IMG/VR virus record: IMGVR_UViG_3300037249_000541
Span: 32,001-96,000 of that record
DNA length: 64,000 bases
Reading direction: 5' to 3' (one strand)
DNA from: a virus
Lineage: Duplodnaviria; Caudoviricetes
In this document: piece by piece, positions 1-64,000 of the stretch
How positions within the stretch are numbered: the stretch's first letter is position 1
Layout: each line of letters begins with the position of its first letter
Made by a program: the position numbers and the translations under genes
The notes under the pieces: model-generated
Told to the model about the DNA's origin: nothing
Databases searched by the model: none
Seen by the model: the letters and a program-made list of their open reading frames with translations, nothing else

Positions 1-93
1 TTCCTTTTATTATCTTTGGCAAAAATACAAATGATAATATTATGGTAACAACTATAATTAGAATTAGTATTATATTAGTTATATCTATGTCAT

Positions 94-1101
94 TCATTTT
101 ACTCTGTTTTTTATTGCCATTTCTACTGCGTTTTGTGCTATAATTTTATGTAATATAGGATTAACCTCAGATTCCATCCTATGACTAAATCCATATACTG
201 TCAATTGGTCTGGGAGTTCGTCAACAATTATTGGATTTGGTCTTTTGATATATCTACAAAGGTATTTCCCAATCTTATACTTTGATATTAATTCTATCAA
301 TTGTGGTCTATCATCATCTCTTAATGCATAAGGATTTATATCTCCAAGAAGAGTACCATCTTTCATCGTTGATTCATTCTTCATATAGTATGGAGTAGAA
401 TGATTATCATTCTCGTTGTATAGATGCCATAACCTAAGTATTCTACTATGAGCTTCCATTACATTTCTTGGGTGAGCTACATCCAATCTAAACACTCTTC
501 TTTCATTTGGTCTTCTAAAAGGATTCTGCATAGCTCTATAATACTCATCGTGTGTTATTGGCACCACAACAGCAGTGTTTCCATCCATACACTCTAAATC
601 TAAATCATCAAATGTTACTTGTTCGTATATGATATACATAAGCTTCTCTGGCAGAGTAACAGTAACACTGTCAGTCTTTATTTTATGAAAAGCATTAAGA
701 CTTTTTGTTATTGGTTGCTCTACAAGAGCTTCTTCCTCAGCATGATTCTTGTCAAATGAGTATGACTGCACAACTTTGTCATTTACACCAGTAGCAGTTT
801 TATAGTTTATAACGCCCCATATAGTATGACCTTCTTGGTCTTCACCTTGTCTATACCAATATTCTCTTTCTGGTCTTTCTTCTGGATTCTTAAAAGCCTC
901 AAATGTATAGACAAGATTACCAAGCATTCTTCTTCTCCTTTCTGTTTCCTCAAATGTTGATGAAGATGTGTTGCTATATAAGTCATCTATTATTTGCTCT
1001 TGAGCAAGTGTAAGCAGTAAGGACTTCTCGTAATTATCTATCACGAATCCTTTTAACCTTGTAGCTTGGTCTATATAGTCTATAAATTCTAATGTCGTCA
1101 T
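94..1101 (-). CDS. Tail ring/tubular protein (crAss-type)
   Basis: 335 aa; paralogous to the next ORF (shared YEKS.LL..A/S, PI..DEY/EY, RYIK/VRKP.PII, H..I.Q.AVE.A motifs); position downstream of MCP as in crAss-like phages. Confidence 0.7.
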   Translation of the reverse strand: MTTLEFIDYIDQATRLKGFVIDNYEKSLLLTLAQEQIIDDLYSNTSSSTFEETERRRRMLGNLVYTFEAFKNPEERPEREYWYRQGEDQEGHTIWGVINYKTATGVNDKVVQSYSFDKNHAEEEALVEQPITKSLNAFHKIKTDSVTVTLPEKLMYIIYEQVTFDDLDLECMDGNTAVVVPITHDEYYRAMQNPFRRPNERRVFRLDVAHPRNVMEAHSRILRLWHLYNENDNHSTPYYMKNESTMKDGTLLGDINPYALRDDDRPQLIELISKYKIGKYLCRYIKRPNPIIVDELPDQLTVYGFSHRMESEVNPILHKIIAQNAVEMAIKNRVK

Positions 1102-1103
1102 AA

Positions 1104-1934
1104 TTATTCGCTTCTTTGTCCTAAGTTAACCAATGTTTCTGTTTCGCCAGTTCTATAAATGCCCTTTGCTATTTCTACTGCCCTTTGAACTATCTCCTCA
1201 TGTATAGCTTCTGGAAGTTCACATTCTGTTATTTCTCCATATCCATCTATTGTTGTTCCATATTCTTCTTGGATATTTGTAAGAATTATAGGCTTTGGTT
1301 TTCTTACATATCTCATTGTATATCCAACAATCTTATAATTATAAGGAGCTATTATCTCAACCTCTCTGTTTTGCTCCAAGTCACCATTAGTTATGAGTCT
1401 CCAACATTCATGCCTTGCAGCTGGATATTTATAAACACCACCTCTATTTACTGTATATTCCTCATAATTTATTGGAGTTACGATAGCAGCATTTCTTAAT
1501 GTCATATTCGGTAATCCCACAACCTTTTCTATATAAGCTTCTTCATTTAGGAAAAACAGGAAATCTTCTGGTGTTTTAAATGTATATCTATTAAACCTGT
1601 CATCCATAAAGTTATCATTGAAAACATCATTTTTATCGTGGATTATGACAGATTCTTTATTAGTCCATACTTTTGTAAAGTTTATGTCATTCCTTGTGTC
1701 TTCAATGTATTTCTTTAAGGTATTAAGTACCGAGAAGTCATACTGCCTCTTTGCGGAGTCGTCATATCCTTCTTGGTACTTATTGCCTTTCGGATTGTAA
1801 TAGTTTTTGACAAGTTCGAGTTCAGACCTGCTAAGAAGCACTGACTTTTCATACTCGTCAATACCAGGACTCTGGTTGGACATTATGTTGTTATAGTACA
1901 CCTCAAAGGCATTGCTCATCTCTAAACTTGTCAT
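1104..1934 (-). CDS. Tail ring/tubular protein (crAss-type)
   Basis: 276 aa; YYNNIMSNQSPGIDEYEKSVLL N-terminus and CELPEAIHEEIVQRAVEIA C-terminus typical of crAss ring proteins. Confidence 0.7.
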   Translation of the reverse strand: MTSLEMSNAFEVYYNNIMSNQSPGIDEYEKSVLLSRSELELVKNYYNPKGNKYQEGYDDSAKRQYDFSVLNTLKKYIEDTRNDINFTKVWTNKESVIIHDKNDVFNDNFMDDRFNRYTFKTPEDFLFFLNEEAYIEKVVGLPNMTLRNAAIVTPINYEEYTVNRGGVYKYPAARHECWRLITNGDLEQNREVEIIAPYNYKIVGYTMRYVRKPKPIILTNIQEEYGTTIDGYGEITECELPEAIHEEIVQRAVEIAKGIYRTGETETLVNLGQRSE

Positions 1935-1944
1935 AATAATCTAT

Positions 1945-2955
1945 TTATTGTTGTTTAACCTTGTCTTTAATTTCAGCTTCTATCGTCAGTCTTAACTCCT
2001 GATTCTTTGGGTCATCAAGGAATCTTGCTGCAATCTGTTTAGTAGCTCTCTCTCCATCATTACATAGCGGAGTGTCAGTAGACTTATGGAACAGAAGGTC
2101 GTTTCTCATTACAAGTACGCCAGTTTCTAAGCCTTTCTTTATAACAACCTGAGCTTGTAGATGAGCGTCAGTTATTATGCTTAGGAATAGCTTAGGATTA
2201 CCTTGTAGATACTCATTAACCTTTGTTTGCAGTGTAACAATATTAACACCGTTTGTAGAATAAGGTCTACCAGACATCTGTTCGATGATAAGAGCAAGCT
2301 TATCTTTATCTTGGTTAATCTTGCCAAACTCCATATAACATTGCATTGTAGTTGACATATTGCTTTCTGCAAATGCAAGATTAGACTGCTCTGAAATTAT
2401 AACAAATTGGTAAGACTCCTTCGGCCTGTCTTGCAGTTCTTGCTGAGACTTACAAATAAACTCTGTATTTGCCAATAGAATCTTATATTTGATATAATCC
2501 TCTGGATTAGCAAGATTCAAATAATTATCACCTTTTTCAAGAGTTACAGTATTGATGCCATTAGGGTTACTATCGTCCCAGAAGTTGTCAGTCTTCTTAT
2601 AAATCGACATAGCATTAGGTTCAAGACCCATAGCATCTTCAAGATATTCTTTCTCTTCGTTTGTGAGAACATTAACAAAAAGACCATCGCTCCTCTTTGG
2701 TACTACAAATGTACGTTTTGCACCTTCTATCATACCGCCATAGATTAGATGTCTTTTGTCTGTGATTCCGTTCTTGTATGAAGGAACGAACCTTACTATA
2801 ATTCTTTCATTTCTAAGAGGGTTAACCAAATCAATAGTGTTCTTTACTATCGGTTCTGTTCTCTTGCCAAAGTTTGGGTTACCTCTTTTTGTTTTAGGAA
2901 TTTCTACTTTTACTTCCTTTTCTGCTTGTTCTAAATCAATGTCAAAATTCTCCAT
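1945..2955 (-). CDS. Conserved crAss-like protein downstream of major capsid
   Basis: 336 aa ORF in conserved synteny (MCP, this gene, ring proteins). Confidence 0.55.
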   Translation of the reverse strand: MENFDIDLEQAEKEVKVEIPKTKRGNPNFGKRTEPIVKNTIDLVNPLRNERIIVRFVPSYKNGITDKRHLIYGGMIEGAKRTFVVPKRSDGLFVNVLTNEEKEYLEDAMGLEPNAMSIYKKTDNFWDDSNPNGINTVTLEKGDNYLNLANPEDYIKYKILLANTEFICKSQQELQDRPKESYQFVIISEQSNLAFAESNMSTTMQCYMEFGKINQDKDKLALIIEQMSGRPYSTNGVNIVTLQTKVNEYLQGNPKLFLSIITDAHLQAQVVIKKGLETGVLVMRNDLLFHKSTDTPLCNDGERATKQIAARFLDDPKNQELRLTIEAEIKDKVKQQ

Positions 2956-2974
2956 TTTTAATTCTCCTATTTTT

Positions 2975-3014
2975 AAAAAGTTGTCAGAAGGATTGTTTTA
3001 ATCCTCCTGACAAC
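2975..3014 (-). terminator. Intrinsic terminator after major capsid gene
   Basis: Inverted repeat gttgtcag..ggatt / aatcc..ctgacaac followed by a T-run on the minus strand. Confidence 0.65.
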
Positions 3015-3027
3015 GTAAAGTTAATAA

Positions 3028-4527
3028 TTAGTATTCAAGTATAGCAGGAACTATTGAATAGGTTCTTGTCGGGTCTAATACGCAGATTCCGAGAGTTGCC
3101 TTCTTGTGGATAACTGCCGAATCTTCGTCGTAAGATGCGTGGGTAATGTCGGTTTCGCCAGTGAATGGGTTAGCGAATGGACCACATTGATAACCACGGA
3201 ACTCAGGACGATTCTTTACAGCACACTTGAAGATGTTTTGTTGCTCAGGTGTACCAATATCAAAGATGTCGTATCTATAAGAGAATGCTGGCCCACCATT
3301 GGGGTGCATTATCTTATTTCTTACGGTATCATCGTAAGTTGGGTCTACATTAATCTTGATTCTTACACCATTAGGAGCAAGATACTCTACAAACTGGAAG
3401 CCTGCGCTTAGAGCATTTGAATGTAGTGGCGATGTGGTGTTCTGAATACCAAATGCCTTACCGTCAACTGTGAATGCCTGCCAGCCAGATACTGTGTTAA
3501 GGATTGCCTTGTGGAACTGAGTAGCACCTCTTTCACCAGTTTGAAGGATAAATGTTCTCTCGCCAAAGCCAAGCTTAGCAGCAGATAGTTCATAAAGGAT
3601 TTCCTCGATAAGTCTTAGCGAGAATGTATTGTAGTACCTTATATTTGCAGATGACATCTGTGCGTACAGACCATCACCAGTCTTAATAGGTCTACCAGAC
3701 TTACCGATGTTAAGCCTTTGCTCGTGAGGAGTCTTGTTTGACTTACCAAATGCAAGAGCGTTGTTCTTATATTCTGCAAACTTCTGCTCTATCTCCCAGT
3801 CAACCCTTTGCATCCAAGCAGAGATTACTTTCTTGTTGCCGTTGTCGTCTACGATAGGAATTGGAACAGCAAGCTTGTCGTCGATAAGCGCACCACCAAC
3901 CTTGTGCTGGATTCTGATTGTAGAGAACTCATTCTTCATAGCAGTATGCGTAGCATGGTTGATGTCGCCAACCTTTCTTGATAGGTCGTCCTCTACGAAA
4001 GCTGCTTCGTAGCTGAATTTCTCACCAGGAAGAAGTCTGTTAGCTGGAACACCAGCTGTGTTGCCGCCTGCAAGTTCTACTCTATACTTAACATAGGTAC
4101 CTTCCTTAATTGGGTCGCCAAGAATTCTGAACTGATAAAGTTCGTTCATATTACCTACGATGTATTCACCGTCGTAGAAATACTCTTCCTCAAAGTATAG
4201 GTAGAATGGAGCTGTACCAACACCTACATTACCAGAAGTCTTGTCTACTTCTTGACCGTTCTCATCCACTGCAAACGCAAGAGGAATGTTACGCCTTGAA
4301 GAACCTATAATTTCCCAATAGAACTCATCGTCCCTGTCAAATGTCTTTGTAGGGAACTGTGATAAGAAAGATTCAAGAGTCTTCGCTCTATTGGCAGCAA
4401 AGACACGAATCATCATCTCCGAAGCCTTTTGTGGCATCTTCATAGCGAGCATCGCCATAGCTGGATGGTCTTTAACGTCCATGCCGCCCCACGTAGTAAG
4501 CTTCCATAGTTGTTGATTATTAGCCAT
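3028..4527 (-). CDS. Major capsid protein (HK97 fold, crAss-type)
   Basis: 499 aa; IGSSRRNIPL, LLPGEKFS, MKNEFSTIR, TGERGA.QFHKA, LSAGFQFVEY.APNG, DP.YDD.VRNKI.HP.GG motifs of crAss-like MCPs. Confidence 0.9.
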   Translation of the reverse strand: MANNQQLWKLTTWGGMDVKDHPAMAMLAMKMPQKASEMMIRVFAANRAKTLESFLSQFPTKTFDRDDEFYWEIIGSSRRNIPLAFAVDENGQEVDKTSGNVGVGTAPFYLYFEEEYFYDGEYIVGNMNELYQFRILGDPIKEGTYVKYRVELAGGNTAGVPANRLLPGEKFSYEAAFVEDDLSRKVGDINHATHTAMKNEFSTIRIQHKVGGALIDDKLAVPIPIVDDNGNKKVISAWMQRVDWEIEQKFAEYKNNALAFGKSNKTPHEQRLNIGKSGRPIKTGDGLYAQMSSANIRYYNTFSLRLIEEILYELSAAKLGFGERTFILQTGERGATQFHKAILNTVSGWQAFTVDGKAFGIQNTTSPLHSNALSAGFQFVEYLAPNGVRIKINVDPTYDDTVRNKIMHPNGGPAFSYRYDIFDIGTPEQQNIFKCAVKNRPEFRGYQCGPFANPFTGETDITHASYDEDSAVIHKKATLGICVLDPTRTYSIVPAILEY

Positions 4528-4548
4528 ATTAATTAAATTAAATTGTTA

Positions 4549-5655
4549 TTATTCTGTTAAATCTATTTTCCAACCTCCCTTGAAGTCGCTGTTTGTATTA
4601 TCGCCAAACAGCTTCATACTTCCTTCTGTATTTACACTTCCTTTGAGTACATCTTCCAGTTGTGAAAATCCGTTTTTAACAGCTTTTTGAGCCACTGGAT
4701 TAAACAATTTCCCAAAGTTAGTAAATCCATCAGTCAGTGCATAAAAGGCTCCAAAATACCTCAAAAAGTCCATATGATTTTCCATTTCGTACTTCTGCAA
4801 GTCTGTTGCATACGCACCATTTGGAAGCTTATGCTTAGGTTTTAAGACTGTATCAATAATCTTTTCTTTCATCTTGTCATCAAGTGCAAGTGAACCAAAA
4901 GCCTTATCCTTACTTTTTACAGTCTTTTTGAACTCTTCGTCCTCCTCCGCTCTCTTCTTCTTGAAGTCTTCTAATTCAGCCTTCTTCTTGTTTACTTCAT
5001 TGTCATAAGCATTTTTATATATCTCTTTAAGTTCGTTAAGGGCATCCAGTGCGTCTTCGATGTCTGTTCCAGCTGTCATAGATTTCTCTACTTCTTTCTT
5101 GGCTTTTTCATCAGGAAAGCCTATCATACTTCTAAATTGGTATATCAAAGCTTTTCTTAGATTTTCGCCATCCTTAGACTCGTCCTTGACATTCTCTTCT
5201 TTAAGACTAAAAAGATTATGGAGTGTATTCTCGTACTCCTGAATCTTCTCAGGTTGAACACCATAATTCAAAGCGTCACTTATTCTCTTTTGCTGTGCCG
5301 TAAGCCTTGAATCAACTTGTGTTTCAAACATCTTCTTAAAAGAAACCGCATCAGTTATACCTTCTATATCAAGGTCTGGAAATACCCCTTCGTCCTTCAA
5401 TGCCTTGGCAATGGAAGAGAATACGTTAGGAGAAACCTCGGCATTACGCTCTGGGGTATTTTCCTTACCTCTCTCACCACCTCCGCTCTCCTGACTTTGG
5501 TTTGTCCCATTGTCATCAGTGGTTTTATTTTCTTCTTTTTCCTCTTTCTTTTCTTCTTCTTGTGTCGGTTTTATGTCTTCTGCATTATTAGCGACACTTT
5601 TATTAAAAATAGCAGCAATTTCATCTGCTGTAAATACTTCTGTTTCTTCTCCCAT
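4549..5655 (-). CDS. Putative capsid scaffolding/assembly protein
   Basis: 368 aa; acidic disordered N-terminus plus coiled coil; immediately upstream of MCP. Confidence 0.55.
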   Translation of the reverse strand: MGEETEVFTADEIAAIFNKSVANNAEDIKPTQEEEKKEEKEENKTTDDNGTNQSQESGGGERGKENTPERNAEVSPNVFSSIAKALKDEGVFPDLDIEGITDAVSFKKMFETQVDSRLTAQQKRISDALNYGVQPEKIQEYENTLHNLFSLKEENVKDESKDGENLRKALIYQFRSMIGFPDEKAKKEVEKSMTAGTDIEDALDALNELKEIYKNAYDNEVNKKKAELEDFKKKRAEEDEEFKKTVKSKDKAFGSLALDDKMKEKIIDTVLKPKHKLPNGAYATDLQKYEMENHMDFLRYFGAFYALTDGFTNFGKLFNPVAQKAVKNGFSQLEDVLKGSVNTEGSMKLFGDNTNSDFKGGWKIDLTE

Positions 5656-5685
5656 TTTTAATTCTCCTATATTTATATTGTTTTT

Positions 5686-7464
5686 TTAATCTCCAAATAT
5701 ATTTCGTGCTATTACTTTATTATCATCTTTAGTAAGACTGGATGAACTATCATAAATAAATTCACCGCTTACAGATGCTGCTGATGACACATCAAAATAA
5801 GAGCAAGAATGGCTACCTATAGCACCAGTACCTAAATTACTTAATATTTTAAGATTTGGTGAACCTATAGGAGACCCAAAGTTTATAGTTATTTTTCCTC
5901 CGCTTACTAAGGCAGAATTATCTCCTGTACCACTATTTGTAACCCAAGTGCAGAAATAAAAGTATATTGTACAACTCGTACTGGAACTTGTACTCCATAC
6001 TTTTATAAAGTTATTACTTCTTCCAGAGGATTGTTTAACTGAACCATTAAATTGGCATTTATCAAACGTGTACTTATTATGCACGCCAGAATCACCATAG
6101 AATGTTATAAGATAATCACTTTTATTCGGTTCTTCCCCAACAACCTCAAACCTGGTGTTGTTGAATTTACAGCTTCTTCCTCTAAATTTAAGTGGGTCTG
6201 TATATTTTAAGCTATAGTCATTACCATTTACAGTAATAGTAGACAAATTATAATCAAGGCAATTGGTAAGAGTTATATCTGAAGCAAAATGCACTCTCAC
6301 TTGAACAGGAGTTATAACCCCATCTATTGCGTAACCAGTTGTTACGTAAGACTTATTGCTATCTGTTATAGCAGTAATTTCATTTGTTCTATTTATAGGA
6401 TAACCCCTTGATATTGCTACTGCCTTAAAGAAGTCAAGCTCGGTCTTTGCGGTAATATCATAGAACTCAATATCTATACCTTCATATTCAGGCTTCTCAG
6501 GAAGCGTAACTCTTATTGGGATATTATTTATACTTGCTACATTAGACGTCTGCCCATAAGCTAATGTTGTATTATTATCTACAACCTGTATATTTGCTAT
6601 TTTATTGGTTACTACAGAAGTGCTGTTTACTCTTACATCAGTTACTGGGGTATCTCCAGAATCACCAGCATCACCTTTGTCTCCCTTATCACCTTTCTCT
6701 CCTTTAAGGGAAGCAAGCCACTCAGATTCTGTCCCTACAAAGCCATTATCTACAGCTATTTGGTAAGCAGACTTACCATTTTGTCCATCTTGACCATCTT
6801 GCCCATTGGCACCATCAGAGCCATTAATACCATCAGCACCATCTTGTCCTTTTAAAGATACAAGCCATTGCTGTTCAGTACCAACAAAACCATTATCTAA
6901 AGCTATTTGATATGCCGATTTGCCATCCTGACCATCAGTTCCAGTATCACCAGTATCTCCTTTATCACCTTTGTCTCCCTTGTCGCCTTTATCTCCTTTT
7001 TCACCAGATACTGTATCAACCGCTATTTTAAATGTTACAGATTTTGGAGTAAATTCATCATTGTCTTCTCTTGTTATATGCACATTTTCTGAATCTGCAA
7101 TAACATTATATTCTTTGCCTTCCTCGATATTAAATATCTGAGTATTGCCGTTGGTACTTGTTATTGTCATAATATTTGTATCTCCATCTTTTTGAACTGA
7201 TATTGCCTTGACTGTTTCTGGCAAATCAACATCTGTTATTTCACCATCAGTATATACAAACCTCAATGTACGACCAGAATTAACAATAGTAGTTTCTCTA
7301 ATTGAACGTACATCATTTTGTTTACTAATTGCATTTATAAGCTCTTCAACTGTCTTATTAGTTCCTGGTTGTAACACAGCAGTAGTAGAAGTAATAGGAT
7401 ATACATCTTCTGTTCCACTTCCACCAGCTAAATCGCTTTTGATTAATCTTGTTATTTGTCCCAT
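5686..7464 (-). CDS. Collagen-repeat fibre protein
   Basis: G-X-Y runs (GEKGDKGDKGDK) and two GKSAYQIA.DNGFVGTE..WL.SLKG repeats; beta-rich C-terminus. Confidence 0.7.
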   Translation of the reverse strand: MGQITRLIKSDLAGGSGTEDVYPITSTTAVLQPGTNKTVEELINAISKQNDVRSIRETTIVNSGRTLRFVYTDGEITDVDLPETVKAISVQKDGDTNIMTITSTNGNTQIFNIEEGKEYNVIADSENVHITREDNDEFTPKSVTFKIAVDTVSGEKGDKGDKGDKGDKGDTGDTGTDGQDGKSAYQIALDNGFVGTEQQWLVSLKGQDGADGINGSDGANGQDGQDGQNGKSAYQIAVDNGFVGTESEWLASLKGEKGDKGDKGDAGDSGDTPVTDVRVNSTSVVTNKIANIQVVDNNTTLAYGQTSNVASINNIPIRVTLPEKPEYEGIDIEFYDITAKTELDFFKAVAISRGYPINRTNEITAITDSNKSYVTTGYAIDGVITPVQVRVHFASDITLTNCLDYNLSTITVNGNDYSLKYTDPLKFRGRSCKFNNTRFEVVGEEPNKSDYLITFYGDSGVHNKYTFDKCQFNGSVKQSSGRSNNFIKVWSTSSSTSCTIYFYFCTWVTNSGTGDNSALVSGGKITINFGSPIGSPNLKILSNLGTGAIGSHSCSYFDVSSAASVSGEFIYDSSSSLTKDDNKVIARNIFGD

Positions 7465-7480
7465 ATTTTTAAAATTTTTG

Positions 7481-7488
7481 CAAATTTA
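7481..7488 (-). promoter_or_regulatory. Bacteroidota-type -7 promoter element
   Basis: TAAATTTG (TAnnTTTG) on the minus strand just upstream of the 7464 start. Confidence 0.45.
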
Positions 7489-7767
7489 ATATGGTTTGAC
7501 ATAAAAGATTTTCGATATAAAGAAACTGTTAATATAAATATAAATAAAAGAATATTAAAATAAGATGTTTTTAAAGACCTTGTACATTTTCTGAACGATA
7601 TAACCAATCAAATATGCAGCATCTTCACTGCTTTTTCATTTTATTACTTGTTTAACTGATTAAAAACTTGATAATTCTTGCTAATTCTGCAAGAACTTGC
7701 AAGAATTATCAAGCGCAAATATAGATACTAATAAGTAATACTTAAAGTTAATTATTGTTAATGTTTA

Positions 7768-9687
7768 TTAATTATCATCTGATACAGTAAAACTCCCACT
7801 ACTTGCCACATTTCCATAGAATACGTCATTCACCGTATCATACATACCGCACTCTCCTGCCTGGCGTGCTATTCCATTAGCATCGTATTTTGAGGGGATG
7901 GAGCGGAGGAGTTTGACTGGGATGTAACGTTCTACACCATCAACGGTGATTGCAGAGATAGATATTTTAAAACTATTACTACTGTGTATATCAATGCTGT
8001 TAGGTGGGAACCCATATTTGGTTACATTTGAGCCGTTACACTTAAATGTAGTTCCATCAGAAATGAATGTGCTTGGATTGTCCAAGTGGTACTTCCCTAC
8101 AACATCAGTATTTCGTGTCAAGTCCCAACACGTCAATGCTGATGAAGTATTATCCTCATTACTTTTATAATGATAGGTATATCTACTTGACGCTTGTAAT
8201 ATAACTACATTGTTATTGTTAGATAAGTTTTCTATAGTACATTCAAACACCTCAGAGTTAAGAGGGAGGATACATTTTCCATCCTCAACAATTAGTTTAT
8301 CGTGCACCTCATAATCCACTCCTTCCGCTAAATTCACTGCCTTGAACGTTCCACTTGATGCAACATTGCCGTAGAACTTATCACTAACCAAATCCCACAT
8401 ACCTGATGTACCTTTTGTACGGGCTATGTTATTAGCGTCCATAGATGCAGGCAAGTCCATAGTGAGGGTGCAGGGGATATAACGTTCAATGCCATCAACG
8501 GTGATTGAGGAAGTATCAAAGATTGCACCATCACTGATACTCACAACTTTCCACTTGATACTTCCAATAGGAAAATCGTATTGTTGGACTTGTTCTTCGT
8601 TAAATGTTAAAGAAGATGCTGAAGAATTAATAGCAACAATTCCATTTACTGATGCTAATGAAGAGTTAGATTTATATATGACTGTATTATTTTCAAAATC
8701 ATAAATATTTATTATATTATAATTACACGAATACGAAAAAGCAGCACTCCCAGTCCATAGATATGAATTATTGTCGTATTTAATAAACTTTCTCGTAAAG
8801 TTAAAGACTGAGGAATTAATTGGCAAACTTATAAATTCGGCATTAGCCGACCCATTGCTATCAAAATGCAGCCACTCCTTCCTCTCATAGTAGTTCTCCA
8901 CAGTAAATGTACCTACGCTATTCACATTACCGTAGAACTTCCCACTAATCAAGTCTATCATTCCACATTCTCCCACTTGTCTCCTGATGCCATTAGCGTC
9001 AAGCCATTTAGGTACAGGTTTGAGGAGTTGACAAGGAATCATATTGACTTTATCAACATTGAATGTAGAGTCAGTGATACGGAAGTAGGCGATGTCGCCG
9101 TGGAAATATCTTTTTTTATTAACATTGTAACTAAAAATCCATAGACTTTTACTGAAAACCATTGTAGTTCCGTCTAAATTGGTAGGGTAACTAAATTGTA
9201 CTCCATTTACACGAAAATAAAAATTTTCTCCTTCAATATGTAAATCGGTTATATCGGCATCAGTAATATGCTCCCCAGTTTCGTAAAAACCATCAGTAAT
9301 TAAACAAAACTGTACAGCCAAGCGATTGAAGCTATTAATATATGCTCGACATCTATATATGGTATCATCCGAAACTTTCTCATATAAGCCAAAAATCTCT
9401 TGCTCTTCATCGTCAGGATTTTTCGTTACTCCATCATACCTATAATGGCAACTAATGCTGTCGCTATGTAGGGGGATGTAGTCCGTATCAATATACGCCC
9501 CGTTCCTGCCGCACAGCCAATGGAATTTCTCATAATCCTCACCTTCAATCAGTGCATCTTTCCTTCTATACACCAACTTCACTGAGTTATTAGTATCAGC
9601 GTACCATATCTCTTTAACTCCTATTGTAGAGTTATTTGAATCTGCAAGTGCTACGTATGTAATATTCTTATTATTTAACTTTATCAT
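7768..9687 (-). CDS. Fibre/receptor-binding-like protein with three tandem repeated domains
   Basis: 639 aa; three copies of IP..L....P...DAN.I.R..G..GM.D.....FYGNV.S.G.F. Confidence 0.55.
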   Translation of the reverse strand: MIKLNNKNITYVALADSNNSTIGVKEIWYADTNNSVKLVYRRKDALIEGEDYEKFHWLCGRNGAYIDTDYIPLHSDSISCHYRYDGVTKNPDDEEQEIFGLYEKVSDDTIYRCRAYINSFNRLAVQFCLITDGFYETGEHITDADITDLHIEGENFYFRVNGVQFSYPTNLDGTTMVFSKSLWIFSYNVNKKRYFHGDIAYFRITDSTFNVDKVNMIPCQLLKPVPKWLDANGIRRQVGECGMIDLISGKFYGNVNSVGTFTVENYYERKEWLHFDSNGSANAEFISLPINSSVFNFTRKFIKYDNNSYLWTGSAAFSYSCNYNIINIYDFENNTVIYKSNSSLASVNGIVAINSSASSLTFNEEQVQQYDFPIGSIKWKVVSISDGAIFDTSSITVDGIERYIPCTLTMDLPASMDANNIARTKGTSGMWDLVSDKFYGNVASSGTFKAVNLAEGVDYEVHDKLIVEDGKCILPLNSEVFECTIENLSNNNNVVILQASSRYTYHYKSNEDNTSSALTCWDLTRNTDVVGKYHLDNPSTFISDGTTFKCNGSNVTKYGFPPNSIDIHSSNSFKISISAITVDGVERYIPVKLLRSIPSKYDANGIARQAGECGMYDTVNDVFYGNVASSGSFTVSDDN

Positions 9688-9754
9688 AGTTAACTCTTAA
9701 ATTTAAAAGCCACTGAGAATAACTAAATCCACAGTGGCTTAATGTTTCTCGCCA

Positions 9755-9762
9755 CAAAGGTA
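9755..9762 (-). promoter_or_regulatory. Bacteroidota-type -7 promoter element
   Basis: TACCTTTG on the minus strand in the intergenic gap upstream of 9687. Confidence 0.4.
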
Positions 9763-9792
9763 ATAATTTTGAAAGCAAATCACAACAATTAA

Positions 9793-10152
9793 TTACTCAG
9801 TGGGTTCTTCTGCAGGAGTAATCTCCTTTACTACTGGACGGTCATAAGTGAAGTTAATCTTCACAATCTCTTCTACGGGAATCAAATCTTCAACTTGGTG
9901 ATAAGTCTCAGTGATTTGTGTGTCAGTAGTTACGATTGAAGGATTAGTGTCCTTTGGAGAAGGCATTGTAAGAACTCCATCAGTTACAGAGGGAATCCTA
10001 CTTCCCCAATAGCCGTTTTTGAGGTCATAGGCAATCTTTTCACCGTTCCTCAATACAATCGTCATCTTAGGATTGATGCCCTTGTAAGTTGTCTTAATTT
10101 TGTCCAATTCACTGCCATTGACAATGATGGACGTTACTTGATTTTCTGTCAT
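9793..10152 (-). CDS. Small putative virion protein
   Basis: 119 aa ORF within the structural block. Confidence 0.4.
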   Translation of the reverse strand: MTENQVTSIIVNGSELDKIKTTYKGINPKMTIVLRNGEKIAYDLKNGYWGSRIPSVTDGVLTMPSPKDTNPSIVTTDTQITETYHQVEDLIPVEEIVKINFTYDRPVVKEITPAEEPTE

Positions 10153-10164
10153 AGTTAGTTATAT

Positions 10165-11193
10165 TTAAGAGTTATTATCAAATACGAAATAAAGTTTACC
10201 TTGTTCATAGGTACTTAATGCTTCAAAGTCAGTTTCAGAGATATTGATACCTGAAACTTTCTCTTGGAGTTCCTTACCCCATCTATCAATAGCAATAAGC
10301 ATATAGTTACCATTGTAGATGAATAAACATTTATCCCCTGCCTTGATTACACCTGCTGCAATACGTGAACCTTGGAAGTGGATTTCTTTTGCACCTTGGC
10401 TATTGATATTTAACGTAGCTTGAGCAGGAACGTCATACTGGAAGTAAACAACTACTAAACCTCCATTTACTAAGTTGTAATTGCTTAATGATACAGTCTT
10501 TGCAGCAGTTGTAGCGGCAGTGGTACAAGATGCATAGCCAAATCCAAGGATTTGTGGATTGTACATACTGTCAATGTCAACTCCGTGGCTTACCCAAACC
10601 CAATGAGTTCCATTAAAGATATAATAAACATATTTATTGGCTGCACCATAACAATTACCAGATATTGGACGGTTATTTTCTCCAGTATTATACCATACGG
10701 GATATGCAGAAGTGTTGTTCACCTTTATCTTTCCAGGTTCATCATTTATATGATTGGAATCGTCATTTGCAAACTTCACTGCAATACAACTCCCCACAAT
10801 CGGAGTTTCAACACCATTGACTAATTGAGTAGGGAAGTTAGGGATGTCCACTTGCTTGATGGCTACGTTACCTGCTGTGGAGCAAGTGCCTAAGTAAAAT
10901 CTTGGGGCAATATCAATAGCCTTCTTAATGTTACCACTGTTTACAAGATTGCTACTATTTGCCGTTGGTTCACTATCATATTCCAATACAGGACAAGGGT
11001 ATATTTTTGCGTGTGTGTAAATACAAGACAATGGCTTAATGTAAGCAATGTCTGTATATAGAATATCAGGAGTACCTTCTACAATAGTGTCAGTACCTCC
11101 TGTAAAATAGTGAGTATTTGTTGAATCATAAGAGAATTTCAACGAATTAAACTCACTAAGTGTCTCTATGTGATGTGCCTTTGGTAAAGCCAT
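10165..11193 (-). CDS. Putative fibre protein
   Basis: 342 aa; duplicated C.TA...A.K.V modules; N-terminus shares a D/S.(A/V)YI....IYTH.K motif with the neighbouring fibre. Confidence 0.6.
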   Translation of the reverse strand: MALPKAHHIETLSEFNSLKFSYDSTNTHYFTGGTDTIVEGTPDILYTDIAYIKPLSCIYTHAKIYPCPVLEYDSEPTANSSNLVNSGNIKKAIDIAPRFYLGTCSTAGNVAIKQVDIPNFPTQLVNGVETPIVGSCIAVKFANDDSNHINDEPGKIKVNNTSAYPVWYNTGENNRPISGNCYGAANKYVYYIFNGTHWVWVSHGVDIDSMYNPQILGFGYASCTTAATTAAKTVSLSNYNLVNGGLVVVYFQYDVPAQATLNINSQGAKEIHFQGSRIAAGVIKAGDKCLFIYNGNYMLIAIDRWGKELQEKVSGINISETDFEALSTYEQGKLYFVFDNNS

Positions 11194-11212
11194 TTCCTTT
11201 ATGTTTTAATTA

Positions 11213-12442
11213 TTAATGTTCTACCCAACCCAAATCAGCAATGTTAGCCTTTGCATTAAGTTGAGTTTGAATACTTGATGTAACTCCAGATACGTATCCT
11301 AACTCTGTTGATGTAACATTTGATACTGCAACCTTACCATTAGCATCTGAAATAAGTGCTTTGGATGCTGTAAGGTCATTTGTTGTGATAGTTGTTGCTG
11401 CACCTGTTATAGTTGCTTGCTTTGTTGCAATGGCAGCAGCATTATCTGCAATACCTTTTGCAAGTTTACCTACTGCAATGTCAACTTTATCACCAGCAGC
11501 GGGTTCAGTATATACTTGTGCCTTGGCATAATTGCTTGAAAGCAATACATTATCACCGTTGTACACGATAAACAGTTCTGCAATAGACATCCTGATAACA
11601 GTGTGTGTAGGTTCGCCTTGTACAGTGTTAAATGTAAACTTCAAATACGGAAGTGTCGGATAGTTACTATTAGATGTAGAACCTGTAGCCTCTGTAGCAC
11701 TGGTAAGTTCAGTAATTGTAGAACTGCCACCATCTTCATATGAAGTACCATAGTAAGATATTGTTGTATCATTATCATAGCCTCCCCAATCAGTTACATT
11801 GAATTGGTAAGTAGCAGGAATAGACAACCACTTATTAAATTCAGTTCCTTCGGTTTGGTAAGAATTGTAAGCATCTGGTTTATTATGACCAATGGTAATA
11901 GAAGTCCACTCAGATAAACTACCAGTTGATTGGAACTTCACTATGAATGTTCCTTGATTAGAGAAACTATAGTTATTTTTAGAATCATCAAAGTTGGCAT
12001 TTTTAATTATATATGCTTTATTTGAATCAAGTGTTGGAATTACTTTAAACGTAAAATCTGTATCACCTGCCCCAGTATAAACAATTGAATCAAAATCAGT
12101 AGCATCAAGTTCTACAATAGGATAGTTAGTGCCGTTTACTGAAAGTACAGCACTTGAACCTTCAGGCGTTGTAATAAGTTCAACACTTTCCAACATACCG
12201 TCCTTAATGAACGGAGAAGCATCAAGTTCTGAAATTATAGTACTGCCATTTTTCAGTTGGAGTTTCTGTGTTGCACTGTTGTAGTATTGAGACAGATTAT
12301 TTAATGTCCAAAAATGTCCGTGAGTAAACAATTCCATAGTGTCCTCAATAAACACTACCGAGTTGTTAAATACTGTTGTTGCTCCCCTTGCAGTGTCAAA
12401 TGCTGCCCTTGTAGGGAAATATTCAAATTTAGGTACTGCCAT
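11213..12442 (-). CDS. Putative fibre protein
   Basis: 409 aa; F.KDGML.SV and ELGYVSGVTSSIQTQLNAK fibre motifs; C-terminal GWVEH. Confidence 0.6.
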   Translation of the reverse strand: MAVPKFEYFPTRAAFDTARGATTVFNNSVVFIEDTMELFTHGHFWTLNNLSQYYNSATQKLQLKNGSTIISELDASPFIKDGMLESVELITTPEGSSAVLSVNGTNYPIVELDATDFDSIVYTGAGDTDFTFKVIPTLDSNKAYIIKNANFDDSKNNYSFSNQGTFIVKFQSTGSLSEWTSITIGHNKPDAYNSYQTEGTEFNKWLSIPATYQFNVTDWGGYDNDTTISYYGTSYEDGGSSTITELTSATEATGSTSNSNYPTLPYLKFTFNTVQGEPTHTVIRMSIAELFIVYNGDNVLLSSNYAKAQVYTEPAAGDKVDIAVGKLAKGIADNAAAIATKQATITGAATTITTNDLTASKALISDANGKVAVSNVTSTELGYVSGVTSSIQTQLNAKANIADLGWVEH

Positions 12443-12473
12443 TTTAATTTCTTTTATATTGTTAATAATATTG

Positions 12474-14030
12474 TTAATGTTCTATCCAACCAATTTCAGA
12501 ATCTGTTACATAATGTGAAGTATCTTCTTCTGGTGGAACACATTGTTGCCATTCTTCTGTATCAATATCAATAGTTTCTTGAGATACTCCTTGTACATAT
12601 TCACTACTCAAATAAAGGAAATCACACACTTGTTTGTAATGTTCTCCATTATAATCAAGTGCTAACAATAGATATTGATTATTAGCCACATCATTGTAAC
12701 AATATATTTTCCTACCATCAGTGCTTTTGAATATAACTATATCTGACTCTTGGAAAAACTCTTGAACAATTGGAGTGGATATTTTCGCATAAAGTTCTGG
12801 ACCAGACCTGTCAGTATATATAATTCTACGTGGGTATTTAATGCCTTGATATGTAGAATAATATACAGTTTCTACTTTAAGAAAATGGTATGTGTTCTCA
12901 CTTCCGCCTATCCAATATAAACCGATTGCATTTTCTTTTATTTCATAATTATTTCCATCCTGATATACATTTATACAGCCACCCCCACTTGTATAACTCC
13001 AAGTTGATGCTTTAAGTATATTTCCAGAAACTTCATCTGTTTCGTTTGTTTTATAATATATACCCCTCGTAATGCCACATACCGATAGACCAGTATCGGA
13101 ATCCACCCACTGACCATTAACATTAATATAATCAGTACCAGATGGTATTACAATCTGTGTTCCTACTTTTTTATAATTGAAGCCATTAGTGTACTTAGAG
13201 TTTGTTTCTCCTATATACTGTACTATCTTGCCCTCAGATGCTTGAAAGTTATCCAAGTCATCTACTTGTTCAAGATATTTACCTGTATATACAGTACCAT
13301 CATTCCTTAAAAGACCCTCAATATCACTTTTACGTACAAGGTCAGTAGGCTTGTTTAATATTTGTGATTTACCTGATTCAGAGTTCCAATCTGCATTTAC
13401 TTGTGCTTCGGGGATTGTAGGCTTATTTTGTATAAACGCTTTGGAAGATTCATTACTCTCATTCCAATCAGCCTGTACCTGAGCATCAGGTATCTCAGGC
13501 TTATTCAAGATATAAGCCTTAGAAGTTTCATCTGTTTCATTCCAATTTGATTGCACCTGTTGGATTGGATTATGTTCAATATAATCTTCTACTGCTTCTA
13601 TTACATTATCAGATATATTTTGTATATTATTTTCGTAATCACTCTTTAAAAGGAAAGGGTAGGATTTTAAATTACGGCGGTCAATAATGGCTGCACTATC
13701 TTCCAGTAGAAGAACAGGTTCTGGGTTTGGATATAACTCTTCTATACAAAGGATGTGTATATACTCTCTAAAGCCATTAAACTTGCTGTTTTGGATAAAT
13801 ACATATTGTGCATTACACAAATCTTTTGCTTGAACAACAGCTACACCTGAGAACTTAGTAACACCTGAAACTTCGTATTTAATAGCCCACAAGCGTAGTG
13901 GATGATGACATTCACATTTATCATTATCACAGCAATGAACTGGTGTAGATGGGTTGTGAACATAATCAGCATTTTGAGGAATCTCATTAGGCTTGTAATT
14001 ACTATCTATATATGTATTTTCATTAGGCAT
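12474..14030 (-). CDS. Putative fibre protein
   Basis: 518 aa; three QV..(D/N)WN......I.NKP repeats; C-terminal GWIEH shared with neighbour. Confidence 0.6.
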   Translation of the reverse strand: MPNENTYIDSNYKPNEIPQNADYVHNPSTPVHCCDNDKCECHHPLRLWAIKYEVSGVTKFSGVAVVQAKDLCNAQYVFIQNSKFNGFREYIHILCIEELYPNPEPVLLLEDSAAIIDRRNLKSYPFLLKSDYENNIQNISDNVIEAVEDYIEHNPIQQVQSNWNETDETSKAYILNKPEIPDAQVQADWNESNESSKAFIQNKPTIPEAQVNADWNSESGKSQILNKPTDLVRKSDIEGLLRNDGTVYTGKYLEQVDDLDNFQASEGKIVQYIGETNSKYTNGFNYKKVGTQIVIPSGTDYINVNGQWVDSDTGLSVCGITRGIYYKTNETDEVSGNILKASTWSYTSGGGCINVYQDGNNYEIKENAIGLYWIGGSENTYHFLKVETVYYSTYQGIKYPRRIIYTDRSGPELYAKISTPIVQEFFQESDIVIFKSTDGRKIYCYNDVANNQYLLLALDYNGEHYKQVCDFLYLSSEYVQGVSQETIDIDTEEWQQCVPPEEDTSHYVTDSEIGWIEH

Positions 14031-14379
14031 TTTCTTTATCGTCTATTGTTTTTATAATAACATCGTCAGAATTAGTTATTCTCTTAGGGCAGTTTGCTCT
14101 CATACAATTATATCTTAGCATAAGTTCTACCTGCGCTTTGAGAATAGTAAGCTCGCTTTTAAGTTGTAAATTTTCATCCAATACTTCTTTTAGTTTTGCT
14201 TGATTTTCTTTTATTCTGTCTTTGTTATCATCCGAAATTTGTTTGTAAATATCAAGAGCTTCTTTTAATCCTGATATAACAGAATTATCTACCTCTGCAT
14301 TATATTTACGTCTGGCTAAAAACCAAGCTAATACAGAAGAACACGCTGCTACAATTCCATTTAATATTATATCATTCAT
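14023..14379 (-). CDS. Holin-like membrane protein
   Basis: N-terminal hydrophobic helix followed by RRK and a coiled coil. Confidence 0.45.
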   Translation of the reverse strand: MNDIILNGIVAACSSVLAWFLARRKYNAEVDNSVISGLKEALDIYKQISDDNKDRIKENQAKLKEVLDENLQLKSELTILKAQVELMLRYNCMRANCPKRITNSDDVIIKTIDDKENA

Positions 14380-14381
14380 AA

Positions 14382-14594
14382 TTACTCTTTACTTGTTTTA
14401 CTTGATTTCTTTTTAAGAGTTTCTAACTCTTTTTTAGTTGTATTTAACTCGTCTATTAATTTGTTTATTTTAGATGTTAATGTAGTACCGTCAGACATAA
14501 ATACACTGTCTGAAATAGTTGTTGGTGCTACTGGTACATCTGCTTTTATTCTTGCATTGGCAATATTTTTGCCATAAAGTTGTATTGCTATCAT
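14382..14594 (-). CDS. Small hypothetical protein
   Basis: 70 aa ORF between portal and holin-like gene. Confidence 0.45.
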   Translation of the reverse strand: MIAIQLYGKNIANARIKADVPVAPTTISDSVFMSDGTTLTSKINKLIDELNTTKKELETLKKKSSKTSKE

Positions 14595-14604
14595 AATAGT
14601 TTAA

Positions 14605-17193
14605 TTATTTAGAATTATTATTACGTTTTTGCATCCTTTGGACGTTTATTTGTTTTTCTTTAAGCATTTTATCTTGACTTAACTTTTTCTCGTTAAATCG
14701 AAGATTTTGTTCGTTATTTATTCTTGTGTCTTTTAATTTATCATCAGTTTGTTTTGCTTTTATATCAAATTGTCTTTTTTGTTCTTCGAGTTGAGCTATT
14801 CTTACAGCTAAATCACCGCCACCATCATCTGCACCTTCTATTTGCATAGCAGTAGTCTGAACTTTATTGTTGGCTTGAATATTTGCAACTTCAATCTTTG
14901 TTTCATTATCCCTCTGGTTCATTAATTCTTGTAGCTGCAATTGTTGCTGTTGTAATTGCATTTGCATCTGAACAGCCTCTTGCTGTTGCTGTAATTGTTC
15001 TTGCTGTGATTGTTGTGCTTGCTGAATCTTCTCTTGTTCATCCTTTTCAACCATACGTTGTTTCTCTGCAAGAGATGCAGTACCATATAGTTTCATTATA
15101 GTAGAAAATGATAATACTTGGTTTTGTAATGCAGCCTGAGCAAGCATTTCCATATTTTGTTTTAGTGTCTGAGAAGCGTCGGAATTATCAACAACAAGAC
15201 CGTAATCACATTCAGCAAATTCATCTCCATCAATATCTATCAACTTATTGGCAAAATCATCTGATATATATTGGAATTTCTTTGATTTGCCCTTCATTGC
15301 AATCTTTGCTGTTTCAAGAAAAGCTTCAAGAACTCTCTTGATTGTATCTTCGTGCTTTAAAAACAACCATTCAGTAATATAAGAAGATTGTAACGTTGCT
15401 CTTTCTACGCCACCAACAGTTTCTCTGTTACTTACTTGACCTTCTCTTTGCCTTGAAATACCAACTATTTCAGACATTACATTACGTACATATTCAAGTA
15501 TTTCAGTATAAGCTCTTATAACTTCCATCTGAGAAGCCTGTATGCCACCAACAGAGTTGTTATTCAAAGCTCCTGCGAGTTTGCCAGTAGCAGAACCTAT
15601 ATTACCTTCATTAAATGAATCTTGAATTAATATACCAAGAGTTTTAGCATAATGCATATATTTTTCAAAAGACCATCCTCTTGGCATTTTAGCAAGGTCA
15701 ACATTTACCAGAAAACCATAATCCCTTGCGATAAATCTTTCCATCTTCGCATGAATAACATCATACAAATATGCGTATGGCTTCATCATATCTACGAGAG
15801 AGAATGGTTTGTTTTCGTTAAGTGAGTAAATTGTACCAACTATACCAAAACTACATTTTGATGGATTAGATATGGAATTATATTGAACTGGGCAAGGTCT
15901 AATGTTAACATATATATCTTTACCTATCTTTGTACCTTCCCAAGCTTGGTTAATCCAATATATTTTCTCCGTTTCACCTTTTGCTTTATCAATGATATAG
16001 TCTTCATCATAGAACTTTTGTATCTCCTCGCCAGTTTGTGGGTCGTAAGAAGTAACCTTCTTTATCTTTCTTCTTGACTTCCAGTACATCCTTAATACCC
16101 TTATATTGCCTTCACCGTCAAATGGAGATAACTGTGATATTGCTGCATCACCGTAAGCTGCTGCTGGATTGAAATATATGTCATCTTCTGGGTTAACAAT
16201 AACATCTGTAATCATTGGTCTTCTGACGAATCCTTGTCTTTCATCAATACTATTCATATTATCTGGACTTGCAGGTTCGCCAGTAGCACCCATTTGTTCA
16301 AGCTTTTTAACATCGCTTGGTGTTAAAGCATCGTAGAAAGTATCATATATAGCACCAAGTCCCCAATAGTCTTCTATGATTATAACATCAGCATCTTCTA
16401 TTTTATTTGAATAACCACAACCAAATGCTGATACCTTAAGGTTATTAAGTCTTTTTACTCTTGGTTCCCCACCAACTATCTCACATTGATACAATTCCTC
16501 ACCAACTGTCATAGCATCCATAAGACCATCATTGAACATAACATTAAAGTTTTGCTCCTTTGAATAGTGATGAAGAAGCGTATTACCTCTCATCTCTCTT
16601 ATGTCCTGATATTGGTAAGTATAGTAATCTGTTATTCTTTTTAACTTTTCTTCAAAAGCTTGTTGAGCCTGTCCTTGTTGATAAGCAGACTGCTGTGGTT
16701 GCTGACCTTGTTCTTGCGCTTGCTGTTGCTCCATCTGCTGTTGCTGCTGCTCCATTTGCGCTTGTTGATACAATTCAGCATTCTGCTCTTTTATTAATTC
16801 TAAAACGGCATTATATACTTCATCCTTTTTCTTTGTTTCAATTTCAGATATAGATGTAGGGTTAGTAATAATAACCCTGTAATCAAACACTCTTTTGCTT
16901 GCTTCACCTCTTAGTACATTTAATTTTGAATTAATTATAGGATAATGTTGTATCTTATTCGGAATGAAGCTTCCTTTGATTCCATCAGGATTTATAGTAT
17001 TTGCTATATCTTTCATATGTATAATGCCATTCACCAAGTCGTAATTGATTTTCTTATGGATTGCAGTGTTCCTGATTAATCCATAATTCCAATATGACTT
17101 GGTGTCCGCCCAATCAAGATGCTTTTGTCGCCACTCCTTACCTTTACTTCTGAAAGATAATTGTTGTGGCGGGAATGAACTATTTGCAAACAT
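14605..17193 (-). CDS. Portal protein (crAss-type)
   Basis: FPPQQLSF, IQHYPIINSKLNVLRGE, WINQAWEGTKIG, GISRQREGQ...RETVGGVERA motifs; start placed at MFANS (17193), downstream of the promoter element. Confidence 0.9.
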   Translation of the reverse strand: MFANSSFPPQQLSFRSKGKEWRQKHLDWADTKSYWNYGLIRNTAIHKKINYDLVNGIIHMKDIANTINPDGIKGSFIPNKIQHYPIINSKLNVLRGEASKRVFDYRVIITNPTSISEIETKKKDEVYNAVLELIKEQNAELYQQAQMEQQQQQMEQQQAQEQGQQPQQSAYQQGQAQQAFEEKLKRITDYYTYQYQDIREMRGNTLLHHYSKEQNFNVMFNDGLMDAMTVGEELYQCEIVGGEPRVKRLNNLKVSAFGCGYSNKIEDADVIIIEDYWGLGAIYDTFYDALTPSDVKKLEQMGATGEPASPDNMNSIDERQGFVRRPMITDVIVNPEDDIYFNPAAAYGDAAISQLSPFDGEGNIRVLRMYWKSRRKIKKVTSYDPQTGEEIQKFYDEDYIIDKAKGETEKIYWINQAWEGTKIGKDIYVNIRPCPVQYNSISNPSKCSFGIVGTIYSLNENKPFSLVDMMKPYAYLYDVIHAKMERFIARDYGFLVNVDLAKMPRGWSFEKYMHYAKTLGILIQDSFNEGNIGSATGKLAGALNNNSVGGIQASQMEVIRAYTEILEYVRNVMSEIVGISRQREGQVSNRETVGGVERATLQSSYITEWLFLKHEDTIKRVLEAFLETAKIAMKGKSKKFQYISDDFANKLIDIDGDEFAECDYGLVVDNSDASQTLKQNMEMLAQAALQNQVLSFSTIMKLYGTASLAEKQRMVEKDEQEKIQQAQQSQQEQLQQQQEAVQMQMQLQQQQLQLQELMNQRDNETKIEVANIQANNKVQTTAMQIEGADDGGGDLAVRIAQLEEQKRQFDIKAKQTDDKLKDTRINNEQNLRFNEKKLSQDKMLKEKQINVQRMQKRNNNSK

Positions 17194-17211
17194 ATTATTA
17201 TAATTTTTATG

Positions 17212-17219
17212 CAAAAATA
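17212..17219 (-). promoter_or_regulatory. Bacteroidota-type -7 promoter element upstream of portal
   Basis: TATTTTTG on the minus strand directly after the TerL terminator hairpin (17224-17250). Confidence 0.45.
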
Positions 17220-17269
17220 AAAACAAGAGTTGTAGTGTTGCAACTCTTGTAATTATTAAACTATGTTAT

Positions 17270-19540
17270 CTAATAACTTTCAACTTCATTATCGTAAGGA
17301 TTATTGTAATTTTCACTGAAAAAAGGGTCATTGCCTATATAGTCGTCAGGTATATAATTCTTACCAATATCAAGTTGTCCTTGATATAAAACGACCTTCT
17401 CCTCCCTGTAAAGCATAACAAGACCTAATGCTCTAATCCTATCATAGTTGCCTTGCAATGGAGTATATTGTATGCACTCTCTTAACAAAGCTCTATTCTT
17501 TATATTGAATAGATTAGGAACTTGAACTTCTATTTCTTGTCCATTGCTATCTCTTGACATCTTAACAATTGGTTTTAGCATCCATTGTTGAATCAATTTA
17601 TTAGCATAATTGTTTATCGGTAATGTAGCCCTGACACCTTTGGACGTATTACCGTAGCCAACTGATTTGATTAGTTGTTTGTCAACGAGATATTCAGGAG
17701 TGTCAGCAAGTAAATGCAGACAGTTCTTCTGTGAGAAATAAGCAAAGCAACCCTTAATGTTTTGTTCATATAGACATTTGGCATTATAGAAAAGACATAA
17801 CCTTCTTAATACTTCAAAGTTGTCGTCAGCCATTTTCTTCCTGCCAGTATATTCAGCTACTATTCTATCAGTCCATAAATCAAGTACAAATGTTGAAGAA
17901 AGAGAACCTTGTTTATCTTCATCATTATCAACTGGGTCGTGTCCAATAATATATCTGTCTGGTGGAATTTTTCCGTTAACTCCAGTAGCTGGCATCTCGA
18001 ATATTTCTAATGCACCTTCAACAATATTATTGTCATTAACTTTAAATTCCCTTATCGGAGTATCAGTTGTAGGTTTAAATTCAACTTCTCCATTTGGTTT
18101 TACAACAAGTTCTCCTACGTATGTATCATTGTAAAACGATGGATTATTATCTATTTCAAGTAACCTTTCCTGCAATTCTGTTATAGGAAATAGATTGTTA
18201 GCTGTTTGTAATACAGCTTCTTTTGGTGTTATAGGTAATTCTGCCATACGTTTTGTAATCATTCGTATGTCAGTAGAGTTATATTTAACTATGTACCTAT
18301 CTTTAAGTATCTCAAGAAGAGCTTTTATTACGTCGCTATTTCCATTCTCGTCATAACATTCAGCCATATTAAGATATGAAGGAAAGAAATATGTAAAATC
18401 CTTTCTGCCTTGACCTTCCAAATCGTACACATTAGGAAGTTCTTGCATATTGTAGCCTTTTGGATTATACATTATTTCTTGCATAGACGAAAAGTCAGAT
18501 TCATTATCACCAGCGGTACCATACATATATACTTGACCAAACACATTAGTACCATCTTCCACTGATGGCCTAAGCACTGCATATAGTTGTAATAGCCTTG
18601 GAAATGAACCAGCCTCCTCAATTACATACAATTGACCACGAGAACCACGAAGTTTGGATTCATCATCTTTAGAAGTAATGCCTGTAACAGAATTAAGGGT
18701 CCCTTTCTTTGTATTGTTTTCAGCATCAATATATCCCATTGTCCATTGCATATCGTGCAATGAATTTACAAGACGCTTAGCAGGAAATTGCGTGTTATTT
18801 GCAAGAAAGTCTATATAATAAACAAACATATCAAGGACCTGATTGGCACCTTGAATATATTTTCTTTCCGATGCAGTAACAACACATTGAACTTTTTTAT
18901 TTACTTCCTTACTTTCGCCAAGTATAAACCTCTTTGCAATACGTGCTGCCGAGGTATAACTCTTGCCCTTACCTCTGGCTGCCAACATACAGGCATGATG
19001 ACCATTCTCTCTTGCTTGTTCAAGATAATGAAATAAATAATAGTGTCCATCCCATATATTTGGAAAGTCTATAACTCTTTGAGAGCTTTTACTCTTCTTA
19101 CCTTTTGATTTCTTTGATACTTGTATAGGGCAATAGTTTAAAAAGAAATAATAATCACCTGTTATCCATTCTCCATCAGATTTTCTCATATAACCTTCAT
19201 AGCATCTTCTGATTTCTTCTCTTATCCATTTGCCATATTCAGAATTAGGATTACTATTGGGAGCAAGATTTGTATAACATCCATATTTCTTATAATGTAA
19301 TGCTGCTGGCCTGAAATAATCCATGTCTTCAAGTATATGAGGCTTCGTAACATCAACAATAATTCTTCCTTTGTCATCTGTTGGAAGTTCACAAGCTCTT
19401 GGTCTATCTTTTGCTATTAGAGATTTTACAAATGGTATTCCGTTGATTATTTGTAAGAACTGTTCTTGTATTTCTTGTGGATACTTTTCAAGAATCTCGT
19501 CTGTTATTTTACTTTGGTATTTATTAAAATCAAAGTCCAT
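17270..19540 (-). CDS. terL: Terminase large subunit
   Basis: Walker A ARGKGKS, Walker B YVIEEAG, GTAG coupling motif, RNase H-like IIGHDPVD, terminal NYDRI.AL. Confidence 0.93.
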   Translation of the reverse strand: MDFDFNKYQSKITDEILEKYPQEIQEQFLQIINGIPFVKSLIAKDRPRACELPTDDKGRIIVDVTKPHILEDMDYFRPAALHYKKYGCYTNLAPNSNPNSEYGKWIREEIRRCYEGYMRKSDGEWITGDYYFFLNYCPIQVSKKSKGKKSKSSQRVIDFPNIWDGHYYLFHYLEQARENGHHACMLAARGKGKSYTSAARIAKRFILGESKEVNKKVQCVVTASERKYIQGANQVLDMFVYYIDFLANNTQFPAKRLVNSLHDMQWTMGYIDAENNTKKGTLNSVTGITSKDDESKLRGSRGQLYVIEEAGSFPRLLQLYAVLRPSVEDGTNVFGQVYMYGTAGDNESDFSSMQEIMYNPKGYNMQELPNVYDLEGQGRKDFTYFFPSYLNMAECYDENGNSDVIKALLEILKDRYIVKYNSTDIRMITKRMAELPITPKEAVLQTANNLFPITELQERLLEIDNNPSFYNDTYVGELVVKPNGEVEFKPTTDTPIREFKVNDNNIVEGALEIFEMPATGVNGKIPPDRYIIGHDPVDNDEDKQGSLSSTFVLDLWTDRIVAEYTGRKKMADDNFEVLRRLCLFYNAKCLYEQNIKGCFAYFSQKNCLHLLADTPEYLVDKQLIKSVGYGNTSKGVRATLPINNYANKLIQQWMLKPIVKMSRDSNGQEIEVQVPNLFNIKNRALLRECIQYTPLQGNYDRIRALGLVMLYREEKVVLYQGQLDIGKNYIPDDYIGNDPFFSENYNNPYDNEVESY

Positions 19541-20000
19541 GACATTTATTTATATTTGTATTTAATTCTTGCTTTAATAAATTCTGACTTCTTGTAAGGT
19601 CCTCAATAGTTTTATTTCTTTCAAGGTGCATCTTTTCTATTATTGACAATAGATTGTTTTCAAATGCTATTATATCTTTAGGTTTCAATAGAACCATCAA
19701 ATCTTCCTTTGACATTGGCTCGTTATTGTAATACCATACTATTGAATCGTTTTCTTTTTTAAGAGTGATGATATTATAGTCTATATGACTTTCATTTCTT
19801 TTCAAGGGAATTTCCAATTCGTCTATATGAGTATTACGTAATAGTGCTTCTTCAAGGTAATATGTAAGACCTAATATTTTTCCACTAAATTTAGTTATGC
19901 CCCAAAAATATTCTGTTAGAGAATCAATATGATTGTCTTTCTTTTCAAGAAACCATAATACTTGTTCCCATACGTTCTCATTTTTTATAACTTGTGCCAT
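19530..20000 (-). CDS. Hypothetical protein
   Basis: 156 aa ORF coupled to its neighbours. Confidence 0.5.
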   Translation of the reverse strand: MAQVIKNENVWEQVLWFLEKKDNHIDSLTEYFWGITKFSGKILGLTYYLEEALLRNTHIDELEIPLKRNESHIDYNIITLKKENDSIVWYYNNEPMSKEDLMVLLKPKDIIAFENNLLSIIEKMHLERNKTIEDLTRSQNLLKQELNTNINKCHGL

Positions 20001-20905
20001 TACTTATTCATTAAATTGTTAATTTTTTCTGCTATTATCTTAATATCTCCGTGAGGTTTGCCAGTAGTGCCTTTCAGCCTTAAATCAATAATATGATTCC
20101 ATTCATCAGTGGTTGCTGTATAGATAGCTTTTGTATGAGTATCTAATGGAAGTATACCACGGACTTCATCAGTACTAAGCCCCATCCCAAACTCATTATC
20201 AGAACAATTCTTTAAATCGTTTGGCATATCTCTAAGTGATGTCATGTAAAATCTTTCTACTATTTCCATGATACCTTCCCACCATTTTTTATAAGCATAA
20301 CTTTTCGTATCATACCAATAAGGTTTGTTGAAAGCGACTGCATTTCCAAACTTATCCTTAGAGAAGTTGCAATAACGAGTTGATTGTTCACAGATATAGA
20401 AGTTATCGTGATGTCTATTCATTTCACGAGTACAACCAATGGAAGTATCTACAATAAATGATTTGAAAATACTATTTGTGCTGCTTATCTCTCTTAAATA
20501 GTCTAACATTAAATCAATTAGTTCTGTAATAGAATTAATTATCTTTTGTTCTTCTTTAATTTGAATGATACTTTCTACAAGTACCCTACCGTTAATATAT
20601 ACTGATGATTCAGTTTCTACTCTATATTTTGAGTTACCACATCGTGCTATTACAATTTCTTGTATTCTATTTGAATCACCTTTTCCAGTATATATTTTAT
20701 ATAGTTTTTCAAAATCAAAACTTATTATTGCGTGTTCAAATGGACTAAAATGCTTTGACTTAATAAGACTTTCAACAAGTTTCTTATCATCAGTTGTTTT
20801 GTCGCTTGCATAACAGATTCTTGCAGCACGTGCTACTGCTTTATAGAAGTTATCTACTCCTTCAAAGTCTGTTATTTCCTGTACATTTGGTTCAATTATC
20901 TTCAT
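20000..20905 (-). CDS. thyX: Flavin-dependent thymidylate synthase
   Basis: AARICY, H.SPFEH, RE.NRH...QSTRY, RGILP motifs. Confidence 0.9.
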   Translation of the reverse strand: MKIIEPNVQEITDFEGVDNFYKAVARAARICYASDKTTDDKKLVESLIKSKHFSPFEHAIISFDFEKLYKIYTGKGDSNRIQEIVIARCGNSKYRVETESSVYINGRVLVESIIQIKEEQKIINSITELIDLMLDYLREISSTNSIFKSFIVDTSIGCTREMNRHHDNFYICEQSTRYCNFSKDKFGNAVAFNKPYWYDTKSYAYKKWWEGIMEIVERFYMTSLRDMPNDLKNCSDNEFGMGLSTDEVRGILPLDTHTKAIYTATTDEWNHIIDLRLKGTTGKPHGDIKIIAEKINNLMNK

Positions 20906-20926
20906 AATATTTATTTTTTTAATTAA

Positions 20927-21322
20927 TTACCATCCTATTCTAAGCTCTAATGAAACTTCGTTATCTCCATGTGAATTTTCTATAATAGAAATCATTGGAA
21001 ACTTTTTATCTTCTGCTAAACGATTATAACCTTTAATTAAATGTTTTATTATATCTAAAGCATTAGCATTATCATTTATTTCTCTATGACCTACTACAAT
21101 CAAATCTTCTGATTTTCTGCCATATCCACTACTGGTAATACCACCATAATAATAGCCTGTATTAGTATTAGTAAATTCAGGAGCATCTATTGTTTGTGAT
21201 ATTTGTATATATTCCTTAAATGATATAATTTTGTTTTGTAAAGCTAATTGTGCTAATGTTAAAAGGTCGTAATCCTTTATTTTAGCATTTAATAATAATT
21301 GAAGTTCTTCTTTAGTTTTCAT
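20927..21322 (-). CDS. Hypothetical protein
   Basis: 131 aa; shares a YN...FP.I motif with ORFs at 26262 and 26709. Confidence 0.5.
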   Translation of the reverse strand: MKTKEELQLLLNAKIKDYDLLTLAQLALQNKIISFKEYIQISQTIDAPEFTNTNTGYYYGGITSSGYGRKSEDLIVVGHREINDNANALDIIKHLIKGYNRLAEDKKFPMISIIENSHGDNEVSLELRIGW

Positions 21323-21334
21323 AGTTTAATGGTT

Positions 21335-21667
21335 TTATATAAATAGTTTTTTACAAAATTCTTCTGTTGTTGGGTTACACCCACACTCTGCAATTTCTTC
21401 AATAAGCCATTGCCAATCTTCCAGTTTAACTGCATCAAACGTAGTAGATATATACCATACACAAACTTTATCTCCATACTTATCTGTTTCACAAAACTCC
21501 TTACCTTCCACTATGTGAGTTTTACTTTCATCAAACCATTGTAAATCTTCTGAATATTCAGTAGTAATAGGAATTTTTAGATATACTTTTAAATTAGACA
21601 ATAACTCAAAAAAGTGTTTATTTGATATTTCTTTTTCTTCTGTAGTCATTTCACAAATCTGTTTCAA
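21335..21667 (-). CDS. Hypothetical protein
   Basis: 110 aa ORF in operon. Confidence 0.45.
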   Translation of the reverse strand: MKQICEMTTEEKEISNKHFFELLSNLKVYLKIPITTEYSEDLQWFDESKTHIVEGKEFCETDKYGDKVCVWYISTTFDAVKLEDWQWLIEEIAECGCNPTTEEFCKKLFI

Positions 21668-22259
21668 CTATACATTTTTCTATTTTAAAGCCTGAACCTG
21701 GTGTAAGGTCGTAGTAAAATACTGGATAGTCATTTTTTGAAGTACGTTCTACTTTGTACGTATAACGACCATCTTTTAAAAGTGGATTACTCATAACTCT
21801 AAAAAGACAACTACTACCATATCCAGCAGATATGTATTCACCTTCATAGAAATATGGACTGTCAAATGTTAAATAGAATTCATTATCATCTTTTGTTAGT
21901 TTTGATTTTTCTGTAATTTCATTACCATATTTATCTGTTGCTTTTATTAAACCATATTCTACAAAATCATCAGCCTGTGGTTTTCTTACGAACATACCAA
22001 CATTTACTATCTTTCCAGTGATGGTAGAAATATCAAACAAGATTCTCGGAAATGATGAATTGTTATTTACAAAATTAGCGTAATTTTCCAGTTGATTAAT
22101 CAAACATTTAGTTATAGGATTATTGCACCATTTTGTAAATTCATCTTTTGATTTAGAATTATTGAATTCAATTTTATCATTAGACCTATATACATTGACA
22201 TCTATTTTCGATGTACTACCTTTACTTGCTGTTATCTCAGCTTCTTTAATCTCTTCCAT
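21651..22259 (-). CDS. Protein with C-terminal domain homologous to part of the major capsid protein
   Basis: FYLTFDSPYFYEGEYI..FRVMSNP..YKVE..LTPG aligns with MCP FYLYFEEEYFYDGEYI..FRILGDP..YRVE..LLPG. Confidence 0.6.
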   Translation of the reverse strand: MEEIKEAEITASKGSTSKIDVNVYRSNDKIEFNNSKSKDEFTKWCNNPITKCLINQLENYANFVNNNSSFPRILFDISTITGKIVNVGMFVRKPQADDFVEYGLIKATDKYGNEITEKSKLTKDDNEFYLTFDSPYFYEGEYISAGYGSSCLFRVMSNPLLKDGRYTYKVERTSKNDYPVFYYDLTPGSGFKIEKCIVETDL

Positions 22260-22263
22260 ATTG

Positions 22264-22812
22264 TTATAAGTTTATTCCATCATCAAACAAAGTTTTTTCT
22301 GAGCCACCTCTTGCTTTTGCTGCGCTCTTGATTTCTGAATTAACAGCTTCTTCTGCATCTTTAAGGTCTTTTACCAATGTAGGTATAACCTTGATTGTCT
22401 GCGCAAGAGTATTAAGAGGATATACTGGTCTGCCTTTGTCATCAACTTCATTGAAGTTAATCTCTTCAAGAGCTTTCCTTAGTTTGTCAATAGCATTTTT
22501 TGTACTATCAAGAAGCATAGCAGATTCAGTTTTAAATGAACTATAAAAGTCTATTGCTGCTTTTGTAATATCATCAGGTTCCCATTTTTCATCAATGCCA
22601 AGACTCATCTTAATTTTACTTGACCTTTCTTCTACATCTCTAAATATCTGGAAATCACTTCTTGAATCGGCAAAGAAATATATATATGCAAATACACTTT
22701 TCAAAAACTCCTTATCCTTTTTAAAATTATTAGCAAGGTTTTCAAAGGGTTTTAGAAGAAGTGCTTCTGGGTCTATTTTTACCTCATAATTTTCGTATCT
22801 AAACAGTTTCAT
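22264..22812 (-). CDS. Conserved crAss-like hypothetical protein
   Basis: 182 aa helical protein with YIYFFAD.RSDF motif. Confidence 0.5.
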   Translation of the reverse strand: MKLFRYENYEVKIDPEALLLKPFENLANNFKKDKEFLKSVFAYIYFFADSRSDFQIFRDVEERSSKIKMSLGIDEKWEPDDITKAAIDFYSSFKTESAMLLDSTKNAIDKLRKALEEINFNEVDDKGRPVYPLNTLAQTIKVIPTLVKDLKDAEEAVNSEIKSAAKARGGSEKTLFDDGINL

Positions 22813-22900
22813 ATTAAAGTCGATAATTTATATTACCTAAAAATAAAAACCCCTCTAATTGCCCGAAAAAGAGGGGGAAAATGTAAACAAAATGAAAAAA

Positions 22901-23260
22901 CTAAACTTCATATTCGTTGACTATGTAATCAATTGCATTATCTCGCAAAAATAGATACTGTTCGTTGTTTAATCTTATTGTTGGAACATCATATTCTACG
23001 ATAGGATTCATTGACTGCATACTTTCTTTTATGGAACCTTCCTCGTATTTTGTCTTGCCATATTGAGTGAGGTTTATTTTTACAATATCACCAACTTTAA
23101 TATCCTTTACAAAAGAACCTACTGCTATAACTCTTTGCAATGGATGTAGACCGCTATGGTCTTCACCGAGTGTTATAATTTTACCAGATGTTCCTCTGTC
23201 TGCTGTTGTTATTACGTAGTTGAATCTTGGTGTGATTGTTTTGATATTTTTAATTTCCAT
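22901..23260 (-). CDS. GroES-like co-chaperonin
   Basis: P..NYVI, VIAVGS....IKVGDIV, YLFLRD..I pattern of the Cpn10 fold. Confidence 0.75.
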   Translation of the reverse strand: MEIKNIKTITPRFNYVITTADRGTSGKIITLGEDHSGLHPLQRVIAVGSFVKDIKVGDIVKINLTQYGKTKYEEGSIKESMQSMNPIVEYDVPTIRLNNEQYLFLRDNAIDYIVNEYEV

Positions 23261-23490
23261 TTTAAATAAGCTTTATGGTTTATGTAATACTTCCCTAAAT
23301 ATCTAAGATAAAAACAATAGTTGCCTCTGTCATAATACATTTCATCTTCTGTCATCGTATCTTTCTCTTTCAGTTTCTTGTATGTTTCGTATGCTTTCTG
23401 TTTTATAAGATTAAGATACGCTTCATATATTCTTTTGACATTAGATTTATTTAAGTTATACTTTGTTGCTATTGTTTGGTACGCTTTCAT
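23212..23490 (-). CDS. HU/IHF-like DNA-binding protein
   Basis: IA.KYNL.K..V..IY.AY...I plus L.YLGK pattern. Confidence 0.45.
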   Translation of the reverse strand: MKAYQTIATKYNLNKSNVKRIYEAYLNLIKQKAYETYKKLKEKDTMTEDEMYYDRGNYCFYLRYLGKYYINHKAYLKWKLKISKQSHQDSTT

Positions 23491-23884
23491 TTTTCAATAC
23501 GTACAATAATAAAATGTTGCCGTCTTTATTGAAGTTTGGTATGCACACTGGATTTATTTTATTATCTTTATAGAAGTTTTTACTTCTTAGCCCCTTTAAG
23601 ATAATTTGAAAATAAGTTGGCGTCATACCAAGTTCTTGTCTAATCTTCCTCTTACTTTCAGCCGAGAATGTAACTGAGTTTAATACATCGTCATTAATTA
23701 TATTAGCTTTGTTCTGATGATAGTATTTCAAAAATAATGCAGCTACTTCTATTTCCTTGTCTGTAAGTTTGTGAAGATTATAAGTTAAGGTAAGCCACTT
23801 TACAAATATGTTATCATTGTTACATCTTATTTTAGCCATATTTGTTGGCATAAAAGCTGGCTTACCTTCACTTTGATTACTCAT
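23456..23884 (-). CDS. Putative winged-helix DNA-binding protein
   Basis: LT.KEIEV, KRKIRQELGM...FQ.IL..LR.K, INP motifs. Confidence 0.45.
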   Translation of the reverse strand: MSNQSEGKPAFMPTNMAKIRCNNDNIFVKWLTLTYNLHKLTDKEIEVAALFLKYYHQNKANIINDDVLNSVTFSAESKRKIRQELGMTPTYFQIILKGLRSKNFYKDNKINPVCIPNFNKDGNILLLYVLKNESVPNNSNKV

Positions 23885-24191
23885 TGGGTTCCTTGGTGTC
23901 CTCAGAGGACTTCTGTTGGGGCGTTGTCATTTCACGTACTTTCTTCTGAATTTCATCCTTGACAAACTCCCTGAAATCGCTATCGAACTCCTCAATATTC
24001 CTACAATTCATAATGTTTAACATAAGATTAAGGACATCGAAAACGTATCCATAATTTGCCATCTGGAGCTTTGCTCTTAGCTCGTCGTTTTGCATACTTA
24101 GTTGCTGTGCAAGTCTTCTTAGGTCATTGACGTTAAGCTCTTGCTTTGGTGCCTCAGTCTGAGGATTCATTTTAATTGTATCTCCTTCCAT
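23877..24191 (-). CDS. Hypothetical coiled-coil protein
   Basis: 104 aa ORF. Confidence 0.5.
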   Translation of the reverse strand: MEGDTIKMNPQTEAPKQELNVNDLRRLAQQLSMQNDELRAKLQMANYGYVFDVLNLMLNIMNCRNIEEFDSDFREFVKDEIQKKVREMTTPQQKSSEDTKEPNE

Positions 24192-24192
24192 T

Positions 24193-24429
24193 TTAACTAT
24201 AATATTTATTTGGTTTATATTTATTTATATCGAATATTCCTCTTGGATGTAACACTCTTCCTCTTGGATATTTTTCTTTGTAAAGCCTTTCCCAGTCTTC
24301 TATATCGGCTTCTATGATTGAAGTGCATCCACATTTTGAACACACGTCGCATTTTGAGTCATCATCTATAATTATGGATAATGACAAACAGTTTTCACAA
24401 TATGCTATTTTATCATCCAAGTTATCCAT
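24193..24429 (-). CDS. Zinc-ribbon protein
   Basis: YCENCLSL and CSKCGC motifs. Confidence 0.6.
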   Translation of the reverse strand: MDNLDDKIAYCENCLSLSIIIDDDSKCDVCSKCGCTSIIEADIEDWERLYKEKYPRGRVLHPRGIFDINKYKPNKYYS

Positions 24430-24431
24430 AT

Positions 24432-24656
24432 TTATTTTGAGTTACATCTTGTTGTATATATTTCATATGCAGCATCTATGAACTCATTAATTTTTTCATT
24501 GTCATAAAAACAATCAATATTTCTATTGAATTGAACTTCTCTTGCCACTCCATAGACACTATCAATTACATTGAATACAGCTTGACCTTTTCGCCAGCTC
24601 ATAGGAACTTTCTTAACCTGTTCCATAATATTACATTTAAACTCTTCCTTAGTCAT
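24432..24656 (-). CDS. Hypothetical protein
   Basis: 74 aa; WRKGQAVFN..DCFY motif common in phage small proteins. Confidence 0.5.
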   Translation of the reverse strand: MTKEEFKCNIMEQVKKVPMSWRKGQAVFNVIDSVYGVAREVQFNRNIDCFYDNEKINEFIDAAYEIYTTRCNSK

Positions 24657-25125
24657 TTTCCTTGTTTAATTTCGTTAATATATAATCTACTATCTTTTTC
24701 ATTTCACCTTTCCTTTGAATAAGGAATACTTCATAATGATTTCTTTTGTCTTTTGATAGACGATAAAGAAACATCTTCCATTTATGTTCAAAGTCTGGTG
24801 TTATCTGACCCTTGCATTCTATTATATATGTGGTGTCATTTTCAGTATCACACATAACAAAGTCTGGTGTATAGCTCCAAGCTCTTATCTTCTTATTCGT
24901 TGCTCCAAAACCCTTCTTATGACCTTTTGAATCAAATTCAGGTTGAGTAAGAGTTATATTGTCAAGCTCAAACTCTGGTACAAGATTGTATTTGAAAGGC
25001 TCGTATTCAAAATGCAATCCCACTGATTCAAGGTATTGATATACCTCAGCTTCATATTCAGACCTGAATTTGATACCATTAAACTCAACTCTTTTTGCAT
25101 TGTTATTTAGAATTGCTTTCTTCAT
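24649..25125 (-). CDS. PD-(D/E)XK nuclease (T7 endonuclease I/DUF1064-like)
   Basis: FRS..E, FEYEP, YTPDF, IECKG motifs. Confidence 0.8.
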   Translation of the reverse strand: MKKAILNNNAKRVEFNGIKFRSEYEAEVYQYLESVGLHFEYEPFKYNLVPEFELDNITLTQPEFDSKGHKKGFGATNKKIRAWSYTPDFVMCDTENDTTYIIECKGQITPDFEHKWKMFLYRLSKDKRNHYEVFLIQRKGEMKKIVDYILTKLNKEND

Positions 25126-25429
25126 AATGTTTGTTTTCTATTATTATGTCTTCTTCATCGTCAACAGAAATATCTTTCTGTGTTATCGGATAACAGTGTT
25201 CTCCATTCTTTATATATACTGTAAATGCAGATACTATTGCTTTGAGCTGTAAAGCTACATGGTATTTAGATTGTAGAAACAACATTATGTTTTTACAAGT
25301 TTTTTCATCAGTATATTTAGTTGCTATTGTTTTTGCTTGTGTTGAAACTATAACGCCGTAGCTATATCCTGCGAACCCACTTATAATCACAACAACAATG
25401 GAAGCTACTATTTTTACTATTATGTCCAT
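25103..25429 (-). CDS. Membrane protein
   Basis: N-terminal transmembrane helix. Confidence 0.45.
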   Translation of the reverse strand: MDIIVKIVASIVVVIISGFAGYSYGVIVSTQAKTIATKYTDEKTCKNIMLFLQSKYHVALQLKAIVSAFTVYIKNGEHCYPITQKDISVDDEEDIIIENKHYEESNSK

Positions 25430-25450
25430 TTTTATTATGTTTTTAGTTTG

Positions 25451-25524
25451 TACTGAGATTAGGACTTGAACCTAAATAAACAAGAGCCACAATCTTGTGC
25501 TTTGCCAATTAAGCTATCTCAGCC
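25451..25524 (-). tRNA. tRNA-His(GTG)
   Basis: Cloverleaf; anticodon arm CAAGA-TTGTGGC-TCTTG. Confidence 0.85.
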
Positions 25525-25528
25525 TTTG

Positions 25529-25601
25529 TCTGGGTGGCAAGGCTCGAACTTGCGACCACTTGCTCCCAAAGCAAGCATACTACCTACTGTACTACACCCA
25601 G
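25529..25601 (-). tRNA. tRNA-Pro(TGG)
   Basis: Cloverleaf; CTTGC-TTTGGGA-GCAAG. Confidence 0.88.
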
Positions 25602-25607
25602 ATTATA

Positions 25608-25820
25608 TTATTGCTCACCGTTTTCTGCATTGCTTATAAATTGTTCTAAAGCTTTATCAGCCTTATCTAATTCCATTAATAAAGCATGAACTTTAATTAG
25701 GTGTTTAATAGATTTTATTTCCTCCTCAAGTGATTCTATTTTACACCATACTTCACATATTGCTATTAGCATTGTTATGAGCAATACTACTGTTAATGTT
25801 ATTCCAATTTCTAACCACAT
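25608..25820 (-). CDS. Small membrane protein
   Basis: N-terminal TM helix plus coiled coil. Confidence 0.45.
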   Translation of the reverse strand: MWLEIGITLTVVLLITMLIAICEVWCKIESLEEEIKSIKHLIKVHALLMELDKADKALEQFISNAENGEQ

Positions 25821-25821
25821 T

Positions 25822-26097
25822 TTATTTTAGTTTTATAGCGTCTTTACAAAAAGTACTTGCCTTTTCAATATCAGTATTTTCTATTTTACTTATATCTACT
25901 TGTACAACATTGCCGATAGGAGCATACCATTTCTTATACCATGCTCTAAAGAATTTTAATTCTTCAAGCCAAAATCTTAGCTGTTGATGTTCTTTCGCAC
26001 ATTGAGTGCAACCTTCACTCTTTTCTATACAATGTTGTATAGCCTCATCTAAGGTCATTAGAGTATTAGGTGCTGTATTACATAATGTTTCTTCCAT
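25822..26097 (-). CDS. Hypothetical protein
   Basis: TLDEAIQHC..C..EHQQL..WL.EL motif; start moved to MEETL because the longer ORF overlaps tRNA-Ser. Confidence 0.55.
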   Translation of the reverse strand: MEETLCNTAPNTLMTLDEAIQHCIEKSEGCTQCAKEHQQLRFWLEELKFFRAWYKKWYAPIGNVVQVDISKIENTDIEKASTFCKDAIKLK

Positions 26098-26115
26098 AGT
26101 ATTTTTTATTGTTAG

Positions 26116-26202
26116 CGGAGAGTGTAGGACTCGAACCCACAGACCACTCATCGCAGTCAACGGTTTTCAAAACCGTCGCATTTACCATTCTGCCAACTCT
26201 CC
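26116..26202 (-). tRNA. tRNA-Ser(TGA)
   Basis: ACGGT-TTTGAAA-ACCGT, long variable arm, G discriminator. Confidence 0.88.
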
Positions 26203-26205
26203 AAG

Positions 26206-26278
26206 TGGAGAAGGTAGGTACTGCCCCTACTCCTATGGATTTTCAGTCCACCGCAATGACTTCATCTGCCACTTCTCC
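26206..26278 (-). tRNA. tRNA-Phe(GAA) with atypical T-loop
   Basis: GTGGA-CTGAAAA-TCCAT; T-loop GGCAGTA instead of TTCRANY. Confidence 0.7.
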
Positions 26279-26624
26279 CATCAATAATTCCACTTTGAAG
26301 CAAATCAAAATATGTACCTCTTTCTAATCTTATACCATGAAACTCTCCATAATCTTCTGTATCTGGTCTTTTAATCTTTGTCTTTAGTATCAGATACTTC
26401 CCATAAGTTTCTTCATCTTTTAACTCAGCATCAAATTCTATTGTAGGATATTTGTTCCTAATGTGCATTGGTTGAGTTTTCAAATAATCATTATATGAAT
26501 CAAACATTGCGGCAACATCTCTTAATATAGCTATTGTAGAGTCAGCTCCTCTCTCATAAACAAAGCAAGGAACTTTTCTTTGCATTGTTATATCGTCTCC
26601 ACTATATCTACTTTCTTTGTCCAT
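26262..26624 (-). CDS. Hypothetical protein
   Basis: 120 aa ORF between tRNAs. Confidence 0.45.
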   Translation of the reverse strand: MDKESRYSGDDITMQRKVPCFVYERGADSTIAILRDVAAMFDSYNDYLKTQPMHIRNKYPTIEFDAELKDEETYGKYLILKTKIKRPDTEDYGEFHGIRLERGTYFDLLQSGIIDGRSGR

Positions 26625-26646
26625 ATTTCATTTTGTTTTTGATTAG

Positions 26647-26718
26647 AGCCTTCTGTTGGAATCGAACCAACGTTTGATGATTACAAGTCAACGGTAATGA
26701 CCATTATACTAAGAAGGC
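26647..26718 (-). tRNA. tRNA-Thr(TGT)
   Basis: Cloverleaf; anticodon loop CTTGTAA. Confidence 0.82.
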
Positions 26719-27227
26719 AACATATCTAAGTAATCTTCATATTCTTCATATAATTCTTCTTCAAGTTTCTTTCTTATCTCATCTTCCGACATATACTTAG
26801 ATTCTTCTGGCTTATATTGTATGCTTCTTATTTTCTGCCATTCAATATCTATTTTTTCTTTTTCTTTTCTTATATTTTCCTTTTCTTTCTCTATATAGTC
26901 TTTATATACTTCTAAGTCAGAAGTTAGATTTATTATTTTATGTTTATGCTCTTCAAGCAATTCTTTGTATGTTGTCAAGTTGTTGTTAATTTTAATCCAA
27001 TTGTCAACAGAAACATCTGTATGCTTGCCGTTAAACAAGATTATTAACTTGTTATTTATGAATTTAAATTCCAAATGTATCTTTGGAAATGGAATGTCAT
27101 TTTCTTTTTGAGCATCAACGAATCTGTTATAATTTTGGATGATTGTCATTATATTCATCATAACCAACATTATAACAGGTTTGTCTTGCTCTCTGATGTC
27201 GCTTCTATTTATTAGATTGAACTCCAT
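26709..27227 (-). CDS. Hypothetical coiled-coil protein
   Basis: 172 aa ORF. Confidence 0.45.
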   Translation of the reverse strand: MEFNLINRSDIREQDKPVIMLVMMNIMTIIQNYNRFVDAQKENDIPFPKIHLEFKFINNKLIILFNGKHTDVSVDNWIKINNNLTTYKELLEEHKHKIINLTSDLEVYKDYIEKEKENIRKEKEKIDIEWQKIRSIQYKPEESKYMSEDEIRKKLEEELYEEYEDYLDMLPS

Positions 27228-27246
27228 ATTGTTTGTTTTTTTTTAG

Positions 27247-27331
27247 TGGGAGAAGTAGGACTCGAACCTACTGTGTTTCTTTGTAACGGTTTTACAGACC
27301 GCCGCCACTCCACCATCGTAGCCGCTCTCCC
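27247..27331 (-). tRNA. tRNA-Tyr(GTA)
   Basis: GCGGT-CTGTAAA-ACCGT, long variable region. Confidence 0.82.
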
Positions 27332-27336
27332 AATCC

Positions 27337-27657
27337 TTATAGCTTTATCCCTTCCTCTTTAATTCTTTTGTAAAGTATTGATTTGTAGTCTCTCATTATT
27401 TGACGTTGCTTATAAAGATTTCCAAACTTTGATTTACCTACATATTCAAGTTCTTTTTTATTTACTGCTTCTATAAAAGCTTCAAGCGAAGATAATTTTG
27501 ATGACAGTTCGTTATATTCTCTTACAAGTCTGTCTTGCCAAGTAGTAGCAGGTGAAGATGGAATTGGTTTTACTTTTTTAATTAAATCGTCCAATATAGT
27601 TTCTAAGTTTGAAACTCTTTTATGTAACGCTTCAATACACATTAATTCTGTAAGCAT
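27337..27657 (-). CDS. crAss001_48-like helical protein
   Basis: RL..EY.EL..KL..L.AFI ... L.KQ...M..Y..IL..RI pattern. Confidence 0.55.
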   Translation of the reverse strand: MLTELMCIEALHKRVSNLETILDDLIKKVKPIPSSPATTWQDRLVREYNELSSKLSSLEAFIEAVNKKELEYVGKSKFGNLYKQRQIMRDYKSILYKRIKEEGIKL

Positions 27658-27687
27658 AATATTAAGTTTTATAAGTTTTAATAGTCG

Positions 27688-27759
27688 TAGCCTCTATTGG
27701 AATCGAACCAATATCAAAAGATTAGAAGTCTTCTATTCTATCCGTTGAACTAAGGGGCC
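27688..27759 (-). tRNA. tRNA-Arg(TCT)
   Basis: GAAGA-CTTCTAA-TCTTT. Confidence 0.85.
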
Positions 27760-27764
27760 ATTAG

Positions 27765-27838
27765 TAGGAGCAGTAGGGCTTGAACCTACGACCGCCAAGG
27801 TATAAGCTTGGAACTCTAACCAACTGAGTTATGCTCCT
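27765..27838 (-). tRNA. tRNA-Ile(TAT)
   Basis: Perfect cloverleaf; CCAAG-CTTATAC-CTTGG. Confidence 0.82.
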
Positions 27839-27922
27839 ATTGGGATGCCTTTTTTAACCAGAGGCATCAGAACTGACGATACATTTAAAATTTGCAATTA
27901 TGTATAAATAATCAAAAAAAAG

Positions 27923-27993
27923 TAGCGGATAGCGGACTCGAACCGCTGTGCCTTGGTTATGAGCCAAGTGAGTAACCTCTACTCTAATCCGCA
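27923..27993 (-). tRNA. tRNA-Met(CAT), initiator-like
   Basis: CTTGG-CTCATAA-CCAAG; 1:72 mismatch. Confidence 0.82.
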
Positions 27994-27996
27994 GTG

Positions 27997-28085
27997 AGAG
28001 AAATAGAGGAATCGAACCTCTCGAAACTCTAAGAACACCAGCAAGCTGGTCTGTCCCTCATTGAGTAACGCCATCTTTATTTCTC
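27997..28085 (-). ncRNA. Atypical tRNA-like RNA
   Basis: Acceptor stem GAGAAAT/ATTTCTC and T-arm AGAGG-TTCGATT-CCTCT, but no canonical D or anticodon arm. Confidence 0.55.
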
Positions 28086-28090
28086 ATTTG

Positions 28091-28161
28091 CGGAGAAGCA
28101 AGGAATCGAACCTCGATTAACTGGTTAACAGCCAGCCGCTCTGCCGTTGAGCTACATCTCC
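28091..28161 (-). tRNA. tRNA-Asn(GTT)
   Basis: GCTGG-CTGTTAA-CCAGT. Confidence 0.85.
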
Positions 28162-28329
28162 ATAAAAGCTCCTGCTATAAATGAACAAAAAAAATTAAAT
28201 ATTACATTTAAGGTTCTACATTAATATATATAAAAGTAACAAACACACCACCCAAACTAACTTATTAAGCAGGAGCCATAATATAAAAACTTACAAAAAA
28301 CAAAAAAAACAAAAAAAAACTTCAAAAAG

Positions 28330-28411
28330 TACCCTAAGTAGGACTCGAACCTACACACCTCTCGGCACTTGCTCCTAAGGCAAGCGTGGCTGCCAGTTAC
28401 ACCATTAGGGC
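28330..28411 (-). tRNA. tRNA-Leu(TAG)
   Basis: CTTGC-CTTAGGA-GCAAG, long variable arm. Confidence 0.88.
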
Positions 28412-28414
28412 ATT

Positions 28415-28482
28415 TGTTAGATGCTTATAACGTGCTACCGTTACACTAAGGAGTCGAACCTATCTTTTACATTCATCTAACA
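28415..28482 (-). ncRNA. Circularly permuted tRNA-elbow mimic (T-arm before D-arm)
   Basis: Terminal stem TGTTAGATG/CATCTAACA enclosing AGG-TTCGACT-CCT then GTG-TAACGGTAG-CAC. Confidence 0.6.
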
Positions 28483-28485
28483 TTG

Positions 28486-28571
28486 TACTACTGACAAGAA
28501 TCGAACTTGCAAGAACATTTCTGTTCGGTGGATTTTAAGTCCACTGCGTTTACCAGTTTCGCCACAGTAGC
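28486..28571 (-). tRNA. tRNA-Leu(TAA)
   Basis: GTGGA-CTTAAAA-TCCAC, long variable arm. Confidence 0.88.
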
Positions 28572-28607
28572 ATCTGCATTTACAATATGTCAAAGAACTA
28601 TTGTTTG

Positions 28608-28679
28608 TTGCCCAACAAGGATTTGAACCCTGACCACAAGAACCAAAATCTTGGGTGCTAACCGTTACACCATTAGGCA
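28608..28679 (-). tRNA. tRNA-Gln(TTG)
   Basis: CAAGA-TTTTGGT-TCTTG. Confidence 0.85.
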
Positions 28680-28737
28680 GTCTTAGATTCTTTTTCGAGT
28701 GTAGAATCTAAAAGAACACTGAACACATAGAAATAGT

Positions 28738-28920
28738 CTATTTCTTATTAGCTGCAATTGAAATTGCCCTAAATTTCCTTAGCATCTTGCCAAGCTCAAC
28801 ACTCTTGACTCTTGCTCGTCTGCCAGCAGCTTTGTTGCCATTAATGTTAGCAACATTGTTCTCCTTGATTGTGTCCATAATGTCGGCAAGCTGCTCGACG
28901 ATTTGTTTCAACTCTTCCAT
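28738..28920 (-). CDS. Histone H1-like (Hc1-type) small basic protein
   Basis: GNKAAGRRARVKSVEL.K.L..FR..S motif. Confidence 0.75.
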   Translation of the reverse strand: MEELKQIVEQLADIMDTIKENNVANINGNKAAGRRARVKSVELGKMLRKFRAISIAANKK

Positions 28921-28953
28921 TTTTATTTATTATTATAATTAAACATTAATTTA

Positions 28954-29531
28954 TTATCTTATTCTTTCTTCACCTTTATAACGAAAATCTCTTAATGCAT
29001 CAGCAAGCTCATTTCCGTTAGGACAAAAATGCCTTAACATTGCCATTACCAATGAGGCTGAACAACCACTATGACTTTGGTCGTCAAAAGCCCAGTAAGC
29101 AATTCGTAGCTTCTTCTCTTTACGGACAAAACGTTTGCGCATTATCTTGCAAAGTTCAAGAACATTATCAAGCTCCAATCCGTGATAAGGTCACCAAGCC
29201 TTATTGGAACTATCTTGTCCCATTCATCGTAAGTTTCTTTTAGAATCAAACCACGTGCAGCCTTGCGATACCTATCTGTCAGTTCAGGAATTTTAGCCTT
29301 AAATTCCTCTTCACGTTTTCTATATTCTTCTCTCCACTTTCTTTCATCTTCATCAAACTGAGCTTTTGTTTTACCTGTAATTCTTAGGTAAGCATCATCG
29401 AGTGTGTCTGTTGATTTGATATAACTATCATTAAAGTCGATTATCAAATCTTCGCCACATTTATCTGCTGTTTCAACAAGTTCTTTCCAGCAACTTTCGA
29501 TGTTTCCTCCGAATATTTCAATCTTTCTCAT
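28954..29531 (-). pseudogene. Frameshifted hypothetical gene (ORFs 29142-29531 and 28954-29178)
   Basis: One extra T at GAC-CTT-(T)AT near 29187 joins the two ORFs as ...PIRLGDL-YHGLELDNVL... Confidence 0.55.
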
Positions 29532-29573
29532 TCGTGCTTTATTTTAGTTTCATTTTGTTTTGTTTTGACGTTG

Positions 29574-29581
29574 CAAATATA
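29574..29581 (-). promoter_or_regulatory. Bacteroidota-type promoter upstream of the tRNA/accessory operon
   Basis: TATATTTG with an upstream TTG element, just after a terminator hairpin at ~29645-29697. Confidence 0.5.
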
Positions 29582-29695
29582 AGAACTTTTATTATATATA
29601 TGCAATAGTAATTTAGTTAAATAAAGTTAAAAAAATAAGCAAGTAAAAAAAATAGCAAGTAACACAATATTTCTATTGCATTACTTGCTATTTTT

Positions 29696-29890
29696 TTAAT
29701 TCAGCTTTACTATTGTTAATGATGTATTCCTTGAGTCATTAAGACCTTCTACTTCGACAATTGCAATCGCTTTGTTAAGGAATGATTTGATTTTACCAAC
29801 TTGCAATGTTGGCGTTGTTGTTCCTCTTTTCTTGTGAAGAATTACAACCTTATCGTTGAGATGCAACTCCTTCCCTGCCTTGTCTTTCAT
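29696..29890 (-). CDS. Small SH3-like hypothetical protein
   Basis: MKD..GKEL..ND.VV N-terminus. Confidence 0.45.
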   Translation of the reverse strand: MKDKAGKELHLNDKVVILHKKRGTTTPTLQVGKIKSFLNKAIAIVEVEGLNDSRNTSLTIVKLN

Positions 29891-30164
29891 TTTGTTGTTC
29901 TTTTATTTTCTCAATGAACTCATTGACATCTTTACAATAGTAGATGTCTTTTGTTTCTGCCACAAATCTATCTAACTCTTCTTGTTGGGTCGAAGGAAAC
30001 AAGTCGTCTGTGTACCCCTTTCCATGAACAATGTGAGTTATGTCATCTTTGTAGTTTAGCCATACTGCGCCATTGAAGTTGCAACAGGTGCAACATTCAA
30101 TATTGTAAAGAGCCAATGTTGCTCTTATTTTCGGCGAATTTTCTTTTAGAACTAACGTTTCCAT
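29850..30164 (-). CDS. Hypothetical protein
   Basis: 104 aa ORF. Confidence 0.45.
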   Translation of the reverse strand: METLVLKENSPKIRATLALYNIECCTCCNFNGAVWLNYKDDITHIVHGKGYTDDLFPSTQQEELDRFVAETKDIYYCKDVNEFIEKIKEQQNERQGREGVASQR

Positions 30165-30228
30165 TTTCTTTGCATTTACAGGTTGTTCAATACATCTGCC
30201 TTGAAAAGATGAGAGTAATACTTTTTGA

Positions 30229-30564
30229 TTAGTGCTTTCTCTGCATCTTCTTTTGATTTGTACATTCCATCTGGCAATCCGTTACCCCTATTATGTGGAA
30301 GGTGTATTGCGTGTAGTAATACTTGATACCAACGCTATCAGGAATTAGCTGATACAACATACCAGAATCTTGTGTTGTTGGATAATACATTTTTCTTATT
30401 TGCTGCATCTCCCAATTGTTGTTTAGAAGATAGTCTATTGTCATCTGTTCGATGGCAATAGTGTCCTTTACTTCCAACTTAGGTTTCTGCATTTTCTTCG
30501 GTTCATTTGTGCAACTTGCTACGAGTAGCAACATTGCTAATAGATTGGTTATCTTTTTCATCAT
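30229..30564 (-). CDS. Putative lipoprotein
   Basis: MKK + hydrophobic stretch + LVASC lipobox. Confidence 0.6.
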   Translation of the reverse strand: MMKKITNLLAMLLLVASCTNEPKKMQKPKLEVKDTIAIEQMTIDYLLNNNWEMQQIRKMYYPTTQDSGMLYQLIPDSVGIKYYYTQYTFHIIGVTDCQMECTNQKKMQRKH

Positions 30565-30642
30565 TAATTATTTTTTTTTAAAAAGAAAGGGTACAAATGT
30601 TTTGACACAAGTACCCTTTCTCTGTTGATTACTATTGTGTTC

Positions 30643-30786
30643 TTACTTATTGTCTTTCTTTTTAAACGCGTGTCCTACTAAAGACACTACGTATCCGCCT
30701 GCGCCAATTGACATCAGTTTGCCAACACCAAATGGCAATGCCCATACAAAGGCAACGGCTTCACCTATAGTTTCAAAAAACGCCAT
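30643..30786 (-). CDS. Small membrane protein (47 aa, not in ORF track)
   Basis: MAFFETIGEAVAFVWALPFGVGKLMSIGAGGYVVSLVGHAFKKKDNK; followed by a terminator. Confidence 0.5.
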   Translation of the reverse strand: MAFFETIGEAVAFVWALPFGVGKLMSIGAGGYVVSLVGHAFKKKDNK

Positions 30787-31063
30787 TTTATTAATGTTTT
30801 ATTTGTTTTATCTGCATTTCTTTATGAATTATACCAGCAACATTGTGAATATCACAATGTACTTTGCCAGTAATATTGTAGTGAGAGGGTAACGTAGGCA
30901 AAATTATTAGTAACGCTTACGTTGTATGAGTGATTTTTACAATAATAGTTTCACTGTCTCTTGTTAGATATGTAACACATTATTGCAGTCTTTGTCATAA
31001 TCCCAAAGAAATTATTAATTTCAATAAGATTTGTGACAGACGTTATTGATGGAACAATAATTT

Positions 31064-31741
31064 TTATGTTTCGTCTTCGTAAAGATAATAGTTTTCTGCC
31101 GGGAACACAGCCCATCCTCGTCTTCTCAATTGATTGATAACAGCTATCTTTTGATTAAACGTATTATCTTTAGAGTATTTTTTCGCTTTTGGTTCACTTG
31201 CAGTATCTAATTCACATAATGGAAAATACGAATGACTACAAGCAACATCTTGCAACTTGTGCTTTTCACAAAAATCTTGCAATTCATGTGCATATTGTAT
31301 TTCCTTTGAGTATGATACTACAATATTAGCAAATTTAGCACCAATTTGATAATAGTCAACAGGATTGTTATAGTCCATTTTTGCTATTGTAACATACACT
31401 CTGTCGTCAACGCTTTCAACAACAAGTACAGAATTATTATATCGTGAAGGTGCTGTCCGTACATAAGAACCAACAGTATGAAATCCTGGCAACATAAGTG
31501 AAGAAAATCTTCCGTTATATTTAAATAATCCAGTAAACACCTTTACAGGCTTGATGCTTCTTGCGAATTTTTTAGGCCAAACAGTAACGTCTGATTTTGC
31601 CGATGTACGTTTAAACCATTCGAGGCTTTCAATTCTATTGTCTATTATATATGCGTCATCAGTGATGTCAACAATTCTCGTTATGAACTGATATTTTGGA
31701 TGTGCGATTATTGTTCCAATTTTCAAGTCCTTCTCTTTCAT
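31064..31741 (-). CDS. Hypothetical protein
   Basis: Start at MKEKDL coupled (TAATG) to the upstream acidic mini-ORF. Confidence 0.5.
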   Translation of the reverse strand: MKEKDLKIGTIIAHPKYQFITRIVDITDDAYIIDNRIESLEWFKRTSAKSDVTVWPKKFARSIKPVKVFTGLFKYNGRFSSLMLPGFHTVGSYVRTAPSRYNNSVLVVESVDDRVYVTIAKMDYNNPVDYYQIGAKFANIVVSYSKEIQYAHELQDFCEKHKLQDVACSHSYFPLCELDTASEPKAKKYSKDNTFNQKIAVINQLRRRGWAVFPAENYYLYEDET

Positions 31742-31872
31742 TACATATAGTAAAGTGAGAAGTCCAAGTCTGTTGAATCTTCGATTGCGCATTCAGAATT
31801 GTCTGCGTAATCAAGTCCGTCGAGATACTCGATATCATTCAAGTATGCATCGTCAATTTCCATCTGTTCCAT
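31741..31872 (-). CDS. Very acidic 43 aa mini-protein (not in ORF track)
   Basis: MEQMEIDDAYLNDIEYLDGLDYADNSECAIEDSTDLDFSLYYM; A-rich leader; stop overlaps next start. Confidence 0.55.
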   Translation of the reverse strand: MEQMEIDDAYLNDIEYLDGLDYADNSECAIEDSTDLDFSLYYM

Positions 31873-31885
31873 TTTTTTTATTATT

Positions 31886-32398
31886 TTAATATATTGTTTT
31901 TATTGTGTCGCAAAATGATATATATCTATCGCAGAATTTGATTTCATCGTTATGCGCTGCAACGAATTTTAAATCCTGTGATACAATCAAATCTTTAAGA
32001 CTGTATTCAAAACTATGCCATTTTGTAACGTATTGCTTTCTACAAAGATATATGTTTCCTTCTTCTTTTTTGACAATATAGAATAGATTTGTTTGCTTAT
32101 GATATACAATATCATCATCAAACAAAAGTATTCCATTAATGTCAAATATGCCAGTTGATTGTTTCTCGTCTCCAACTCCAACTACACGTCTCCCGTTTCT
32201 TATATTAGTTCGTATGTTCTCGTTTTTGTCATAAAAAAACCACCAATATCTTAGTGTTGAGCATTTAAATAGACGATTATTGATGAAATCATTATAATCA
32301 ACTGGCATTTTCTTTGATGCCAAATACTTTAAGATTAACTCTTTTGATACAGTTTCTCGTTCAAGAGCTTTTCTTGTTATGGCTTCTTGTACTGTCAT
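31886..32398 (-). CDS. YopX-like protein
   Basis: QSTG.FD.NG..LF.DDIV motif. Confidence 0.5.
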   Translation of the reverse strand: MTVQEAITRKALERETVSKELILKYLASKKMPVDYNDFINNRLFKCSTLRYWWFFYDKNENIRTNIRNGRRVVGVGDEKQSTGIFDINGILLFDDDIVYHKQTNLFYIVKKEEGNIYLCRKQYVTKWHSFEYSLKDLIVSQDLKFVAAHNDEIKFCDRYISFCDTIKTIY

Positions 32399-32934
32399 AC
32401 ACCAGTGTGACCAAAACCACCTCTGTTGGGGTTCGTGAGGTTGTCAACAATCTCGAACTCAACACCAGAGTAGAACAGGTTCTTGATTTTCTGCCACATT
32501 GTAGCGTGTTGTGAGAGTTGTACGCGGAATTGAACAAGACGTGCGTAGATTGGAATGTCAACAAATTCACCATACTCAGTCTTCTTCCACTTCTTATTGT
32601 ACTCGGTATCGTCGTACTTCTTGTCGTCCCACTCCTTCTTCTCTTGAATGCAAATGAATTGTGCTTTCCACACATCCTCGTTGCCGCAATAAGAGTTGTC
32701 TATTACTGCTTCTGAGTTAACAAGAATCATTGAATATTTCTTGTATGTACCTGACCTTGATACCATATTGGCTTCATATCCTGGTGGAAGCTGCATAGCC
32801 ACACCAAGATTAACTGTTGTTATTCGCCTGTCACACATAGCAAATCCTTGTGCCGATTTCAAATCAATCCAGTCGCCGTGAACTTCTGGCATACAGTCCT
32901 TGTCGAAAAGTTTGAGTTTTATTTTTAGTTTCAT
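32395..32934 (-). CDS. dut: dUTPase (trimeric)
   Basis: GDWIDL, SRSG, VIDNSYCG, RLVQFR, RGGFGHTG motifs. Confidence 0.9.
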   Translation of the reverse strand: MKLKIKLKLFDKDCMPEVHGDWIDLKSAQGFAMCDRRITTVNLGVAMQLPPGYEANMVSRSGTYKKYSMILVNSEAVIDNSYCGNEDVWKAQFICIQEKKEWDDKKYDDTEYNKKWKKTEYGEFVDIPIYARLVQFRVQLSQHATMWQKIKNLFYSGVEFEIVDNLTNPNRGGFGHTGV

Positions 32935-33011
32935 TTTCTTGTTTTTTAATGGTTAAATAAAAAGGGAGTGTGCCGTTATGGTGGACGGAATATCACACTC
33001 CCAAACATAAC

Positions 33012-33107
33012 CTAACCTAATTCTTCTTCGTCATAAGACAACGCTTCGACATCACAATATTTGTAGTCGTCTTCGTCAAAACGAATCTCAACACAAATAT
33101 CATCCAT
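33012..33107 (-). CDS. Acidic 31 aa mini-protein (not in ORF track)
   Basis: MDDICVEIRFDEDDYKYCDVEALSYDEEELG; start overlaps upstream stop. Confidence 0.4.
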   Translation of the reverse strand: MDDICVEIRFDEDDYKYCDVEALSYDEEELG

Positions 33108-33519
33108 CGTATTCGTCATCTCTATCTGTTCTTACGTAGTCGCCAGACAAATATGGTGGTTCAAATTCTTTTGGTGGTGCTTTCGCAACCACGATGTCCT
33201 TGCCATTTTTGTCTTTGATTGTTGTATGACACTCGTCCCATTCGTTCAACAGTTTTCTCAATTCTGAAAGCATAATTGATGATGACGCATAATCAGACAG
33301 AGTATTATTAAACTCTTCGAGCAACTGATTGATTATTGGCCCATTTTCAGGGTCGAACATCTTGTTTGGTTCAGTTGTTGTTACAAGAGCAATGAGATAA
33401 TCTCTATTTATCTTTATAGTGCGTTCTTCTTCTTCAATTGCTTCTTCAAGCTGATACTTACTGTCAAACGTAACCGATGGAAATACATTCTCGGTTACAT
33501 GGAAGGTGTAACTACTCAT
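33100..33519 (-). CDS. Hypothetical protein
   Basis: 139 aa ORF. Confidence 0.5.
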   Translation of the reverse strand: MSSYTFHVTENVFPSVTFDSKYQLEEAIEEEERTIKINRDYLIALVTTTEPNKMFDPENGPIINQLLEEFNNTLSDYASSSIMLSELRKLLNEWDECHTTIKDKNGKDIVVAKAPPKEFEPPYLSGDYVRTDRDDEYDG

Positions 33520-34109
33520 ACAGAAGCAGCTTTTACTACGTTGTTTACGACAGAATCAACAGCATTTGCCATTGAATCATAGAACAATGATGTATTGTTG
33601 TCGCCCTTGAGAGACCTGATGCTTTGCGTGAGAATATGACCAGCCATCACCACATTACCGACAGGTGTACTCTCGTTGATTTGAGCGTCAACTCTTTCAA
33701 CGATAGTGTTTGACGGAATGTTTATCGAGTTGGTTCTTGTACCACCAGTTGCGCCAAGACGTACATTGTCTTCTTCTGTCACATAGCGTACATAGCCAGG
33801 ACAAAATTTTCCAGTGTAGTTCAATGTTACTGGTTCGTGAGTACCTTCAATTTGCCTAAGAAGGTCTGCAAGCTTTCTCGTTTCTACACCTGATATAAGG
33901 TCAAAACGATGCTCTACTCCGTTCTCATCTTTGACAACGTACAAAGTTGTGTGTTTGTTGTCTACCTTACGTCTTGCGTTGTACGTAGTAAGACACAAGT
34001 GTGTTGTTGTGAGTTGTCTGCTTTTTTCAGCAAGGACATCATAGTCTTCCTCACATCCTTCTGGCGTTCTTGGGAAAAACGCTCTCAAAACTTTTTTGAA
34101 GTCTACCAT
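33516..34109 (-). CDS. Hypothetical protein
   Basis: 197 aa ORF. Confidence 0.5.
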   Translation of the reverse strand: MVDFKKVLRAFFPRTPEGCEEDYDVLAEKSRQLTTTHLCLTTYNARRKVDNKHTTLYVVKDENGVEHRFDLISGVETRKLADLLRQIEGTHEPVTLNYTGKFCPGYVRYVTEEDNVRLGATGGTRTNSINIPSNTIVERVDAQINESTPVGNVVMAGHILTQSIRSLKGDNNTSLFYDSMANAVDSVVNNVVKAASV

Positions 34110-34121
34110 TTTTGTTTTTGT

Positions 34122-34640
34122 TTAAATTGTGATTTTGTTTAATAAATATTCAACTCTCTTCATCCACTTTTCAGCAGATTGCCAAGAAGAGAATTTGAAT
34201 AAATGTTTTTTTGCGAGTTCGTATGGACCTCCACTAATCACCCAACCGTCTTCAACGTTGACATAGCAAACACAATATACTACCTCAATATACTTAATAT
34301 TCTCTTCAAGTACATCTTCAGTACAAGTATTTCGATAATCAACAATTAGTTCGTCAAATGCTTCTTTGGGTCCGCATCCACTTATTGAGATTTTGTCATT
34401 TGGAATTGCTAAGTATTCCATAGCATCCACATAGTTTTTATACAATATCCTAAGGAAATCATCAATGAATTCACCATCTATTTTAACAATAGAAACTGCC
34501 TTGGTGTCATCGTTAATGATTATGATTGAATCCATTATTTCTGTTGCAAGAAACGTTGTGGTTGCTTCTATCAACTTGTTTACTGTATCATTGACAGATT
34601 TCAATGAATACAGATTACCAAGATTGTTAATGAAATACAT
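34122..34640 (-). CDS. Hypothetical protein
   Basis: 172 aa ORF. Confidence 0.45.
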   Translation of the reverse strand: MYFINNLGNLYSLKSVNDTVNKLIEATTTFLATEIMDSIIIINDDTKAVSIVKIDGEFIDDFLRILYKNYVDAMEYLAIPNDKISISGCGPKEAFDELIVDYRNTCTEDVLEENIKYIEVVYCVCYVNVEDGWVISGGPYELAKKHLFKFSSWQSAEKWMKRVEYLLNKITI

Positions 34641-35863
34641 TAGAATCTACTACCTTTGTATGTTCCACATACCTTGAAGAACGCTCTGCTTGCGGGTGAT
34701 TCGCTATTTGCAGCAGAGAAATACACGCAATTACCAATTTGTTTTACCTCAGTAATTGTGTATTCTGAACTGAAGAAATCAAATTCATCTCCAACTTCCA
34801 AATCTTCTGGTTCGCAATACATATTTGGAATGCTATAAAGATTGGATGATTCGATAATATTGTTGATTACTTCGTCATGATTGATACGTATTATTTCGCT
34901 TTCGCTAAAATTGTTACTCTTCTTCCTGAGAAGATTAGCTTCAATTCGATGTTGTTTCGAGAAAGCTTCACGGGCAACAATATCCTTAGATGTTGCTTCG
35001 CAGAAGTCAGTGAATGCTCGTTCTCCATCTGTAAGAACATTGAATGTAATATATTCAATGTGATATTCAATTCCAAGGTCTTGTGCATTGAATATCTTGG
35101 AACCTACTTCTTTGAAAGCATTGAATCCATTCAAGCGAATTTCTTCTGCAATCTTAGAGAAGATGTCGAAAGTACAGCATTCCTTTGACTTGACATACTT
35201 CACAATCCAATCAAGTTGCGCCTGTTCCAAATCTGGCAATTCATAATTGAAGTACTCAATTACCATTTTGGAATCTTTGATATTGTCAAAAGACAATGCG
35301 TACCTTATTCGTCCAGGACGTGAAATAAAGTTTGCGTCAATGTTGAATTGATTGGAAGTTATAAGGAAAACCCTCTTGATTGTTGCATCAGAAGTACCGT
35401 CAAAGAATGACAGCATTTCCTTTTGAGCACTTTGGTCGAACTTCTTTTCAAATTCATCGAATACGTAGATTGCAGACACTTTGATACTGTTGTCTATCCA
35501 ACGCATCATCTCTTTGGTTTTGTCTGTGGTTGGCATAGAGTCAACTTTGATGACAGGCATATTGAGTTCGTTGCAAAGACGTTTAAGCATCAACGTCTTG
35601 CCAGTACCCTTTACGCCATTCAAAATTACGCCAATATTACTTGACGACATTTTGATAGAGTGAAGGATGTAATTGTAATCGTGAAAATTCCAATTGAAGA
35701 TTTTTTCTGGAAGTGCGAACTTATCCTGTTCGTCAATCAAGTAGAAACCACCAAGAGATTCTTCAATTGAATAGACATGAGGCTCAAGTCCTTCCTCAAT
35801 AACGGAAGTGTTGCTTGCAGGTTTGACAAGCTTTCCGCTTCTTTCAAATTTTTGTATTGACAT
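34640..35863 (-). CDS. AAA+ ATPase
   Basis: Walker A GVKGTGKT, Walker B VFDEFEK, LITSN sensor, SRPGRI arginine finger. Confidence 0.85.
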   Translation of the reverse strand: MSIQKFERSGKLVKPASNTSVIEEGLEPHVYSIEESLGGFYLIDEQDKFALPEKIFNWNFHDYNYILHSIKMSSSNIGVILNGVKGTGKTLMLKRLCNELNMPVIKVDSMPTTDKTKEMMRWIDNSIKVSAIYVFDEFEKKFDQSAQKEMLSFFDGTSDATIKRVFLITSNQFNIDANFISRPGRIRYALSFDNIKDSKMVIEYFNYELPDLEQAQLDWIVKYVKSKECCTFDIFSKIAEEIRLNGFNAFKEVGSKIFNAQDLGIEYHIEYITFNVLTDGERAFTDFCEATSKDIVAREAFSKQHRIEANLLRKKSNNFSESEIIRINHDEVINNIIESSNLYSIPNMYCEPEDLEVGDEFDFFSSEYTITEVKQIGNCVYFSAANSESPASRAFFKVCGTYKGSRF

Positions 35864-35865
35864 TT

Positions 35866-37659
35866 TTAGAATAAAGTTTGTTGTGGGTCGTTAAAAATAA
35901 TTTTCCTTGCTATGGAATAATACTTTTGTTTATCAACGAAATCCATTATTCTGCGTGTATCAATGTAATTAACAATTTCAACACCACCAACACTGTCAAT
36001 AATGGTATTGCCTCTCATTAAGAATGGAGCCATACTATTTTTACTGTAAAAATACCTTACGGAATTACCACAGTTTTGTTGACCGTGAGTTATTTTGAAA
36101 TTGCTACCTACATTGATTGAAAGTAGAAATCCTTTTGGGTCTTGATATTGGTTTATTGTTTTTTCTATTGGAACATTGGAAATCAGATATTGAATAGCGG
36201 CTTCTATTACTATTCTTGGTCGTAAAACCCTTTGTAATGGCTCGTCGCTAAACAAACCTTTGCCAATACGCTGACCCGCTGTGGTATAAACAATATAATC
36301 ATTAGTAGTATGTTGAAACATAAAGCGATACTCTTCTTTTTGTATATGAAGCTTATGAAGCTGCTGATACTCAAGAATGATTTTATTCAGCTTGTCATAC
36401 ATACTTTCATACGTTTTTATGAATATTCCATCAACGTTGACTTGGATAATTTTGTCAGCTATTTCAGCAACTTTCTCCAAGAATCCAAGAGTATATAACA
36501 TAGCTTGAATTCTAATTGCCATAAACATTGCAGGGTCGTACATATAAGACCACTCGGCGTTCATAAGTCCAATTGCAGCATTTAACACGCCTTTATAGAA
36601 CTCTGCTTCATTATGGTGTCCGTTATATTTTGCATCCAATCTTTTGTTTAAGATGTCATTATACAGCTCACGAAAATCGTCGCTTAAATGGCGAGGAAAC
36701 AAATTGTTGTTCACCATTGTTTTTGGGAACATTGATGAAAAGTCCAGATAAACAATAATTTCTCCTCCTCTTAAACATGAAGTTCTTTTTGGAGCGTCCA
36801 TTGTTCTAACGCCACCAGAGCCAGCAGAAAGTACAATATCGTTGTAAACAATAGTTTTGTTGTAAACGTCAGTAGGTAATAAAGATTGCTTTATAATGTC
36901 AAGTGCAAGGTCTTTAAGAGGACCTGGCTTCTCGTTACATATATGACAATACTTTTCAACTTCCAGACGTTGAGAGGGTGTCCGTTTACTGGTAAAAGAA
37001 TCAAAACTTTCACCAGTCTTATCAAGATATTGTCTTGTAAAATATCTTATACCCATAAGCGTATCATCGACATCCAGAGCATTAATCTTAAATTTCTTAT
37101 ATATACCAAAACGAATCTGAATCTTCTTTTGGCATATATTTAAAACTCTTACAATGACATCTGTTTCGTATTTCAATCGCTGCTTGTATTTGATATTGAA
37201 ATTAGGCAGTGGTTCGTACATAGGACAATAGTCTTTGATTGACAAATTAAGACTAAAAGCCACTTGCTCGAAAGACAGCCTTTGCTTTTCAGGGAACAAT
37301 ATCTTTTTCAAGTCTAATGAGAAGAATAATCTTTGTTGATTGTTGTCGTGTTCTTTCGATTCCAAATATTCTTTTACGGCAATATATATATCAAAAGCTC
37401 TAACTGTTTCTTGGTGATGCTCTATAATATATCTTAATGCTATATCATCATATTCAGAATTTCCATATCCGCACAATATCGCTGAGTTATTTGACTGAGA
37501 ACTTCCAAAGATATAGGCAATAGAATCTGACTCGTCGTGTTCATTGCTTATACTATAAAAGAACATCCCACCATCTTCCGTGTTTTGCAAAGCAACAGCA
37601 AAGATGTTGGGATGTATGTCACAGCGGTACACAAAGACTATCTTGTTTTCAATAGTCAT
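35866..37659 (-). CDS. polB: DNA polymerase family B (crAss-type, divergent)
   Basis: Motif A LDFSSMFP, motif B K..LNAAIG, motif C QVNVDG; N-terminal exonuclease-like domain. Confidence 0.8.
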   Translation of the reverse strand: MTIENKIVFVYRCDIHPNIFAVALQNTEDGGMFFYSISNEHDESDSIAYIFGSSQSNNSAILCGYGNSEYDDIALRYIIEHHQETVRAFDIYIAVKEYLESKEHDNNQQRLFFSLDLKKILFPEKQRLSFEQVAFSLNLSIKDYCPMYEPLPNFNIKYKQRLKYETDVIVRVLNICQKKIQIRFGIYKKFKINALDVDDTLMGIRYFTRQYLDKTGESFDSFTSKRTPSQRLEVEKYCHICNEKPGPLKDLALDIIKQSLLPTDVYNKTIVYNDIVLSAGSGGVRTMDAPKRTSCLRGGEIIVYLDFSSMFPKTMVNNNLFPRHLSDDFRELYNDILNKRLDAKYNGHHNEAEFYKGVLNAAIGLMNAEWSYMYDPAMFMAIRIQAMLYTLGFLEKVAEIADKIIQVNVDGIFIKTYESMYDKLNKIILEYQQLHKLHIQKEEYRFMFQHTTNDYIVYTTAGQRIGKGLFSDEPLQRVLRPRIVIEAAIQYLISNVPIEKTINQYQDPKGFLLSINVGSNFKITHGQQNCGNSVRYFYSKNSMAPFLMRGNTIIDSVGGVEIVNYIDTRRIMDFVDKQKYYSIARKIIFNDPQQTLF

Positions 37660-38180
37660 TTCTTTATTTTTATTTTAAATACTTCAAAATCAACAATTGA
37701 TTTAGTAGTCTTAAGAAATGTAGTACCTAACAAGCCTGATACAGTAACTCCACAGGTTTCCTTTATGTAGTCTATTGTATTGGCTAAATTAACCATAACA
37801 AATGGTACATTAAATACACAATCGCCATAGTTTAATTCAAGATATACATTTCCGTCTGTTGATGTTACAGTTGTAGACGAACACATCTCATTATCATCTC
37901 CTTGGTAATAAGACACTTTATTTGCGTCAAACAAACTCATCATATCGGTATGTATAAAACATTCTGATGCACCAGTATCTACAATAAGGTTAACTTTAAC
38001 CATACCGTCTTTTCCTGGTATCTTGAATGTTATTACAGGAACCTCTACTAAATCAAGAGTTTCTTTAAAAGATATTTCCAGCTTCTTTTTCTTTCGCATA
38101 ATCGACACGATATACCAAAGTATGACCAATATTATAATCTGTATTGACACACACAAGATTACAATCTGAGCATCACTCAT
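37656..38180 (-). CDS. Membrane-anchored retropepsin-like aspartic protease
   Basis: N-terminal TM; LIVDTGAS and GLLG..FL motifs. Confidence 0.8.
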   Translation of the reverse strand: MSDAQIVILCVSIQIIILVILWYIVSIMRKKKKLEISFKETLDLVEVPVITFKIPGKDGMVKVNLIVDTGASECFIHTDMMSLFDANKVSYYQGDDNEMCSSTTVTSTDGNVYLELNYGDCVFNVPFVMVNLANTIDYIKETCGVTVSGLLGTTFLKTTKSIVDFEVFKIKIKK

Positions 38181-39240
38181 TTGGCTTTTTCAAAAGCTGT
38201 CCAAGATAGTTAATTCCGTCCTTGACAATATTTGGAGGAAGCGTAGCCTTTGAATGAATCAAGGCATTAAGCTCATTGCCAATAACGAAAGGGTCTTCGA
38301 GAACTGTATTCCCACATTGAATATCGCCTTTTGTGAATGAATCCTCGAATTCAAACATTAAAGGTGTAAGAGAGTTTTTATTTACAACGATAAACTTCAT
38401 AGGTTTAACTTTGTAACCTGCCCACTCTCTTGAGTGTTGGACGATTTGGTTTAGTCCTTGACAGTATAATCTTGCCTGAATATCATAACGCCATTTAAGG
38501 AATGATTCTGGAAACTTATATTCTGGCTTGCTTGTCGTCTTCAAGTCAAAAGGCATAATTACCTTATGACTATGGTCGATAATTAGCAAATCAAACATAA
38601 ATTTATAATCAACTCCATTAACTGTTGTCATGAATTTTGCTTGATAAATTCTGTCAAGTTCATCGTCTGTTGCAAACACTACTCCGATGAATTTGTCGTA
38701 CTTCAACGCATTTACTGTTTTTATGACATCTTCAAGCGTGTCTTTTGATATGATTGTGTAATCATCTTCAGTTTTCGATTTTATATATTCTTTCACACCC
38801 TGGTCAATCATACCATCTGTGAAAAACATACGCAATTTCGACTCTACTGTTCTGTTAGAATAGAAATCAACATCAACAAATGCAGCATAAAAATAATTTA
38901 TTATTGAATCATCTTCAATAGCAGCACTTATCGTTTTGTTTCTTTCTACCAACATAGCAGATACACAATCAAGAACATCTTTTGATTTGCCAGTAAAGCT
39001 ATTGTCGAGTACTTTGAACTTTTTGTTGAATTGCTCTTCACCCTCTGTAATAAGGGTGTCCACAGCAGACCCGAAGGTCAAACTGTCGGTCTCCTCCCTA
39101 TCTTCAAGATGTAAATAACCTTCAAATCCTTCTCGCAAATATTTACTTATTGCGGAATAGGATATGATTGGGAATCCATTCGCATCTTTAAGATTGCGAT
39201 ACTCTCTTTCAGAAAGGGATGTCATCCATATCGGAGTCAT
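38173..39240 (-). CDS. PD-(D/E)XK exonuclease (RecE/DUF3799-like)
   Basis: ISYSAI, FGSAVD, K..FD, DLKTT, YDIQA.LY motifs. Confidence 0.8.
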   Translation of the reverse strand: MTPIWMTSLSEREYRNLKDANGFPIISYSAISKYLREGFEGYLHLEDREETDSLTFGSAVDTLITEGEEQFNKKFKVLDNSFTGKSKDVLDCVSAMLVERNKTISAAIEDDSIINYFYAAFVDVDFYSNRTVESKLRMFFTDGMIDQGVKEYIKSKTEDDYTIISKDTLEDVIKTVNALKYDKFIGVVFATDDELDRIYQAKFMTTVNGVDYKFMFDLLIIDHSHKVIMPFDLKTTSKPEYKFPESFLKWRYDIQARLYCQGLNQIVQHSREWAGYKVKPMKFIVVNKNSLTPLMFEFEDSFTKGDIQCGNTVLEDPFVIGNELNALIHSKATLPPNIVKDGINYLGQLLKKPNE

Positions 39241-39832
39241 CTTTTCGTGTTGTTTTCATTTGTTCTATTTTTGGTTGTTCTACTTCTGCATTTAAACTTA
39301 TGTTAAGTTTATTGAGAAGTGATACGGAAGCATCTGTTGTGCGTTTTACGGTTGTGATTTTCATATTCTCCAATTCTTCTTGAGAAATAAGTCTAATGTT
39401 TATTTTCAAGTTAATCTTACTCATAATAAAAAACATTATATATTTTCGGATAATAAAATATAACGTAGACTTATTGTCATAGAAGATAAGTGGGTCTATC
39501 AAAAATTCGCCATGTCTACTGTCGTACACAAATATGGGTACAAGCGAATTGTACCCATATATGTATATGCCTCGATTATATATTGCGAAACGCTCCCTTT
39601 TAATTCGTATTTCATATATGTCAGCTACCCAACGCGTTGAAGCGAATCCACTTAAAAACGCTTTAAGTGTTGAATAGGTAACAACGGTTGAAATCAACAT
39701 ATTGTTGCCAAGAAAATACAAATTATATGGTTTCGTACTCGCATAATAAGTGAGCCTTAACGACGCGACTGATTGGGAATATAAAAAAGTGTTCTCATTA
39801 AAACGCCTGATGGTGTTAAGAGGAATGTCCAT
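39209..39832 (-). CDS. Hypothetical protein
   Basis: 207 aa ORF directly downstream of the E1-like gene; ends DDIPF. Confidence 0.45.
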   Translation of the reverse strand: MDIPLNTIRRFNENTFLYSQSVASLRLTYYASTKPYNLYFLGNNMLISTVVTYSTLKAFLSGFASTRWVADIYEIRIKRERFAIYNRGIYIYGYNSLVPIFVYDSRHGEFLIDPLIFYDNKSTLYFIIRKYIMFFIMSKINLKINIRLISQEELENMKITTVKRTTDASVSLLNKLNISLNAEVEQPKIEQMKTTRKDDSDMDDIPF

Positions 39833-39834
39833 TT

Positions 39835-40710
39835 TTATTTATATGCCCATGTTTTTAGCTGCTTGAACGATATACCAAGCGAATAGTCTGCTTCTGTGTA
39901 AAATTTTACATTCGTTGCAAACATTTCGTTGCTTTTGAAGTGAATATGTTGCGTCACGACGCCTGTGATACAAGCACCAATTCCTGCTCCTATATGGCTT
40001 GTAGCCTTGTAAGAACATGGAAGATGTGCAGCTTCGTCATCGTTAAACAAACATTTCTCTCCATACATTTTCGCTTGACTTTTGTTTGATAATCTGAAAG
40101 TAAATACTTGAAATGCATCGGCTGTCATTCTGCCATCAATAAACAAACAACCTTCTGGGTCGTTTGCGTGTTGATTACAGTATTCCTGCCAAACAAGCTT
40201 TCTTGCCTTCATACTATCAAGTGCAGTGATTGTTACTTTTGATAGAGTTTGGTTTGTGTAATACTCTGCAAAGAAACCACCTTTAACTGTTGGTACGTAC
40301 TGACTGATAATATCACGTATTGCGTCAACTTTGTAGCTACCAATGTCGCTAAGTCTGTAAAGTTGACCAGCCATATTGTGTGTCTCAATCGTATCGCCAT
40401 CAAACATAAAGATGTTTCCAGCACCAGCTCTTGCAAGTAGCAATGCAGTCCAAGAACCAATACCACCTGCCCCGACTATTGTAATAGGCATTTTTTCAAG
40501 TTCTTCTTTCCAAATTGCCTCACTAAATCGTTGCTGCGATGTATTGTCCTTGATATACGTTGATGGTACTGCAAGTTCTACTGGCTCTGGTGCTGGTGCA
40601 TCAGAAGGCTGTGCTGTTTCTGCTGTTTCAACAGGTTGTGGTTGTGTTGTTGCAGCAGGCGCAGCAGACCTTCCAAAAGTCATTCTGATACTACCATTAA
40701 TCCTTGCCAT
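39835..40710 (-). CDS. ThiF/MoeB-family E1-like activating enzyme
   Basis: GAGGIGS, D.D.IE.HN..GQ, KVDA, LDS..AR, IDGR, candidate catalytic Cys in LPCSYKAT. Confidence 0.88.
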   Translation of the reverse strand: MARINGSIRMTFGRSAAPAATTQPQPVETAETAQPSDAPAPEPVELAVPSTYIKDNTSQQRFSEAIWKEELEKMPITIVGAGGIGSWTALLLARAGAGNIFMFDGDTIETHNMAGQLYRLSDIGSYKVDAIRDIISQYVPTVKGGFFAEYYTNQTLSKVTITALDSMKARKLVWQEYCNQHANDPEGCLFIDGRMTADAFQVFTFRLSNKSQAKMYGEKCLFNDDEAAHLPCSYKATSHIGAGIGACITGVVTQHIHFKSNEMFATNVKFYTEADYSLGISFKQLKTWAYK

Positions 40711-42493
40711 TTGTTGTGTCTATTTCGTAGTTAATATAGTCAGTAATTGCTGACATAATGGCTTTTGTGTAAGGGCACTCATACTCTCCTTTGACAATGT
40801 CTTTGAGATGTTTGAATGTCGCTACGAGCAACGTTTCGAGAAGGTCATCTCTGAACGCATAGAAACCACTCCTTAGTGCCTCTATGATTCCTTTGACTGC
40901 TTCTTCGACAGTTGATTCAAGCTTTATGCCGTCATTGTTGAGACCATAACGTTTGAGTTTTCCAACATTCTTCTTGATTGCGACTTTGATATCGTAAGGG
41001 AAGATTTTCTTCGGGTCTTTCAACTCCATTATTGACAGATTGACAAGCATCAAAGAAAGCTGGCGATATTCAATCATTCCAGTATCTTCGTCATTGTCAT
41101 TTGCCGTAGTGTTGCTTGCCTCTGTTTTCTTCTCTGTATTGTTGAGGAATGTTCTCTTGTACTCCAACCAATTTTGGTAAACAGTAGCTCCGTCAGGATT
41201 ACTGTTCGGGTACTTGTTTGTCCACCATTGCCAATACTCGCCATAGTCCAAGGGTTTAGCAGCATCTACTATTCCATCGTCATACTCATCGTTGCCATAC
41301 TCATTGTTGTCGTCGTCATCAACGTATGCGTCTTCGCCAAGAATAGATAATACTGCTTTCCTAAACGATTCGCTTTCTTTATTCTTTATTGCAAGCTCTG
41401 TTACTGAGCCATAGTCTCTGAACCACTGGTCGTCACTGTATTCGTCGTAGTAGTTTTGGTACGCGTACTCTTCCCTGGAGATGTACTCTTGTCTTGACTG
41501 ATAAGGAAGTAAACTTTGCTTCCAATAATCAAAGTCAATCTCAAAACCAGCCGTATCACAGTATTGAAGATACAGACCAATCTTGTACCATTGGTCTTCT
41601 GTGAGAGCTGCTGTATTGAGTTTTCTTTCTCCGTTTTTGTCGTCTTGGTGGTAGTAGTGGAGCCAAGCTGAGTAGGCAAGACTTCCACCGTTTCTTTGGT
41701 ATTCCAAGAATTGCTCGTAGATGTTTTTCTTGTTCTTCCTACCTTTCTTGCCTTTCTTTGGCTGAAACTTTGTGAGTGTTCCATAGCCAGAGTAACCATA
41801 GTAGCTGGATTTCTTTCGTCTTTCCTCTTCTTCTTTCCTTTTACGCGCTTCTGCGAGGCTGTTGATACGGTCAACAAACTCAGCCTTCTGCGCTTCTGTC
41901 CATTCGGCTTCTGCATATTCAATGTTCTTTATGTCAAGAATTTCGAGAGCTTCAAAGTCCTTGAATGTTGTTTTTGTGTCTTGACCTTCGTTTTTCCATT
42001 TCGCAAACTCATTAGCGTACCTGTCGCCAGCAAGGACTTTTGTCTTTACTCGTTGTGTTATTCGCACTGAATAATCGCGGACTTTTCTGTCGTTATATAC
42101 GATTATTGAGAGGAAATTGGCTACATCAGGAGCTTTGCCTTCTTTCTCCATAGTATTATCATCTGTTCCTGATGGACCAATAGTATACATACCATGGTGC
42201 GAATGGAGCAAGCCCATTTGGCAGCCAAGAAGCTTTCTGTGTCTGCTGATATATGTCAAAGCATACGTATCGTCATTGTTGAATGTTGTGAAGCCAGGTG
42301 TTCCTTCTTCATCCATAATAGCAAGGTCTTCAACTACTATGGACACTTTGGAATCTTCTCCTTCACCACCTTCTACCTTTTTGTGGTAGTAGTGGTTTCC
42401 ACTCCATTCTTTGTCGGTACGCAGACTGCACATATATTCAATCTTCGCCATTACCAACGGCGAAAATTTCACTTTGATGTTTTCTGCTTTCAT
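40697..42493 (-). CDS. JAB/MPN metalloprotease domain protein with long C-terminal extension
   Basis: EWSG ... HSHH....GPSGTD (E, HxH, SxxD) JAB signature in the first ~135 aa. Confidence 0.82.
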   Translation of the reverse strand: MKAENIKVKFSPLVMAKIEYMCSLRTDKEWSGNHYYHKKVEGGEGEDSKVSIVVEDLAIMDEEGTPGFTTFNNDDTYALTYISRHRKLLGCQMGLLHSHHGMYTIGPSGTDDNTMEKEGKAPDVANFLSIIVYNDRKVRDYSVRITQRVKTKVLAGDRYANEFAKWKNEGQDTKTTFKDFEALEILDIKNIEYAEAEWTEAQKAEFVDRINSLAEARKRKEEEERRKKSSYYGYSGYGTLTKFQPKKGKKGRKNKKNIYEQFLEYQRNGGSLAYSAWLHYYHQDDKNGERKLNTAALTEDQWYKIGLYLQYCDTAGFEIDFDYWKQSLLPYQSRQEYISREEYAYQNYYDEYSDDQWFRDYGSVTELAIKNKESESFRKAVLSILGEDAYVDDDDNNEYGNDEYDDGIVDAAKPLDYGEYWQWWTNKYPNSNPDGATVYQNWLEYKRTFLNNTEKKTEASNTTANDNDEDTGMIEYRQLSLMLVNLSIMELKDPKKIFPYDIKVAIKKNVGKLKRYGLNNDGIKLESTVEEAVKGIIEALRSGFYAFRDDLLETLLVATFKHLKDIVKGEYECPYTKAIMSAITDYINYEIDTTNGKD

Positions 42494-43935
42494 TTTGTGT
42501 TGTTTATATTTACTATTTGCAATATGCCAAGTTTAATCATCGCATATACATTTGGGTGTAGTACAAGTATTGAATTATTATCTTGATTGTCGCTGAGTTT
42601 TACCTTGTATTCTTTACCATTAAAATTAAGATGATTCTGGCACGCTTCAACGCGTGCAATAAAATCTGAGTCAAACGAACGTCCTGCTGACATTATCAAT
42701 TTATTCATAGTAGAATCAAAGGTTACTCTTGTCGTACAAGATTTTGGGACAACTCCTAATCTTTTGGTACAAAGATGATATAAATTTGTAAAATGCAAAA
42801 CCAAGTCAGATTCAGTATTGGCAAAATTGATTATCTTGCCATTAGAATAGAACTTGACGAATCCATGAATTTGATTTTCATCGAATATGTCTTTTATTGA
42901 AACTCCAATTGTTTTGAAACACAATGAATTCAATTTGTCATATTCTCTTTCGGTATTGCTGTATTTTGCATTTTCCAAATAGTCTTCTCCACCAGTAGAA
43001 TTATTAATTTCAGTCATATACATATATGGGCCACCCAATGATGACTCAACTGATATGTAATTGTCTATATGAGAAAACCACATACGTATATATGAATCTG
43101 GAATTATATGCCATCCATCCAATCTACCTTGTTTGAATGAGTTTTCTACGTTGGTTACGTAGTCCACTATTGGTGAGTCTTCGCCAACACACTGCGCCTT
43201 GAACAAGAGAAATTTCTTTATCGCAGAGTCGCTATGACCTTCCAATCTTGGTCTATGACTGTGTACATAGTTAGATGTTAACTGAGCCTTTGTATAAGTA
43301 GCTTTTGTCCCAAATAATCCTATTTGAAAATGTTGATGTGTCATGTTTGGTGATGCAATCATTCCATTAGTTGTGTTAAACCGTAGGAAATAATCTTGTA
43401 GATGTACACTCAACTTTTCATTCTCATTAGATGTTACCGTTATTTCTGGATAATGAATATACACAAATTGTTCGTTGTAGTAGTAGTCGGTATCCAGAGG
43501 AAGGTCTATCTCTACTGATGGGATTATTGTTCCATACAAGTCACGGCATTTACGGTACATTAGGTCATTGAAATCTTTTGCCATAAGCAATATAATTGAT
43601 GCATCTACTTTTTTGTCTCTTACATCATTTATGACATATTCAAAAACCTTAATAGGAGCTTCTATGGGCAGACTTGTACATTCATACATTTCACGAAATT
43701 TTGCTTTACAAGCAAATCCGTAAGAACAAGTTGATACTAAATCTCGTCCAATTCCTTGGTTTCTGCCCGTTAAGAAATCAATGAATAACTTCTTATACTC
43801 TTTATCTGTAACGTTAGTCGCTACATTTTCTTCCCCGTATTTACGCTTGGCAAGTTGCACGATTCGTCTGGTTTCGTATGTTGCACACATCCATACTAAT
43901 CGAGCAATTCCTTCTTCTGATTTAAGATGATTCAT
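42490..43935 (-). CDS. Prokaryotic E2-like conjugating enzyme
   Basis: Y.HSH followed by Cys in QCVG..SPI; located between Ubl-like and JAB genes. Confidence 0.6.
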   Translation of the reverse strand: MNHLKSEEGIARLVWMCATYETRRIVQLAKRKYGEENVATNVTDKEYKKLFIDFLTGRNQGIGRDLVSTCSYGFACKAKFREMYECTSLPIEAPIKVFEYVINDVRDKKVDASIILLMAKDFNDLMYRKCRDLYGTIIPSVEIDLPLDTDYYYNEQFVYIHYPEITVTSNENEKLSVHLQDYFLRFNTTNGMIASPNMTHQHFQIGLFGTKATYTKAQLTSNYVHSHRPRLEGHSDSAIKKFLLFKAQCVGEDSPIVDYVTNVENSFKQGRLDGWHIIPDSYIRMWFSHIDNYISVESSLGGPYMYMTEINNSTGGEDYLENAKYSNTEREYDKLNSLCFKTIGVSIKDIFDENQIHGFVKFYSNGKIINFANTESDLVLHFTNLYHLCTKRLGVVPKSCTTRVTFDSTMNKLIMSAGRSFDSDFIARVEACQNHLNFNGKEYKVKLSDNQDNNSILVLHPNVYAMIKLGILQIVNINNTK

Positions 43936-44005
43936 ATCTTTTTAATACGGAAAGGGTGAACTCACTTTCGTGAATCCACCCAAAAGATGAAACAGATAGA
44001 TTTGA

Positions 44006-44746
44006 TTAGTTGTTCCTTGTTTGAGCAAAGATGCGCTTGCCAGGAACGTATTCTTCCTTGCTGCTGCCAGTCGTGTTAGCGTTGGTATTGTAGTTGGTAC
44101 TCAACCTTGAAACTTGTTCAGAGAGCTTTCCAATCGCCGTAGCGAAATTCCTGTTTTGTTCGAGCATTGCTTCTGTTAGCTTGTTGAGCTGAGCTACGAG
44201 AGGGTCTCCTTCTTCTTTCTTCTTCTTCTCAACAAGTTTTTCTACTTGGGATTCGTTGATAAACTTCCTGAGCGTGTTGAGACCAGCTGCTTCTGGCTGA
44301 ATTCCATACTTTGCGACAAATTTGTCAACATCACCACGGTTGTTGATGATTGCGCAGCACTCTTCGATGTTGTTCATAGACAGTGCGCACACCGCAATAC
44401 CACTGTTGTAGAGCTTCCTTGATTCCGAGAGAGTCACATACAAGTATGGACCATCATCATCTTGAAGATGCTCATCAACGTAGTCTTGGTCTACGATGTT
44501 GTCGAAACGACTGTCATTAACATCGAGAATATCGCAGCTCTTTTCAAACAACGGTACAGTATTGGTTAATACACCGTGAGTGTCTGTTGTGAACTGGAAC
44601 TTGTCAACATCTGAATTTCTTAATTCTGTGTTGCCGATGATGTCGCGTTTCAACTCTGCGATTGTTGAGGCTTGCGACATGATTGCTACGTGTCCGTCTG
44701 GAATGGCAGGACAATTGATTACGATAGGTCGTGCTTTTGCGTACAT
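44006..44746 (-). CDS. Ubiquitin-like domain protein with C-terminal extension
   Basis: I.S.ASTIAELK.DI beta-grasp-like start; RKLYNSG (Gly116) candidate processing site; first gene of the E2-JAB-E1 block. Confidence 0.55.
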   Translation of the reverse strand: MYAKARPIVINCPAIPDGHVAIMSQASTIAELKRDIIGNTELRNSDVDKFQFTTDTHGVLTNTVPLFEKSCDILDVNDSRFDNIVDQDYVDEHLQDDDGPYLYVTLSESRKLYNSGIAVCALSMNNIEECCAIINNRGDVDKFVAKYGIQPEAAGLNTLRKFINESQVEKLVEKKKKEEGDPLVAQLNKLTEAMLEQNRNFATAIGKLSEQVSRLSTNYNTNANTTGSSKEEYVPGKRIFAQTRNN

Positions 44747-44760
44747 TTTTTAATTGTTTT

Positions 44761-44970
44761 TTAAAGTTTTATTACTTCTCCAAGTTTGTGCTTGGAATTG
44801 TTAGAAAACGGGAAAACGTATGATACTGCCATGTAACCGAGGTCTTTTGCATAAGCTATAACCTTTTTGTTCATTTCGTTCACACTGTCGCCCTTAGAAA
44901 AAAAGTTTTTAGGGAGTTTGATTTTCTTTGTCTCTTTATCCCTCTTCATTGTGAGTGTTATCCCTTCCAT
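44761..44970 (-). CDS. Hypothetical protein
   Basis: 69 aa ORF. Confidence 0.4.
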   Translation of the reverse strand: MEGITLTMKRDKETKKIKLPKNFFSKGDSVNEMNKKVIAYAKDLGYMAVSYVFPFSNNSKHKLGEVIKL

Positions 44971-45931
44971 TTTTAGCGTGTATTAATTTGTTAAACATAT
45001 TTATAAAGGGGGTTTGACCATTCAGCTTGTAATAGTCTGATACGTCCTTACCCCCTTCAAAGGGTGGGATAACAATGTTTTCGATATTGTATTTGTCAGA
45101 CAAATGTGAAGAATATTCCAATCCTTTTTTATCATTATCATAGAGTATTCTAAATCTTGCATTAGGAAACATCTTTTTCAAATATTCAAAAGGTATGTCA
45201 TATCCTTCACCTTGTGGTGCAATACAATGTACTTGCAGATTTCCCCAAAGACATAATGCGTCTTTGACACTGCTACAAATTATGATATCACCAACATCCC
45301 TATTCACAGCATATGTTAGAGACATAGTGTCTTTGGGGTAGTTGTTAAACCACTTATGGCCGTCGCTGTTTAATGGCTGATAAATCTTATGGTAAATCTC
45401 ACCATTCCGTTCTTCCACATAGGTATAAGCAAACTTATCTGCACGGAAAACATTTTCGTTTATCCAATAATAATCTATGGGGTAGATGTCAAATTGTTTT
45501 AAAAATTCTAAATCTACTCCATAGGTCTGCCAATACTCTTTGTCATATGTTTCAAACCCCCTAACTCGGACTTGAATCACGTTTGGATGCTTTTGTTCTT
45601 TTTTAACATAAGTTGTCTTATGTTGATATGTATGAGAAGTTGGTTTTACTTTAAAATCTTTCGCTATCATAGACAGCGCGTCTTTTATCGTAATTCCAAA
45701 TTTCTTGCATATCATATCAAGAACATCACCATACTCACCAGTAGAGAAATCCTTATATGTAATCTTTCCTGTCTTTGATGTAAGACTGAAAGAAGGATGT
45801 CTATCTGGTCTTAATGGTGAATTTGTTACACCCATTCTCGTAATACCAAAATAATAGCTTAACAGTTCGTAATCGCTTACGTAACTATTAAGCGTATTAG
45901 TATCTAATAGTATTCGGGGTTTAGCGAACAT
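44936..45931 (-). CDS. dnaG: DNA primase (TOPRIM)
   Basis: SPLR.D..PSF, YKDFSTG..GD, I.SS.KDA, YDND..G, KDVSDY motifs. Confidence 0.85.
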   Translation of the reverse strand: MFAKPRILLDTNTLNSYVSDYELLSYYFGITRMGVTNSPLRPDRHPSFSLTSKTGKITYKDFSTGEYGDVLDMICKKFGITIKDALSMIAKDFKVKPTSHTYQHKTTYVKKEQKHPNVIQVRVRGFETYDKEYWQTYGVDLEFLKQFDIYPIDYYWINENVFRADKFAYTYVEERNGEIYHKIYQPLNSDGHKWFNNYPKDTMSLTYAVNRDVGDIIICSSVKDALCLWGNLQVHCIAPQGEGYDIPFEYLKKMFPNARFRILYDNDKKGLEYSSHLSDKYNIENIVIPPFEGGKDVSDYYKLNGQTPFINMFNKLIHAKNGRDNTHNEEG

Positions 45932-45934
45932 TTT

Positions 45935-46840
45935 TTAGAACGGAAGGTCGTTGTCTGGTTTCTTGATGTCGTTCTTCGTGGTTATCTTCGTTGGGCTAAC
46001 CTCATACTTTACAAGGTTTGCCAAAACGTGTCCTTCGTAAAGGATGTCAGTACCTTGTATGGGGTTCTTTGCCCAATCGGCTTCGATTCCATTGAAGTTC
46101 TTGAAGTTCGACTTTTTGATTGCATAGATGGACTGATAATCGCCCTTATCGGTATGTCTGATACCGAATATAAGCAATACATCATTAGAACCTTCCAATG
46201 CTTTCTTGATGGTCTTGACGTCGCCTTTGCAAAGAGCGATGAGTTCGGCAGGCTCGAAGTAGCAAAGGTATTCATCTTCGTTAGCCTTGATTTCCTCATC
46301 AGTAAGGTCGCGATACGAATTGTCCGCCAATCTTACAGATAAGTTTTTCAAGCCAAGATGAGCCTTCATTAACTCGATTACCTCTTCTTCACCCTTAACG
46401 GCAGCACGGTATTCCTTGCTGATACGAGCTGGACCAGTAGAATACTGAGGAATTACTCCTGCTTTGTATTCGTCTGGTGTAGCCCACGCGAACCTACCAT
46501 AGTGGTCGCATATCTGAATCTTACCAGTCCTGCTACCAACATAGGCACTGTTGGAAATCCACACCTTATACGCTACGTACTTCTTCTCTCCTTCAAAGTC
46601 GAAAGAGTACCAAAATTCGAGAGCATTCTGGGTGCCGTTGCTTTCCTTGCCGTTGACGTCTATTACCTTCGTTTCCGAAACATAGACTTTCTCCTTATCA
46701 AGATTTATTCCGATTTTTGCCAGCTCTTCCTTTGTCGGATTAACGAATTCAAGGTGAGCTATTGTTGAGCCAAGAAACTTCTCAATTGGTGCTGCTTCAC
46801 GCACTTCTTGAGACTTGGCGAAAGCCATGAGATTTAACAT
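45935..46840 (-). CDS. Putative single-stranded DNA-binding protein (crAss-type)
   Basis: VNPTKEEL, Q..D.YGR.AW, YR.A..GEE motifs; acidic DNDLPF C-terminal tip. Confidence 0.65.
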   Translation of the reverse strand: MLNLMAFAKSQEVREAAPIEKFLGSTIAHLEFVNPTKEELAKIGINLDKEKVYVSETKVIDVNGKESNGTQNALEFWYSFDFEGEKKYVAYKVWISNSAYVGSRTGKIQICDHYGRFAWATPDEYKAGVIPQYSTGPARISKEYRAAVKGEEEVIELMKAHLGLKNLSVRLADNSYRDLTDEEIKANEDEYLCYFEPAELIALCKGDVKTIKKALEGSNDVLLIFGIRHTDKGDYQSIYAIKKSNFKNFNGIEADWAKNPIQGTDILYEGHVLANLVKYEVSPTKITTKNDIKKPDNDLPF

Positions 46841-47230
46841 TTATTCTTGGAAGTTTTGATTGTTATTACTTACCTCAGCTGCCTCCTCGACAGCTTCGGT
46901 GTTTGCTGTTGTCGGGTCTGCTGTGGGAAGATACGTGTCGTACTTCCATTGCACTGCGTTCTTGTAGATGGTTTTGCCATCCTTTTCGCCAGTAGGAACT
47001 TTAACGATGTTAAACAAATCTTTAAAGCCATACTGAGTGCCTGTCTTAGTTGCAATCAATTGGTCGGTTGCTTTAAGACTTTCCTTGATTGCATCTACTT
47101 TTTCTTGTTGCCTTTTGAGCTTTGCTTCTTCGTTAGCCAACTGAGTTCTTTCGGTAATTGAAGATTCAGCTACCTTCTTTACAGAGTTAGCTACCATTGC
47201 AGGCAAAAGTTTTTCTGTTTTGTTATCCAT
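46841..47230 (-). CDS. Hypothetical protein
   Basis: 129 aa ORF in replication block. Confidence 0.5.
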   Translation of the reverse strand: MDNKTEKLLPAMVANSVKKVAESSITERTQLANEEAKLKRQQEKVDAIKESLKATDQLIATKTGTQYGFKDLFNIVKVPTGEKDGKTIYKNAVQWKYDTYLPTADPTTANTEAVEEAAEVSNNNQNFQE

Positions 47231-47242
47231 TTTTGTGTGTTT

Positions 47243-47926
47243 TTAATAGTAATTATTCATTGCCTCAACAACATCGCCAAGGCTATTAGGTATGAATATC
47301 TCGTCAAACATTCCTGCTGGTGATTTTGCAGGGATTTCCACTCCACCTTCAACCATACAACGGTTGGTGTAGAATCCGTACTCTGGAACGCCATCGTGAT
47401 ACCTTACGGCACTGAACAGCGCAATAGATACTATCTCCATAGGATTAAACTTTTCGTCGAGCAACTTGCCAACGGTAGACAGTTTATAGCCTATTAGAGA
47501 GCCATCTGAGAACACAGGTTCTGTGTGGAGCATCATAAAGACATTGAGGTCGCTTCTGAGAGAACCACAAGTCTCAATGACTTCCTTGAAGTGTTGTGCA
47601 AGCTCGGTGAACTTGCCAAAGCCAATTTCTTTCGCTCTGTCAAAGAACTCTCCACGCATAATGTAAATAGCATCATCAATGACGATGTTCTTTACTGATT
47701 CGTTCTTCTCTGAAATGTTTTTCAAATAAGAACATATTGTAGCGTAGTTCTTCAAGTTGAACAAATTCTTTCTGTCGGCATTATAGTCGCCTTTGCTGCC
47801 CTTCCAAGGAAGGTTTCCCTTACCTTCATTCACCTGGAAGATGATAGTTTCTTCGGGGTTCAGTGTGGCAATAGATGAAGTCTTGCCAGTACCAGTAGCC
47901 CCTGCTATGATTATAACTGTAGCCAT
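47243..47926 (-). CDS. AAA_24/Sak4-like ATPase
   Basis: GATGTGKTSS, IVIDD, AKSP.GMF motifs. Confidence 0.8.
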   Translation of the reverse strand: MATVIIIAGATGTGKTSSIATLNPEETIIFQVNEGKGNLPWKGSKGDYNADRKNLFNLKNYATICSYLKNISEKNESVKNIVIDDAIYIMRGEFFDRAKEIGFGKFTELAQHFKEVIETCGSLRSDLNVFMMLHTEPVFSDGSLIGYKLSTVGKLLDEKFNPMEIVSIALFSAVRYHDGVPEYGFYTNRCMVEGGVEIPAKSPAGMFDEIFIPNSLGDVVEAMNNYY

Positions 47927-49164
47927 TCTTTGAGATTAATGAAAATGTTTGCAAATTTAGGAATTTTTCTTTTATTTACCATAGTGGATAATAATAATTT
48001 TCCACGATTTCCATAAAAGTTTCTTTTGTATTCCTCTTTGAGTTTTAGCAAATCTTCATATAATCTTTCTAAGCCAGCCTTATCAGTATATTCGGGCATC
48101 TCCTTGAATACAGAAGATTCGCCGATAAACAGAAGAGGTTCACATAGATTGATGGCTCCATTATCTCTATCTTCTTTTATGAAGAAGAATCTGATGTTAT
48201 CTCTCCATTTTTGGATGTCATAACCCATAAACTCCTTCATTTCATATTTGAATGGAGACATTAATCCACACAAGAGAGTTAGGTCTTTTGAAGTTGATTT
48301 GTTTTTATCAAGTCCTTCTGCACTTGGTACAACATCATTGTTTTGACGTCTTAAAAGAGACTCTTTTTCTTGAGCTTGATGCTGAACTGCAATTACCAAA
48401 AATCCCATTTTTGAGAGTTTGATGAAGTTTTTTGAACAATCTTCAATCTCTTTATATATAGTGGAATTATTTGGAATTGCAAGATTAGCATAGTTATCTA
48501 AGATAACCATAGGCATAAGAGTATCATCGTCCCAAGTAAAAGGATTGTTTTCATCGACCACTTCTTCTTCTATGAAGCATCTCATAGTCGGATTCCAAAC
48601 CTTCTTCTTGACCTTGTTGTAATGACCGTGCTGCTCTGCATATCGTAATGCAGCTTCATAAATCTCTTCTTTTGAAGAGATACAGAACCCAGTATATGGG
48701 TCTGTAGGGAATTCAACGTTATCAAGGAACGCATTGATATAGCGTTGATATGGTTCTGATTTAAGTTTATCAAATATCCAAGAAGGTGCAGATATTCCTT
48801 TTGTAGTAGATTTGATAATCTTGTTATCTACAATCATATTATCAACTGCATAGAACAAATAGTTATACAGTGATATTCTTTTCTTTTGTGGAGATTCCTC
48901 TAAAGAAAAGTAGAGGATATGTGGCTTTATTTTCTTATCTTCAAGAATGAGGTCTAATGATTTATATACAAATACATAGTCAACAAACTTGGATTTGCCT
49001 ACCTTTTGGTTGGCAGTAACTATAATGTAGTTGCCCCTCTCGAAACCTGGAAAGCGTTCCTCTCCTCGTGGAAATGGAAATGGCAAACAGTTATAATAAC
49101 CACTGTCATTCCTATCCTTACGCTCTTCAAGAAACGCTAAATCCTGCTCGAATATCAGGTTCAC
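47911..49164 (-). CDS. dnaB: DnaB-like replicative helicase
   Basis: A.QKVGKS Walker A, YFSLEES, VILDN, VQHQ, K.R motifs. Confidence 0.8.
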   Translation of the reverse strand: MNLIFEQDLAFLEERKDRNDSGYYNCLPFPFPRGEERFPGFERGNYIIVTANQKVGKSKFVDYVFVYKSLDLILEDKKIKPHILYFSLEESPQKKRISLYNYLFYAVDNMIVDNKIIKSTTKGISAPSWIFDKLKSEPYQRYINAFLDNVEFPTDPYTGFCISSKEEIYEAALRYAEQHGHYNKVKKKVWNPTMRCFIEEEVVDENNPFTWDDDTLMPMVILDNYANLAIPNNSTIYKEIEDCSKNFIKLSKMGFLVIAVQHQAQEKESLLRRQNNDVVPSAEGLDKNKSTSKDLTLLCGLMSPFKYEMKEFMGYDIQKWRDNIRFFFIKEDRDNGAINLCEPLLFIGESSVFKEMPEYTDKAGLERLYEDLLKLKEEYKRNFYGNRGKLLLSTMVNKRKIPKFANIFINLKEWLQL

Positions 49165-49661
49165 TTATAAAGCCAATTAGTGTCTTGCTGTTGTTCGTCG
49201 CCTTGCTCCATATCCAAATAATCGAGTAAATCCGAATGGAATCCACCTTCTTCTTTCCATATAAAGTAAGGCAACACGCGTTTGTACGTCTTGTCAATGC
49301 AGTCAATATATCTGCGTGTCGCATCAACAATCTGTTCATCGGTATAGGAAGACAAGTCTATCCTGTCCGACATAAGACGTTTTTCAATGAGTTGTACTGA
49401 ACCAGTCCAAGGTTTACTCGTACTTCCGATGTTTTTTTGACCGATACATCCATATTCTTTGTATGTATTAATCATTCTTTGAGCAACATCTTTAAAGTTT
49501 CGTTTAGGTTTCTTTTCAAGATTGCTCAAATCAAGAATAATACAATTAAAGTATGGAGTATAGTCTGGTCTGTCTTTACATACAATATTCCTCAAACCAG
49601 TCAACTCAGTGATAACGTCTGACAACGTTTTCAAGGCTAAATAAAAAAGGCAGATAATCAT
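49161..49661 (-). CDS. Hypothetical protein upstream of helicase
   Basis: I..ATRRYI..L.YFIWK motif; true start probably internal. Confidence 0.45.
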   Translation of the reverse strand: MIICLFYLALKTLSDVITELTGLRNIVCKDRPDYTPYFNCIILDLSNLEKKPKRNFKDVAQRMINTYKEYGCIGQKNIGSTSKPWTGSVQLIEKRLMSDRIDLSSYTDEQIVDATRRYIDCIDKTYKRVLPYFIWKEEGGFHSDLLDYLDMEQGDEQQQDTNWLYK

Positions 49662-49764
49662 TGTTCCACCGCGTTACATAAGTAAGTTGGTAAAATAATG
49701 ATTATCCGCCTAATCTTGAAAATGCTATTTAAATAGCCTGGAAAAATTGCGTTGTTACGCTTGT

Positions 49765-50220
49765 TTAGAAGTCTTCGCCTTCTGCAATTGCCTGCTGCTG
49801 GTCGATGTATGCCTGAAGCTGTTCAGGAGACATCTTGGTGAGCAACTGAGCTTCTGCCTTCTCTTTCTGCTCCTTAGCGAGTTCGACATTGCGCTGCGCC
49901 TTACGCTTCCTCTCGGCAGCGTCAGCTTGCTCTTTCTTGCTGTCGTAGATGCCTTTGATTACTTCAAAGGTGAACTTGTCCTTCTTTGAAGCCTTGCTAT
50001 CCTCGACGAAATAGCTTGTCGTGCCGTTTGCGTCAGAGATTTTCTTCTCATAACGCTTGCCGATAGCGGCAATTGTGGGGAGAGATTCGTCAACCAAGTC
50101 CTGTACGGGCATGAATTCGCCGTCTGCGGTTTCTACTTGGAGGTGCATCTCAACTGCTTTCTGGAAGGGAGATACTGTTGTCTGTGCAGCTGCTGCTGCG
50201 ATTGTTGCTGTTTCAGCCAT
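49765..50220 (-). CDS. Coiled-coil protein (possible paralog of 57169-57660)
   Basis: Ends in M(S/T)PEQ like the 57169 ORF; flanks the RNA array. Confidence 0.55.
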   Translation of the reverse strand: MAETATIAAAAAQTTVSPFQKAVEMHLQVETADGEFMPVQDLVDESLPTIAAIGKRYEKKISDANGTTSYFVEDSKASKKDKFTFEVIKGIYDSKKEQADAAERKRKAQRNVELAKEQKEKAEAQLLTKMSPEQLQAYIDQQQAIAEGEDF

Positions 50221-50282
50221 AATTGATTGATTTATTAATTAATTAATAATACACCGTCTTTGGTTGGACGTGTGTTTTGTTT

Positions 50283-50412
50283 TGACACTTTACATTCTCT
50301 TTTTTCTCCATTGGACCAGTGTGGAATTGAACCACAGACGCAAGGATTTCAACCCTTCGCTCTACCTGCTGAGCTACCAGCCCCTAAAAGAGAATTATAA
50401 TTGTAAGTGTCA
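50283..50412 (-). ncRNA. ACAA-module RNA enclosing a whole Phe-like tRNA
   Basis: TGACACTT-ACAA..ATTCTCTTTT-[tRNA 50312-50383, anticodon arm AAGGG-TTGAAA-TCCTT with 6-nt loop]-AAAAGAGAAT..AAGTGTCA. Confidence 0.75.
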
Positions 50413-50416
50413 TTTG

Positions 50417-50474
50417 TAGTGTAGCCAGGACTCGAACCTGGACGTGTTCCAACACACGTTCCTATATCTACACT
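50417..50474 (-). ncRNA. D-armless tRNA-like RNA
   Basis: AGTGTAG/CTACACT acceptor, ACGTGT/ACACGT hairpin, CCAGG-TTCGAGT-CCTGG T-arm. Confidence 0.6.
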
Positions 50475-50595
50475 AACTCTTACTACGTTGTCCTGGGCTA
50501 AAGCCCAACTCGGAGACATTCAGAGTGCCTTTTACGACGGCCCACGCCTTCGTGATAGAAGGATTGACGTGAGATTACGGAGAATCTCCTTGTCG

Positions 50596-50642
50596 TGGCT
50601 GTTGGAGGAACTGCCCCTCCTTGGTCTTGTTATCCCACAGCC
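50596..50642 (-). ncRNA. tRNA minihelix-like RNA
   Basis: GGCTGT/ACAGCC acceptor plus GGAGG-GGCAGTT-CCTCC T-like arm. Confidence 0.5.
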
Positions 50643-50688
50643 TGTTGAATATGTTTCAATCCAACCCAGTCACCTCATTAGATTTGAT

Positions 50689-51110
50689 AATTCACCGTAT
50701 AAAGTCATATGCTATTGATTACTCGCGGATTGACGTTTCAAACACATAAGTGAATACTCCGTACTGCCCTTTCTTCATCACATAAGTATTCTTGATATAC
50801 AGCTCCTTATCGGCGTACAGGAGATGACTCATTTTCGCCCTTAGTCTTTCCCAAGTGTCAGTAGTCTTCCCCACTTCCAGATTTACCATAAAAATCCCGC
50901 AAGATTTAAACAGTTGCAAGTTTACTCTTGGGTCTTACGTTGACCACACCGACCTGCTTCTCGGCAGGCTCATATCCATTTCGTCAGGCCACGGCACCAA
51001 CTTGGCGTTTAACTATACTCCTTGCGACAATCTAACTGCGTCCAGTTAGCATTGGAAGTGTGTCGAAGTTCGCAACCTGGGTGTTCCCGTGCTGAGATAG
51101 CTGGAGAAAG
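50689..51110 (-). ncRNA. Large structured ncRNA candidate (ROOL-like, copy A)
   Basis: GC-richer stretch with no convincing gene; collinear motifs shared with 61922-62378. Confidence 0.45.
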
Positions 51111-51118
51111 AAATATCT

Positions 51119-51481
51119 CTACAAAAGAAAATCTTTATATACTTGCTTTAAATACCTTTCTTTTATTGCTTCTGCTTTTACGTAAGCTGTTTCGTATTTT
51201 GCATAACCATTAGCATTGGTCTTGTAAAATCTTGCTTGACCATATGTTCGTTCGTCATACCATCTGGTTCCATAACTTTTATATCCATATTCTCTGTCTG
51301 GTGAGAATATGATATTCCATAGAAGTATGAGAAATGTTCCATCGTCATTAATAATGATATCACTAAGCAATCCCATCCTTTTTACAGAGTCATCTTCTTC
51401 ACCGAATCTTACAATAACAGGTTTCCCAAAAAACGGTTTAAGCTTATCTCTTGGTATTTCGATTGGTTTTTTCTTGCTCAT
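51119..51481 (-). CDS. Hypothetical protein
   Basis: ORF 51119-51523; start probably MSKKK. Confidence 0.45.
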   Translation of the reverse strand: MSKKKPIEIPRDKLKPFFGKPVIVRFGEEDDSVKRMGLLSDIIINDDGTFLILLWNIIFSPDREYGYKSYGTRWYDERTYGQARFYKTNANGYAKYETAYVKAEAIKERYLKQVYKDFLL

Positions 51482-51725
51482 CTTGTTGAGTTTTTTGGAT
51501 TGTTTGAATTGCTCTTGCTCCACGACGGAGTAAGAAATCTCCTATTTGCATCTTTATACAATGCCAACGCATTTTACGTAACTCTGTATCATACATCATA
51601 TACCAGAGGTCGCATCCGTCGCATTTCTTTGTAGTTTCGAGATTGCAATCTATATCGCTTAATTGTTTAAGCTTCATAGATTCAATCTCTTCAAACCTTT
51701 TGAATTCTTCTTCTATTTTATTCAT
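51444..51725 (-). CDS. Hypothetical Cys-containing protein
   Basis: 93 aa ORF with CxxC. Confidence 0.4.
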   Translation of the reverse strand: MNKIEEEFKRFEEIESMKLKQLSDIDCNLETTKKCDGCDLWYMMYDTELRKMRWHCIKMQIGDFLLRRGARAIQTIQKTQQDEQEKTNRNTKR

Positions 51726-51752
51726 AGCATTAAAATGTTAATTAATAAAATT

Positions 51753-51823
51753 AGACACTTGATTTTTTGGCAAAAAGCATAATGGTACCGATAATCAGTC
51801 GGGAATCTTTTTTGTAAGTGTCT
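51753..51823 (-). ncRNA. ACAA-module RNA
   Basis: AGACACTT-ACAAAAAA-GATT...AATC-AAGTGTCT. Confidence 0.7.
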
Positions 51824-51829
51824 TTGTTG

Positions 51830-51960
51830 GAGTATTTGAAAAAAATTCATTGAGTCCAGACTAACCTGTTGTCGAGCGGCACACTACCACGTGATGATTT
51901 ACCGTAGCTGTTTCAGACATGGTGCGTCGCCTGGGATTTGAACCCAGATTTTTCAAACTC
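51830..51960 (-). ncRNA. Circularly permuted tRNA mimic (YrlA-like topology)
   Basis: Terminal stem GAGTTTGAAAAA/TTTTTCAAATACTC; T-arm, then GCGACGC-ACCA, loop, GTGCCGC, then D-arm GAC-AACAGGTTA-GTC. Confidence 0.65.
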
Positions 51961-51964
51961 ATTG

Positions 51965-52086
51965 TGCAGCGAGCAGGAGTTGAACCTGCGTTTTCGGATT
52001 GGAATATTCTAACGATGTTTTTGTGAGTAAGTAATCTTACTTAAATGTTATAGTGCCGACGTTCTAACCAACTAAACTATCGCTGT
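51965..52086 (-). ncRNA. Trp-like tRNA with ACAA module inserted in the anticodon arm
   Basis: Intact acceptor, D and T arms; insert AAGTAAG-ATTA-CTTACTC-ACAAAAAC; residual TTCCAA-TCCGA. Confidence 0.7.
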
Positions 52087-52092
52087 GTGTAT

Positions 52093-52149
52093 TGTCACTT
52101 ATTGGCAAAATTAGATAACAATTTGTTTTTTACTAATTTGTAAGTGACA
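52093..52149 (-). ncRNA. ACAA-module RNA
   Basis: TGTCACTT-ACAA-ATTAGTAAAA...TTTTGCCAAT-AAGTGACA. Confidence 0.7.
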
Positions 52150-52218
52150 TCGAAAACATTAATAACCTAAACGTAATAAAAACATAAATCCATGTTACAG
52201 CATCAAGATTACAAATTG

Positions 52219-52291
52219 TGTGTCAAGAGGGAATCGAACCCTCGACCCACGCATTAAAAGTGCGTTGCTCTACCAACTGAGCTATTGACAC
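52219..52291 (-). tRNA. tRNA-Lys(TTT)
   Basis: Perfect cloverleaf; ACGCA-CTTTTAA-TGCGT. Confidence 0.9.
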
Positions 52292-52294
52292 ATA

Positions 52295-52428
52295 AAATGC
52301 AAATACTCCATATAGGTTAACTGTTCCATTCGACACGCCTCTTCCGAACATTCCAGGTCTGAGTCATACGGTTTAACAGCCATGAGATAGAGATAGGTGT
52401 GCGTCATCTCAGGCGTGTATTTGCATTT
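52295..52428 (-). ncRNA. Structured ncRNA candidate
   Basis: 12-bp terminal inverted repeat AAATGCAAATAC/GTATTTGCATTT; internal ACACGCCT/AGGCGTGT. Confidence 0.45.
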
Positions 52429-52440
52429 GTTTTTTTTATT

Positions 52441-52503
52441 TGATACTTATGTCAACGGGTTAGATTAAAAGTCTAATGTTTTTTATTTGTTTTGTAAGTA
52501 TCA
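52441..52503 (-). ncRNA. ACAA-module RNA carrying an isolated Lys(UUU) anticodon stem-loop
   Basis: TGATACTT-ACAAAAC..TTAGA-CTTTTAA-TCTAA..AAGTATCA. Confidence 0.75.
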
Positions 52504-52523
52504 TCGTTCCATGAATGACGCGA

Positions 52524-52886
52524 TTAAACAACCGCGTTTTCTTTCTCTTTGTCAAAACATTTGTTCTGCAATATTTGACGGAAATATTCTTCTGCATCAC
52601 CAAAAGATTCAAAATCTCTTTCGATGCAAGATTTATATTCTTTGCCTACCTTTAATAGTTTAAAGGTTTGGCTTAGTCCATAAATAACACAGTTAGTTAC
52701 CGTAAAATCAAATATTACTTTACCATTATCATCTTTTCGTGAAATAATAGAAATCTTTGCCATCATTAATGGTATGTAATGGCTATGTTCGTATTTCCTG
52801 AAATTCCACGAATTGATTCGTGTTAATGCAGAAATAAATGCTAACTTTAAAAATTGATAACTATTTGTCATTTCCCTTATAATCAT
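52524..52886 (-). CDS. Hypothetical protein
   Basis: 120 aa ORF inside the RNA array. Confidence 0.4.
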   Translation of the reverse strand: MIIREMTNSYQFLKLAFISALTRINSWNFRKYEHSHYIPLMMAKISIISRKDDNGKVIFDFTVTNCVIYGLSQTFKLLKVGKEYKSCIERDFESFGDAEEYFRQILQNKCFDKEKENAVV

Positions 52887-52890
52887 TAAA

Positions 52891-52946
52891 TGTCACTTGG
52901 GGTATTTTGATTAGCAGTCAAATCCATTTTGAATTTGTAAGTGACA
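52891..52946 (-). ncRNA. ACAA-module RNA carrying an isolated Ser(GCU) anticodon stem-loop
   Basis: TGTCACTT-ACAA..TTTGA-CTGCTAA-TCAAA..AAGTGACA. Confidence 0.75.
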
Positions 52947-52954
52947 GTGTTTTG

Positions 52955-53067
52955 CGGACAGGATAGGACTCGAACCTATGACATCGGCATTAACAGTGCA
53001 ATTCGTTAGTTTTGTAAGTAACTAATGCTACTTGTGATACGCGCTCTACCAACTGAGCTACCTGTCC
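52955..53067 (-). ncRNA. tRNA-Asn(GTT) with 40-nt ACAA-module insertion in the anticodon stem
   Basis: CG-[TATCAC-AAGTAGC-ATTA-GTTACTT-ACAAAAC-TAACGAATT]-GCA-CTGTTAA-TGCCG. Confidence 0.78.
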
Positions 53068-53127
53068 ATAATGACGCACCGACCATGGAAGCTTTTACGG
53101 TGCGTCTAAGAGCAACATACTAATATT

Positions 53128-53655
53128 CTAATTCATAGATATTGAAAAATTTGACACTCTGACCATCGTGCTACGTATTCCATCTACATCGTATTCTAAC
53201 ACTTCAATTTTACCATTCTCTGACAATGAACCATCCCAGTTAACCCAATCAACGTTTTTGATTTCATAGGTTTCTCCGTCTTCATCACATTTTAAAGTAA
53301 AACTTGGACGTGTCTTCGCACCTGCAATAAATGATTTCCAGGCCGTTATCAATATAGCTGCTTGGAAATCATTATTTACATCTACCAATGGATAGTATTG
53401 AGTTAAATATTTTGCACATTCGTCATATAGCGAACATTTGGGCTCAAATGCTTTATATCTCAATACACTTATCATCCTGCTGAAGCAAATATCAATAATT
53501 TCATCTATTGTTAATTCTTCATTTAACTTTTGCCTGCCAATAACATATTGTTTGACAAACTCTTTAAGTGTTAAATACGATTTTAACTCTTCACTTAATT
53601 CTTCAATATCTATCTCTTCCTTTTTCTTTGTTTCTTCTGTTTCTTCTTTCTCCAT
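53128..53655 (-). CDS. Hypothetical protein
   Basis: 175 aa ORF inside the RNA array. Confidence 0.5.
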   Translation of the reverse strand: MEKEETEETKKKEEIDIEELSEELKSYLTLKEFVKQYVIGRQKLNEELTIDEIIDICFSRMISVLRYKAFEPKCSLYDECAKYLTQYYPLVDVNNDFQAAILITAWKSFIAGAKTRPSFTLKCDEDGETYEIKNVDWVNWDGSLSENGKIEVLEYDVDGIRSTMVRVSNFSISMN

Positions 53656-53673
53656 TTTGTTATGAAATTTTAT

Positions 53674-53750
53674 TGTCGCTTGTGCTTGCTATCGCGGTTT
53701 TCGGCTGCGAGGTTTGCGTAACTCAATGTGTTATTGTTTTGTAAGCGACA
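53674..53750 (-). ncRNA. ACAA-module RNA (GCTT/AAGC variant)
   Basis: TGTCGCTT-ACAAAAC...TCGC..CCGAAAA..GCGA...AAGCGACA. Confidence 0.7.
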
Positions 53751-53782
53751 TGAACTAAACCGTATATGAGATAAAACAAAAG

Positions 53783-53905
53783 TGGCGGAGGCTGGACTCG
53801 AACCAGCAACTTTCAAATTATCAGTTTGACTATCTTAACCTTAAAAGTATTGTTTTTGTAAGTAACATATGTTACTCAACTTTGTTTTTGTTGATATACT
53901 CCGCC
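53783..53905 (-). ncRNA. tRNA-Ile(GAT) with ACAA module inserted in the D-loop
   Basis: GGCGGAG/CTCCGCC acceptor; TATC..[GAGTAAC-ATAT-GTTACTT-ACAAAAAC]..GGTTAA-GATA; TCAAA-CTGATAA-TTTGA. Confidence 0.78.
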
Positions 53906-53912
53906 ATATAAT

Positions 53913-54014
53913 TGACACTTCTTGTAGATTTTGGATTTGAACCAAAGAACTTATGATTATTAATCATACGCTATAAACCAACTTAGCTAATCTAAGATTA
54001 TTTTGTAAGTGTCA
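53913..54014 (-). ncRNA. ACAA-module RNA enclosing a tRNA body (AAT anticodon)
   Basis: TGACACTT-ACAAAA..TAGAT-D arm-TATGA-TTAATAA-TCATA-T arm-ATCTA..AAGTGTCA. Confidence 0.72.
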
Positions 54015-54021
54015 TTTTTTG

Positions 54022-54098
54022 CGGTGCTTACGGGAATCGAACCCGTCTGAATCTTCTGCGTGACAGGCAGACGGCCACACCAAGCAGCCCCAAGCACC
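54022..54098 (-). tRNA. tRNA-Asp(GTC)
   Basis: TCTGC-CTGTCAC-GCAGA; G discriminator. Confidence 0.82.
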
Positions 54099-54103
54099 AT
54101 AAT

Positions 54104-54197
54104 AGATACTTATTTGCTTTATGGAATCGAACCATATTTTGATGTCTTTCGACATCATAACAGAACCAATTGTAAACAATTGTTTTTGTAAGTATCT
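54104..54197 (-). ncRNA. ACAA-module RNA with GAAA hairpin and T-arm
   Basis: AGATACTT-ACAAAAAC..TGATGTC-GAAA-GACATCA..TATGG-TTCGATT-CCATA..AAGTATCT. Confidence 0.72.
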
Positions 54198-54242
54198 TTC
54201 TATTCACCTAATTACTATGAAAAATTACAAACATTCCAATTG

Positions 54243-54317
54243 TAGTGGGTACGGGATTTGAACCCGTGACTTCAGCGTGAAAGGCTGATGACTTAAACCT
54301 GGCTTGTCGAACCCACC
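54243..54317 (-). tRNA. tRNA-Glu(TTC)
   Basis: TCAGC-CTTTCAC-GCTGA. Confidence 0.87.
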
Positions 54318-54385
54318 ATCCAAAGTATGCGTTATCACAACGCATACAAGATAATTTAAATTAATTATTATTTGACAAAAAAACG

Positions 54386-54495
54386 TGGGCGTGGAAGGAA
54401 TCGAACCTTCTGATTTAATTGATGTGCCATTAATCATATTTTTTATTTGTGTGTATTGTAAGTGACAGAGTATCACTTGTTCTCTGTTCACGCCC
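54386..54495 (-). ncRNA. tRNA-like RNA with ACAA module replacing the D-arm
   Basis: GGGCGTG/CACGCCC acceptor; AAGTGAT-ACTCT-GTCACTT-ACAA; GAAGG-TTCGATT-CCTTC T-arm. Confidence 0.7.
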
Positions 54496-54505
54496 ATATA
54501 AAAAT

Positions 54506-54605
54506 TGATACTTGTTTTATTGCTATTGGAATCGAACCAATGATACAAGGATTTTCAGTCCTTTGCTCTACCTCTGAGCTAAGCTTTTTGGTCTTGTAAG
54601 TATCA
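54506..54605 (-). ncRNA. ACAA-module RNA enclosing a tRNA-Phe(GAA) body with truncated acceptor stem
   Basis: TGATACTT-ACAA..GCTC-AGAGGTA-GAGC, AAGGA-CTGAAAA-TCCTT, ATTGG-TTCGATT-CCAAT..AAGTATCA. Confidence 0.78.
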
Positions 54606-54609
54606 TTTG

Positions 54610-54725
54610 TCGAGGAGGTCAGACTCGAACTGACGACCCTTGGAACCCCACGAATGTGATGTTCTTGTGAGTAACTCAAGTTACTTAATTCTAAACCAAT
54701 GCTCTACCAGCTGAGCTACTCCTCG
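54610..54725 (-). ncRNA. Pro-like tRNA with ACAA module inserted in the anticodon loop
   Basis: CGAGGAG/CTCCTCG acceptor; TTGG..[AAGTAAC-TTGA-GTTACTC-ACAA]..TGGGG..CCAA. Confidence 0.72.
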
Positions 54726-54731
54726 ATAAAA

Positions 54732-54894
54732 AACAAGATTTTCTTTACTGCCTAATTCGTCTGGCACTTTCATTACGTCCGCATTATTTGTGCCAGTAAT
54801 TGCCTCATGCAGTCGTTTTGTTGCGCGCATTTGACTGCCCTATTGGTTCTGCAAGGTTCATCTTTCTACTGCTATGAACGAGGAAAATCTTGTT
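54732..54894 (-). ncRNA. Multi-hairpin structured ncRNA candidate
   Basis: Terminal AACAAGATTTTC/GAAAATCTTGTT plus GTTCAT/ATGAAC, GCAGTC/GACTGC, CTGGCAC/GTGCCAG hairpins. Confidence 0.5.
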
Positions 54895-54897
54895 AAG

Positions 54898-55087
54898 TGC
54901 GCTCGTCAGGACTTAAACCTGAATCTACAAATTTACTATAATTATACCATAATATATCTTGACTAATCCCGTGAGCCATTGTTGATGCGCACACGACCGA
55001 GTTCCACGGCTATTTACATTCTTAGGCAATATATTATGATATTAAATTATAATTAATCAATTGCTTTAATTATTAAGCTACAAGCGC
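54898..55087 (-). ncRNA. tRNA-like RNA with greatly extended anticodon arm
   Basis: GCGCTTG/CGAGCGC acceptor, GCTT/AAGC D-stem, TCAGG/CCTGA T-arm; long insert stem ATATCATAATATAT/ATATATTATGGTAT. Confidence 0.6.
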
Positions 55088-55092
55088 GTGTT

Positions 55093-55158
55093 GGTTACTT
55101 ATTTGTCAAATCCCTAATTTGATGCTTCAAAGCAAGCTATTTGAGTTTGTAAGTAACC
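55093..55158 (-). ncRNA. First ACAA-module RNA of the array
   Basis: GGTTACTT-ACAAA...AAGTAACC starting 4 nt after a TAnnTTTG element. Confidence 0.7.
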
Positions 55159-55162
55159 GCTG

Positions 55163-55206
55163 CAAAGATAACAACCCACAGCGAATCACGCAAGGGTTGT
55201 TATCTT
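55163..55206 (-). promoter_or_regulatory. Bacteroidota-type promoter overlapping the terminator hairpin of the vWA gene
   Basis: TATCTTTG (55170-55163) overlapping the 3' arm of AAGATAACAACCC/GGGTTGTTATCTT. Confidence 0.55.
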
Positions 55207-55221
55207 AATGTTTGTTAAAAG

Positions 55222-57081
55222 TTAGATTACGTTGTTCCTGACAACATCGTAACGGTCGCTACGGAAGAACGACAGAAGAGCCGCATAAGAGTCGAACTGT
55301 TCCATATCCCTGAAATTGGTGAGGAACATCTCTATCTGTGAAGGGTTTGCTGGAATGTACATCAGATTTGGCACGGTTGTAATCTGTGCATCTACCGATA
55401 CCTGATTATTGATGTCCATAGCAATGATGAATGGTTTGAAGCCAAGAACTTCCTCTGCTTTTGAAAGCAAGTTCACAACTGAATCCAATCTATTCCTTGA
55501 AGAATTCCATTCGCCGTCAGAGATTATTGTCCAGATTGGATATCTCGCAAATTCATCTTTTACAGCATCTCCTTTGTCAAGAAGGTCTGAGATATGTTCA
55601 ACGATTGCTTCGATATTAGTCCAACCCCAGTCAGCTTTCGCTCTCAAGCAGCAATACAGGTTTTTGTAGTTTTCCAAAAACGATTTTGTTGTGTCAACAA
55701 GCGGAAGGTCAACTTTCTTGATGTTTGGCATCATCAATTGATTTCTAACTTTCTTCATGCCATCAACTTGCCTGTCTATTGTTGTTACAGGAATGACGTT
55801 GTTTCCGAACATGTACACTACGTTCCTTGCCAATGGGTCAGGGTTCTTGTAGAGGCATACAGAAGCAATGAAAGATGCGAAGTTGAATGCCATGCAACCA
55901 TAATTGCTCATTGAGCCTGAACAATCTATGAATACCAAAGAGTTGTAGGGCAGATTCACTTTCTCCTGTACGAATGCTTCAATTTTGAGTTCGTCCACAT
56001 TAGCCGAACAAATCTGTTCGTACAACTCCTTGAAGTTTGTTGCGCCAGTTGTTACCTTAGCTGCTTTCTTCGCTTCCCTTAAAGCTGCTTGCAACTCAGG
56101 TGTTATAGGCTCACCATTCTGTACCTGCTCTTTGATGTCGCGTACTTTCTGTTGTGCTTCCTCTTTAAACTTCTCCCATTCCTCGAACCAAGTTTTCAGA
56201 TTAGGCCATTTGAGGTCATCACTATCCTTCTTCTTGGAATAGAAGATTTTGTTCTTTACGCGGAATCTTGCTGATGCAGGCAAGTTGTTGAGCCATTCCT
56301 TGAATTGCATCTGGTCAAACTCTGCAATCTTTCCTGTAGAGAAGAGTACGCTTTCGAGTTCGCCGTTGTACTCACTGCGCCATTTACGATAACCTACGAA
56401 GTTGACTTTTTCTTCGTTGTTTCCAACATAGCGATACTCCCAACCCATTCTCTGTGAAAGCATCTTGAGAAATTCTCCTTTTGCTTTCATATTGGCTTTT
56501 GTCTCTGGCAACATACGAGTGTGTCCTTGACGAACACCAAACCTTGGAGGTGTCAAGAATTTCGCAACGCAAGTCTTGGCGAATGGATTGTTGCCACGAA
56601 CAATTTTCTCCACGAATTCGCAGAGAGATTCTCTGTACCAACCCTCGTTGAACAAACACCTATTGCTTACGATTGTCGGGTTTTTTGCTTTGACTTTTGC
56701 CGTCTGTACGCGAGACACAAACAACGAGTCCATGCACTGATACTCGCTGATTATGCCTTTGCCGAGGAATACTTTGAACTGTTCTCTTGCGTTTTTCATC
56801 ATCCAGTCAAGTACAACGTTGAATCCTTTGCGGTTGCTGTTGCCACCATTGTCACGCTGTTTACGACCGAATATGTGATGCTGACGGCCTGTGATGTCGC
56901 CAATACCAATTAGAATTGAATAGAATAACTGCAATTTCTCCTTGCTTGTTGCTTCAGAGTATGCAGCTTCTATCATGTCAACGGTGATTGTATTGCCCAT
57001 ATTTTGGAATAACATCATCATGCCGTCGCATCCCTGAAAGGGATTTTCCGATGTTTTGTTGAATGTTACTATTGATGCCAT
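55222..57081 (-). CDS. TROVE/Ro60-like helical repeat + vWA domain protein (DUF2828-like)
   Basis: MIDAS DCSGSM, WG.TN, ISDGEWN; N-terminal LF....GDI.GR...GG...R..F, AKF..P, KV..GA motifs; start placed at MASIVTF (57081). Confidence 0.7.
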   Translation of the reverse strand: MASIVTFNKTSENPFQGCDGMMMLFQNMGNTITVDMIEAAYSEATSKEKLQLFYSILIGIGDITGRQHHIFGRKQRDNGGNSNRKGFNVVLDWMMKNAREQFKVFLGKGIISEYQCMDSLFVSRVQTAKVKAKNPTIVSNRCLFNEGWYRESLCEFVEKIVRGNNPFAKTCVAKFLTPPRFGVRQGHTRMLPETKANMKAKGEFLKMLSQRMGWEYRYVGNNEEKVNFVGYRKWRSEYNGELESVLFSTGKIAEFDQMQFKEWLNNLPASARFRVKNKIFYSKKKDSDDLKWPNLKTWFEEWEKFKEEAQQKVRDIKEQVQNGEPITPELQAALREAKKAAKVTTGATNFKELYEQICSANVDELKIEAFVQEKVNLPYNSLVFIDCSGSMSNYGCMAFNFASFIASVCLYKNPDPLARNVVYMFGNNVIPVTTIDRQVDGMKKVRNQLMMPNIKKVDLPLVDTTKSFLENYKNLYCCLRAKADWGWTNIEAIVEHISDLLDKGDAVKDEFARYPIWTIISDGEWNSSRNRLDSVVNLLSKAEEVLGFKPFIIAMDINNQVSVDAQITTVPNLMYIPANPSQIEMFLTNFRDMEQFDSYAALLSFFRSDRYDVVRNNVI

Positions 57082-57124
57082 TTTGATTATTTTTAATATG
57101 TTTTCGTGTTGTAAGTAACAATTC
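57061..57124 (-). promoter_or_regulatory. ACAA module enclosing the start codon of the vWA gene
   Basis: TGTTACT-T-ACAA...AAAATGGCATCAAT-AGTAACA; 3' arm lies within codons 4-6. Confidence 0.7.
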
Positions 57125-57168
57125 TCGTGGGAAGACTCCACACGAGAGTTGCAATGAGAGAGTTAGAA

Positions 57169-57660
57169 CTACTTGTTGTCAGTAGCAGGGGGTTCAGTTG
57201 TTGGTGCAGGTTCTGTTACAGGTTCGTCAGTTGAAAGAAGCTCTTTCTTCCTTGCTTCCAATGCAGCTACTCTCTGCTCTGGAGTCATCGAAGCATCTTT
57301 TATTGCTTCAATCTCTTTGTCGATTGCTGCAACTGCTTGTGCGTTCTTGTCGTCTTCTGCCTTCCATAGACGGTAGCCATAGATGTAGTAGACGAGGTCT
57401 TTCTGACGTTCAATCCTGTCGATTCGCTCTTTCTCTTCGTCAGACTGAGACCAAGGGTCGCCGTCCTGAGCGTCCTGGAATTTCTTCTTCAGACCATCGT
57501 AGATTTTCTTCAACGAGCCTACATTGAGTTCATTCATAAGCTGCCATGGGTTGTACCTCTGACCAAGGTTTGTAACGATTGTTTCGCCAGCCACTGTGAA
57601 GGCGGCAATCAGTGTGAACAAGGAAGCCTTGTCACTTGTAGTGAAGTTTACTTTTGCCAT
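57169..57660 (-). CDS. Coiled-coil protein between RNA ligase and vWA gene
   Basis: 163 aa; MTPEQR C-terminal motif. Confidence 0.6.
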   Translation of the reverse strand: MAKVNFTTSDKASLFTLIAAFTVAGETIVTNLGQRYNPWQLMNELNVGSLKKIYDGLKKKFQDAQDGDPWSQSDEEKERIDRIERQKDLVYYIYGYRLWKAEDDKNAQAVAAIDKEIEAIKDASMTPEQRVAALEARKKELLSTDEPVTEPAPTTEPPATDNK

Positions 57661-57684
57661 TTTGTTTTTGTTTTATTTGGTTAT

Positions 57685-58467
57685 TTACTTAGCCGCTTTC
57701 AGTTTCCTAAAATCGACTGTTTTGATTTTTGTTATCACTCTGTTGCCCATTCTGTCGTAGATTGGTACTTCTGGGCGCAATACCAATCCTTCTGCATCAA
57801 GGTTCTTATCTTCGGCTATTGCTGACTTGAAGCCAATAGATACAACATCTATTGCTTCTTCTATTGTCATTTTGCCATAGAATGGAACTGTTGGTGCATT
57901 GAGTTTCTCGGCAATATCTTTCGTCGAATCCCACTCCAAGTACAAGTTATTGACCTTAGTGTCGAATACAATGAATGATACGCCGTTACGAATGTAACCA
58001 CCTCCGCTTTGTATTCCTGCTCCATATCCTTCTCCATAGATTGTCCATTTTGTAGGAATATCATCGATTGTTTCCCACTTATGGTCTTTCCATTCCTCGT
58101 AAGGAATATAAGACTTCAACCCCCAAGCTGCTAATACTTTTTCAGTGGGATAGTTGTCTTCAAGGTGCTTCCTCAATGTTGGTGGAATCTGTGCGTTATC
58201 TGTTTTACCCTTGTAGTCAACTTTGAAATTAACTCCAAGAATCTGACGTATACCTTCTTTGTCTGCTTCTGAATAGACAATCTCGATGGTTACTTCTAAT
58301 CGAATATTTGTGCCATCTATCTTCTCAAAGGCAAGCCAGATGCAATTTTTAAGGTACTCGACAATTTTATCGGAGTAGTCTCCAACAATTATCAAGTCCT
58401 TTGAATCACGCTTAAAGATTGTGTTAATCTTTTGATACGTGTTCTCTGAACGTTTTTGTTTGCTCAT
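57685..58467 (-). CDS. RNA ligase (Rnl2-like nucleotidyltransferase)
   Basis: Motif I EKIDGTN, III YGEGYG, IIIa FIVFD, IV EGLVLR, V KIK. Confidence 0.88.
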   Translation of the reverse strand: MSKQKRSENTYQKINTIFKRDSKDLIIVGDYSDKIVEYLKNCIWLAFEKIDGTNIRLEVTIEIVYSEADKEGIRQILGVNFKVDYKGKTDNAQIPPTLRKHLEDNYPTEKVLAAWGLKSYIPYEEWKDHKWETIDDIPTKWTIYGEGYGAGIQSGGGYIRNGVSFIVFDTKVNNLYLEWDSTKDIAEKLNAPTVPFYGKMTIEEAIDVVSIGFKSAIAEDKNLDAEGLVLRPEVPIYDRMGNRVITKIKTVDFRKLKAAK

Positions 58468-58482
58468 AACTATTAGTTTTAA

Positions 58483-58614
58483 TTAATCCTCTGGTTCATC
58501 ATCAAGGTCTTCATAAGGGCATCCTACGCAAGACCTTAATTGGCATCCATAGCATTCATCATCTTCAAATTGAAGACGACGAGCATCTTGTTGCTGTTGC
58601 TGTTGTTGTTCCAT
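58483..58614 (-). CDS. Acidic Cys4 mini-protein (43 aa, not in ORF track)
   Basis: MEQ7DARRLQFEDDECYGCQLRSCVGCPYEDLDDEPED. Confidence 0.55.
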   Translation of the reverse strand: MEQQQQQQQDARRLQFEDDECYGCQLRSCVGCPYEDLDDEPED

Positions 58615-58644
58615 TTGTTTTTGTTGTTTGTTGTTTGTTGTTTG

Positions 58645-58797
58645 TTACATAATGTCATCTATGTCAAGACCGTCAAGGTCATCATAGATGTCATTATAAT
58701 CATCGTCTTCTTTATCGTCATCATCCCAATTATCAGGAGAATAGTATGCACATATAGTACACCATCCGTGACGACAGTATTTACATTCTATGTTCAT
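58645..58797 (-). CDS. Acidic Cys4 mini-protein (50 aa, not in ORF track)
   Basis: MNIECKYCRHGWCTICAYYSPDNWDDDDKEDDDYNDIYDDLDGLDIDDIM. Confidence 0.55.
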   Translation of the reverse strand: MNIECKYCRHGWCTICAYYSPDNWDDDDKEDDDYNDIYDDLDGLDIDDIM

Positions 58798-58821
58798 TTT
58801 CTTTTTGCTTTAATTTGTTTG

Positions 58822-58903
58822 TATCGGTGGTGGGAATCGAACCCACACTCCTTTCGGATTCAGATTTTGAGTCTGATACGTCTGCCAGTTTCGCCACACC
58901 GAC
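58822..58903 (-). tRNA. tRNA-Leu(CAA)
   Basis: TCAGA-CTCAAAA-TCTGA, long variable arm. Confidence 0.87.
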
Positions 58904-58925
58904 TTGAAATCATTTTGATATTACA

Positions 58926-59156
58926 TTATGTATTTTTAGTTTGACAATAGAAGTAAATATAGAAGTTTGTTATGACTACAGCAACAATAAATAATGCTAT
59001 TGACACTGCAATTATTTCTTTCTTGTGTTTGTACATGTCTTTGAATTCTTTATCACAAGCAAGTGGAATAAAGAACAAGCTTATGATAAACAAAACCCAA
59101 AACATAATCATAAAAAACTTTACATTACCTTCAATGGTTTTTATGAATTCAATCAT
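58926..59156 (-). CDS. Two-TM membrane protein
   Basis: Two hydrophobic helices. Confidence 0.45.
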   Translation of the reverse strand: MIEFIKTIEGNVKFFMIMFWVLFIISLFFIPLACDKEFKDMYKHKKEIIAVSIALFIVAVVITNFYIYFYCQTKNT

Positions 59157-59186
59157 TTCTTTTTGCTTTTAATTATTTAACTTAGT

Positions 59187-59262
59187 AGCGAGGGCAGGAG
59201 TCGAACCTGCAATCTCCGTAGTTGATGGCTACGGTGTGTTTATCCGTTTTCCATCGCCTCGC
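59187..59262 (-). ncRNA. Degenerate tRNA-like RNA
   Basis: GCGAGG/CCTCGC acceptor, good T-arm, CCGTAG-CCATCAA-CTACGG non-canonical anticodon arm. Confidence 0.5.
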
Positions 59263-59275
59263 AATTTTACTACTA

Positions 59276-59713
59276 CTATTGCTTATACCTTAATCTCAAC
59301 GACAATAATGAAAATAACGTTTTCTTTTTTATTATCTTATATTCATTGCCATTAAGCGTTATTGTTCCTTTTGCCACATCAATGATTCCGTTGTTTTGTT
59401 CAATAAAATCAATACCTAAGATTCCATTTAATCCAAAACTTTCATCAACTTCATCAATATCATTTGTTACGGCTGTTTTTAATTTAAATTCGCAATCACT
59501 TACTTTAATTGGTAATTCATAAAAACCAGCCATTTGAACTCCATTAAGATTGCTTATTTGCATATTTTTCAAATGCTTAAACTGTATCTTTTTCTGCATC
59601 AAAGACCTCATCATTTTGTAGTCTTTGTCATATATAATACTACTATCAGCACCTGTATCTATGCACATTGTTAGCTTAGTGGAATCTACTTCAATTTCTA
59701 TCGTAATATTCAT
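59276..59713 (-). CDS. Retropepsin-like aspartic protease
   Basis: IDTGADSS and GILGIDF motifs. Confidence 0.8.
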   Translation of the reverse strand: MNITIEIEVDSTKLTMCIDTGADSSIIYDKDYKMMRSLMQKKIQFKHLKNMQISNLNGVQMAGFYELPIKVSDCEFKLKTAVTNDIDEVDESFGLNGILGIDFIEQNNGIIDVAKGTITLNGNEYKIIKKKTLFSLLSLRLRYKQ

Positions 59714-60289
59714 TATAAATGTTTTTAAGTTATTAATTATATTATCAAATAATACGACGCAAGTTAAGCGACATAAAATAAGATAATATTTAATATCAAA
59801 TAAAAAAAAAGGTTAAAGAAAAATGATGATAAAGAAAGAAAATAAAAAGAACGAAGGAGCGAAGCGACTGAGTGAAATAGAAAAGAGATGATGACAAAGG
59901 AGACCGCTAAGTGTCAAATATAAAAAAAGGTTAGAAGATGATGGCGTACCTATCCAATACCTTGTATTTTCCAGAAAAAAGTAGTATGGGTGAAAGCGAG
60001 GGATATATATGCAGACCCCCTACCCCCTACATTATTTTGGGTCTGTACCCCCGTATTGTTTGTGTATGAAGGTGTTTTGGTTTACTACGTAGGTAGATAC
60101 TTCTTTCTGTTTGCTTTGTTTGGCATCCGCATCATCATCCTTATCTATGTTTATAGTTCTCACTTGCTATTGCTTATGACTATTTCTTTACATATTCTAT
60201 TTCTACTCTATGTCTATGTATTTAAAACTAACCTTTTTTTTTATTTGAGATACAATAATGTATTCTCACAACTTAAATTTTACTACACT

Positions 60290-60622
60290 ATGGCAAAGCA
60301 AAACGCATCCGTAGCGACTTCGAGCAAGTTCGAGGGCTACGACCTCTCCGAGTACGATGAGATTGACAACGAGATTGTTATGTATTTCCGTAACGACCCC
60401 AAGTTGTGGAAAGAAGCCAGTAATGGCAATGGTATGTGTCGTGTAAAACGTAACACGTTTGTGAACGCAACTGAGACAGCAGGCGTAACATCACCCTACG
60501 TTGTAAAACGCAGAACCTATCAGGGTGACGAAACCATCAGTTCTCGTTGGGAGTTTGCAGACGCTAAACCCTCAGAAGGCGACGAGTTGACCGACATTGC
60601 CGACATCATTGCGGCTCTCTAA
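60290..60622 (+). CDS. Hypothetical acidic protein, first gene after strand switch
   Basis: Protein-like composition only from MAKQNAS (60290); hairpin terminator follows. Confidence 0.6.
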   Translation: MAKQNASVATSSKFEGYDLSEYDEIDNEIVMYFRNDPKLWKEASNGNGMCRVKRNTFVNATETAGVTSPYVVKRRTYQGDETISSRWEFADAKPSEGDELTDIADIIAAL

Positions 60623-61209
60623 TCAATCCTATTGTTCAACCATTTGCAACGGCGAATATAAATATATTCGCTGTTGCTTTATTTTTTATACTTGCATCTA
60701 TATCTATATTTATAGTTGCATTACATATCAACAATCATATCTATGTTTATAGTTGCATTGCAACTGCAAGTCCTATGAATTAGTTTCATAAATTTAATTG
60801 CAAATGCTCTTGCCAATCCAGGCCAGCCAAGTCTGCATATCCATTACAGACACAGGCCAGCCAAGTTCAGCAGATGCGTCTGTAATTGCTGTTGCATATG
60901 CTAATGTTAAATGATGTTAAATATCAGTATTTGATGCAACCTTTTTCAAATATTTTTAGTCTAAGCTTATAGTAATAATCTTACGGGTTATGCGCTTAGA
61001 CTAAGTAGCATATATCGGACTACTTAGAGGCTTTGCGAAAATGGTTGCATTTGCAATTGGGTTTGCAAATAAAAACACTATTGCTGCACGATATGTTACT
61101 GTAGGTGCAGTTGCAGGTGCATATCCTCTTTCCGCTCTAATTTTGATTACCATTAAGGTTTAGCATTTACATTATCAATAAAATACTTCTAATTTTATGC
61201 AAATATTAT

Positions 61210-61217
61210 TACCTTTG
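61210..61217 (+). promoter_or_regulatory. Bacteroidota-type -7 promoter element
   Basis: TACCTTTG ~35 nt upstream of 61253. Confidence 0.45.
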
Positions 61218-61252
61218 CATCTGTATTATTAACTAAATAAAAGAAAGAGAAA

Positions 61253-61522
61253 ATGACATTTTATGACATAAAATATTTGTATAAAGACGATTGTTTGCAG
61301 TGCCAATATATAACTGCCTTGTTGGATAAAAACGAGTCTATAACTGACGAAATTAAAAGAATTAATGCATATTCTGAAGAAGGCCAGCTATTGAAGGAAC
61401 AATATGATATCAATCGTGTGCCATACATAATAGTATTTGATTCTAACGGCAATTATATTGGTGGAACAACAATAAACAGCAAAGATGATTTGAATATCAT
61501 AATTAATAATTATATATTTTAG
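61253..61522 (+). CDS. Thioredoxin/glutaredoxin-like protein
   Basis: CLQC motif and cis-Pro VPYI motif. Confidence 0.7.
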   Translation: MTFYDIKYLYKDDCLQCQYITALLDKNESITDEIKRINAYSEEGQLLKEQYDINRVPYIIVFDSNGNYIGGTTINSKDDLNIIINNYIF

Positions 61523-61661
61523 TGACCTATCACTTATTGCTATCTTTTTTTTCTCATCTTCTTTGTCTCTTTTCTTTTCTTTATCATCTAACCTTTTTTT
61601 TATTTTGATTAACTATATTTATTATATGTTAATCTATTGGCTATTAATTAGCTATTGATTA

Positions 61662-61721
61662 TGCCTATAATGGCAACCCAAAATAATAAGGGTTGGGAAG
61701 TTCAATTCTTCTAATAGGCAC
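61662..61721 (+). ncRNA. D-armless tRNA-like RNA
   Basis: TGCCTAT/ATAGGCA, CAACCC/GGGTTG hairpin, GGAAG-TTCAATT-CTTCT T-arm. Confidence 0.5.
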
Positions 61722-61921
61722 GATTAGCAGTTTTTGTATATTTTACTTATAAAATATACTGTCTTCCAAGTATCGGCATTACGACTTGGCGCAGATTAAC
61801 ATAGAGTAAACTATGCTGTGGTAAAGTAAATCTATCTACGAAAAGTAGAAACATCACAAGCTTTGTGCTTCGGAACAATAATTCATAATGTTGAAAATAA
61901 CATTATTGATGTTGGTGTGCA

Positions 61922-62378
61922 ATTCACCCGTAGATAACAAATGTATTGTACTCAATATAGTGTATGTAAATAGCTCCCAGTTTGCATACACTTAGTCTGG
62001 GACTTAGTTTAATATTTTTATGTGTTGACTACAAAGAAATGCAAATAGCCCAACATTAGACCGCATTCGGTGCGGTTAGGCTAAGTATTGTATGTGCATA
62101 CATCTGGTAGTAGATGGTGCAATATGATGCCTGTTGGGATAAGGGTAACTACTGACCTGACAAACCAGTAGTAGATGTATAAGACTGACAGCCCAGAATT
62201 ATATATCGAGCCGTAATAATAAATGCAGCCATTTTGAGGTGGTAATATAATTGTAGCTCAAATATCCATTATATAGACTTGAAAAATTAGTCCGAGTTAG
62301 TTGCGCTATAAATGTATGACGAATACGTATTAAATGCATTAATGATTTCGCGCAAGGAATCATATTATTACGGTGAAT
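61922..62378 (+). ncRNA. Large structured ncRNA candidate (ROOL-like, copy B)
   Basis: No ORF; closed by ATTCACC(C)GTA/TACGGTGAAT; many internal hairpins; ribozyme directly at its 3' end. Confidence 0.55.
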
Positions 62379-62444
62379 GACATCACATTTCAGCCTTCTC
62401 GTGGCGATGTCGTAAGTAAGTAGAAATACTGAAACTAATGAGAT
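62379..62444 (+). ncRNA. HDV/CPEB3-like self-cleaving ribozyme
   Basis: P1 GACATC/GATGTC, P2 ATTTCA/TGAGAT, P3 GCC/GGC, L3 TTCTCGT, P4 AGTA-GAAA-TACT, J4/2 CTAA. Confidence 0.75.
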
Positions 62445-62475
62445 AAAAAAAATAAACTAATATAAATAAAAACAA

Positions 62476-62883
62476 ATGAAAGCAGAAGAAATGAACAATT
62501 TCTGTATCTTCCATAAAGAGCGTGGATTTATCAAATCCTGCTCTACAAAAGAAGAAGTACAGAATTGGATAGATTTCAAAAAAGAAACATTGAAATCATA
62601 TCCTAACGATGCTAAATTGTCAGAGTTTGTATTAACTTTCAAAGGTTATAACCTTGGTAGCATGGATAGTCCATCAATATTAAGGAGTAATCTTGACAAT
62701 GCGATAAAAAGCATTGTTTGGACTCTTGCAAACAACAACAGATTCTTGTTTAATATAGTTGCGTTTGACTTGCAAGAATCAGATTACGTAATGTTGATGC
62801 GAAGTGAAGAATCTCTTACTGATTTCAGGAAAAGAGCATCTTCGGTATTTAATCATACACCAAGATTAGCAATCGCTGAATAA
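62476..62883 (+). CDS. Hypothetical protein
   Basis: 135 aa ORF with A-rich leader. Confidence 0.55.
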   Translation: MKAEEMNNFCIFHKERGFIKSCSTKEEVQNWIDFKKETLKSYPNDAKLSEFVLTFKGYNLGSMDSPSILRSNLDNAIKSIVWTLANNNRFLFNIVAFDLQESDYVMLMRSEESLTDFRKRASSVFNHTPRLAIAE

Positions 62884-62960
62884 GGCTTAGAAAGCCAGAG
62901 TTAAGCCCAATACTGTGTACTGAATTGGGCAAGAGTAATTAATTTCTAAACACATTTATT

Positions 62961-63356
62961 ATGTCAACGTTAGAAGAACGTTACGAGTATTGTAGGAAGC
63001 ATCAGTTTGAAGCTCCTAAGCGTCCGCCAGAACGTGTCAATTTACTCGTAAACGGAGGCGAAATTGAGATTATGGAAGAAGGTGTACTTGTAGGAAACAA
63101 CGCACCAAAGCAAGGTGTAGTTGTTAAGGTGAAGAACATTGAATCTTTCTCGGACTTTAAAAAATGGTGCGAGGGCAATTCAATTCCTACGTACTATACG
63201 AGACTCGACGAACATCTCAGGCCAGTTGGATTTCAATTCTATGATGGAATGCCATATAATGTAGATGGCTGCCATCAGACAATTCGTCTCGACGTCAATG
63301 TTGAGGCAAATGGCGAGGATATAATGGAGATAGCACTCCGTTATTATTCCATCTGA
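62961..63356 (+). CDS. Hypothetical protein
   Basis: 131 aa ORF. Confidence 0.55.
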   Translation: MSTLEERYEYCRKHQFEAPKRPPERVNLLVNGGEIEIMEEGVLVGNNAPKQGVVVKVKNIESFSDFKKWCEGNSIPTYYTRLDEHLRPVGFQFYDGMPYNVDGCHQTIRLDVNVEANGEDIMEIALRYYSI

Positions 63357-63431
63357 CAACATGCCAAAACAAAGAAAAGGCTAATGTTTTCTTTGTACTA
63401 TCTGATAGTTTTTCTTTAATGCTACACACAA

Positions 63432-63470
63432 CCCTGCGTTGGTCAGGCGGTTCGATTCCGCTCGCAGGGG
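63432..63470 (+). ncRNA. tRNA minihelix (acceptor stem + T-arm only)
   Basis: CCCTGCG-TTGGTCA-GGCGG-TTCGATT-CCGCT-CGCAGGG. Confidence 0.6.
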
Positions 63471-63551
63471 CAAACTCTAATTACTCATTAGGATAGGCTT
63501 AAAATCTAATGAGGTATGACATGTGAAGTCTAACATTCAAAAAAGAAGAAT

Positions 63552-63905
63552 ATGGACTCAAATAAGATGGAAAATGGCAAGATATACATAATTGTAGATG
63601 GATTTCACAATACATTTTATATTGGTAGGTTTGATTATTTCAAATTGAAAAAAGCTAATGTAAAAGGAAGTATCGTGATAAAGGATGTAATCTCAATCCT
63701 GGACCATGTATATAATGGAAAAATGCTTTTTTTCGACGAGATGAAGGAAATTTCAGATTCACATTTAGTCGCAAAAGAGTTAACTGGTCCATTTGGAACT
63801 GCATACATTTCCATTGTACAATCAATTAAGTATTTCATGTTGGTTGCCGAAAAATCGTATGGTCTTTTTAAGACTATAAATGATATGAAAGCAGAAAACA
63901 TTTAA
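63552..63905 (+). CDS. Hypothetical protein
   Basis: 117 aa ORF. Confidence 0.5.
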   Translation: MDSNKMENGKIYIIVDGFHNTFYIGRFDYFKLKKANVKGSIVIKDVISILDHVYNGKMLFFDEMKEISDSHLVAKELTGPFGTAYISIVQSIKYFMLVAEKSYGLFKTINDMKAENI

Positions 63906-64000
63906 AACGCAATAAAAAATGGACAAAACAGAAGCTCTTGCTATCTTAAATAGCAAAGTAGAACAAGGTGTTATTGCTGTCTTTGCGCCTAACGATAGTA

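Follow-up and report, generated by a model that had tools for sequence, protein, structure and literature searches.

Two lone anticodon stem-loops of a crAss-like phage as probable smallest members of a tRNA-derived, Y-RNA-like small-RNA family

Two isolated anticodon-type stem-loops, one of Lys(UUU) and one of Ser(GCU) type, are encoded about 400 nt apart in a 64,000-nt stretch (the window) of the IMG/VR virus record IMGVR_UViG_3300037249_000541. Both are probably cargo, carried by the two smallest members of a tRNA-derived, Y-RNA-like family of small RNAs in a crAss-like phage. The first-pass annotation had claimed that the two hairpins are presented on a shared module, and this was borne out: each is enclosed by the same 8-bp closing helix, in which WGWYRCUU is paired with AAGYRWCW, followed by single-stranded ACAA (Table 1).

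The phage and the locus

The phage record is complete (106 kb, with terminal repeats), and the window is part of it. The large terminase is 62% identical to that of the uncultured phage cr116_1 and 54% identical to that of Bacteroides phage crAss001, and the phage is therefore classed as crAss-like. All tRNAs and nearly all genes of the window lie on the minus strand.

Table 1. Features of the locus, with positions in the window
Feature	Position	Strand	Evidence or remark
Minimal module, 4-bp hairpin CCGA-CUGAUUA-UCGG (GAU-like, U at position 37)	51753..51823	-	Conserved in L076 and L078
Genuine phage tRNA-Lys(UUU)	52218..52291	-	ARAGORN and Rfam, 77 bits
Lys-type minimal module, 63 nt	52441..52503	-	Sequence, fold and conservation
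Lys-type module, helix 5' strand TGATACTT	52496-52503	-	Pairs with AAGTATCA at 52441-52448
Lys-type module, single-stranded ACAA	52492-52495	-	
Lys-type module, hairpin UUAGA-CUUUUAA-UCUAA	52460-52476	-	
Ser/Asn-type minimal module, 56 nt	52891..52946	-	Sequence
Ser/Asn-type module, helix 5' strand TGTCACTT	52939-52946	-	Pairs with AAGTGACA at 52891-52898
Ser/Asn-type module, ACAA	52935-52938	-	
Ser/Asn-type module, hairpin UUUGA-CUGCUAA-UCAAA	52906-52922	-	
tRNA-Asn(GUU) with 40-nt insert (53000-53039)	52955..53067	-	Rfam 48 bits, 53-nt insertion
Module with non-tRNA-like cargo (loop CCGAAAA)	53674..53750	-	
Gene of probable Ro60-like protein, about 619 aa from ATG at 57081	55222..57081	-	Fold search
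RNA ligase gene (nucleotidyltransferase domain)	57685..58467	-	PF09414 E 7.6e-16, phrog_548 8e-19

The tRNA-Asn(GUU) gene ends 8 nt before the Ser/Asn-type module. Its insert consists of the module helix in the form of a hairpin, followed by ACAAAAC, and removal of the insert in silico left a canonical tRNA-Asn(GUU) as called by ARAGORN. Counting this gene, three to four tRNA genes of the window contain the helix in closed-hairpin form. The other interrupted tRNA genes lie at 51965-52086, 54610-54725 and about 53791-53900; their inserts (40-60 nt) are built in the same way, with ACAAAAC after the closed hairpin, and the insertion sites are in the anticodon stem, the anticodon arm or the D-loop. 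Upstream of the Ser/Asn-type module, the anticodon loop of the interrupted tRNA reads CTGTTAA (Asn) in the window (52990-53000) and CTTCTAA (UCU, Arg-type) in the related loci L082 and L083 (about 1150-1170). The anticodon was thus switched in a body that is otherwise conserved.

Two further segments of the locus were recorded. A 150-nt insertion (52293-52440) between the Lys-type module and tRNA-Lys carries 11-bp terminal inverted repeats (AATGCAAATAC and GTATTTGCATT); it was found in the window and in L076 and is absent from seven relatives. This segment may represent a mobile insert or else a small structured RNA. About 330 nt (54760-55090) separate the first module that follows the Ro60-like gene from the next tRNA, and no credible ORF or Rfam match was detected in them.

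Sequence and predicted fold of the two minimal modules

The stems are perfect over 5 bp, the 7-nt loops read CUUUUAA and CUGCUAA, and there is no other tRNA arm; in these points the first-pass annotation proved exact, on the minus strand. Neither ARAGORN nor Rfam, even at E<=1, gave a tRNA match at 52441-52503 or 52891-52946, therefore no other arm is present. A tRNA (RF00005) is a cloverleaf with acceptor, D, anticodon and T arms. Each of the two elements has one arm and lacks the acceptor, D and T arms, and the annotation was also right in stating that they cannot act as tRNAs.

The predicted fold of the Lys-type module consists of the closing helix and the hairpin (z -2.7). For the Ser-type module the unconstrained minimum-energy fold (-10.5 kcal/mol, versus -7.6 kcal/mol with ACAA held unpaired) contains the competing hairpin CAAAUUCA-AAA-UGGAUUUG, and the anticodon-like hairpin is not formed. 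In this competing fold ACAAAUUCA is paired with UGGAUUUG, a pairing kept in all three sequence variants through G-U or G-C.

First-order random sequence of the window's composition would contain 6.6 perfect 5-bp stems with a 7-nt Y-U-NNN-R-N loop per 64-kb strand, and 0.47 with the tRNA-typical CU-NNN-AA loop. The minus strand has three CU-NNN-AA hairpins outside tRNA genes. Two of them are the elements described here, and these two fall within about 100 nt of module cargo.

A GAA-like loop had also been reported in the module at 53674..53750. This claim did not hold: loop position 2 is C, the stem has a mismatch, the loop reads CCAAAAT or CCAAAAA in the relatives, and the minimum-energy fold lacks it, so that the module was rejected as a carrier of an anticodon-like arm. 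Several other identities were dismissed for the two elements on visual inspection: a permuted or split tRNA (the cargo does not contain the halves), an HDV-like or other small ribozyme (no conserved core, variable cargo, no Rfam match), a sigma-70 or Bacteroidetes-type promoter (TAnnTTTG is missing at -7), an integron attC-like site (the core does not fit) and an overlapping ORF (there is just a 50-aa TTG frame).

The helix and ACAA across the array and its relatives

The sequence nnnRCTTACAA, whose 5' part can pair with a downstream AAGYnnn, recurs about 15 times on the minus strand between 50.4 and 57.1 kb of the window. The strict form of the motif has nine matches in the 106-kb genome, on one strand and all inside 2.4 kb, and the helix is confined to about 5 kb downstream of the genes for the Ro60-like protein and the RNA ligase. 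When modules were defined as a helix of at least 7 bp followed by ACAA with a span of at most 140 nt, the window region and 42 related loci contained 157 on the gene strand versus 1 on the opposite strand. Pattern scans of JGI metagenomes or IMG/VR yielded no further copies of either minimal module, and the IMG/VR relatives of the RNA ligase (30 loci) had neither tRNAs nor a cluster of the motif.

The helix covaries. Pairs 4-8, counted from the ACAA junction, are exchanged between A-T and G-C, T-A and C-G, T-A and A-T, G-C and A-T, and others. One case is the orthologous module at 53674..53750: two genomes have the helix TGTCGCTT/AAGCGACA, and L077 and L078 have TGTCACTT/AAGTGACA, a compensatory double change from G-C to A-T. 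In the window and in most relatives a copy of the helix also brackets the start codon of the Ro60-like gene.

Conservation in close relatives

Close relatives were found through the Ro60-like protein and the 116-aa ORF between the two elements. They comprise eight loci (L076-L083, two of them identical) with 75-93% DNA identity to the window region. The alignment thus contains nine loci from eight distinct genomes, and the close clade is limited to these eight.

In the eight distinct genomes none of the 21 columns of the Lys-type arm with its closing bases (CATTAGACTTTTAATCTAACC) varies, while the linkers vary at 9 of 13 columns on the 5' side and 8 of 13 on the 3' side (17/26 in total). Because the arm is invariant between variable linkers, it is, as judged from this alignment, under strong purifying selection. 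The genuine tRNA-Lys varies at 12 of 74 columns, with compensatory changes in the anticodon stem among them. The distance from the end of the Lys-type module to the phage tRNA-Lys(UUU) downstream is 5-11 nt in seven of the nine aligned loci.

The stem of the Ser-type hairpin is likewise invariant in the relatives, but the loop is not: three genomes have CTGCTAA, four loci (three distinct sequences) have the Asn-type CTGTTAA, and in one genome the loop has shrunk to the 5-nt CTGAA. Of the two anticodon loops named in the first-pass annotation, that of Lys type is the same in all eight genomes, and that of Ser type is not conserved (GCU, GUU or a 5-nt loop). With a better alternative fold and a drifting loop, the anticodon likeness of the Ser-type module may be a decaying remnant.

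The origin of the Lys-type arm was sought among tRNA-Lys genes. In a tRNA-Lys-like context the exact arm was found at only 17 places, in assemblies of Ignavibacteria, Kapabacteria, the Chlorobi group, Defluviitaleaceae and Hyphomicrobiales. As these are all non-gut lineages, the arm is not a copy of the tRNA of a likely Bacteroidales host, and the idea that it was copied from host tRNA-Lys is unsupported.

Cargo and anticodons across the family

The 141 distinct cargos range from whole tRNA-like bodies down to single arms; a T-arm is present in 62 and absent from 79. For the minimal modules, leader copies and doubtful matches were removed, which left 33 clusters. A tally of loops in homologous elements, suggested by the first-pass annotation, gave the enrichment that it had anticipated: a Y-U-NNN-R-N hairpin was present in 5 of the 33 clusters, versus 0.97 in shuffles (P 0.002), and a CU-NNN-AA hairpin in 3 versus 0.06. 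The three CU-NNN-AA clusters are the two elements of the window and a module of L073 (ATTAA-CTTTTAA-TTAAT). At least 28 of the 33 clusters (about 85-90%) carry other hairpins.

Among the distinct tRNA-like bodies called by ARAGORN, 57 are capped by a module and 198 are free. The capped bodies include Ile (10), Lys(UUU) (7), Pro (7), Thr (5) and Phe, Asn, Ser(GCU) and Gln (3 each), and the most frequent free tRNAs are Arg (36), Glu (20) and Met (19). No other single anticodon is as frequent on capped bodies as Lys(UUU) (7/57, versus 9/198 among free tRNAs); counted by locus, capped Lys(UUU) occurs in 6 of 43 and capped Thr(UGU) in 7. In the capped Lys(UUU)-like bodies the D, anticodon and T arms are canonical, and the acceptor stems are imperfect, consist of A-U pairs only and run into the module helix. 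Seen against these tallies, the minimal arms look like the reduced end of a tRNA-derived cargo series. A separate peculiarity was seen in six related loci (e.g. L038-L075), in which ARAGORN called capped bodies with 8-nt anticodon loops and the four-base anticodon 'tttg'; no free tRNA has such a loop.

Neighbouring genes

The AlphaFold model of the 619-aa protein (pLDDT 72) has a helical N-terminal half and a vWA/MIDAS domain, and the MIDAS-type DxSxS (D406, S408, S410) is invariant among its homologs. No Pfam model, TROVE included, and no PHROG matched the protein. In a Foldseek search the best 12 chains were all Ro60 (Xenopus, human, Deinococcus and Thermus phage phiLo) with E values of 3e-6 to 3e-4. 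These alignments are whole-length, but for this medium-confidence model the TM scores are low (0.25-0.35). Among the matches listed, alignment across both halves (341-352 residues, rmsd 6-7) was confined to Ro60 chains. VIA-align also placed Ro60 chains first (Z 12.5), with the vWA domain alone close behind (Z 10-11.7). From the modelled structure the protein is probably Ro60-like.

Homologs of this protein number 1,149 in metagenome-derived proteins, and none was found in 50,697 deposited phage records. A direct protein scan gave no close relative with the Ro60-like protein and one with the large terminase; the Ro60-like relatives were retrieved by an alignment-based scan. The closest large-terminase relative (L036, 1001-4368; 84% identity) has its 756 aa distributed over 3,368 nt, a spread that points to an intron or intein in the gene.

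The RNA ligase gene is located two genes upstream of the Ro60-like gene. In L076-L078 the ligase, the small ORF, the Ro60-like gene and the RNA array follow one another in the same order. Upstream of the ligase, an ORF for a retropepsin-like aspartyl protease (59276-59713, minus strand; PF13975 E 7e-6, just under the gathering score) is kept in L076 and L077. Another small ORF (52524-52886, minus strand, 115-120 aa) lies exactly between the two minimal modules; it has no family match and is conserved across six protein clusters (84-91% identity), and the modules on its flanks are retained in every case with a long enough fetched flank.

Interpretation and alternatives

In the small-RNA family proposed here the helix would be a protein handle, most likely for the Ro60-like protein, by analogy with the terminal stem of Y RNAs that serves Ro60. 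The Ro60-like protein is named because the same tag sits on the start codon of its own gene, a position that usually points to autoregulation by an RNA-binding protein. The tightly packed array would be transcribed as one precursor, from which tRNA-processing enzymes might release the modules as 56-63-nt RNAs. The anticodon arm would be retained tRNA mimicry, by which a Lys(UUU)-type loop is presented to a protein able to read such arms, with nucleases, modification enzymes and synthetases as candidates.

That the minimal RNAs are decoys or baits for host anticodon nucleases cutting tRNA-Lys(UUU) and other tRNAs, perhaps while attached to the Ro60-like protein, with the phage tRNA-Lys and the ligase replacing or repairing the damage, we consider unlikely. 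Such a role would agree with the invariant Lys(UUU) loop adjoining the phage tRNA-Lys(UUU), with the minimal module of the same anticodon in a second phage lineage (L073), with the leading place of Lys(UUU) on capped bodies and with the ligase gene in the operon; moreover, PrrC reads the tRNA-Lys anticodon stem-loop (PMC1484252), and phage tRNAs have been proposed to act against tRNA-cutting defences (PMC10264068). However, most minimal modules have no anticodon-like arm, the capped anticodons are scattered over few loci each, and the Ser-type anticodon drifts between GCU and GUU with a 5-nt loop in one genome, and is therefore a poor fit to a specific nuclease target. The exact Lys-type arm is found in tRNA-Lys genes at so few places, all non-gut, and a stoichiometric decoy would have to compete with abundant tRNA. 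The probability is similarly low for cis-acting leader or trailer spacers that guide or time the processing of adjacent tRNAs, the anticodon likeness being left from partial tRNA duplications. The tight spacing at both modules speaks for such spacers, as do the GUU of the second module in four relatives (three distinct sequences), which is the anticodon of the adjacent tRNA-Asn of the window, and the occurrence of the same helix inside tRNA genes, where its removal restores the tRNA. But in the window and in L076 the 150-nt insertion parts the Lys-type module from tRNA-Lys and the arm is still invariant; in L082 and L083 the upstream tRNA reads CTTCTAA when the module reads GUU. The stems of the arms are unrelated to those of the adjacent tRNAs, thus the arms are not recent duplicates, and a spacer would not account for a loop conserved to the base.

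It is very improbable that the modules are miniature inverted-repeat mobile DNA elements without RNA function, which have the 8-bp arms as terminal repeats and picked up tRNA fragments. Perfect 8-bp inverted ends of conserved sequence, many copies with varied inner content and hairpin-form copies inserted into tRNA genes are what such elements would give, but the extreme strand bias, ACAA on one side only, the compensatory change at an orthologous site, the conserved copy that brackets a start codon and the invariant inner arm all argue against them; target-site duplications were not noticed, and no transposase is nearby.

The small-RNA family remains the probable explanation of the two stem-loops. 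An extension of it, which we hold to be quite unlikely, is that the Ro60-like ring protein and its interchangeable RNAs made of tRNA parts, down to a bare Lys(UUU) arm, form a programmable trap for host tRNA-cutting nucleases, with the ligase and the phage tRNA-Lys as back-up repair and replacement. If the arm does meet an anticodon-reading host protein, abundant gut phages would have a new RNA-based route against tRNA-targeting immunity. Ro60 and Y RNAs are conserved from bacteria to humans and their function is poorly understood. With an invariant Lys-type arm beside the matching tRNA and about 15 RNAs tagged with the putative handle, the locus offers a natural cargo series for testing the variable domain of Y-like RNAs.

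Comparison with known systems

PrrC reads cues in the tRNA-Lys anticodon stem-loop (PMC1484252), and the 5-bp stem with the CUUUUAA loop is the arm type that it recognises. PrrC recognition also uses base modifications, and no nuclease is linked to this locus. A natural phage-encoded stem-loop decoy was not found in the literature searched. Phage tRNAs have been proposed to counter tRNA-cutting defences or to replace depleted host tRNAs (PMC10264068, PMC11555353). The two elements resemble phage tRNA arrays in their location, a tRNA cluster that includes tRNA-Lys(UUU), but such arrays consist of complete chargeable tRNAs, and here the acceptor, D and T arms are lacking.

The closest parallel is with Y RNAs and YrlA. 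In bacteria and in 22 phages, the genes of Y RNAs with tRNA-like domains lie close to Ro60 and share its strand (PMC4201824), and Ro60 of Thermus phage phiLo binds the phage Y-like RNAs Yrl1 and Yrl2 (PMC12135203); a literature search found no paper that connects crAss-like phages to Ro60 or Y RNAs. As in those systems, small RNAs are located within a few kb of a Ro60-type gene: the two modules lie on the same strand 2.3-2.8 kb downstream of 55222-57081, within the distance of about 4 kb seen for Y RNAs, the likeness of the gene to Ro60 coming from the fold search only. The terminal stem made of the 5' and 3' ends has its counterpart in the 8-bp covarying closing helix, and tRNA-derived domains are present in the array, although the two minimal elements have no T and D arms. 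An RNA ligase in the neighbourhood is a further similarity. The Salmonella operon rsr-yrlBA-rtcBA has one too, RtcB belonging to an unrelated ligase family.

There are also differences. Known Ro60-binding motifs are GNCGAA or GGUCCGA in a bulged helix (PMC4201824), and the motif here is RCUY-ACAA (WGWYRCUU, then ACAA). Rfam Y RNA models gave no match at E<=1, and the 619-aa protein matches no Pfam TROVE model. Judged by sequence, the modules are not members of the Y RNA family. There are about 15 copies instead of one to four, and the helix is found also inside tRNA genes and in the leader of the protein's own gene. Finally, YrlA has its Ro60-binding stem in place of the anticodon arm and retains the T and D arms, whereas the minimal modules described here retain the anticodon arm alone.

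What the first reader, a model, noticed from the sequence alone, without database searches (positions are those of the whole stretch)
57061..57124. The same RNA module sequesters the start codon of the vWA/TROVE-like gene (autoregulation)
Seen: UGUUACU-U-ACAA lies in the leader and its partner AGUAACA lies in codons 4-6 (ATG GCA TCA ATA GTA ACA), so the AUG at 57081 sits inside the module. Inference: the protein represses its own translation when free and is titrated by the array RNAs. This is the strongest internal evidence that this protein is the cognate binder.
Basis: partly seen in the sequence, partly recalled or inferred. Interest (0 to 1): 0.85.

Follow-up and report, generated by a model that had tools for sequence, protein, structure and literature searches.

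The report
Start-codon-bracketing RNA helix, Ro60-like phage gene
In a crAss-like gut phage, the mRNA leader of a Ro60-like protein gene carries the same short RNA helix that marks about 15 neighbouring tRNA-like RNAs, placed so that it brackets the start codon; this is conserved in about 90% of related phages and is most simply read as a feedback switch on the protein's own translation, though binding is untested.

Summary
**Observation: confirmed.** On the minus strand, UGUUACU-U-ACAA (57120-57109) pairs with AGUAACA (57070-57064, codons 4-6). The AUG (57081) sits in the 43-nt loop. It is bracketed, not base-paired.

**Start codon.** Homologue N-termini align from the ATG at 57081, not from the GTG at 57141.

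**Conservation.**
- 34 of 38 IMG/VR homologue loci have a perfect partner of 7 bp or more; 53 of 67 distinct metagenome leaders bracket the AUG with such a stem.
- The 3' arm moves between -22 and +51, and the arms change in step (for example CGTTACTT/AAGTAACG and TTTTCACTT/AAGTGAAAA).
- The Ser-Asn under the 3' arm is AGT-AAC in 22 of 22 leaders, against 6% elsewhere in the same genes.
- Bracketing is specific to this gene: it accounts for 29 of the 30 modules that enclose an ORF start.

**Co-occurrence.** Module arrays travel with this gene and a conserved 163-aa upstream ORF. Five relatives without the gene have no arrays.

**Protein.** It is an alpha-solenoid followed by a MIDAS vWA domain. 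Full-length fold hits are all Ro60/TROVE (Z 11-13). There is no TROVE sequence match, and the N-domain alone matches nothing.

**Interpretation: partly supported.** A protein-clamped translational operator is the best reading (about 0.45). Which protein binds is not shown.

The scan also noted this stretch in an overlapping window of the same genome.

The parts
57114..57120 (-). 5' arm of the leader helix, UGUUACU. It fits the array consensus W-G-W-Y-A-C-U-U.
57109..57113 (-). Unpaired U followed by the invariant single-stranded ACAA tail of the module
   Evidence: ACAA follows the arm in all 226 modules tabulated; the scan required it
57082..57108 (-). A-rich leader with no predicted structure, inside the loop
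57079..57081 (-). Start codon of the Ro60-like vWA gene; it lies in the loop of the module
   Evidence: homologue N-termini align from this ATG (N8, N13, P14, F15, G17 invariant)
57064..57070 (-). 3' arm AGUAACA in codons 4-6 (+11 to +17)
57121..57124 (-). Optional 5' extension of the helix (GAAU). It pairs with 57061-57064 across a one-base bulge.
   Evidence: MFE and centroid
57061..57063 (-). Optional 3' extension of the helix (UUC)
55222..57081 (-). 619-aa protein: N-terminal alpha-solenoid (about residues 1-375) and C-terminal vWA domain with a MIDAS motif (D386, S388, S390, T488, D522 invariant)
57124..57146 (-). G+C-rich hairpin (CUCGUGUGG / CCCACGAG) between the ORF163 stop codon and the module. 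It has no U tract.
57169..57660 (-). 163-aa ORF of no known family, conserved directly upstream of the vWA gene. It is an alternative or joint candidate binder.
   Evidence: no hit
57685..58467 (-). RNA ligase (PF09414). It is not part of the conserved core: absent from the 38 close loci, present in the vWA-negative relative cr116_1.
50283..55158 (-). Array of about 14 further helix-ACAA modules carrying tRNAs, tRNA-like RNAs, small hairpins or lying in ORF leaders

Best explanation
The leader of the Ro60-like vWA gene holds an 'empty' copy of the array's helix-ACAA module. Its only cargo is the translation initiation region.

Proposed mechanism:
- Alone, the A/U-rich helix closing a 43-nt loop is marginal, so the mRNA is normally open and translated.
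- A protein that recognises the helix plus ACAA clamps it. This is most probably the gene's own product, perhaps together with the conserved 163-aa upstream protein.
- In this phage the 3' strand lies at +11 to +17, which the 30S subunit must hold single-stranded. In all bracketing relatives one arm lies within about 35 nt of the AUG. Clamping would therefore block initiation.
- The roughly 15 array RNAs carry the same helix and would compete for the protein. Synthesis would then track the amount of unbound RNA.

Shown: the structure, its conservation with relocation and compensatory changes, the synonymous-site constraint, gene-specific bracketing, and co-occurrence of modules with the gene.

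Inferred: who binds, that binding represses, and titration.
For: 1. Sequence and fold: MFE -5.7 kcal/mol uses the helix.
2. The start is at 57081.
3. Conservation. In 38 IMG/VR loci, 37 have the motif within 100 nt upstream and 34 have a perfect partner of 7 bp or more; 29 of those bracket the AUG. In 67 further distinct metagenome leaders, 53 bracket with 7 bp or more and 7 with 6 bp.
4. The 3' arm sits at -22, -15, -10, +7, +11, +20 to +30 or +51, with matched arm changes: CGTTACTT/AAGTAACG, TGTTACTT/AAGTAACA, AGTTACT/AGTAACT, TTTTACTT/AAGTAAAA. In a homologue of 30% identity it is TTTTCACTT/AAGTGAAAA.
5. Ser-Asn under the arm is AGT-AAC in 22 of 22 leaders, against 4 of 70 elsewhere in the same genes.
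6. 29 of the 30 modules that enclose an ORF start are this gene's. Other array ORFs have the module 1-50 nt upstream.
7. In this genome, modules occur only from this leader down to 50407. In relatives the array starts at this leader and resumes right after the stop codon.
8. Co-occurrence: of 16 records with genuine modules, 14 have the gene and the 2 exceptions are 56% and 5% complete. Five vWA-negative Steigviridae have 0-1 motif copies, against 13 here.
9. Fold: the top 10 PDB hits are all Ro60/TROVE, E 2.7e-6 to 6e-5. VIA gives Z 13.3 with 399 residues aligned (9kop) and 12.3 with 387 aligned (Rsr, 2nvo).
Against: - No binding or expression data of any kind.
- No TROVE sequence match. The PDB profile hit covers only the MIDAS stretch, E 0.05-0.09.
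- The N-domain alone finds no Ro60: best Z 5.8, Foldseek E of 0.02 or higher. Full-length TM-scores are low, 0.3-0.45.
- ORF163 co-occurs with the modules as well as the vWA gene does.
- In the main clade the six inner pairs never vary. Formal covariation rests on the outer pair only: covariation score 0.090 against 0.068, reached by 18 of 500 shuffles.
- The AUG itself is unpaired.
- Distant homologues L047, L049, L050, L082 and L083 do not bracket the AUG.
- The modules also sit inside tRNA bodies, which may point to RNA processing rather than simple binding.
Confidence: 0.45

Rival explanations
1. The helix is real, but it is a general processing or stability signal of the array. It would be read by another factor, such as ORF163 alone, a host RNase or an RNA ligase pathway. 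In the vWA leader it would define the mRNA 5' end, or destroy the initiation region by cleavage. There would be no autoregulation by the vWA protein.
For: - The same module flanks tRNAs and sits as a tight hairpin inside tRNA bodies. For example, a 40-nt insert at 53000-53039 must be removed to restore the tRNA-Asn(GUU) anticodon arm.
- Modules also lie in the leaders of other ORFs.
- ORF163 is as well conserved beside the modules as the vWA gene.
- Neighbours of distant homologues are RNA-repair enzymes: Thg1, HD and RNA ligase.
Against: - AUG bracketing is specific to the vWA gene. A generic punctuation signal would not be.
- An 8-bp helix is too short for RNase III (general knowledge).
- The RNA ligase does not track the modules: it is present in module-free cr116_1 and absent from the close loci.
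- No known ribozyme or RNA family matches.
Confidence: 0.3
2. The pairing acts in cis without any protein. It would be a weak leader structure that tunes translation or mRNA stability, and it shares the motif only because the leader descends from an array unit.
For: - The helix is in the MFE on its own: -5.7 kcal/mol, z -1.7.
- The leader arm xGUUACUU is orthologously conserved rather than freely varying.
Against: - The stability is marginal.
- The invariant unpaired ACAA tail and the near-invariant G at -4 (215 of 226) indicate sequence-specific recognition, not just pairing.
- The module tracks specific genes across phages.
Confidence: 0.12
3. The motif is a promoter or other DNA-level signal, and the downstream complement arises by chance or from codon usage.
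For: - The motif precedes most units of the array.
- CTTACA followed 18 nt later by AATAAT scores as a weak sigma-70-like site at 57115-57086.
Against: - The partner relocates and changes in step with the arm.
- AGT-AAC is used in 22 of 22 leaders, against 6% elsewhere.
- The motif also occurs inside tRNA bodies as a hairpin, one copy with a U-G wobble on the sense strand.
- Only 2 of about 15 copies have a -10-like box.
- The Bacteroidetes -7 motif TAnnTTTG is not enriched: 86 found against 85 expected.
Confidence: 0.03

Closest known systems
Ro60 (Rsr) with Y RNAs / YrlA, including phage-encoded TROVE proteins
   Same: - The protein is a helical-repeat domain followed by a MIDAS vWA domain, and full-length fold hits are all Ro60.
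- The RNAs are encoded on the same strand within a few kb.
- Each RNA has a common stem with a conserved 5'-strand motif and a tRNA-like domain (PMC4201824).
- RNA-repair genes lie nearby.
   Different: - No TROVE sequence match, and the N-domain alone is not recognisably Ro60.
- The motif is GWYACUU-ACAA, not GNCGAAN0-1G or GGUCCGA.
- No Rfam Y RNA or YrlA hit.
- There are about 15 RNAs, not 1-4.
- Modules also occur inside tRNAs and in mRNA leaders.
- I know of no reported Ro60 autoregulatory operator (my own knowledge, plus searches).
Autogenous translational operators that mimic the protein's RNA ligand (E. coli thrS/ThrRS, ribosomal proteins S8, S15 and L1, MS2 coat, T4 RegA and gp32)
   Same: A copy of the ligand's recognition element overlaps the initiation region of the binder's own mRNA, and the real ligands would compete with it.
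   Different: - Binding and repression are not shown here.
- The arms lie about 45-50 nt apart, with the AUG in an open loop rather than in a compact hairpin.
Processing stems that enclose a cargo (rRNA leader-trailer stems, archaeal bulge-helix-bulge sites, T7 RNase III sites)
   Same: - Complementary flanks bracket tRNAs and small RNAs.
- A hairpin version lies inside tRNA bodies like an intron.
   Different: - The helix is only 7-9 bp, with a sequence-specific core and an ACAA tail.
- No bulge-helix-bulge geometry was looked for or shown.
- In the vWA leader the cargo is only the initiation region, not the whole gene.

Membership tests
Ro60/TROVE proteins (PF05731) | Sequence match to the TROVE domain model | tested here: not met
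   No Pfam hit for the protein or for 53 family members. PF05731 finds nothing in the genome at E up to 10, while its controls ring.
Ro60/TROVE proteins (PF05731) | Helical-repeat N-domain followed by a C-terminal vWA domain with a MIDAS motif | tested here: met
   AF2 model with pLDDT 87.7: helices over residues 19-374, Rossmann-like vWA domain over 381-590. D386, S388, S390, T488 and D522 are invariant in 53 sequences.
Ro60/TROVE proteins (PF05731) | Overall fold superposes on solved Ro60 rings | tested here: inconclusive
   Full length: the top 10 Foldseek hits are all Ro60/TROVE, but TM is 0.3-0.45. VIA gives Z 11-13.3 with 360-403 residues aligned, against Z 10-12 for vWA-only hits. N-domain alone: best Z 5.8 and Foldseek E of 0.02 or higher, with no Ro60 listed.
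Ro60/TROVE proteins (PF05731) | Binds a conserved helix of its partner RNAs | not testable with these tools
Y RNA / YrlA | Match to the Rfam covariance models | tested here: not met
   Only tRNA hits at gathering score. No Y RNA or YrlA hit at E up to 1 over 50200-57300.
Y RNA / YrlA | 5' motif GNCGAAN0-1G (bacteria) or GGUCCGA (vertebrates) | tested here: not met
   The consensus of 226 modules is W-G-W-Y-A-C-U-U followed by ACAA. The known motifs are taken from PMC4201824.
Y RNA / YrlA | Encoded within about 4 kb of the protein gene on the same strand, with a terminal stem and a tRNA-like domain | tested here: met
   The array starts at the leader and resumes just after the stop codon, all on the sense strand. 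Cargoes include T-arm GGUUCGAUUCC elements and whole tRNAs.
Autogenous translational operator by ligand mimicry | The operator copies the recognition element of the protein's main RNA ligands | tested here: met
   The leader arm and ACAA tail fit the array consensus. That the array RNAs are this protein's ligands is itself inferred.
Autogenous translational operator by ligand mimicry | The operator overlaps the translation initiation region | tested here: met
   The 3' arm lies at +11 to +17 here. Brackets are found in 29 of 38 and in 60 of 67 homologue leaders. Bracketing is specific to this gene.
Autogenous translational operator by ligand mimicry | The gene product binds the operator and represses its own translation | not testable with these tools
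   This needs binding assays, toeprinting and reporters.

The most novel reading that the evidence does not exclude
A previously undescribed ribonucleoprotein system of crAss-like phages. A highly diverged Ro60-like protein (with a small conserved partner) would bind a shared helix-ACAA handle on about 15 tRNA-mimic RNAs. It would set its own level through a copy of that handle wrapped around its start codon. This would be the first Ro60-type protein with a ligand-mimic translational operator.
Probability: 0.35. Interest if true: 0.85.

Novelty: new variant of a known kind. Interest (0 to 1): 0.7.

Why it matters
Crassvirales are among the most abundant viruses of the human gut, and most of their genes have no known function.

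This helix ties a large, widespread protein family of unknown function to a defined RNA element. The family has more than 1,150 homologues and 141 clusters at 50% identity. The link gives the family a testable ligand and a testable regulatory circuit.

If the protein is a true Ro60 analogue, several things follow:
- Ro/Y-RNA biology would extend to a much more diverged lineage.
- It would show Y-like RNAs used in arrays as tRNA mimics.
- It would supply the first example of ligand-mimic feedback for this class.

Even if another factor reads the helix, the element is a new, strongly conserved cis-signal. Its support includes relocation of the 3' arm, compensatory arm changes and synonymous-site constraint.

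Tried and rejected
- **Start codon.** A GTG start at 57141 or a downstream ATG is rejected by N-terminal conservation.
- **Promoter reading.** Sigma-70 and Bacteroidetes -7 scans were uninformative.
- **G-U against A-C test for RNA-level pairing.** Uninformative at stem flanks and in single-mismatch stems. One U-G wobble was seen by eye in the hairpin at 53016-53033.
- **Formal covariation on the main-clade leader alignment.** Weak, because the six inner pairs are invariant.
- **Sequence links to TROVE.** None, apart from weak E 0.05-0.09 hits over the MIDAS stretch.
- **ESM Atlas.** It points to DUF2828/DUF7788 phage proteins (TM 0.62). No literature on their function was found.
- **N-domain fold searches.** No clear match.
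- **ORF163.** No family in Pfam, PHROGs or the Atlas.
- **INPHARED phages.** No homologue of the vWA protein.
- **Literature.** No description of the motif or of crAss-like promoters was found.
- **Seven lone IMG/VR pattern hits in records without the vWA gene.** These are coding-sequence chance matches.
  - RNA run look-up.
  - Complex prediction for vWA with ORF163.
  - Atlas fold library.
  - Relatives search for a virus record.
  - Profile A2 was too diverse for the metagenome scan, so A1 was used instead.
  - The first structure job was interrupted.

Full report
**What is in the sequence.** The gene lies on the minus strand. Read 5' to 3', the stop codon of a 163-aa ORF (57169) is followed by a G+C-rich hairpin (57146-57124). 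Then comes UGUUACU-U-ACAA (57120-57109), a 27-nt A-rich stretch, and the ATG at 57081. Codons 4-6 (ATA GTA ACA) hold AGUAACA at 57070-57064. The two heptamers are perfectly complementary. GAAU (57124-57121) and UUC (57063-57061) can lengthen the helix to about 10 bp with one bulge. RNAfold puts this helix in the minimum-energy fold of the 74-nt leader at -5.7 kcal/mol, z -1.7. The 7-bp core also appears in the fold of a 171-nt context. The AUG is in the 43-nt loop and is not paired, so 'brackets' is more accurate than 'sequesters'. The 3' arm covers +11 to +17.

**Start codon.** The open frame runs up to a GTG at 57141. Sixteen homologues of 49-88% identity align from the ATG at 57081 (M-x-x-V-x-L-N-K-S-N-x-N-P-F-x-G; N8, N13, P14, F15 and G17 are invariant). 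Nearly all database proteins start there.

**The module family.**
- The motif with up to one mismatch occurs 14 times in the window, against 2.8 +/- 1.8 expected.
- In the full 106,381-bp genome with terminal repeats, GWYACTTACAA occurs 13 times on one strand and never on the other.
- Copies with a perfect complement of 7 bp or more are confined to 50407-57115 on the minus strand: 13 of about 15 there, against 1 of about 30 elsewhere.
- The arms differ between neighbours (UGUC/GACA, UGAU/AUCA, GGUU/AACC, UGAC/GUCA and others) and always match their own partner 40-118 nt downstream.
- Over 226 modules from related phages the 5' strand is W-G-W-Y-A-C-U-U followed by ACAA (which the scan itself required). 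G at -4 is present in 215 of 226.
- Cargoes are whole tRNAs, tRNA-like pieces with a GGUUCGAUUCC T-arm, small hairpins, or nothing but a leader.
- The vWA leader is the first unit of this array.

**Conservation of the leader helix.**
- In 38 IMG/VR loci with a homologue (41-49% identity), 37 have the motif 8-98 nt upstream of the ATG. Thirty-four have a perfect partner of 7 bp or more; 29 of these bracket the AUG and 5 end 2-15 nt upstream of it.
- In 67 further distinct leaders from metagenomes, 53 bracket with 7 bp or more and 7 with 6 bp.
- The 3' arm is not fixed. It lies at -22, -15, -10, +7, +11 (this phage), +17 to +30, or +48 to +51.
- The arms change together: CGTTACTT/AAGTAACG, TGTTACTT/AAGTAACA, AGTTACT/AGTAACT, TTTTACTT/AAGTAAAA and ATGTTACTT/AAGTAACAT.
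- A homologue of only 30% identity (L085) brackets its AUG with TTTTCACTT/AAGTGAAAA.
- In most phages the 3' arm is the Ser-Asn of the conserved K-S-N-x-N-P-F motif. It is AGT-AAC in 22 of 22 distinct leaders, against 4 of 70 Ser-Asn pairs elsewhere in the same genes.
- This phage reads T-S-E at that site, has lost the arm there, and carries it at codons 4-6 instead.
- Within the main clade the six inner pairs never vary, so a column-wise covariation test is weak. The evidence comes from relocation, clade-to-clade compensation and synonymous constraint.
- Five more distant homologues (23-38% identity) have modules nearby but do not bracket the AUG.

**Specific to this gene.** Across the loci and the window, 30 modules enclose the start of an ORF of 60 aa or more, and 29 of them are the vWA leader. 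The other ORFs in the arrays have a cargo-bearing module that ends 1-50 nt upstream of their ATG.

**The protein.**
- Pfam, PHROGs and a TROVE model search give nothing. A family profile against PDB sequences hits TROVE and Ro60 chains only weakly (E 0.05-0.09) over the MIDAS stretch, at the same residue position.
- An AlphaFold2 model from 53 sequences (pLDDT 87.7, pTM 0.83) shows a helical N-domain and a vWA domain.
- Its top ten Foldseek PDB hits are all Ro60/TROVE proteins aligned full length (E 2.7e-6 to 6e-5), with low TM-scores of 0.3-0.45.
- VIA-align gives Z 13.3 with 399 residues aligned (9kop), 12.3 with 387 aligned (Deinococcus Rsr) and 11-12 for human, frog and phage Ro60. vWA-only hits give Z 10-12 with 160-190 residues aligned.
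- The N-domain folded alone (pLDDT 89.7) finds only generic solenoids: best Z 5.8, Foldseek E of 0.02 or higher.
- ESM Atlas neighbours are DUF2828/DUF7788 phage proteins.
- Verdict: Ro60-like architecture, with homology unproven.

**Co-occurrence.**
- The phage is a crAss-like virus. Its TerL is 62% identical to cr116_1 and 54% to IAS virus and the PhiCrAssBcn phages, all Steigviridae.
- None of 50,697 INPHARED records encodes the vWA protein. Five such relatives have 0-1 copies of GWYACTTACAA per 100 kb, the same as the reversed control.
- cr116_1 has many tRNAs and a 40%-identical RNA ligase, but no modules, no vWA gene and no ORF163.
- In the other direction, an IMG/VR scan for one arm pair found 16 records with genuine modules carrying tRNA-like cargo. 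Fourteen encode the protein, and the two exceptions are 56% and 5% complete.
- ORF163 sits directly upstream of the vWA gene in 36 loci (24-32% identity). The RNA ligase does not.
- So the modules travel with the ORF163-vWA pair, not with the ligase.

**Mechanism and rivals.**
- Best reading (0.45): a ligand-mimic translational operator. The helix is too weak to hold alone. A protein that reads the helix plus ACAA would clamp it over the initiation region, and the array RNAs would compete. The gene's own product is the leading candidate because of its Ro60-like build, its universal linkage to the modules and the gene-specific bracket.
- Main rival (0.30): the helix is a processing or stability signal read by another factor. 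This fits the hairpin copies inside tRNA bodies, such as the 40-nt insert at 53000-53039 that splits a tRNA-Asn anticodon stem. It also fits the RNA-repair neighbours of distant homologues.
- A protein-free cis structure (0.12) and a promoter or chance (0.03) fit the data poorly.

**Comparison with what is known.** Phage and bacterial Ro60 proteins with adjacent tRNA-like Y RNAs are established (PMC4201824, PMC7824862). This system differs in several ways: the protein sequence, the RNA motif, the number of RNAs, the use of the handle inside tRNAs, and the copy around the start codon. My literature searches found no description of it.

**Not done.** RNA-seq look-up, complex prediction and the Atlas fold library were unavailable.

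Noticed in passing
window 52955-53067 (-), insert 53000-53039: A tRNA-Asn(GUU) is split inside its anticodon stem by a 40-nt insert that holds the module as a tight hairpin (AAGUAGC-loop-GUUACUU-ACAA, with one U-G wobble). Removing the insert restores CGGCA/CUGUUAA/UGCCG. A normal tRNA-Asn exists at 28090-28161.
   Followed up: partly
window 57169-57660 (-): A 163-aa ORF of no known family lies directly upstream of the vWA gene in 36 related loci (24-32% identity; F6, L50, W70, G95 and P127 invariant). It is absent, together with the vWA gene and the modules, from cr116_1.
   Followed up: partly
L047, L049, L050, L085: Distant vWA homologues (23-30% identity) sit beside Thg1-like, HD-domain, RNA ligase and Band_7 genes. 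This suggests an RNA-repair setting for the whole family.
   Followed up: no
L049 around 4840-5003: One lineage uses a variant tail, ACTTATAA instead of ACTTACAA (8 copies in 12.9 kb), with arms ATTTACTT/AAGTAAAT. The conserved tail may co-vary with the protein lineage.
   Followed up: no
window 25450-28680 (-): A second cluster of 12 ordinary tRNA genes carries no modules. A lone ACTTACAAAA on the opposite strand at 28289 has no partner.
   Followed up: partly
L009-L023, L036, about 35-60 nt upstream of the leader motif: A second conserved stretch, TATAGTTCAAAG ... GAATATCCT, lies between the ORF163 stop codon and the leader module in many relatives. This phage has a G+C-rich hairpin there instead. 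Its function is unknown.
   Followed up: no
L017 near 5937: The vWA reading frame appears shifted at its start (AAATGG, with stops in frame). This may be a frameshift or an assembly error.
   Followed up: no
window 59276-59713 (-): A 145-aa ORF has weak retroviral-type aspartyl protease matches (PF13975, E 7e-6). An 'aspartyl protease' is also annotated in crAss001-type phages.
   Followed up: no

Follow-up and report, generated by a model that had tools for sequence, protein, structure and literature searches.

Most HDV-like ribozymes have a P1 helix of 6-7 bp, a short but non-zero J1/2, and a P1.1 of 1-2 pairs (PMC4908430). In the CPEB3 ribozyme, P1.1 consists of one G-C pair plus U-U and the active C is carried by a 4-nt J4/2, and in HDV, a U20.G25 pair is present in L3 (PMC4836649). 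R2 elements use an HDV-like ribozyme to set their own 5' end (PMC3774820).

HDV-like ribozymes are also common in gut phages, where a job has been proposed for the tRNA-trimming subgroup only, while hundreds of isolated copies are unexplained (PMC10879173). Theta ribozymes are minimal HDV-like forms without P4 that are found in gut Caudoviricetes, most of them directly 3' of tRNAs; in the tRNA-associated subgroup, the cleavage site lies no more than 5 nt from the tRNA 3' end (PMC10879173). The same study described 493 'isolated' minimal HDV-like copies of unknown function in noncoding regions, in sense orientation to the nearest gene, and reported that an RNA ligase gene is enriched in phages with such ribozymes (PMC10879173). 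The paper on the large RNAs ROOL and GOLLD leaves HDV unmentioned (PMC5737381), and our full-text literature searches found no paper on an HDV-like ribozyme that ends a large phage ncRNA. The ribozyme type is well known, and its use between a large phage ncRNA and an operon mRNA is, as far as these searches reached, apparently unpublished.

Here, we analyzed a 64,000-nt stretch of phage DNA (the window), which corresponds to positions 32001-96000 in a virus record of 106,381 bp that carries direct terminal repeats. The major capsid protein is ~60% identical to counterparts from Crassvirales (family Steigviridae, subfamily Asinivirinae), and the runs that contain the region are nearly all bovine gut metagenomes. 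The source phage is a crAss-like phage of the cattle gut, with relatives from the rumen. Our analysis predicts that 62379-62444 on the plus strand is very probably a genuine P4-bearing HDV-like (delta-family) ribozyme, and that this ribozyme probably separates an ncRNA from the mRNA of one and the same transcript.

A predicted HDV-like fold that includes P4

An earlier note on this DNA had proposed an HDV-like nested double pseudoknot, including the J4/2 C within CUAA, and we found every one of its elements where the note had placed it (Table 1). The order P1-J1/2-P2-P3-L3-P3'-P1'-P1.1-P4-J4/2-P2' was found in the window and in six further distinct sequences from relatives. In this arrangement P3 is joined straight to P1', and L3 is 7-8 nt long, with its U1, C3 and G6 unchanged in all seven sequences. 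Furthermore, C-N-R-A stands immediately 5' of P2' in the seven sequences, so that the catalytic-C position of J4/2 is filled in each of them. Nested MFE folding retrieved P1, P3 and a P4-like hairpin. Taken alone, the 66 nt had an unremarkable MFE z-score of -0.9, an ordinary value that is expected because nested folding leaves pseudoknots unscored.

Table 1. Coordinates of the predicted ribozyme, its elements and the surrounding features. Positions are those of the window unless a contig is named.
Feature	Position	Strand	Ribozyme numbering	Remarks
HDV-like ribozyme (predicted), whole, 66 nt	62379-62444	+	G62379 = G1; C62435 = C57	Predicted cut U62378/G62379; descriptor match; CM R1 96.6 bits, E 2.8e-18
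P1	62379-62384 with 62406-62411	+	1-6/28-33	6 bp, G1-C at base
J1/2	62385-62386	+	7-8	2 nt; second base C, U or A among relatives
P2 (outer pseudoknot)	62387-62392 with 62439-62444	+	9-14/61-66	6 bp, one G.U
P3	62393-62395 with 62403-62405	+	15-17/25-27	GCC/GGC, 3 bp
L3	62396-62402	+	18-24	UUCUCGU, 7 nt
P1.1	G62412-C62398, U62413 facing U62397	+	G34-C20, U35 facing U19	One G-C plus U.U
J1/4	62412-62418	+		Unchanged in 7/7 sequences
P4 hairpin	62419-62422 with 62427-62430	+	41-44/49-52	4 bp, GAAA loop
J4/2	62431-62438	+		Ends C62435-U-A-A; C62435 is the candidate catalytic C; unchanged in 7/7 sequences
P2 3' strand	62439-62444	+		3' limit of conserved block
Ribozyme, same register, in relatives	L002:324; L003/L004:9903; L006:3642; L007:3901; L009:1759; L097:2461			
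RNA ligase (PF09414)	57685-58467			Same phage as the ribozyme
Promoter-like motif	61579-61601	+		Pyrimidine tract, CTTTATCATC, TAACC, T-run; ~60 nt 5' of tRNA-like element
D-armless tRNA-like element	61663-61720	+		Head of noncoding tract; kept in L003, L009 and L098
Large structured ncRNA (would-be 5' cleavage product; 5' bound provisional)	61721-62378	+		Strand-specific folding energy; modules kept in relatives
Conserved core of ncRNA, 200 nt	62020-62219	+		~90-95% identical across window, L006, L009 and L098
Long-range helix, 5' strand	62210-62221	+		Pairs with 62363-62374; at 3' edge of core
Long-range helix, 3' strand	62363-62374	+		4 unpaired nt (62375-62378) before cut
A-rich leader (62445-62475) and 135-aa ORF (62476-62883)	62445-62883	+		Would-be 3' product, beginning with the ribozyme

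The L3 of the CPEB3 ribozyme, UUCACGU, is one base off that of the phage element. The element order, the GC-rich 3-bp P3 and the short hairpin P4 are those of HDV and CPEB3 (RF00094, RF00622), and the 7-nt L3 carries U, C and G at matching places. L3 U1 and G6 occupy the places of the HDV U20.G25 pair, and both the one G-C plus U.U of P1.1 and the 4-nt C-N-A-A of J4/2 are shared with CPEB3 (PMC4836649). In contrast to this structural likeness, there is no sequence or CM match to either ribozyme, P1 is 6 bp long, and most copies have G1-C instead of G1.U. The settings also differ, as the phage element lies in a DNA phage of Bacteroidota-type gut communities, whereas HDV and CPEB3 belong to a viroid-like RNA and a mammalian intron, respectively. 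The predicted fold is nonetheless structurally closest to the P4-bearing HDV/CPEB3 type.

The theta label that the earlier note had brought in had to be dropped, because P4 is present and no tRNA lies alongside. Unlike theta ribozymes, all copies have a covarying P4 of 3-4 bp with a GNRA loop, and the nearest tRNA-like 3' end (61720) lies 658 nt 5' of the predicted cut. The phage element resembles the theta type in its gut phage setting, in its probable Bacteroidota hosts and in its predicted placement for trimming the 3' end of a structured RNA that lies 5' of it.

Two other pairings were considered and rejected. The first, 62388-93 with 62429-34, forms a perfect 6-bp helix in the window and is broken in five relatives by a U-to-C change at 62389 that strengthens P2. 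The second, a P1 register one base upstream (U62378.G62412), would take away the partner of P1.1.

Search controls

To gauge how often such a fold arises, we used a loose, generic HDV-like descriptor, which asked for G1, a P1 of 6-7 bp, a J1/2 of 0-6 nt, a P2 of 5-8 bp, a GC-rich 3-bp P3, an L3 of 6-9 nt with C, G after P1, and C-N-R-A before the P2 3' strand. When the entire genome (106,381 bp) was scanned on both strands, 62379-62444 was its sole match. Dinucleotide-preserving shuffles of the genome gave no match in one set of 40 and one match in a set of 200 (one site per 240 in total), and the reversed genome gave none. In a control modelled on Kienbeck et al., the descriptor with its J4/2 C matched four sites in the phage group, and no site when this C was swapped for A, G or U. 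The descriptor is fallible, because it also matched two sites in ~1.08 Mb of unrelated, mostly GC-rich DNA. A chance match in this AT-rich phage genome is very unlikely.

A degenerate P3-L3-P1' pattern was set aside as a search tool: all of its 2 viral and 70 genome matches lay in coding sequence that is unrelated and for the most part GC-rich, and not one of them folds as HDV.

Relatives and the pattern of conservation

Relatives were assembled contigs from other samples, reached through homologues of a neighboring 131-aa ORF (92% to 56% identity). Searches by other routes gave no relatives, whether by blastn searches of GenBank phages with 60600-63400 and with the 70-nt element, by an exact 33-mer and a 23-mer of the core against IMG/VR viral contigs, or by the 135-aa ORF, the Ro60-like protein and the 131-aa alignment against the same viral contigs; CM R1 likewise found no homologue in four Asinivirinae crAss-like genomes. 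A single match to a core 20-mer in metagenome contigs (L005) was judged to be due to chance. The comparison set comprised seven distinct ribozyme sequences, including that of the window, from eight loci and a single phage clade; the copy at L098:2870 is identical to that of L009.

The conserved block runs from G1 to the final base of P2, and its 5' flank diverges freely except for an unchanged A-U at positions -2/-1. In L007, whose 131-aa protein is 56% identical, blastn aligned the ribozyme region alone and none of the ncRNA. Across the seven sequences, 98.6% of the cells in the predicted helices are paired, compared to 15-63% after a shift of the 3' partners by 1-3 columns. In P4, three pairs are altered on both sides (A-U/G.U/G-C, G-C/U-A and U-A/C-G); in L097, P4 has 3 bp and a GAGA loop, so that the GNRA type is kept. 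P2 is paired in 100% of cells, with one two-sided change, at 62389/62442 (U.G in the window, C-G in five relatives and U-A in L097), and two further pairs with one-sided, wobble-compatible changes. The alignment of P2 is unbiased, because P2 is absent from the CM. P3 and P1.1 never vary and are therefore uninformative either way. Meanwhile, essentially no change is seen in J1/4, J4/2 and the GNRA loop, or in L3 beyond its fourth base (U or C) and one U inserted at its end. Helices that change around a fixed single-stranded core are the pattern that would be expected of a catalytic core.

P1 behaved differently in that the seven sequences showed no two-sided compensatory change in it. Three of its six pairs are unchanged, and the others carry one-sided wobbles or mismatches: G2.U in L007 and L097, A.C at pair 2 in L002 and C.A at pair 5 in L003/L004. 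The partner of G1 is C in six sequences and U in L006, and G1.U is the pair seen in HDV.

These features of P1 bear on the suggestion that the element is a conserved but non-cleaving structured leader, for example a fold that binds a protein or ligand or one of the ncRNA domains, which happens to share the HDV topology. Besides the two variants with A.C mismatches, this reading can draw on a P1 of just 6 bp, on a P1.1 with a single Watson-Crick pair, and on the Rfam HDV-family models (RF00094, RF00622, RF02682 and drz), none of which gave a match, whether in the window (gathering score, and E<=10) or in the relatives (E<=0.1). The missing Rfam match was given little weight, because these models are lineage-specific and pseudoknots are beyond their representation. 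However, the residues of the HDV active site are invariant (G1, the U, C and G of L3, the G after P1, and C-U-A-A before P2), and the conserved block begins precisely at the predicted scissile bond. Moreover, a 6-bp P1 and a 1-bp P1.1 are inside the published range of the family (PMC4908430, PMC4836649). We consider a non-cleaving leader improbable and continue to read the element as a predicted ribozyme.

Some of the variation is of a kind that might instead point to decay. L082 and L084 have the first 40 nt of the element replaced by unrelated sequence, with the last 27 nt remaining, and therefore at least one lineage has lost or replaced the ribozyme. In addition, divergence around the element is mosaic, and the block that contains the element is also highly conserved 3' of the ribozyme, with a 135-aa ORF that is 97% identical; conservation relative to L003 alone could therefore reflect recent exchange. 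The loss in L082/L084, the mosaic divergence and the P1 mismatches in L002 and L003/L004 would fit a relic, a formerly active ribozyme carried along in a recombining ncRNA cassette and now dispensable. Against this, the fold is flawless in five of the seven variants, the changes in P2 and P4 preserve pairing, some of them on both sides, and the unpaired core has stayed fixed while the adjoining ncRNA domain and the neighboring proteins diverged strongly. We regard a relic as a highly improbable account of what is predicted to be a working ribozyme. Some of the variation among the seven sequences may represent one swapped P4 tip, and the shuffle statistics for these seven sequences of one clade (1-2 of 500) are suggestive and short of proof.

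A large structured ncRNA upstream of the predicted cut

The region 5' of the predicted cut (61721-62378) is devoid of plus-strand ORFs that reach 60 aa. The MFE z-score of 61922-62378 was -5.75 on the plus strand and -1.78 on the minus strand, and the RNAalifold consensus of five sequences contained 11 pairs with a compensatory change. The core is near-invariant in alignments with L003, and its diverged L007 homologue was recognized by nhmmer. Contigs of four rumen metatranscriptomes from four studies (X6, X8, X21 and X22) cover the core as well. Altogether, the strand-specific folding energy, the 11 covarying pairs and the presence of the core in four rumen metatranscriptomes indicate that the ncRNA is real. 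None of the Rfam families, ROOL and GOLLD included, matched it (the window was searched at gathering score, 61500-62700 at E<=10, and L006, L007 and L009 at E<=0.1).

When the metatranscriptome contigs were compared with 61200-63000, coverage was confined to 62020-62219, plus 62183-62322 in X6, and no contig covered the ribozyme, the 135-aa ORF or the thioredoxin-like ORF. They come mostly from a relative, because the sequence past 62219 matches the L006 type. A relative's version of the ncRNA is thus present in RNA libraries, and DNA carry-over could also yield such contigs. Contigs are incapable of showing RNA ends, so the metatranscriptomes speak neither for nor against cleavage.

The earlier note had bounded the ncRNA at 61922 and 62378 and had placed the cut at the base of its closing stem. 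We found this stem (61922-30/62370-78) in the MFE structure of this genome, with no counterpart in relatives. Instead, the 3' part of the region enters a long-range helix (Table 1), the partner chosen by RNAduplex in the window, L003 and L006, which is backed by two compensatory changes between the window and L003/L006 (G-C to A-U and U-A to C-G). Inside this helix lies a hypervariable domain (62222-62362) that is almost wholly different between relatives. The 5' bound also had to be moved, since conserved modules and the tRNA-like element stand 5' of 61922, and the RNA is therefore longer than 457 nt. One such module (61729-61854) is found in L006, L009 and L097, and the tRNA-like element, which was called by neither ARAGORN nor Rfam, shows compensatory changes in its anticodon-like stem in L003. 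If the RNA starts just past the tRNA-like element, it is roughly 650 nt long. It would represent an uncatalogued family, in which a 200-nt core that hardly varies is combined with an inserted domain that is hypervariable.

The ncRNA resembles ROOL and GOLLD in its length of several hundred nt, its many helices, its phage setting and the tRNA-like sequence nearby, and it shares a rumen origin with ROOL (PMC5737381). Unlike these RNAs, neither the window nor the relatives are matched by either of the two Rfam models.

The ribozyme stays with the ncRNA core while the downstream ORF changes

The earlier note had put the ribozyme at the junction of the large ncRNA and the 62476 ORF. This position holds, and there is no terminator-like site between the ncRNA and the ORF; therefore, one cut would make both the 3' end of the ncRNA and the 5' end of the mRNA. 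The ORF itself has no family match. The ORF right after the ribozyme is the 135-aa ORF in the window, L002 and L003, a 62-aa ORF in L006, a 57-aa ORF in L097 and the 131-aa ORF in L007, L009 and L098. Whichever ORF comes after, the same ncRNA core precedes the ribozyme in every case. L008 keeps the 131-aa ORF and has neither the ncRNA nor the ribozyme, and L087 keeps a homologue of the 131-aa ORF and has no ribozyme by descriptor or CM.

These data allowed us to weigh which of the two ends is under selection. The ribozyme could be real and selected for the sake of the downstream mRNA, by freeing it from a highly structured leader and leaving it with a folded 5'-OH cap, which would protect the mRNA or promote its translation. 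Indeed, in all copies the ribozyme lies 27-64 nt 5' of the ORF that opens the rightward gene set and would stay on that product, and R2 elements offer a precedent for an HDV-like ribozyme that sets the 5' end of the RNA on which it remains (PMC3774820). However, it is the ORF that changes (135, 62, 57 or 131 aa) and the ncRNA core that is constant, and in L008 the 131-aa ORF without the ncRNA is also without the ribozyme. A function for the mRNA is also compatible with one for the ncRNA, since a single cut serves both. We therefore consider selection for the mRNA alone rather unlikely, and selection through the ncRNA end is favoured because of the linkage pattern, in which the ncRNA core is constant and the downstream ORF changes.

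Like the ribozymes of R2 and other non-LTR elements, the phage element is predicted to cut at its own 5' edge and to stay on the coding RNA. The R2-type hosts differ in being eukaryotic retroelements whose upstream rRNA product is incidental, whereas the upstream product in the phage would be a conserved structured RNA.

Proposed course of events and its implications

We propose that a rightward transcription unit starts near the promoter-like motif (~61580) and would run through the tRNA-like element, the ~650-nt ncRNA and the 62476 ORF. Once transcribed, the 66 nt would fold into the nested double pseudoknot, in which C62435 and a bound Mg2+ would act as catalysts while the 2'-OH of U62378 attacks the 3' phosphate of that same nucleotide. 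In the established HDV mechanism, such a reaction yields 2',3'-cyclic phosphate and 5'-OH ends. The ncRNA would accordingly be set free with a 2',3'-cyclic phosphate end, and the ribozyme would remain on the downstream mRNA as a compact 5'-OH cap.

This scheme offers a concrete, testable role for the element, namely the parting of a stable ncRNA from the mRNA that is transcribed after it. Wherever a relative carries the ribozyme, the copy has a P4 and is linked to a large, conserved, covarying RNA, at the 3' edge of which it lies. By marking the 3' limit of this new large phage RNA, the predicted ribozyme should also make the RNA easier to clone, quantify and study. More tentatively, the locus might be a natural self-processing cassette at the head of a rumen crAss-like phage operon; we put this forward as a possibility that is still doubtful. 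In such a cassette, the tRNA-like element (through RNase P/Z) would define where a discrete, ornate RNA of ~650 nt begins, and the HDV-like ribozyme where it ends. Were this the case, at least some of the hundreds of 'orphan' HDV-like ribozymes of gut phages would serve to form the 3' ends of large phage ncRNAs, and the cyclic-phosphate end might feed phage RNA-handling genes, such as the RNA ligase and the Ro60-like protein nearby.

Genome setting

Genes of the window point leftward until ~59700 and rightward from ~59990. Within the rightward set, ~950 nt without a convincing ORF separate a thioredoxin-like ORF (61253-61522) from the 135-aa ORF. A scan for sigma-70 promoters gave a result no better than chance. 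The promoter-like motif is kept 5' of the tRNA-like element in L003 and L009, and a second copy at 59833 on the minus strand faces leftward. All of the called tRNAs of the window are on the minus strand. The phage shares with theta-type phages an RNA ligase gene (PF09414); by NCBIfam, its product does not belong to the DRB0094 family. Finally, a Ro60-like protein is encoded near the ribozyme locus.

Core and variable domain of the large RNA

The large structured RNA upstream of the predicted HDV-like ribozyme matched no Rfam family. Its core showed 11 covarying pairs in an alignment that takes in L007, a contig of a related phage, and was covered by contigs of four rumen metatranscriptomes; the RNA contig from one of these, X8, carries 135 additional letters at 62019/62020, where the core begins. 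The sequence of the hypervariable domain was found to be almost wholly unlike in the related contigs L003, L006, L009 and L097, and this domain looks like a swappable insert within an otherwise fixed RNA.

Positions of features in the window
Feature	Position	Strand	Remarks
RNA ligase gene	57685-58467	-	PF09414, E 7.5e-16
Promoter-like motif, second copy	~59833	-	Same make-up: pyrimidine tract, CTTTATCATC, TAACC, T-run
Promoter-like motif	61579-61601	+	Pyrimidine tract, then CTTTATCATC, TAACC, T-run
D-armless tRNA-like element	61663-61720	+	Acceptor-like stem, anticodon-like stem, T arm with UUCAAUU loop
ncRNA core	62020-62219	+	200 nt, near-invariant; part of the large RNA
Hypervariable domain	62222-62362	+	Inside covarying helix 62210-21/62363-74
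131-aa ORF leader	62879-62963	+	Contains a conserved hairpin, CCCAGU...ACUGGG

Elements upstream of the ncRNA

Both copies of the promoter-like motif are oriented away from the strand switch, at which leftward genes give way to rightward ones, and the copy located 5' of the tRNA-like element is also present in L003 and L009. We regard this motif as a candidate phage promoter. The tRNA-like element received no call from ARAGORN or Rfam. It is kept in L003, L009 and L098, and the anticodon-like stem of the L003 copy carries compensatory changes. Through RNase P/Z, this element could define where the ncRNA has its 5' end.

Loss or replacement of the ribozyme in one lineage and the leader downstream

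In contigs L082 and L084 (positions 1-60 of each), the ribozyme is reduced to its last 27 nt, from P4 onward. The 33 nt joined to this remnant had no match among the other sequences compared, and the junction is identical in contigs of two samples. In this lineage, the ribozyme is lost or replaced. The hairpin in the leader of the 131-aa ORF, a conserved protein gene downstream of the ribozyme, is common to L003, L006, L008, L009, L082, L084 and L086, and it is present regardless of the sequence upstream.

Other features of the window

Previous work reported that RNA ligase genes are enriched in phages with HDV-like ribozymes (Kienbeck et al., PMC10879173). In NCBIfam, the RNA ligase of the window gave a weak Rnl2 match and no DRB0094 match. 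Several Rfam tRNA matches of 113-122 nt each, none of them called by ARAGORN, were found at 51965-54725 (-); they represent tRNA-like genes that carry large inserts. Finally, the non-coding stretch at 60620-61250 is densely filled with short repeats that contain TTGCA/TGCAA, along with inverted repeats; its possible roles are those of an origin or of an array of binding sites for proteins.
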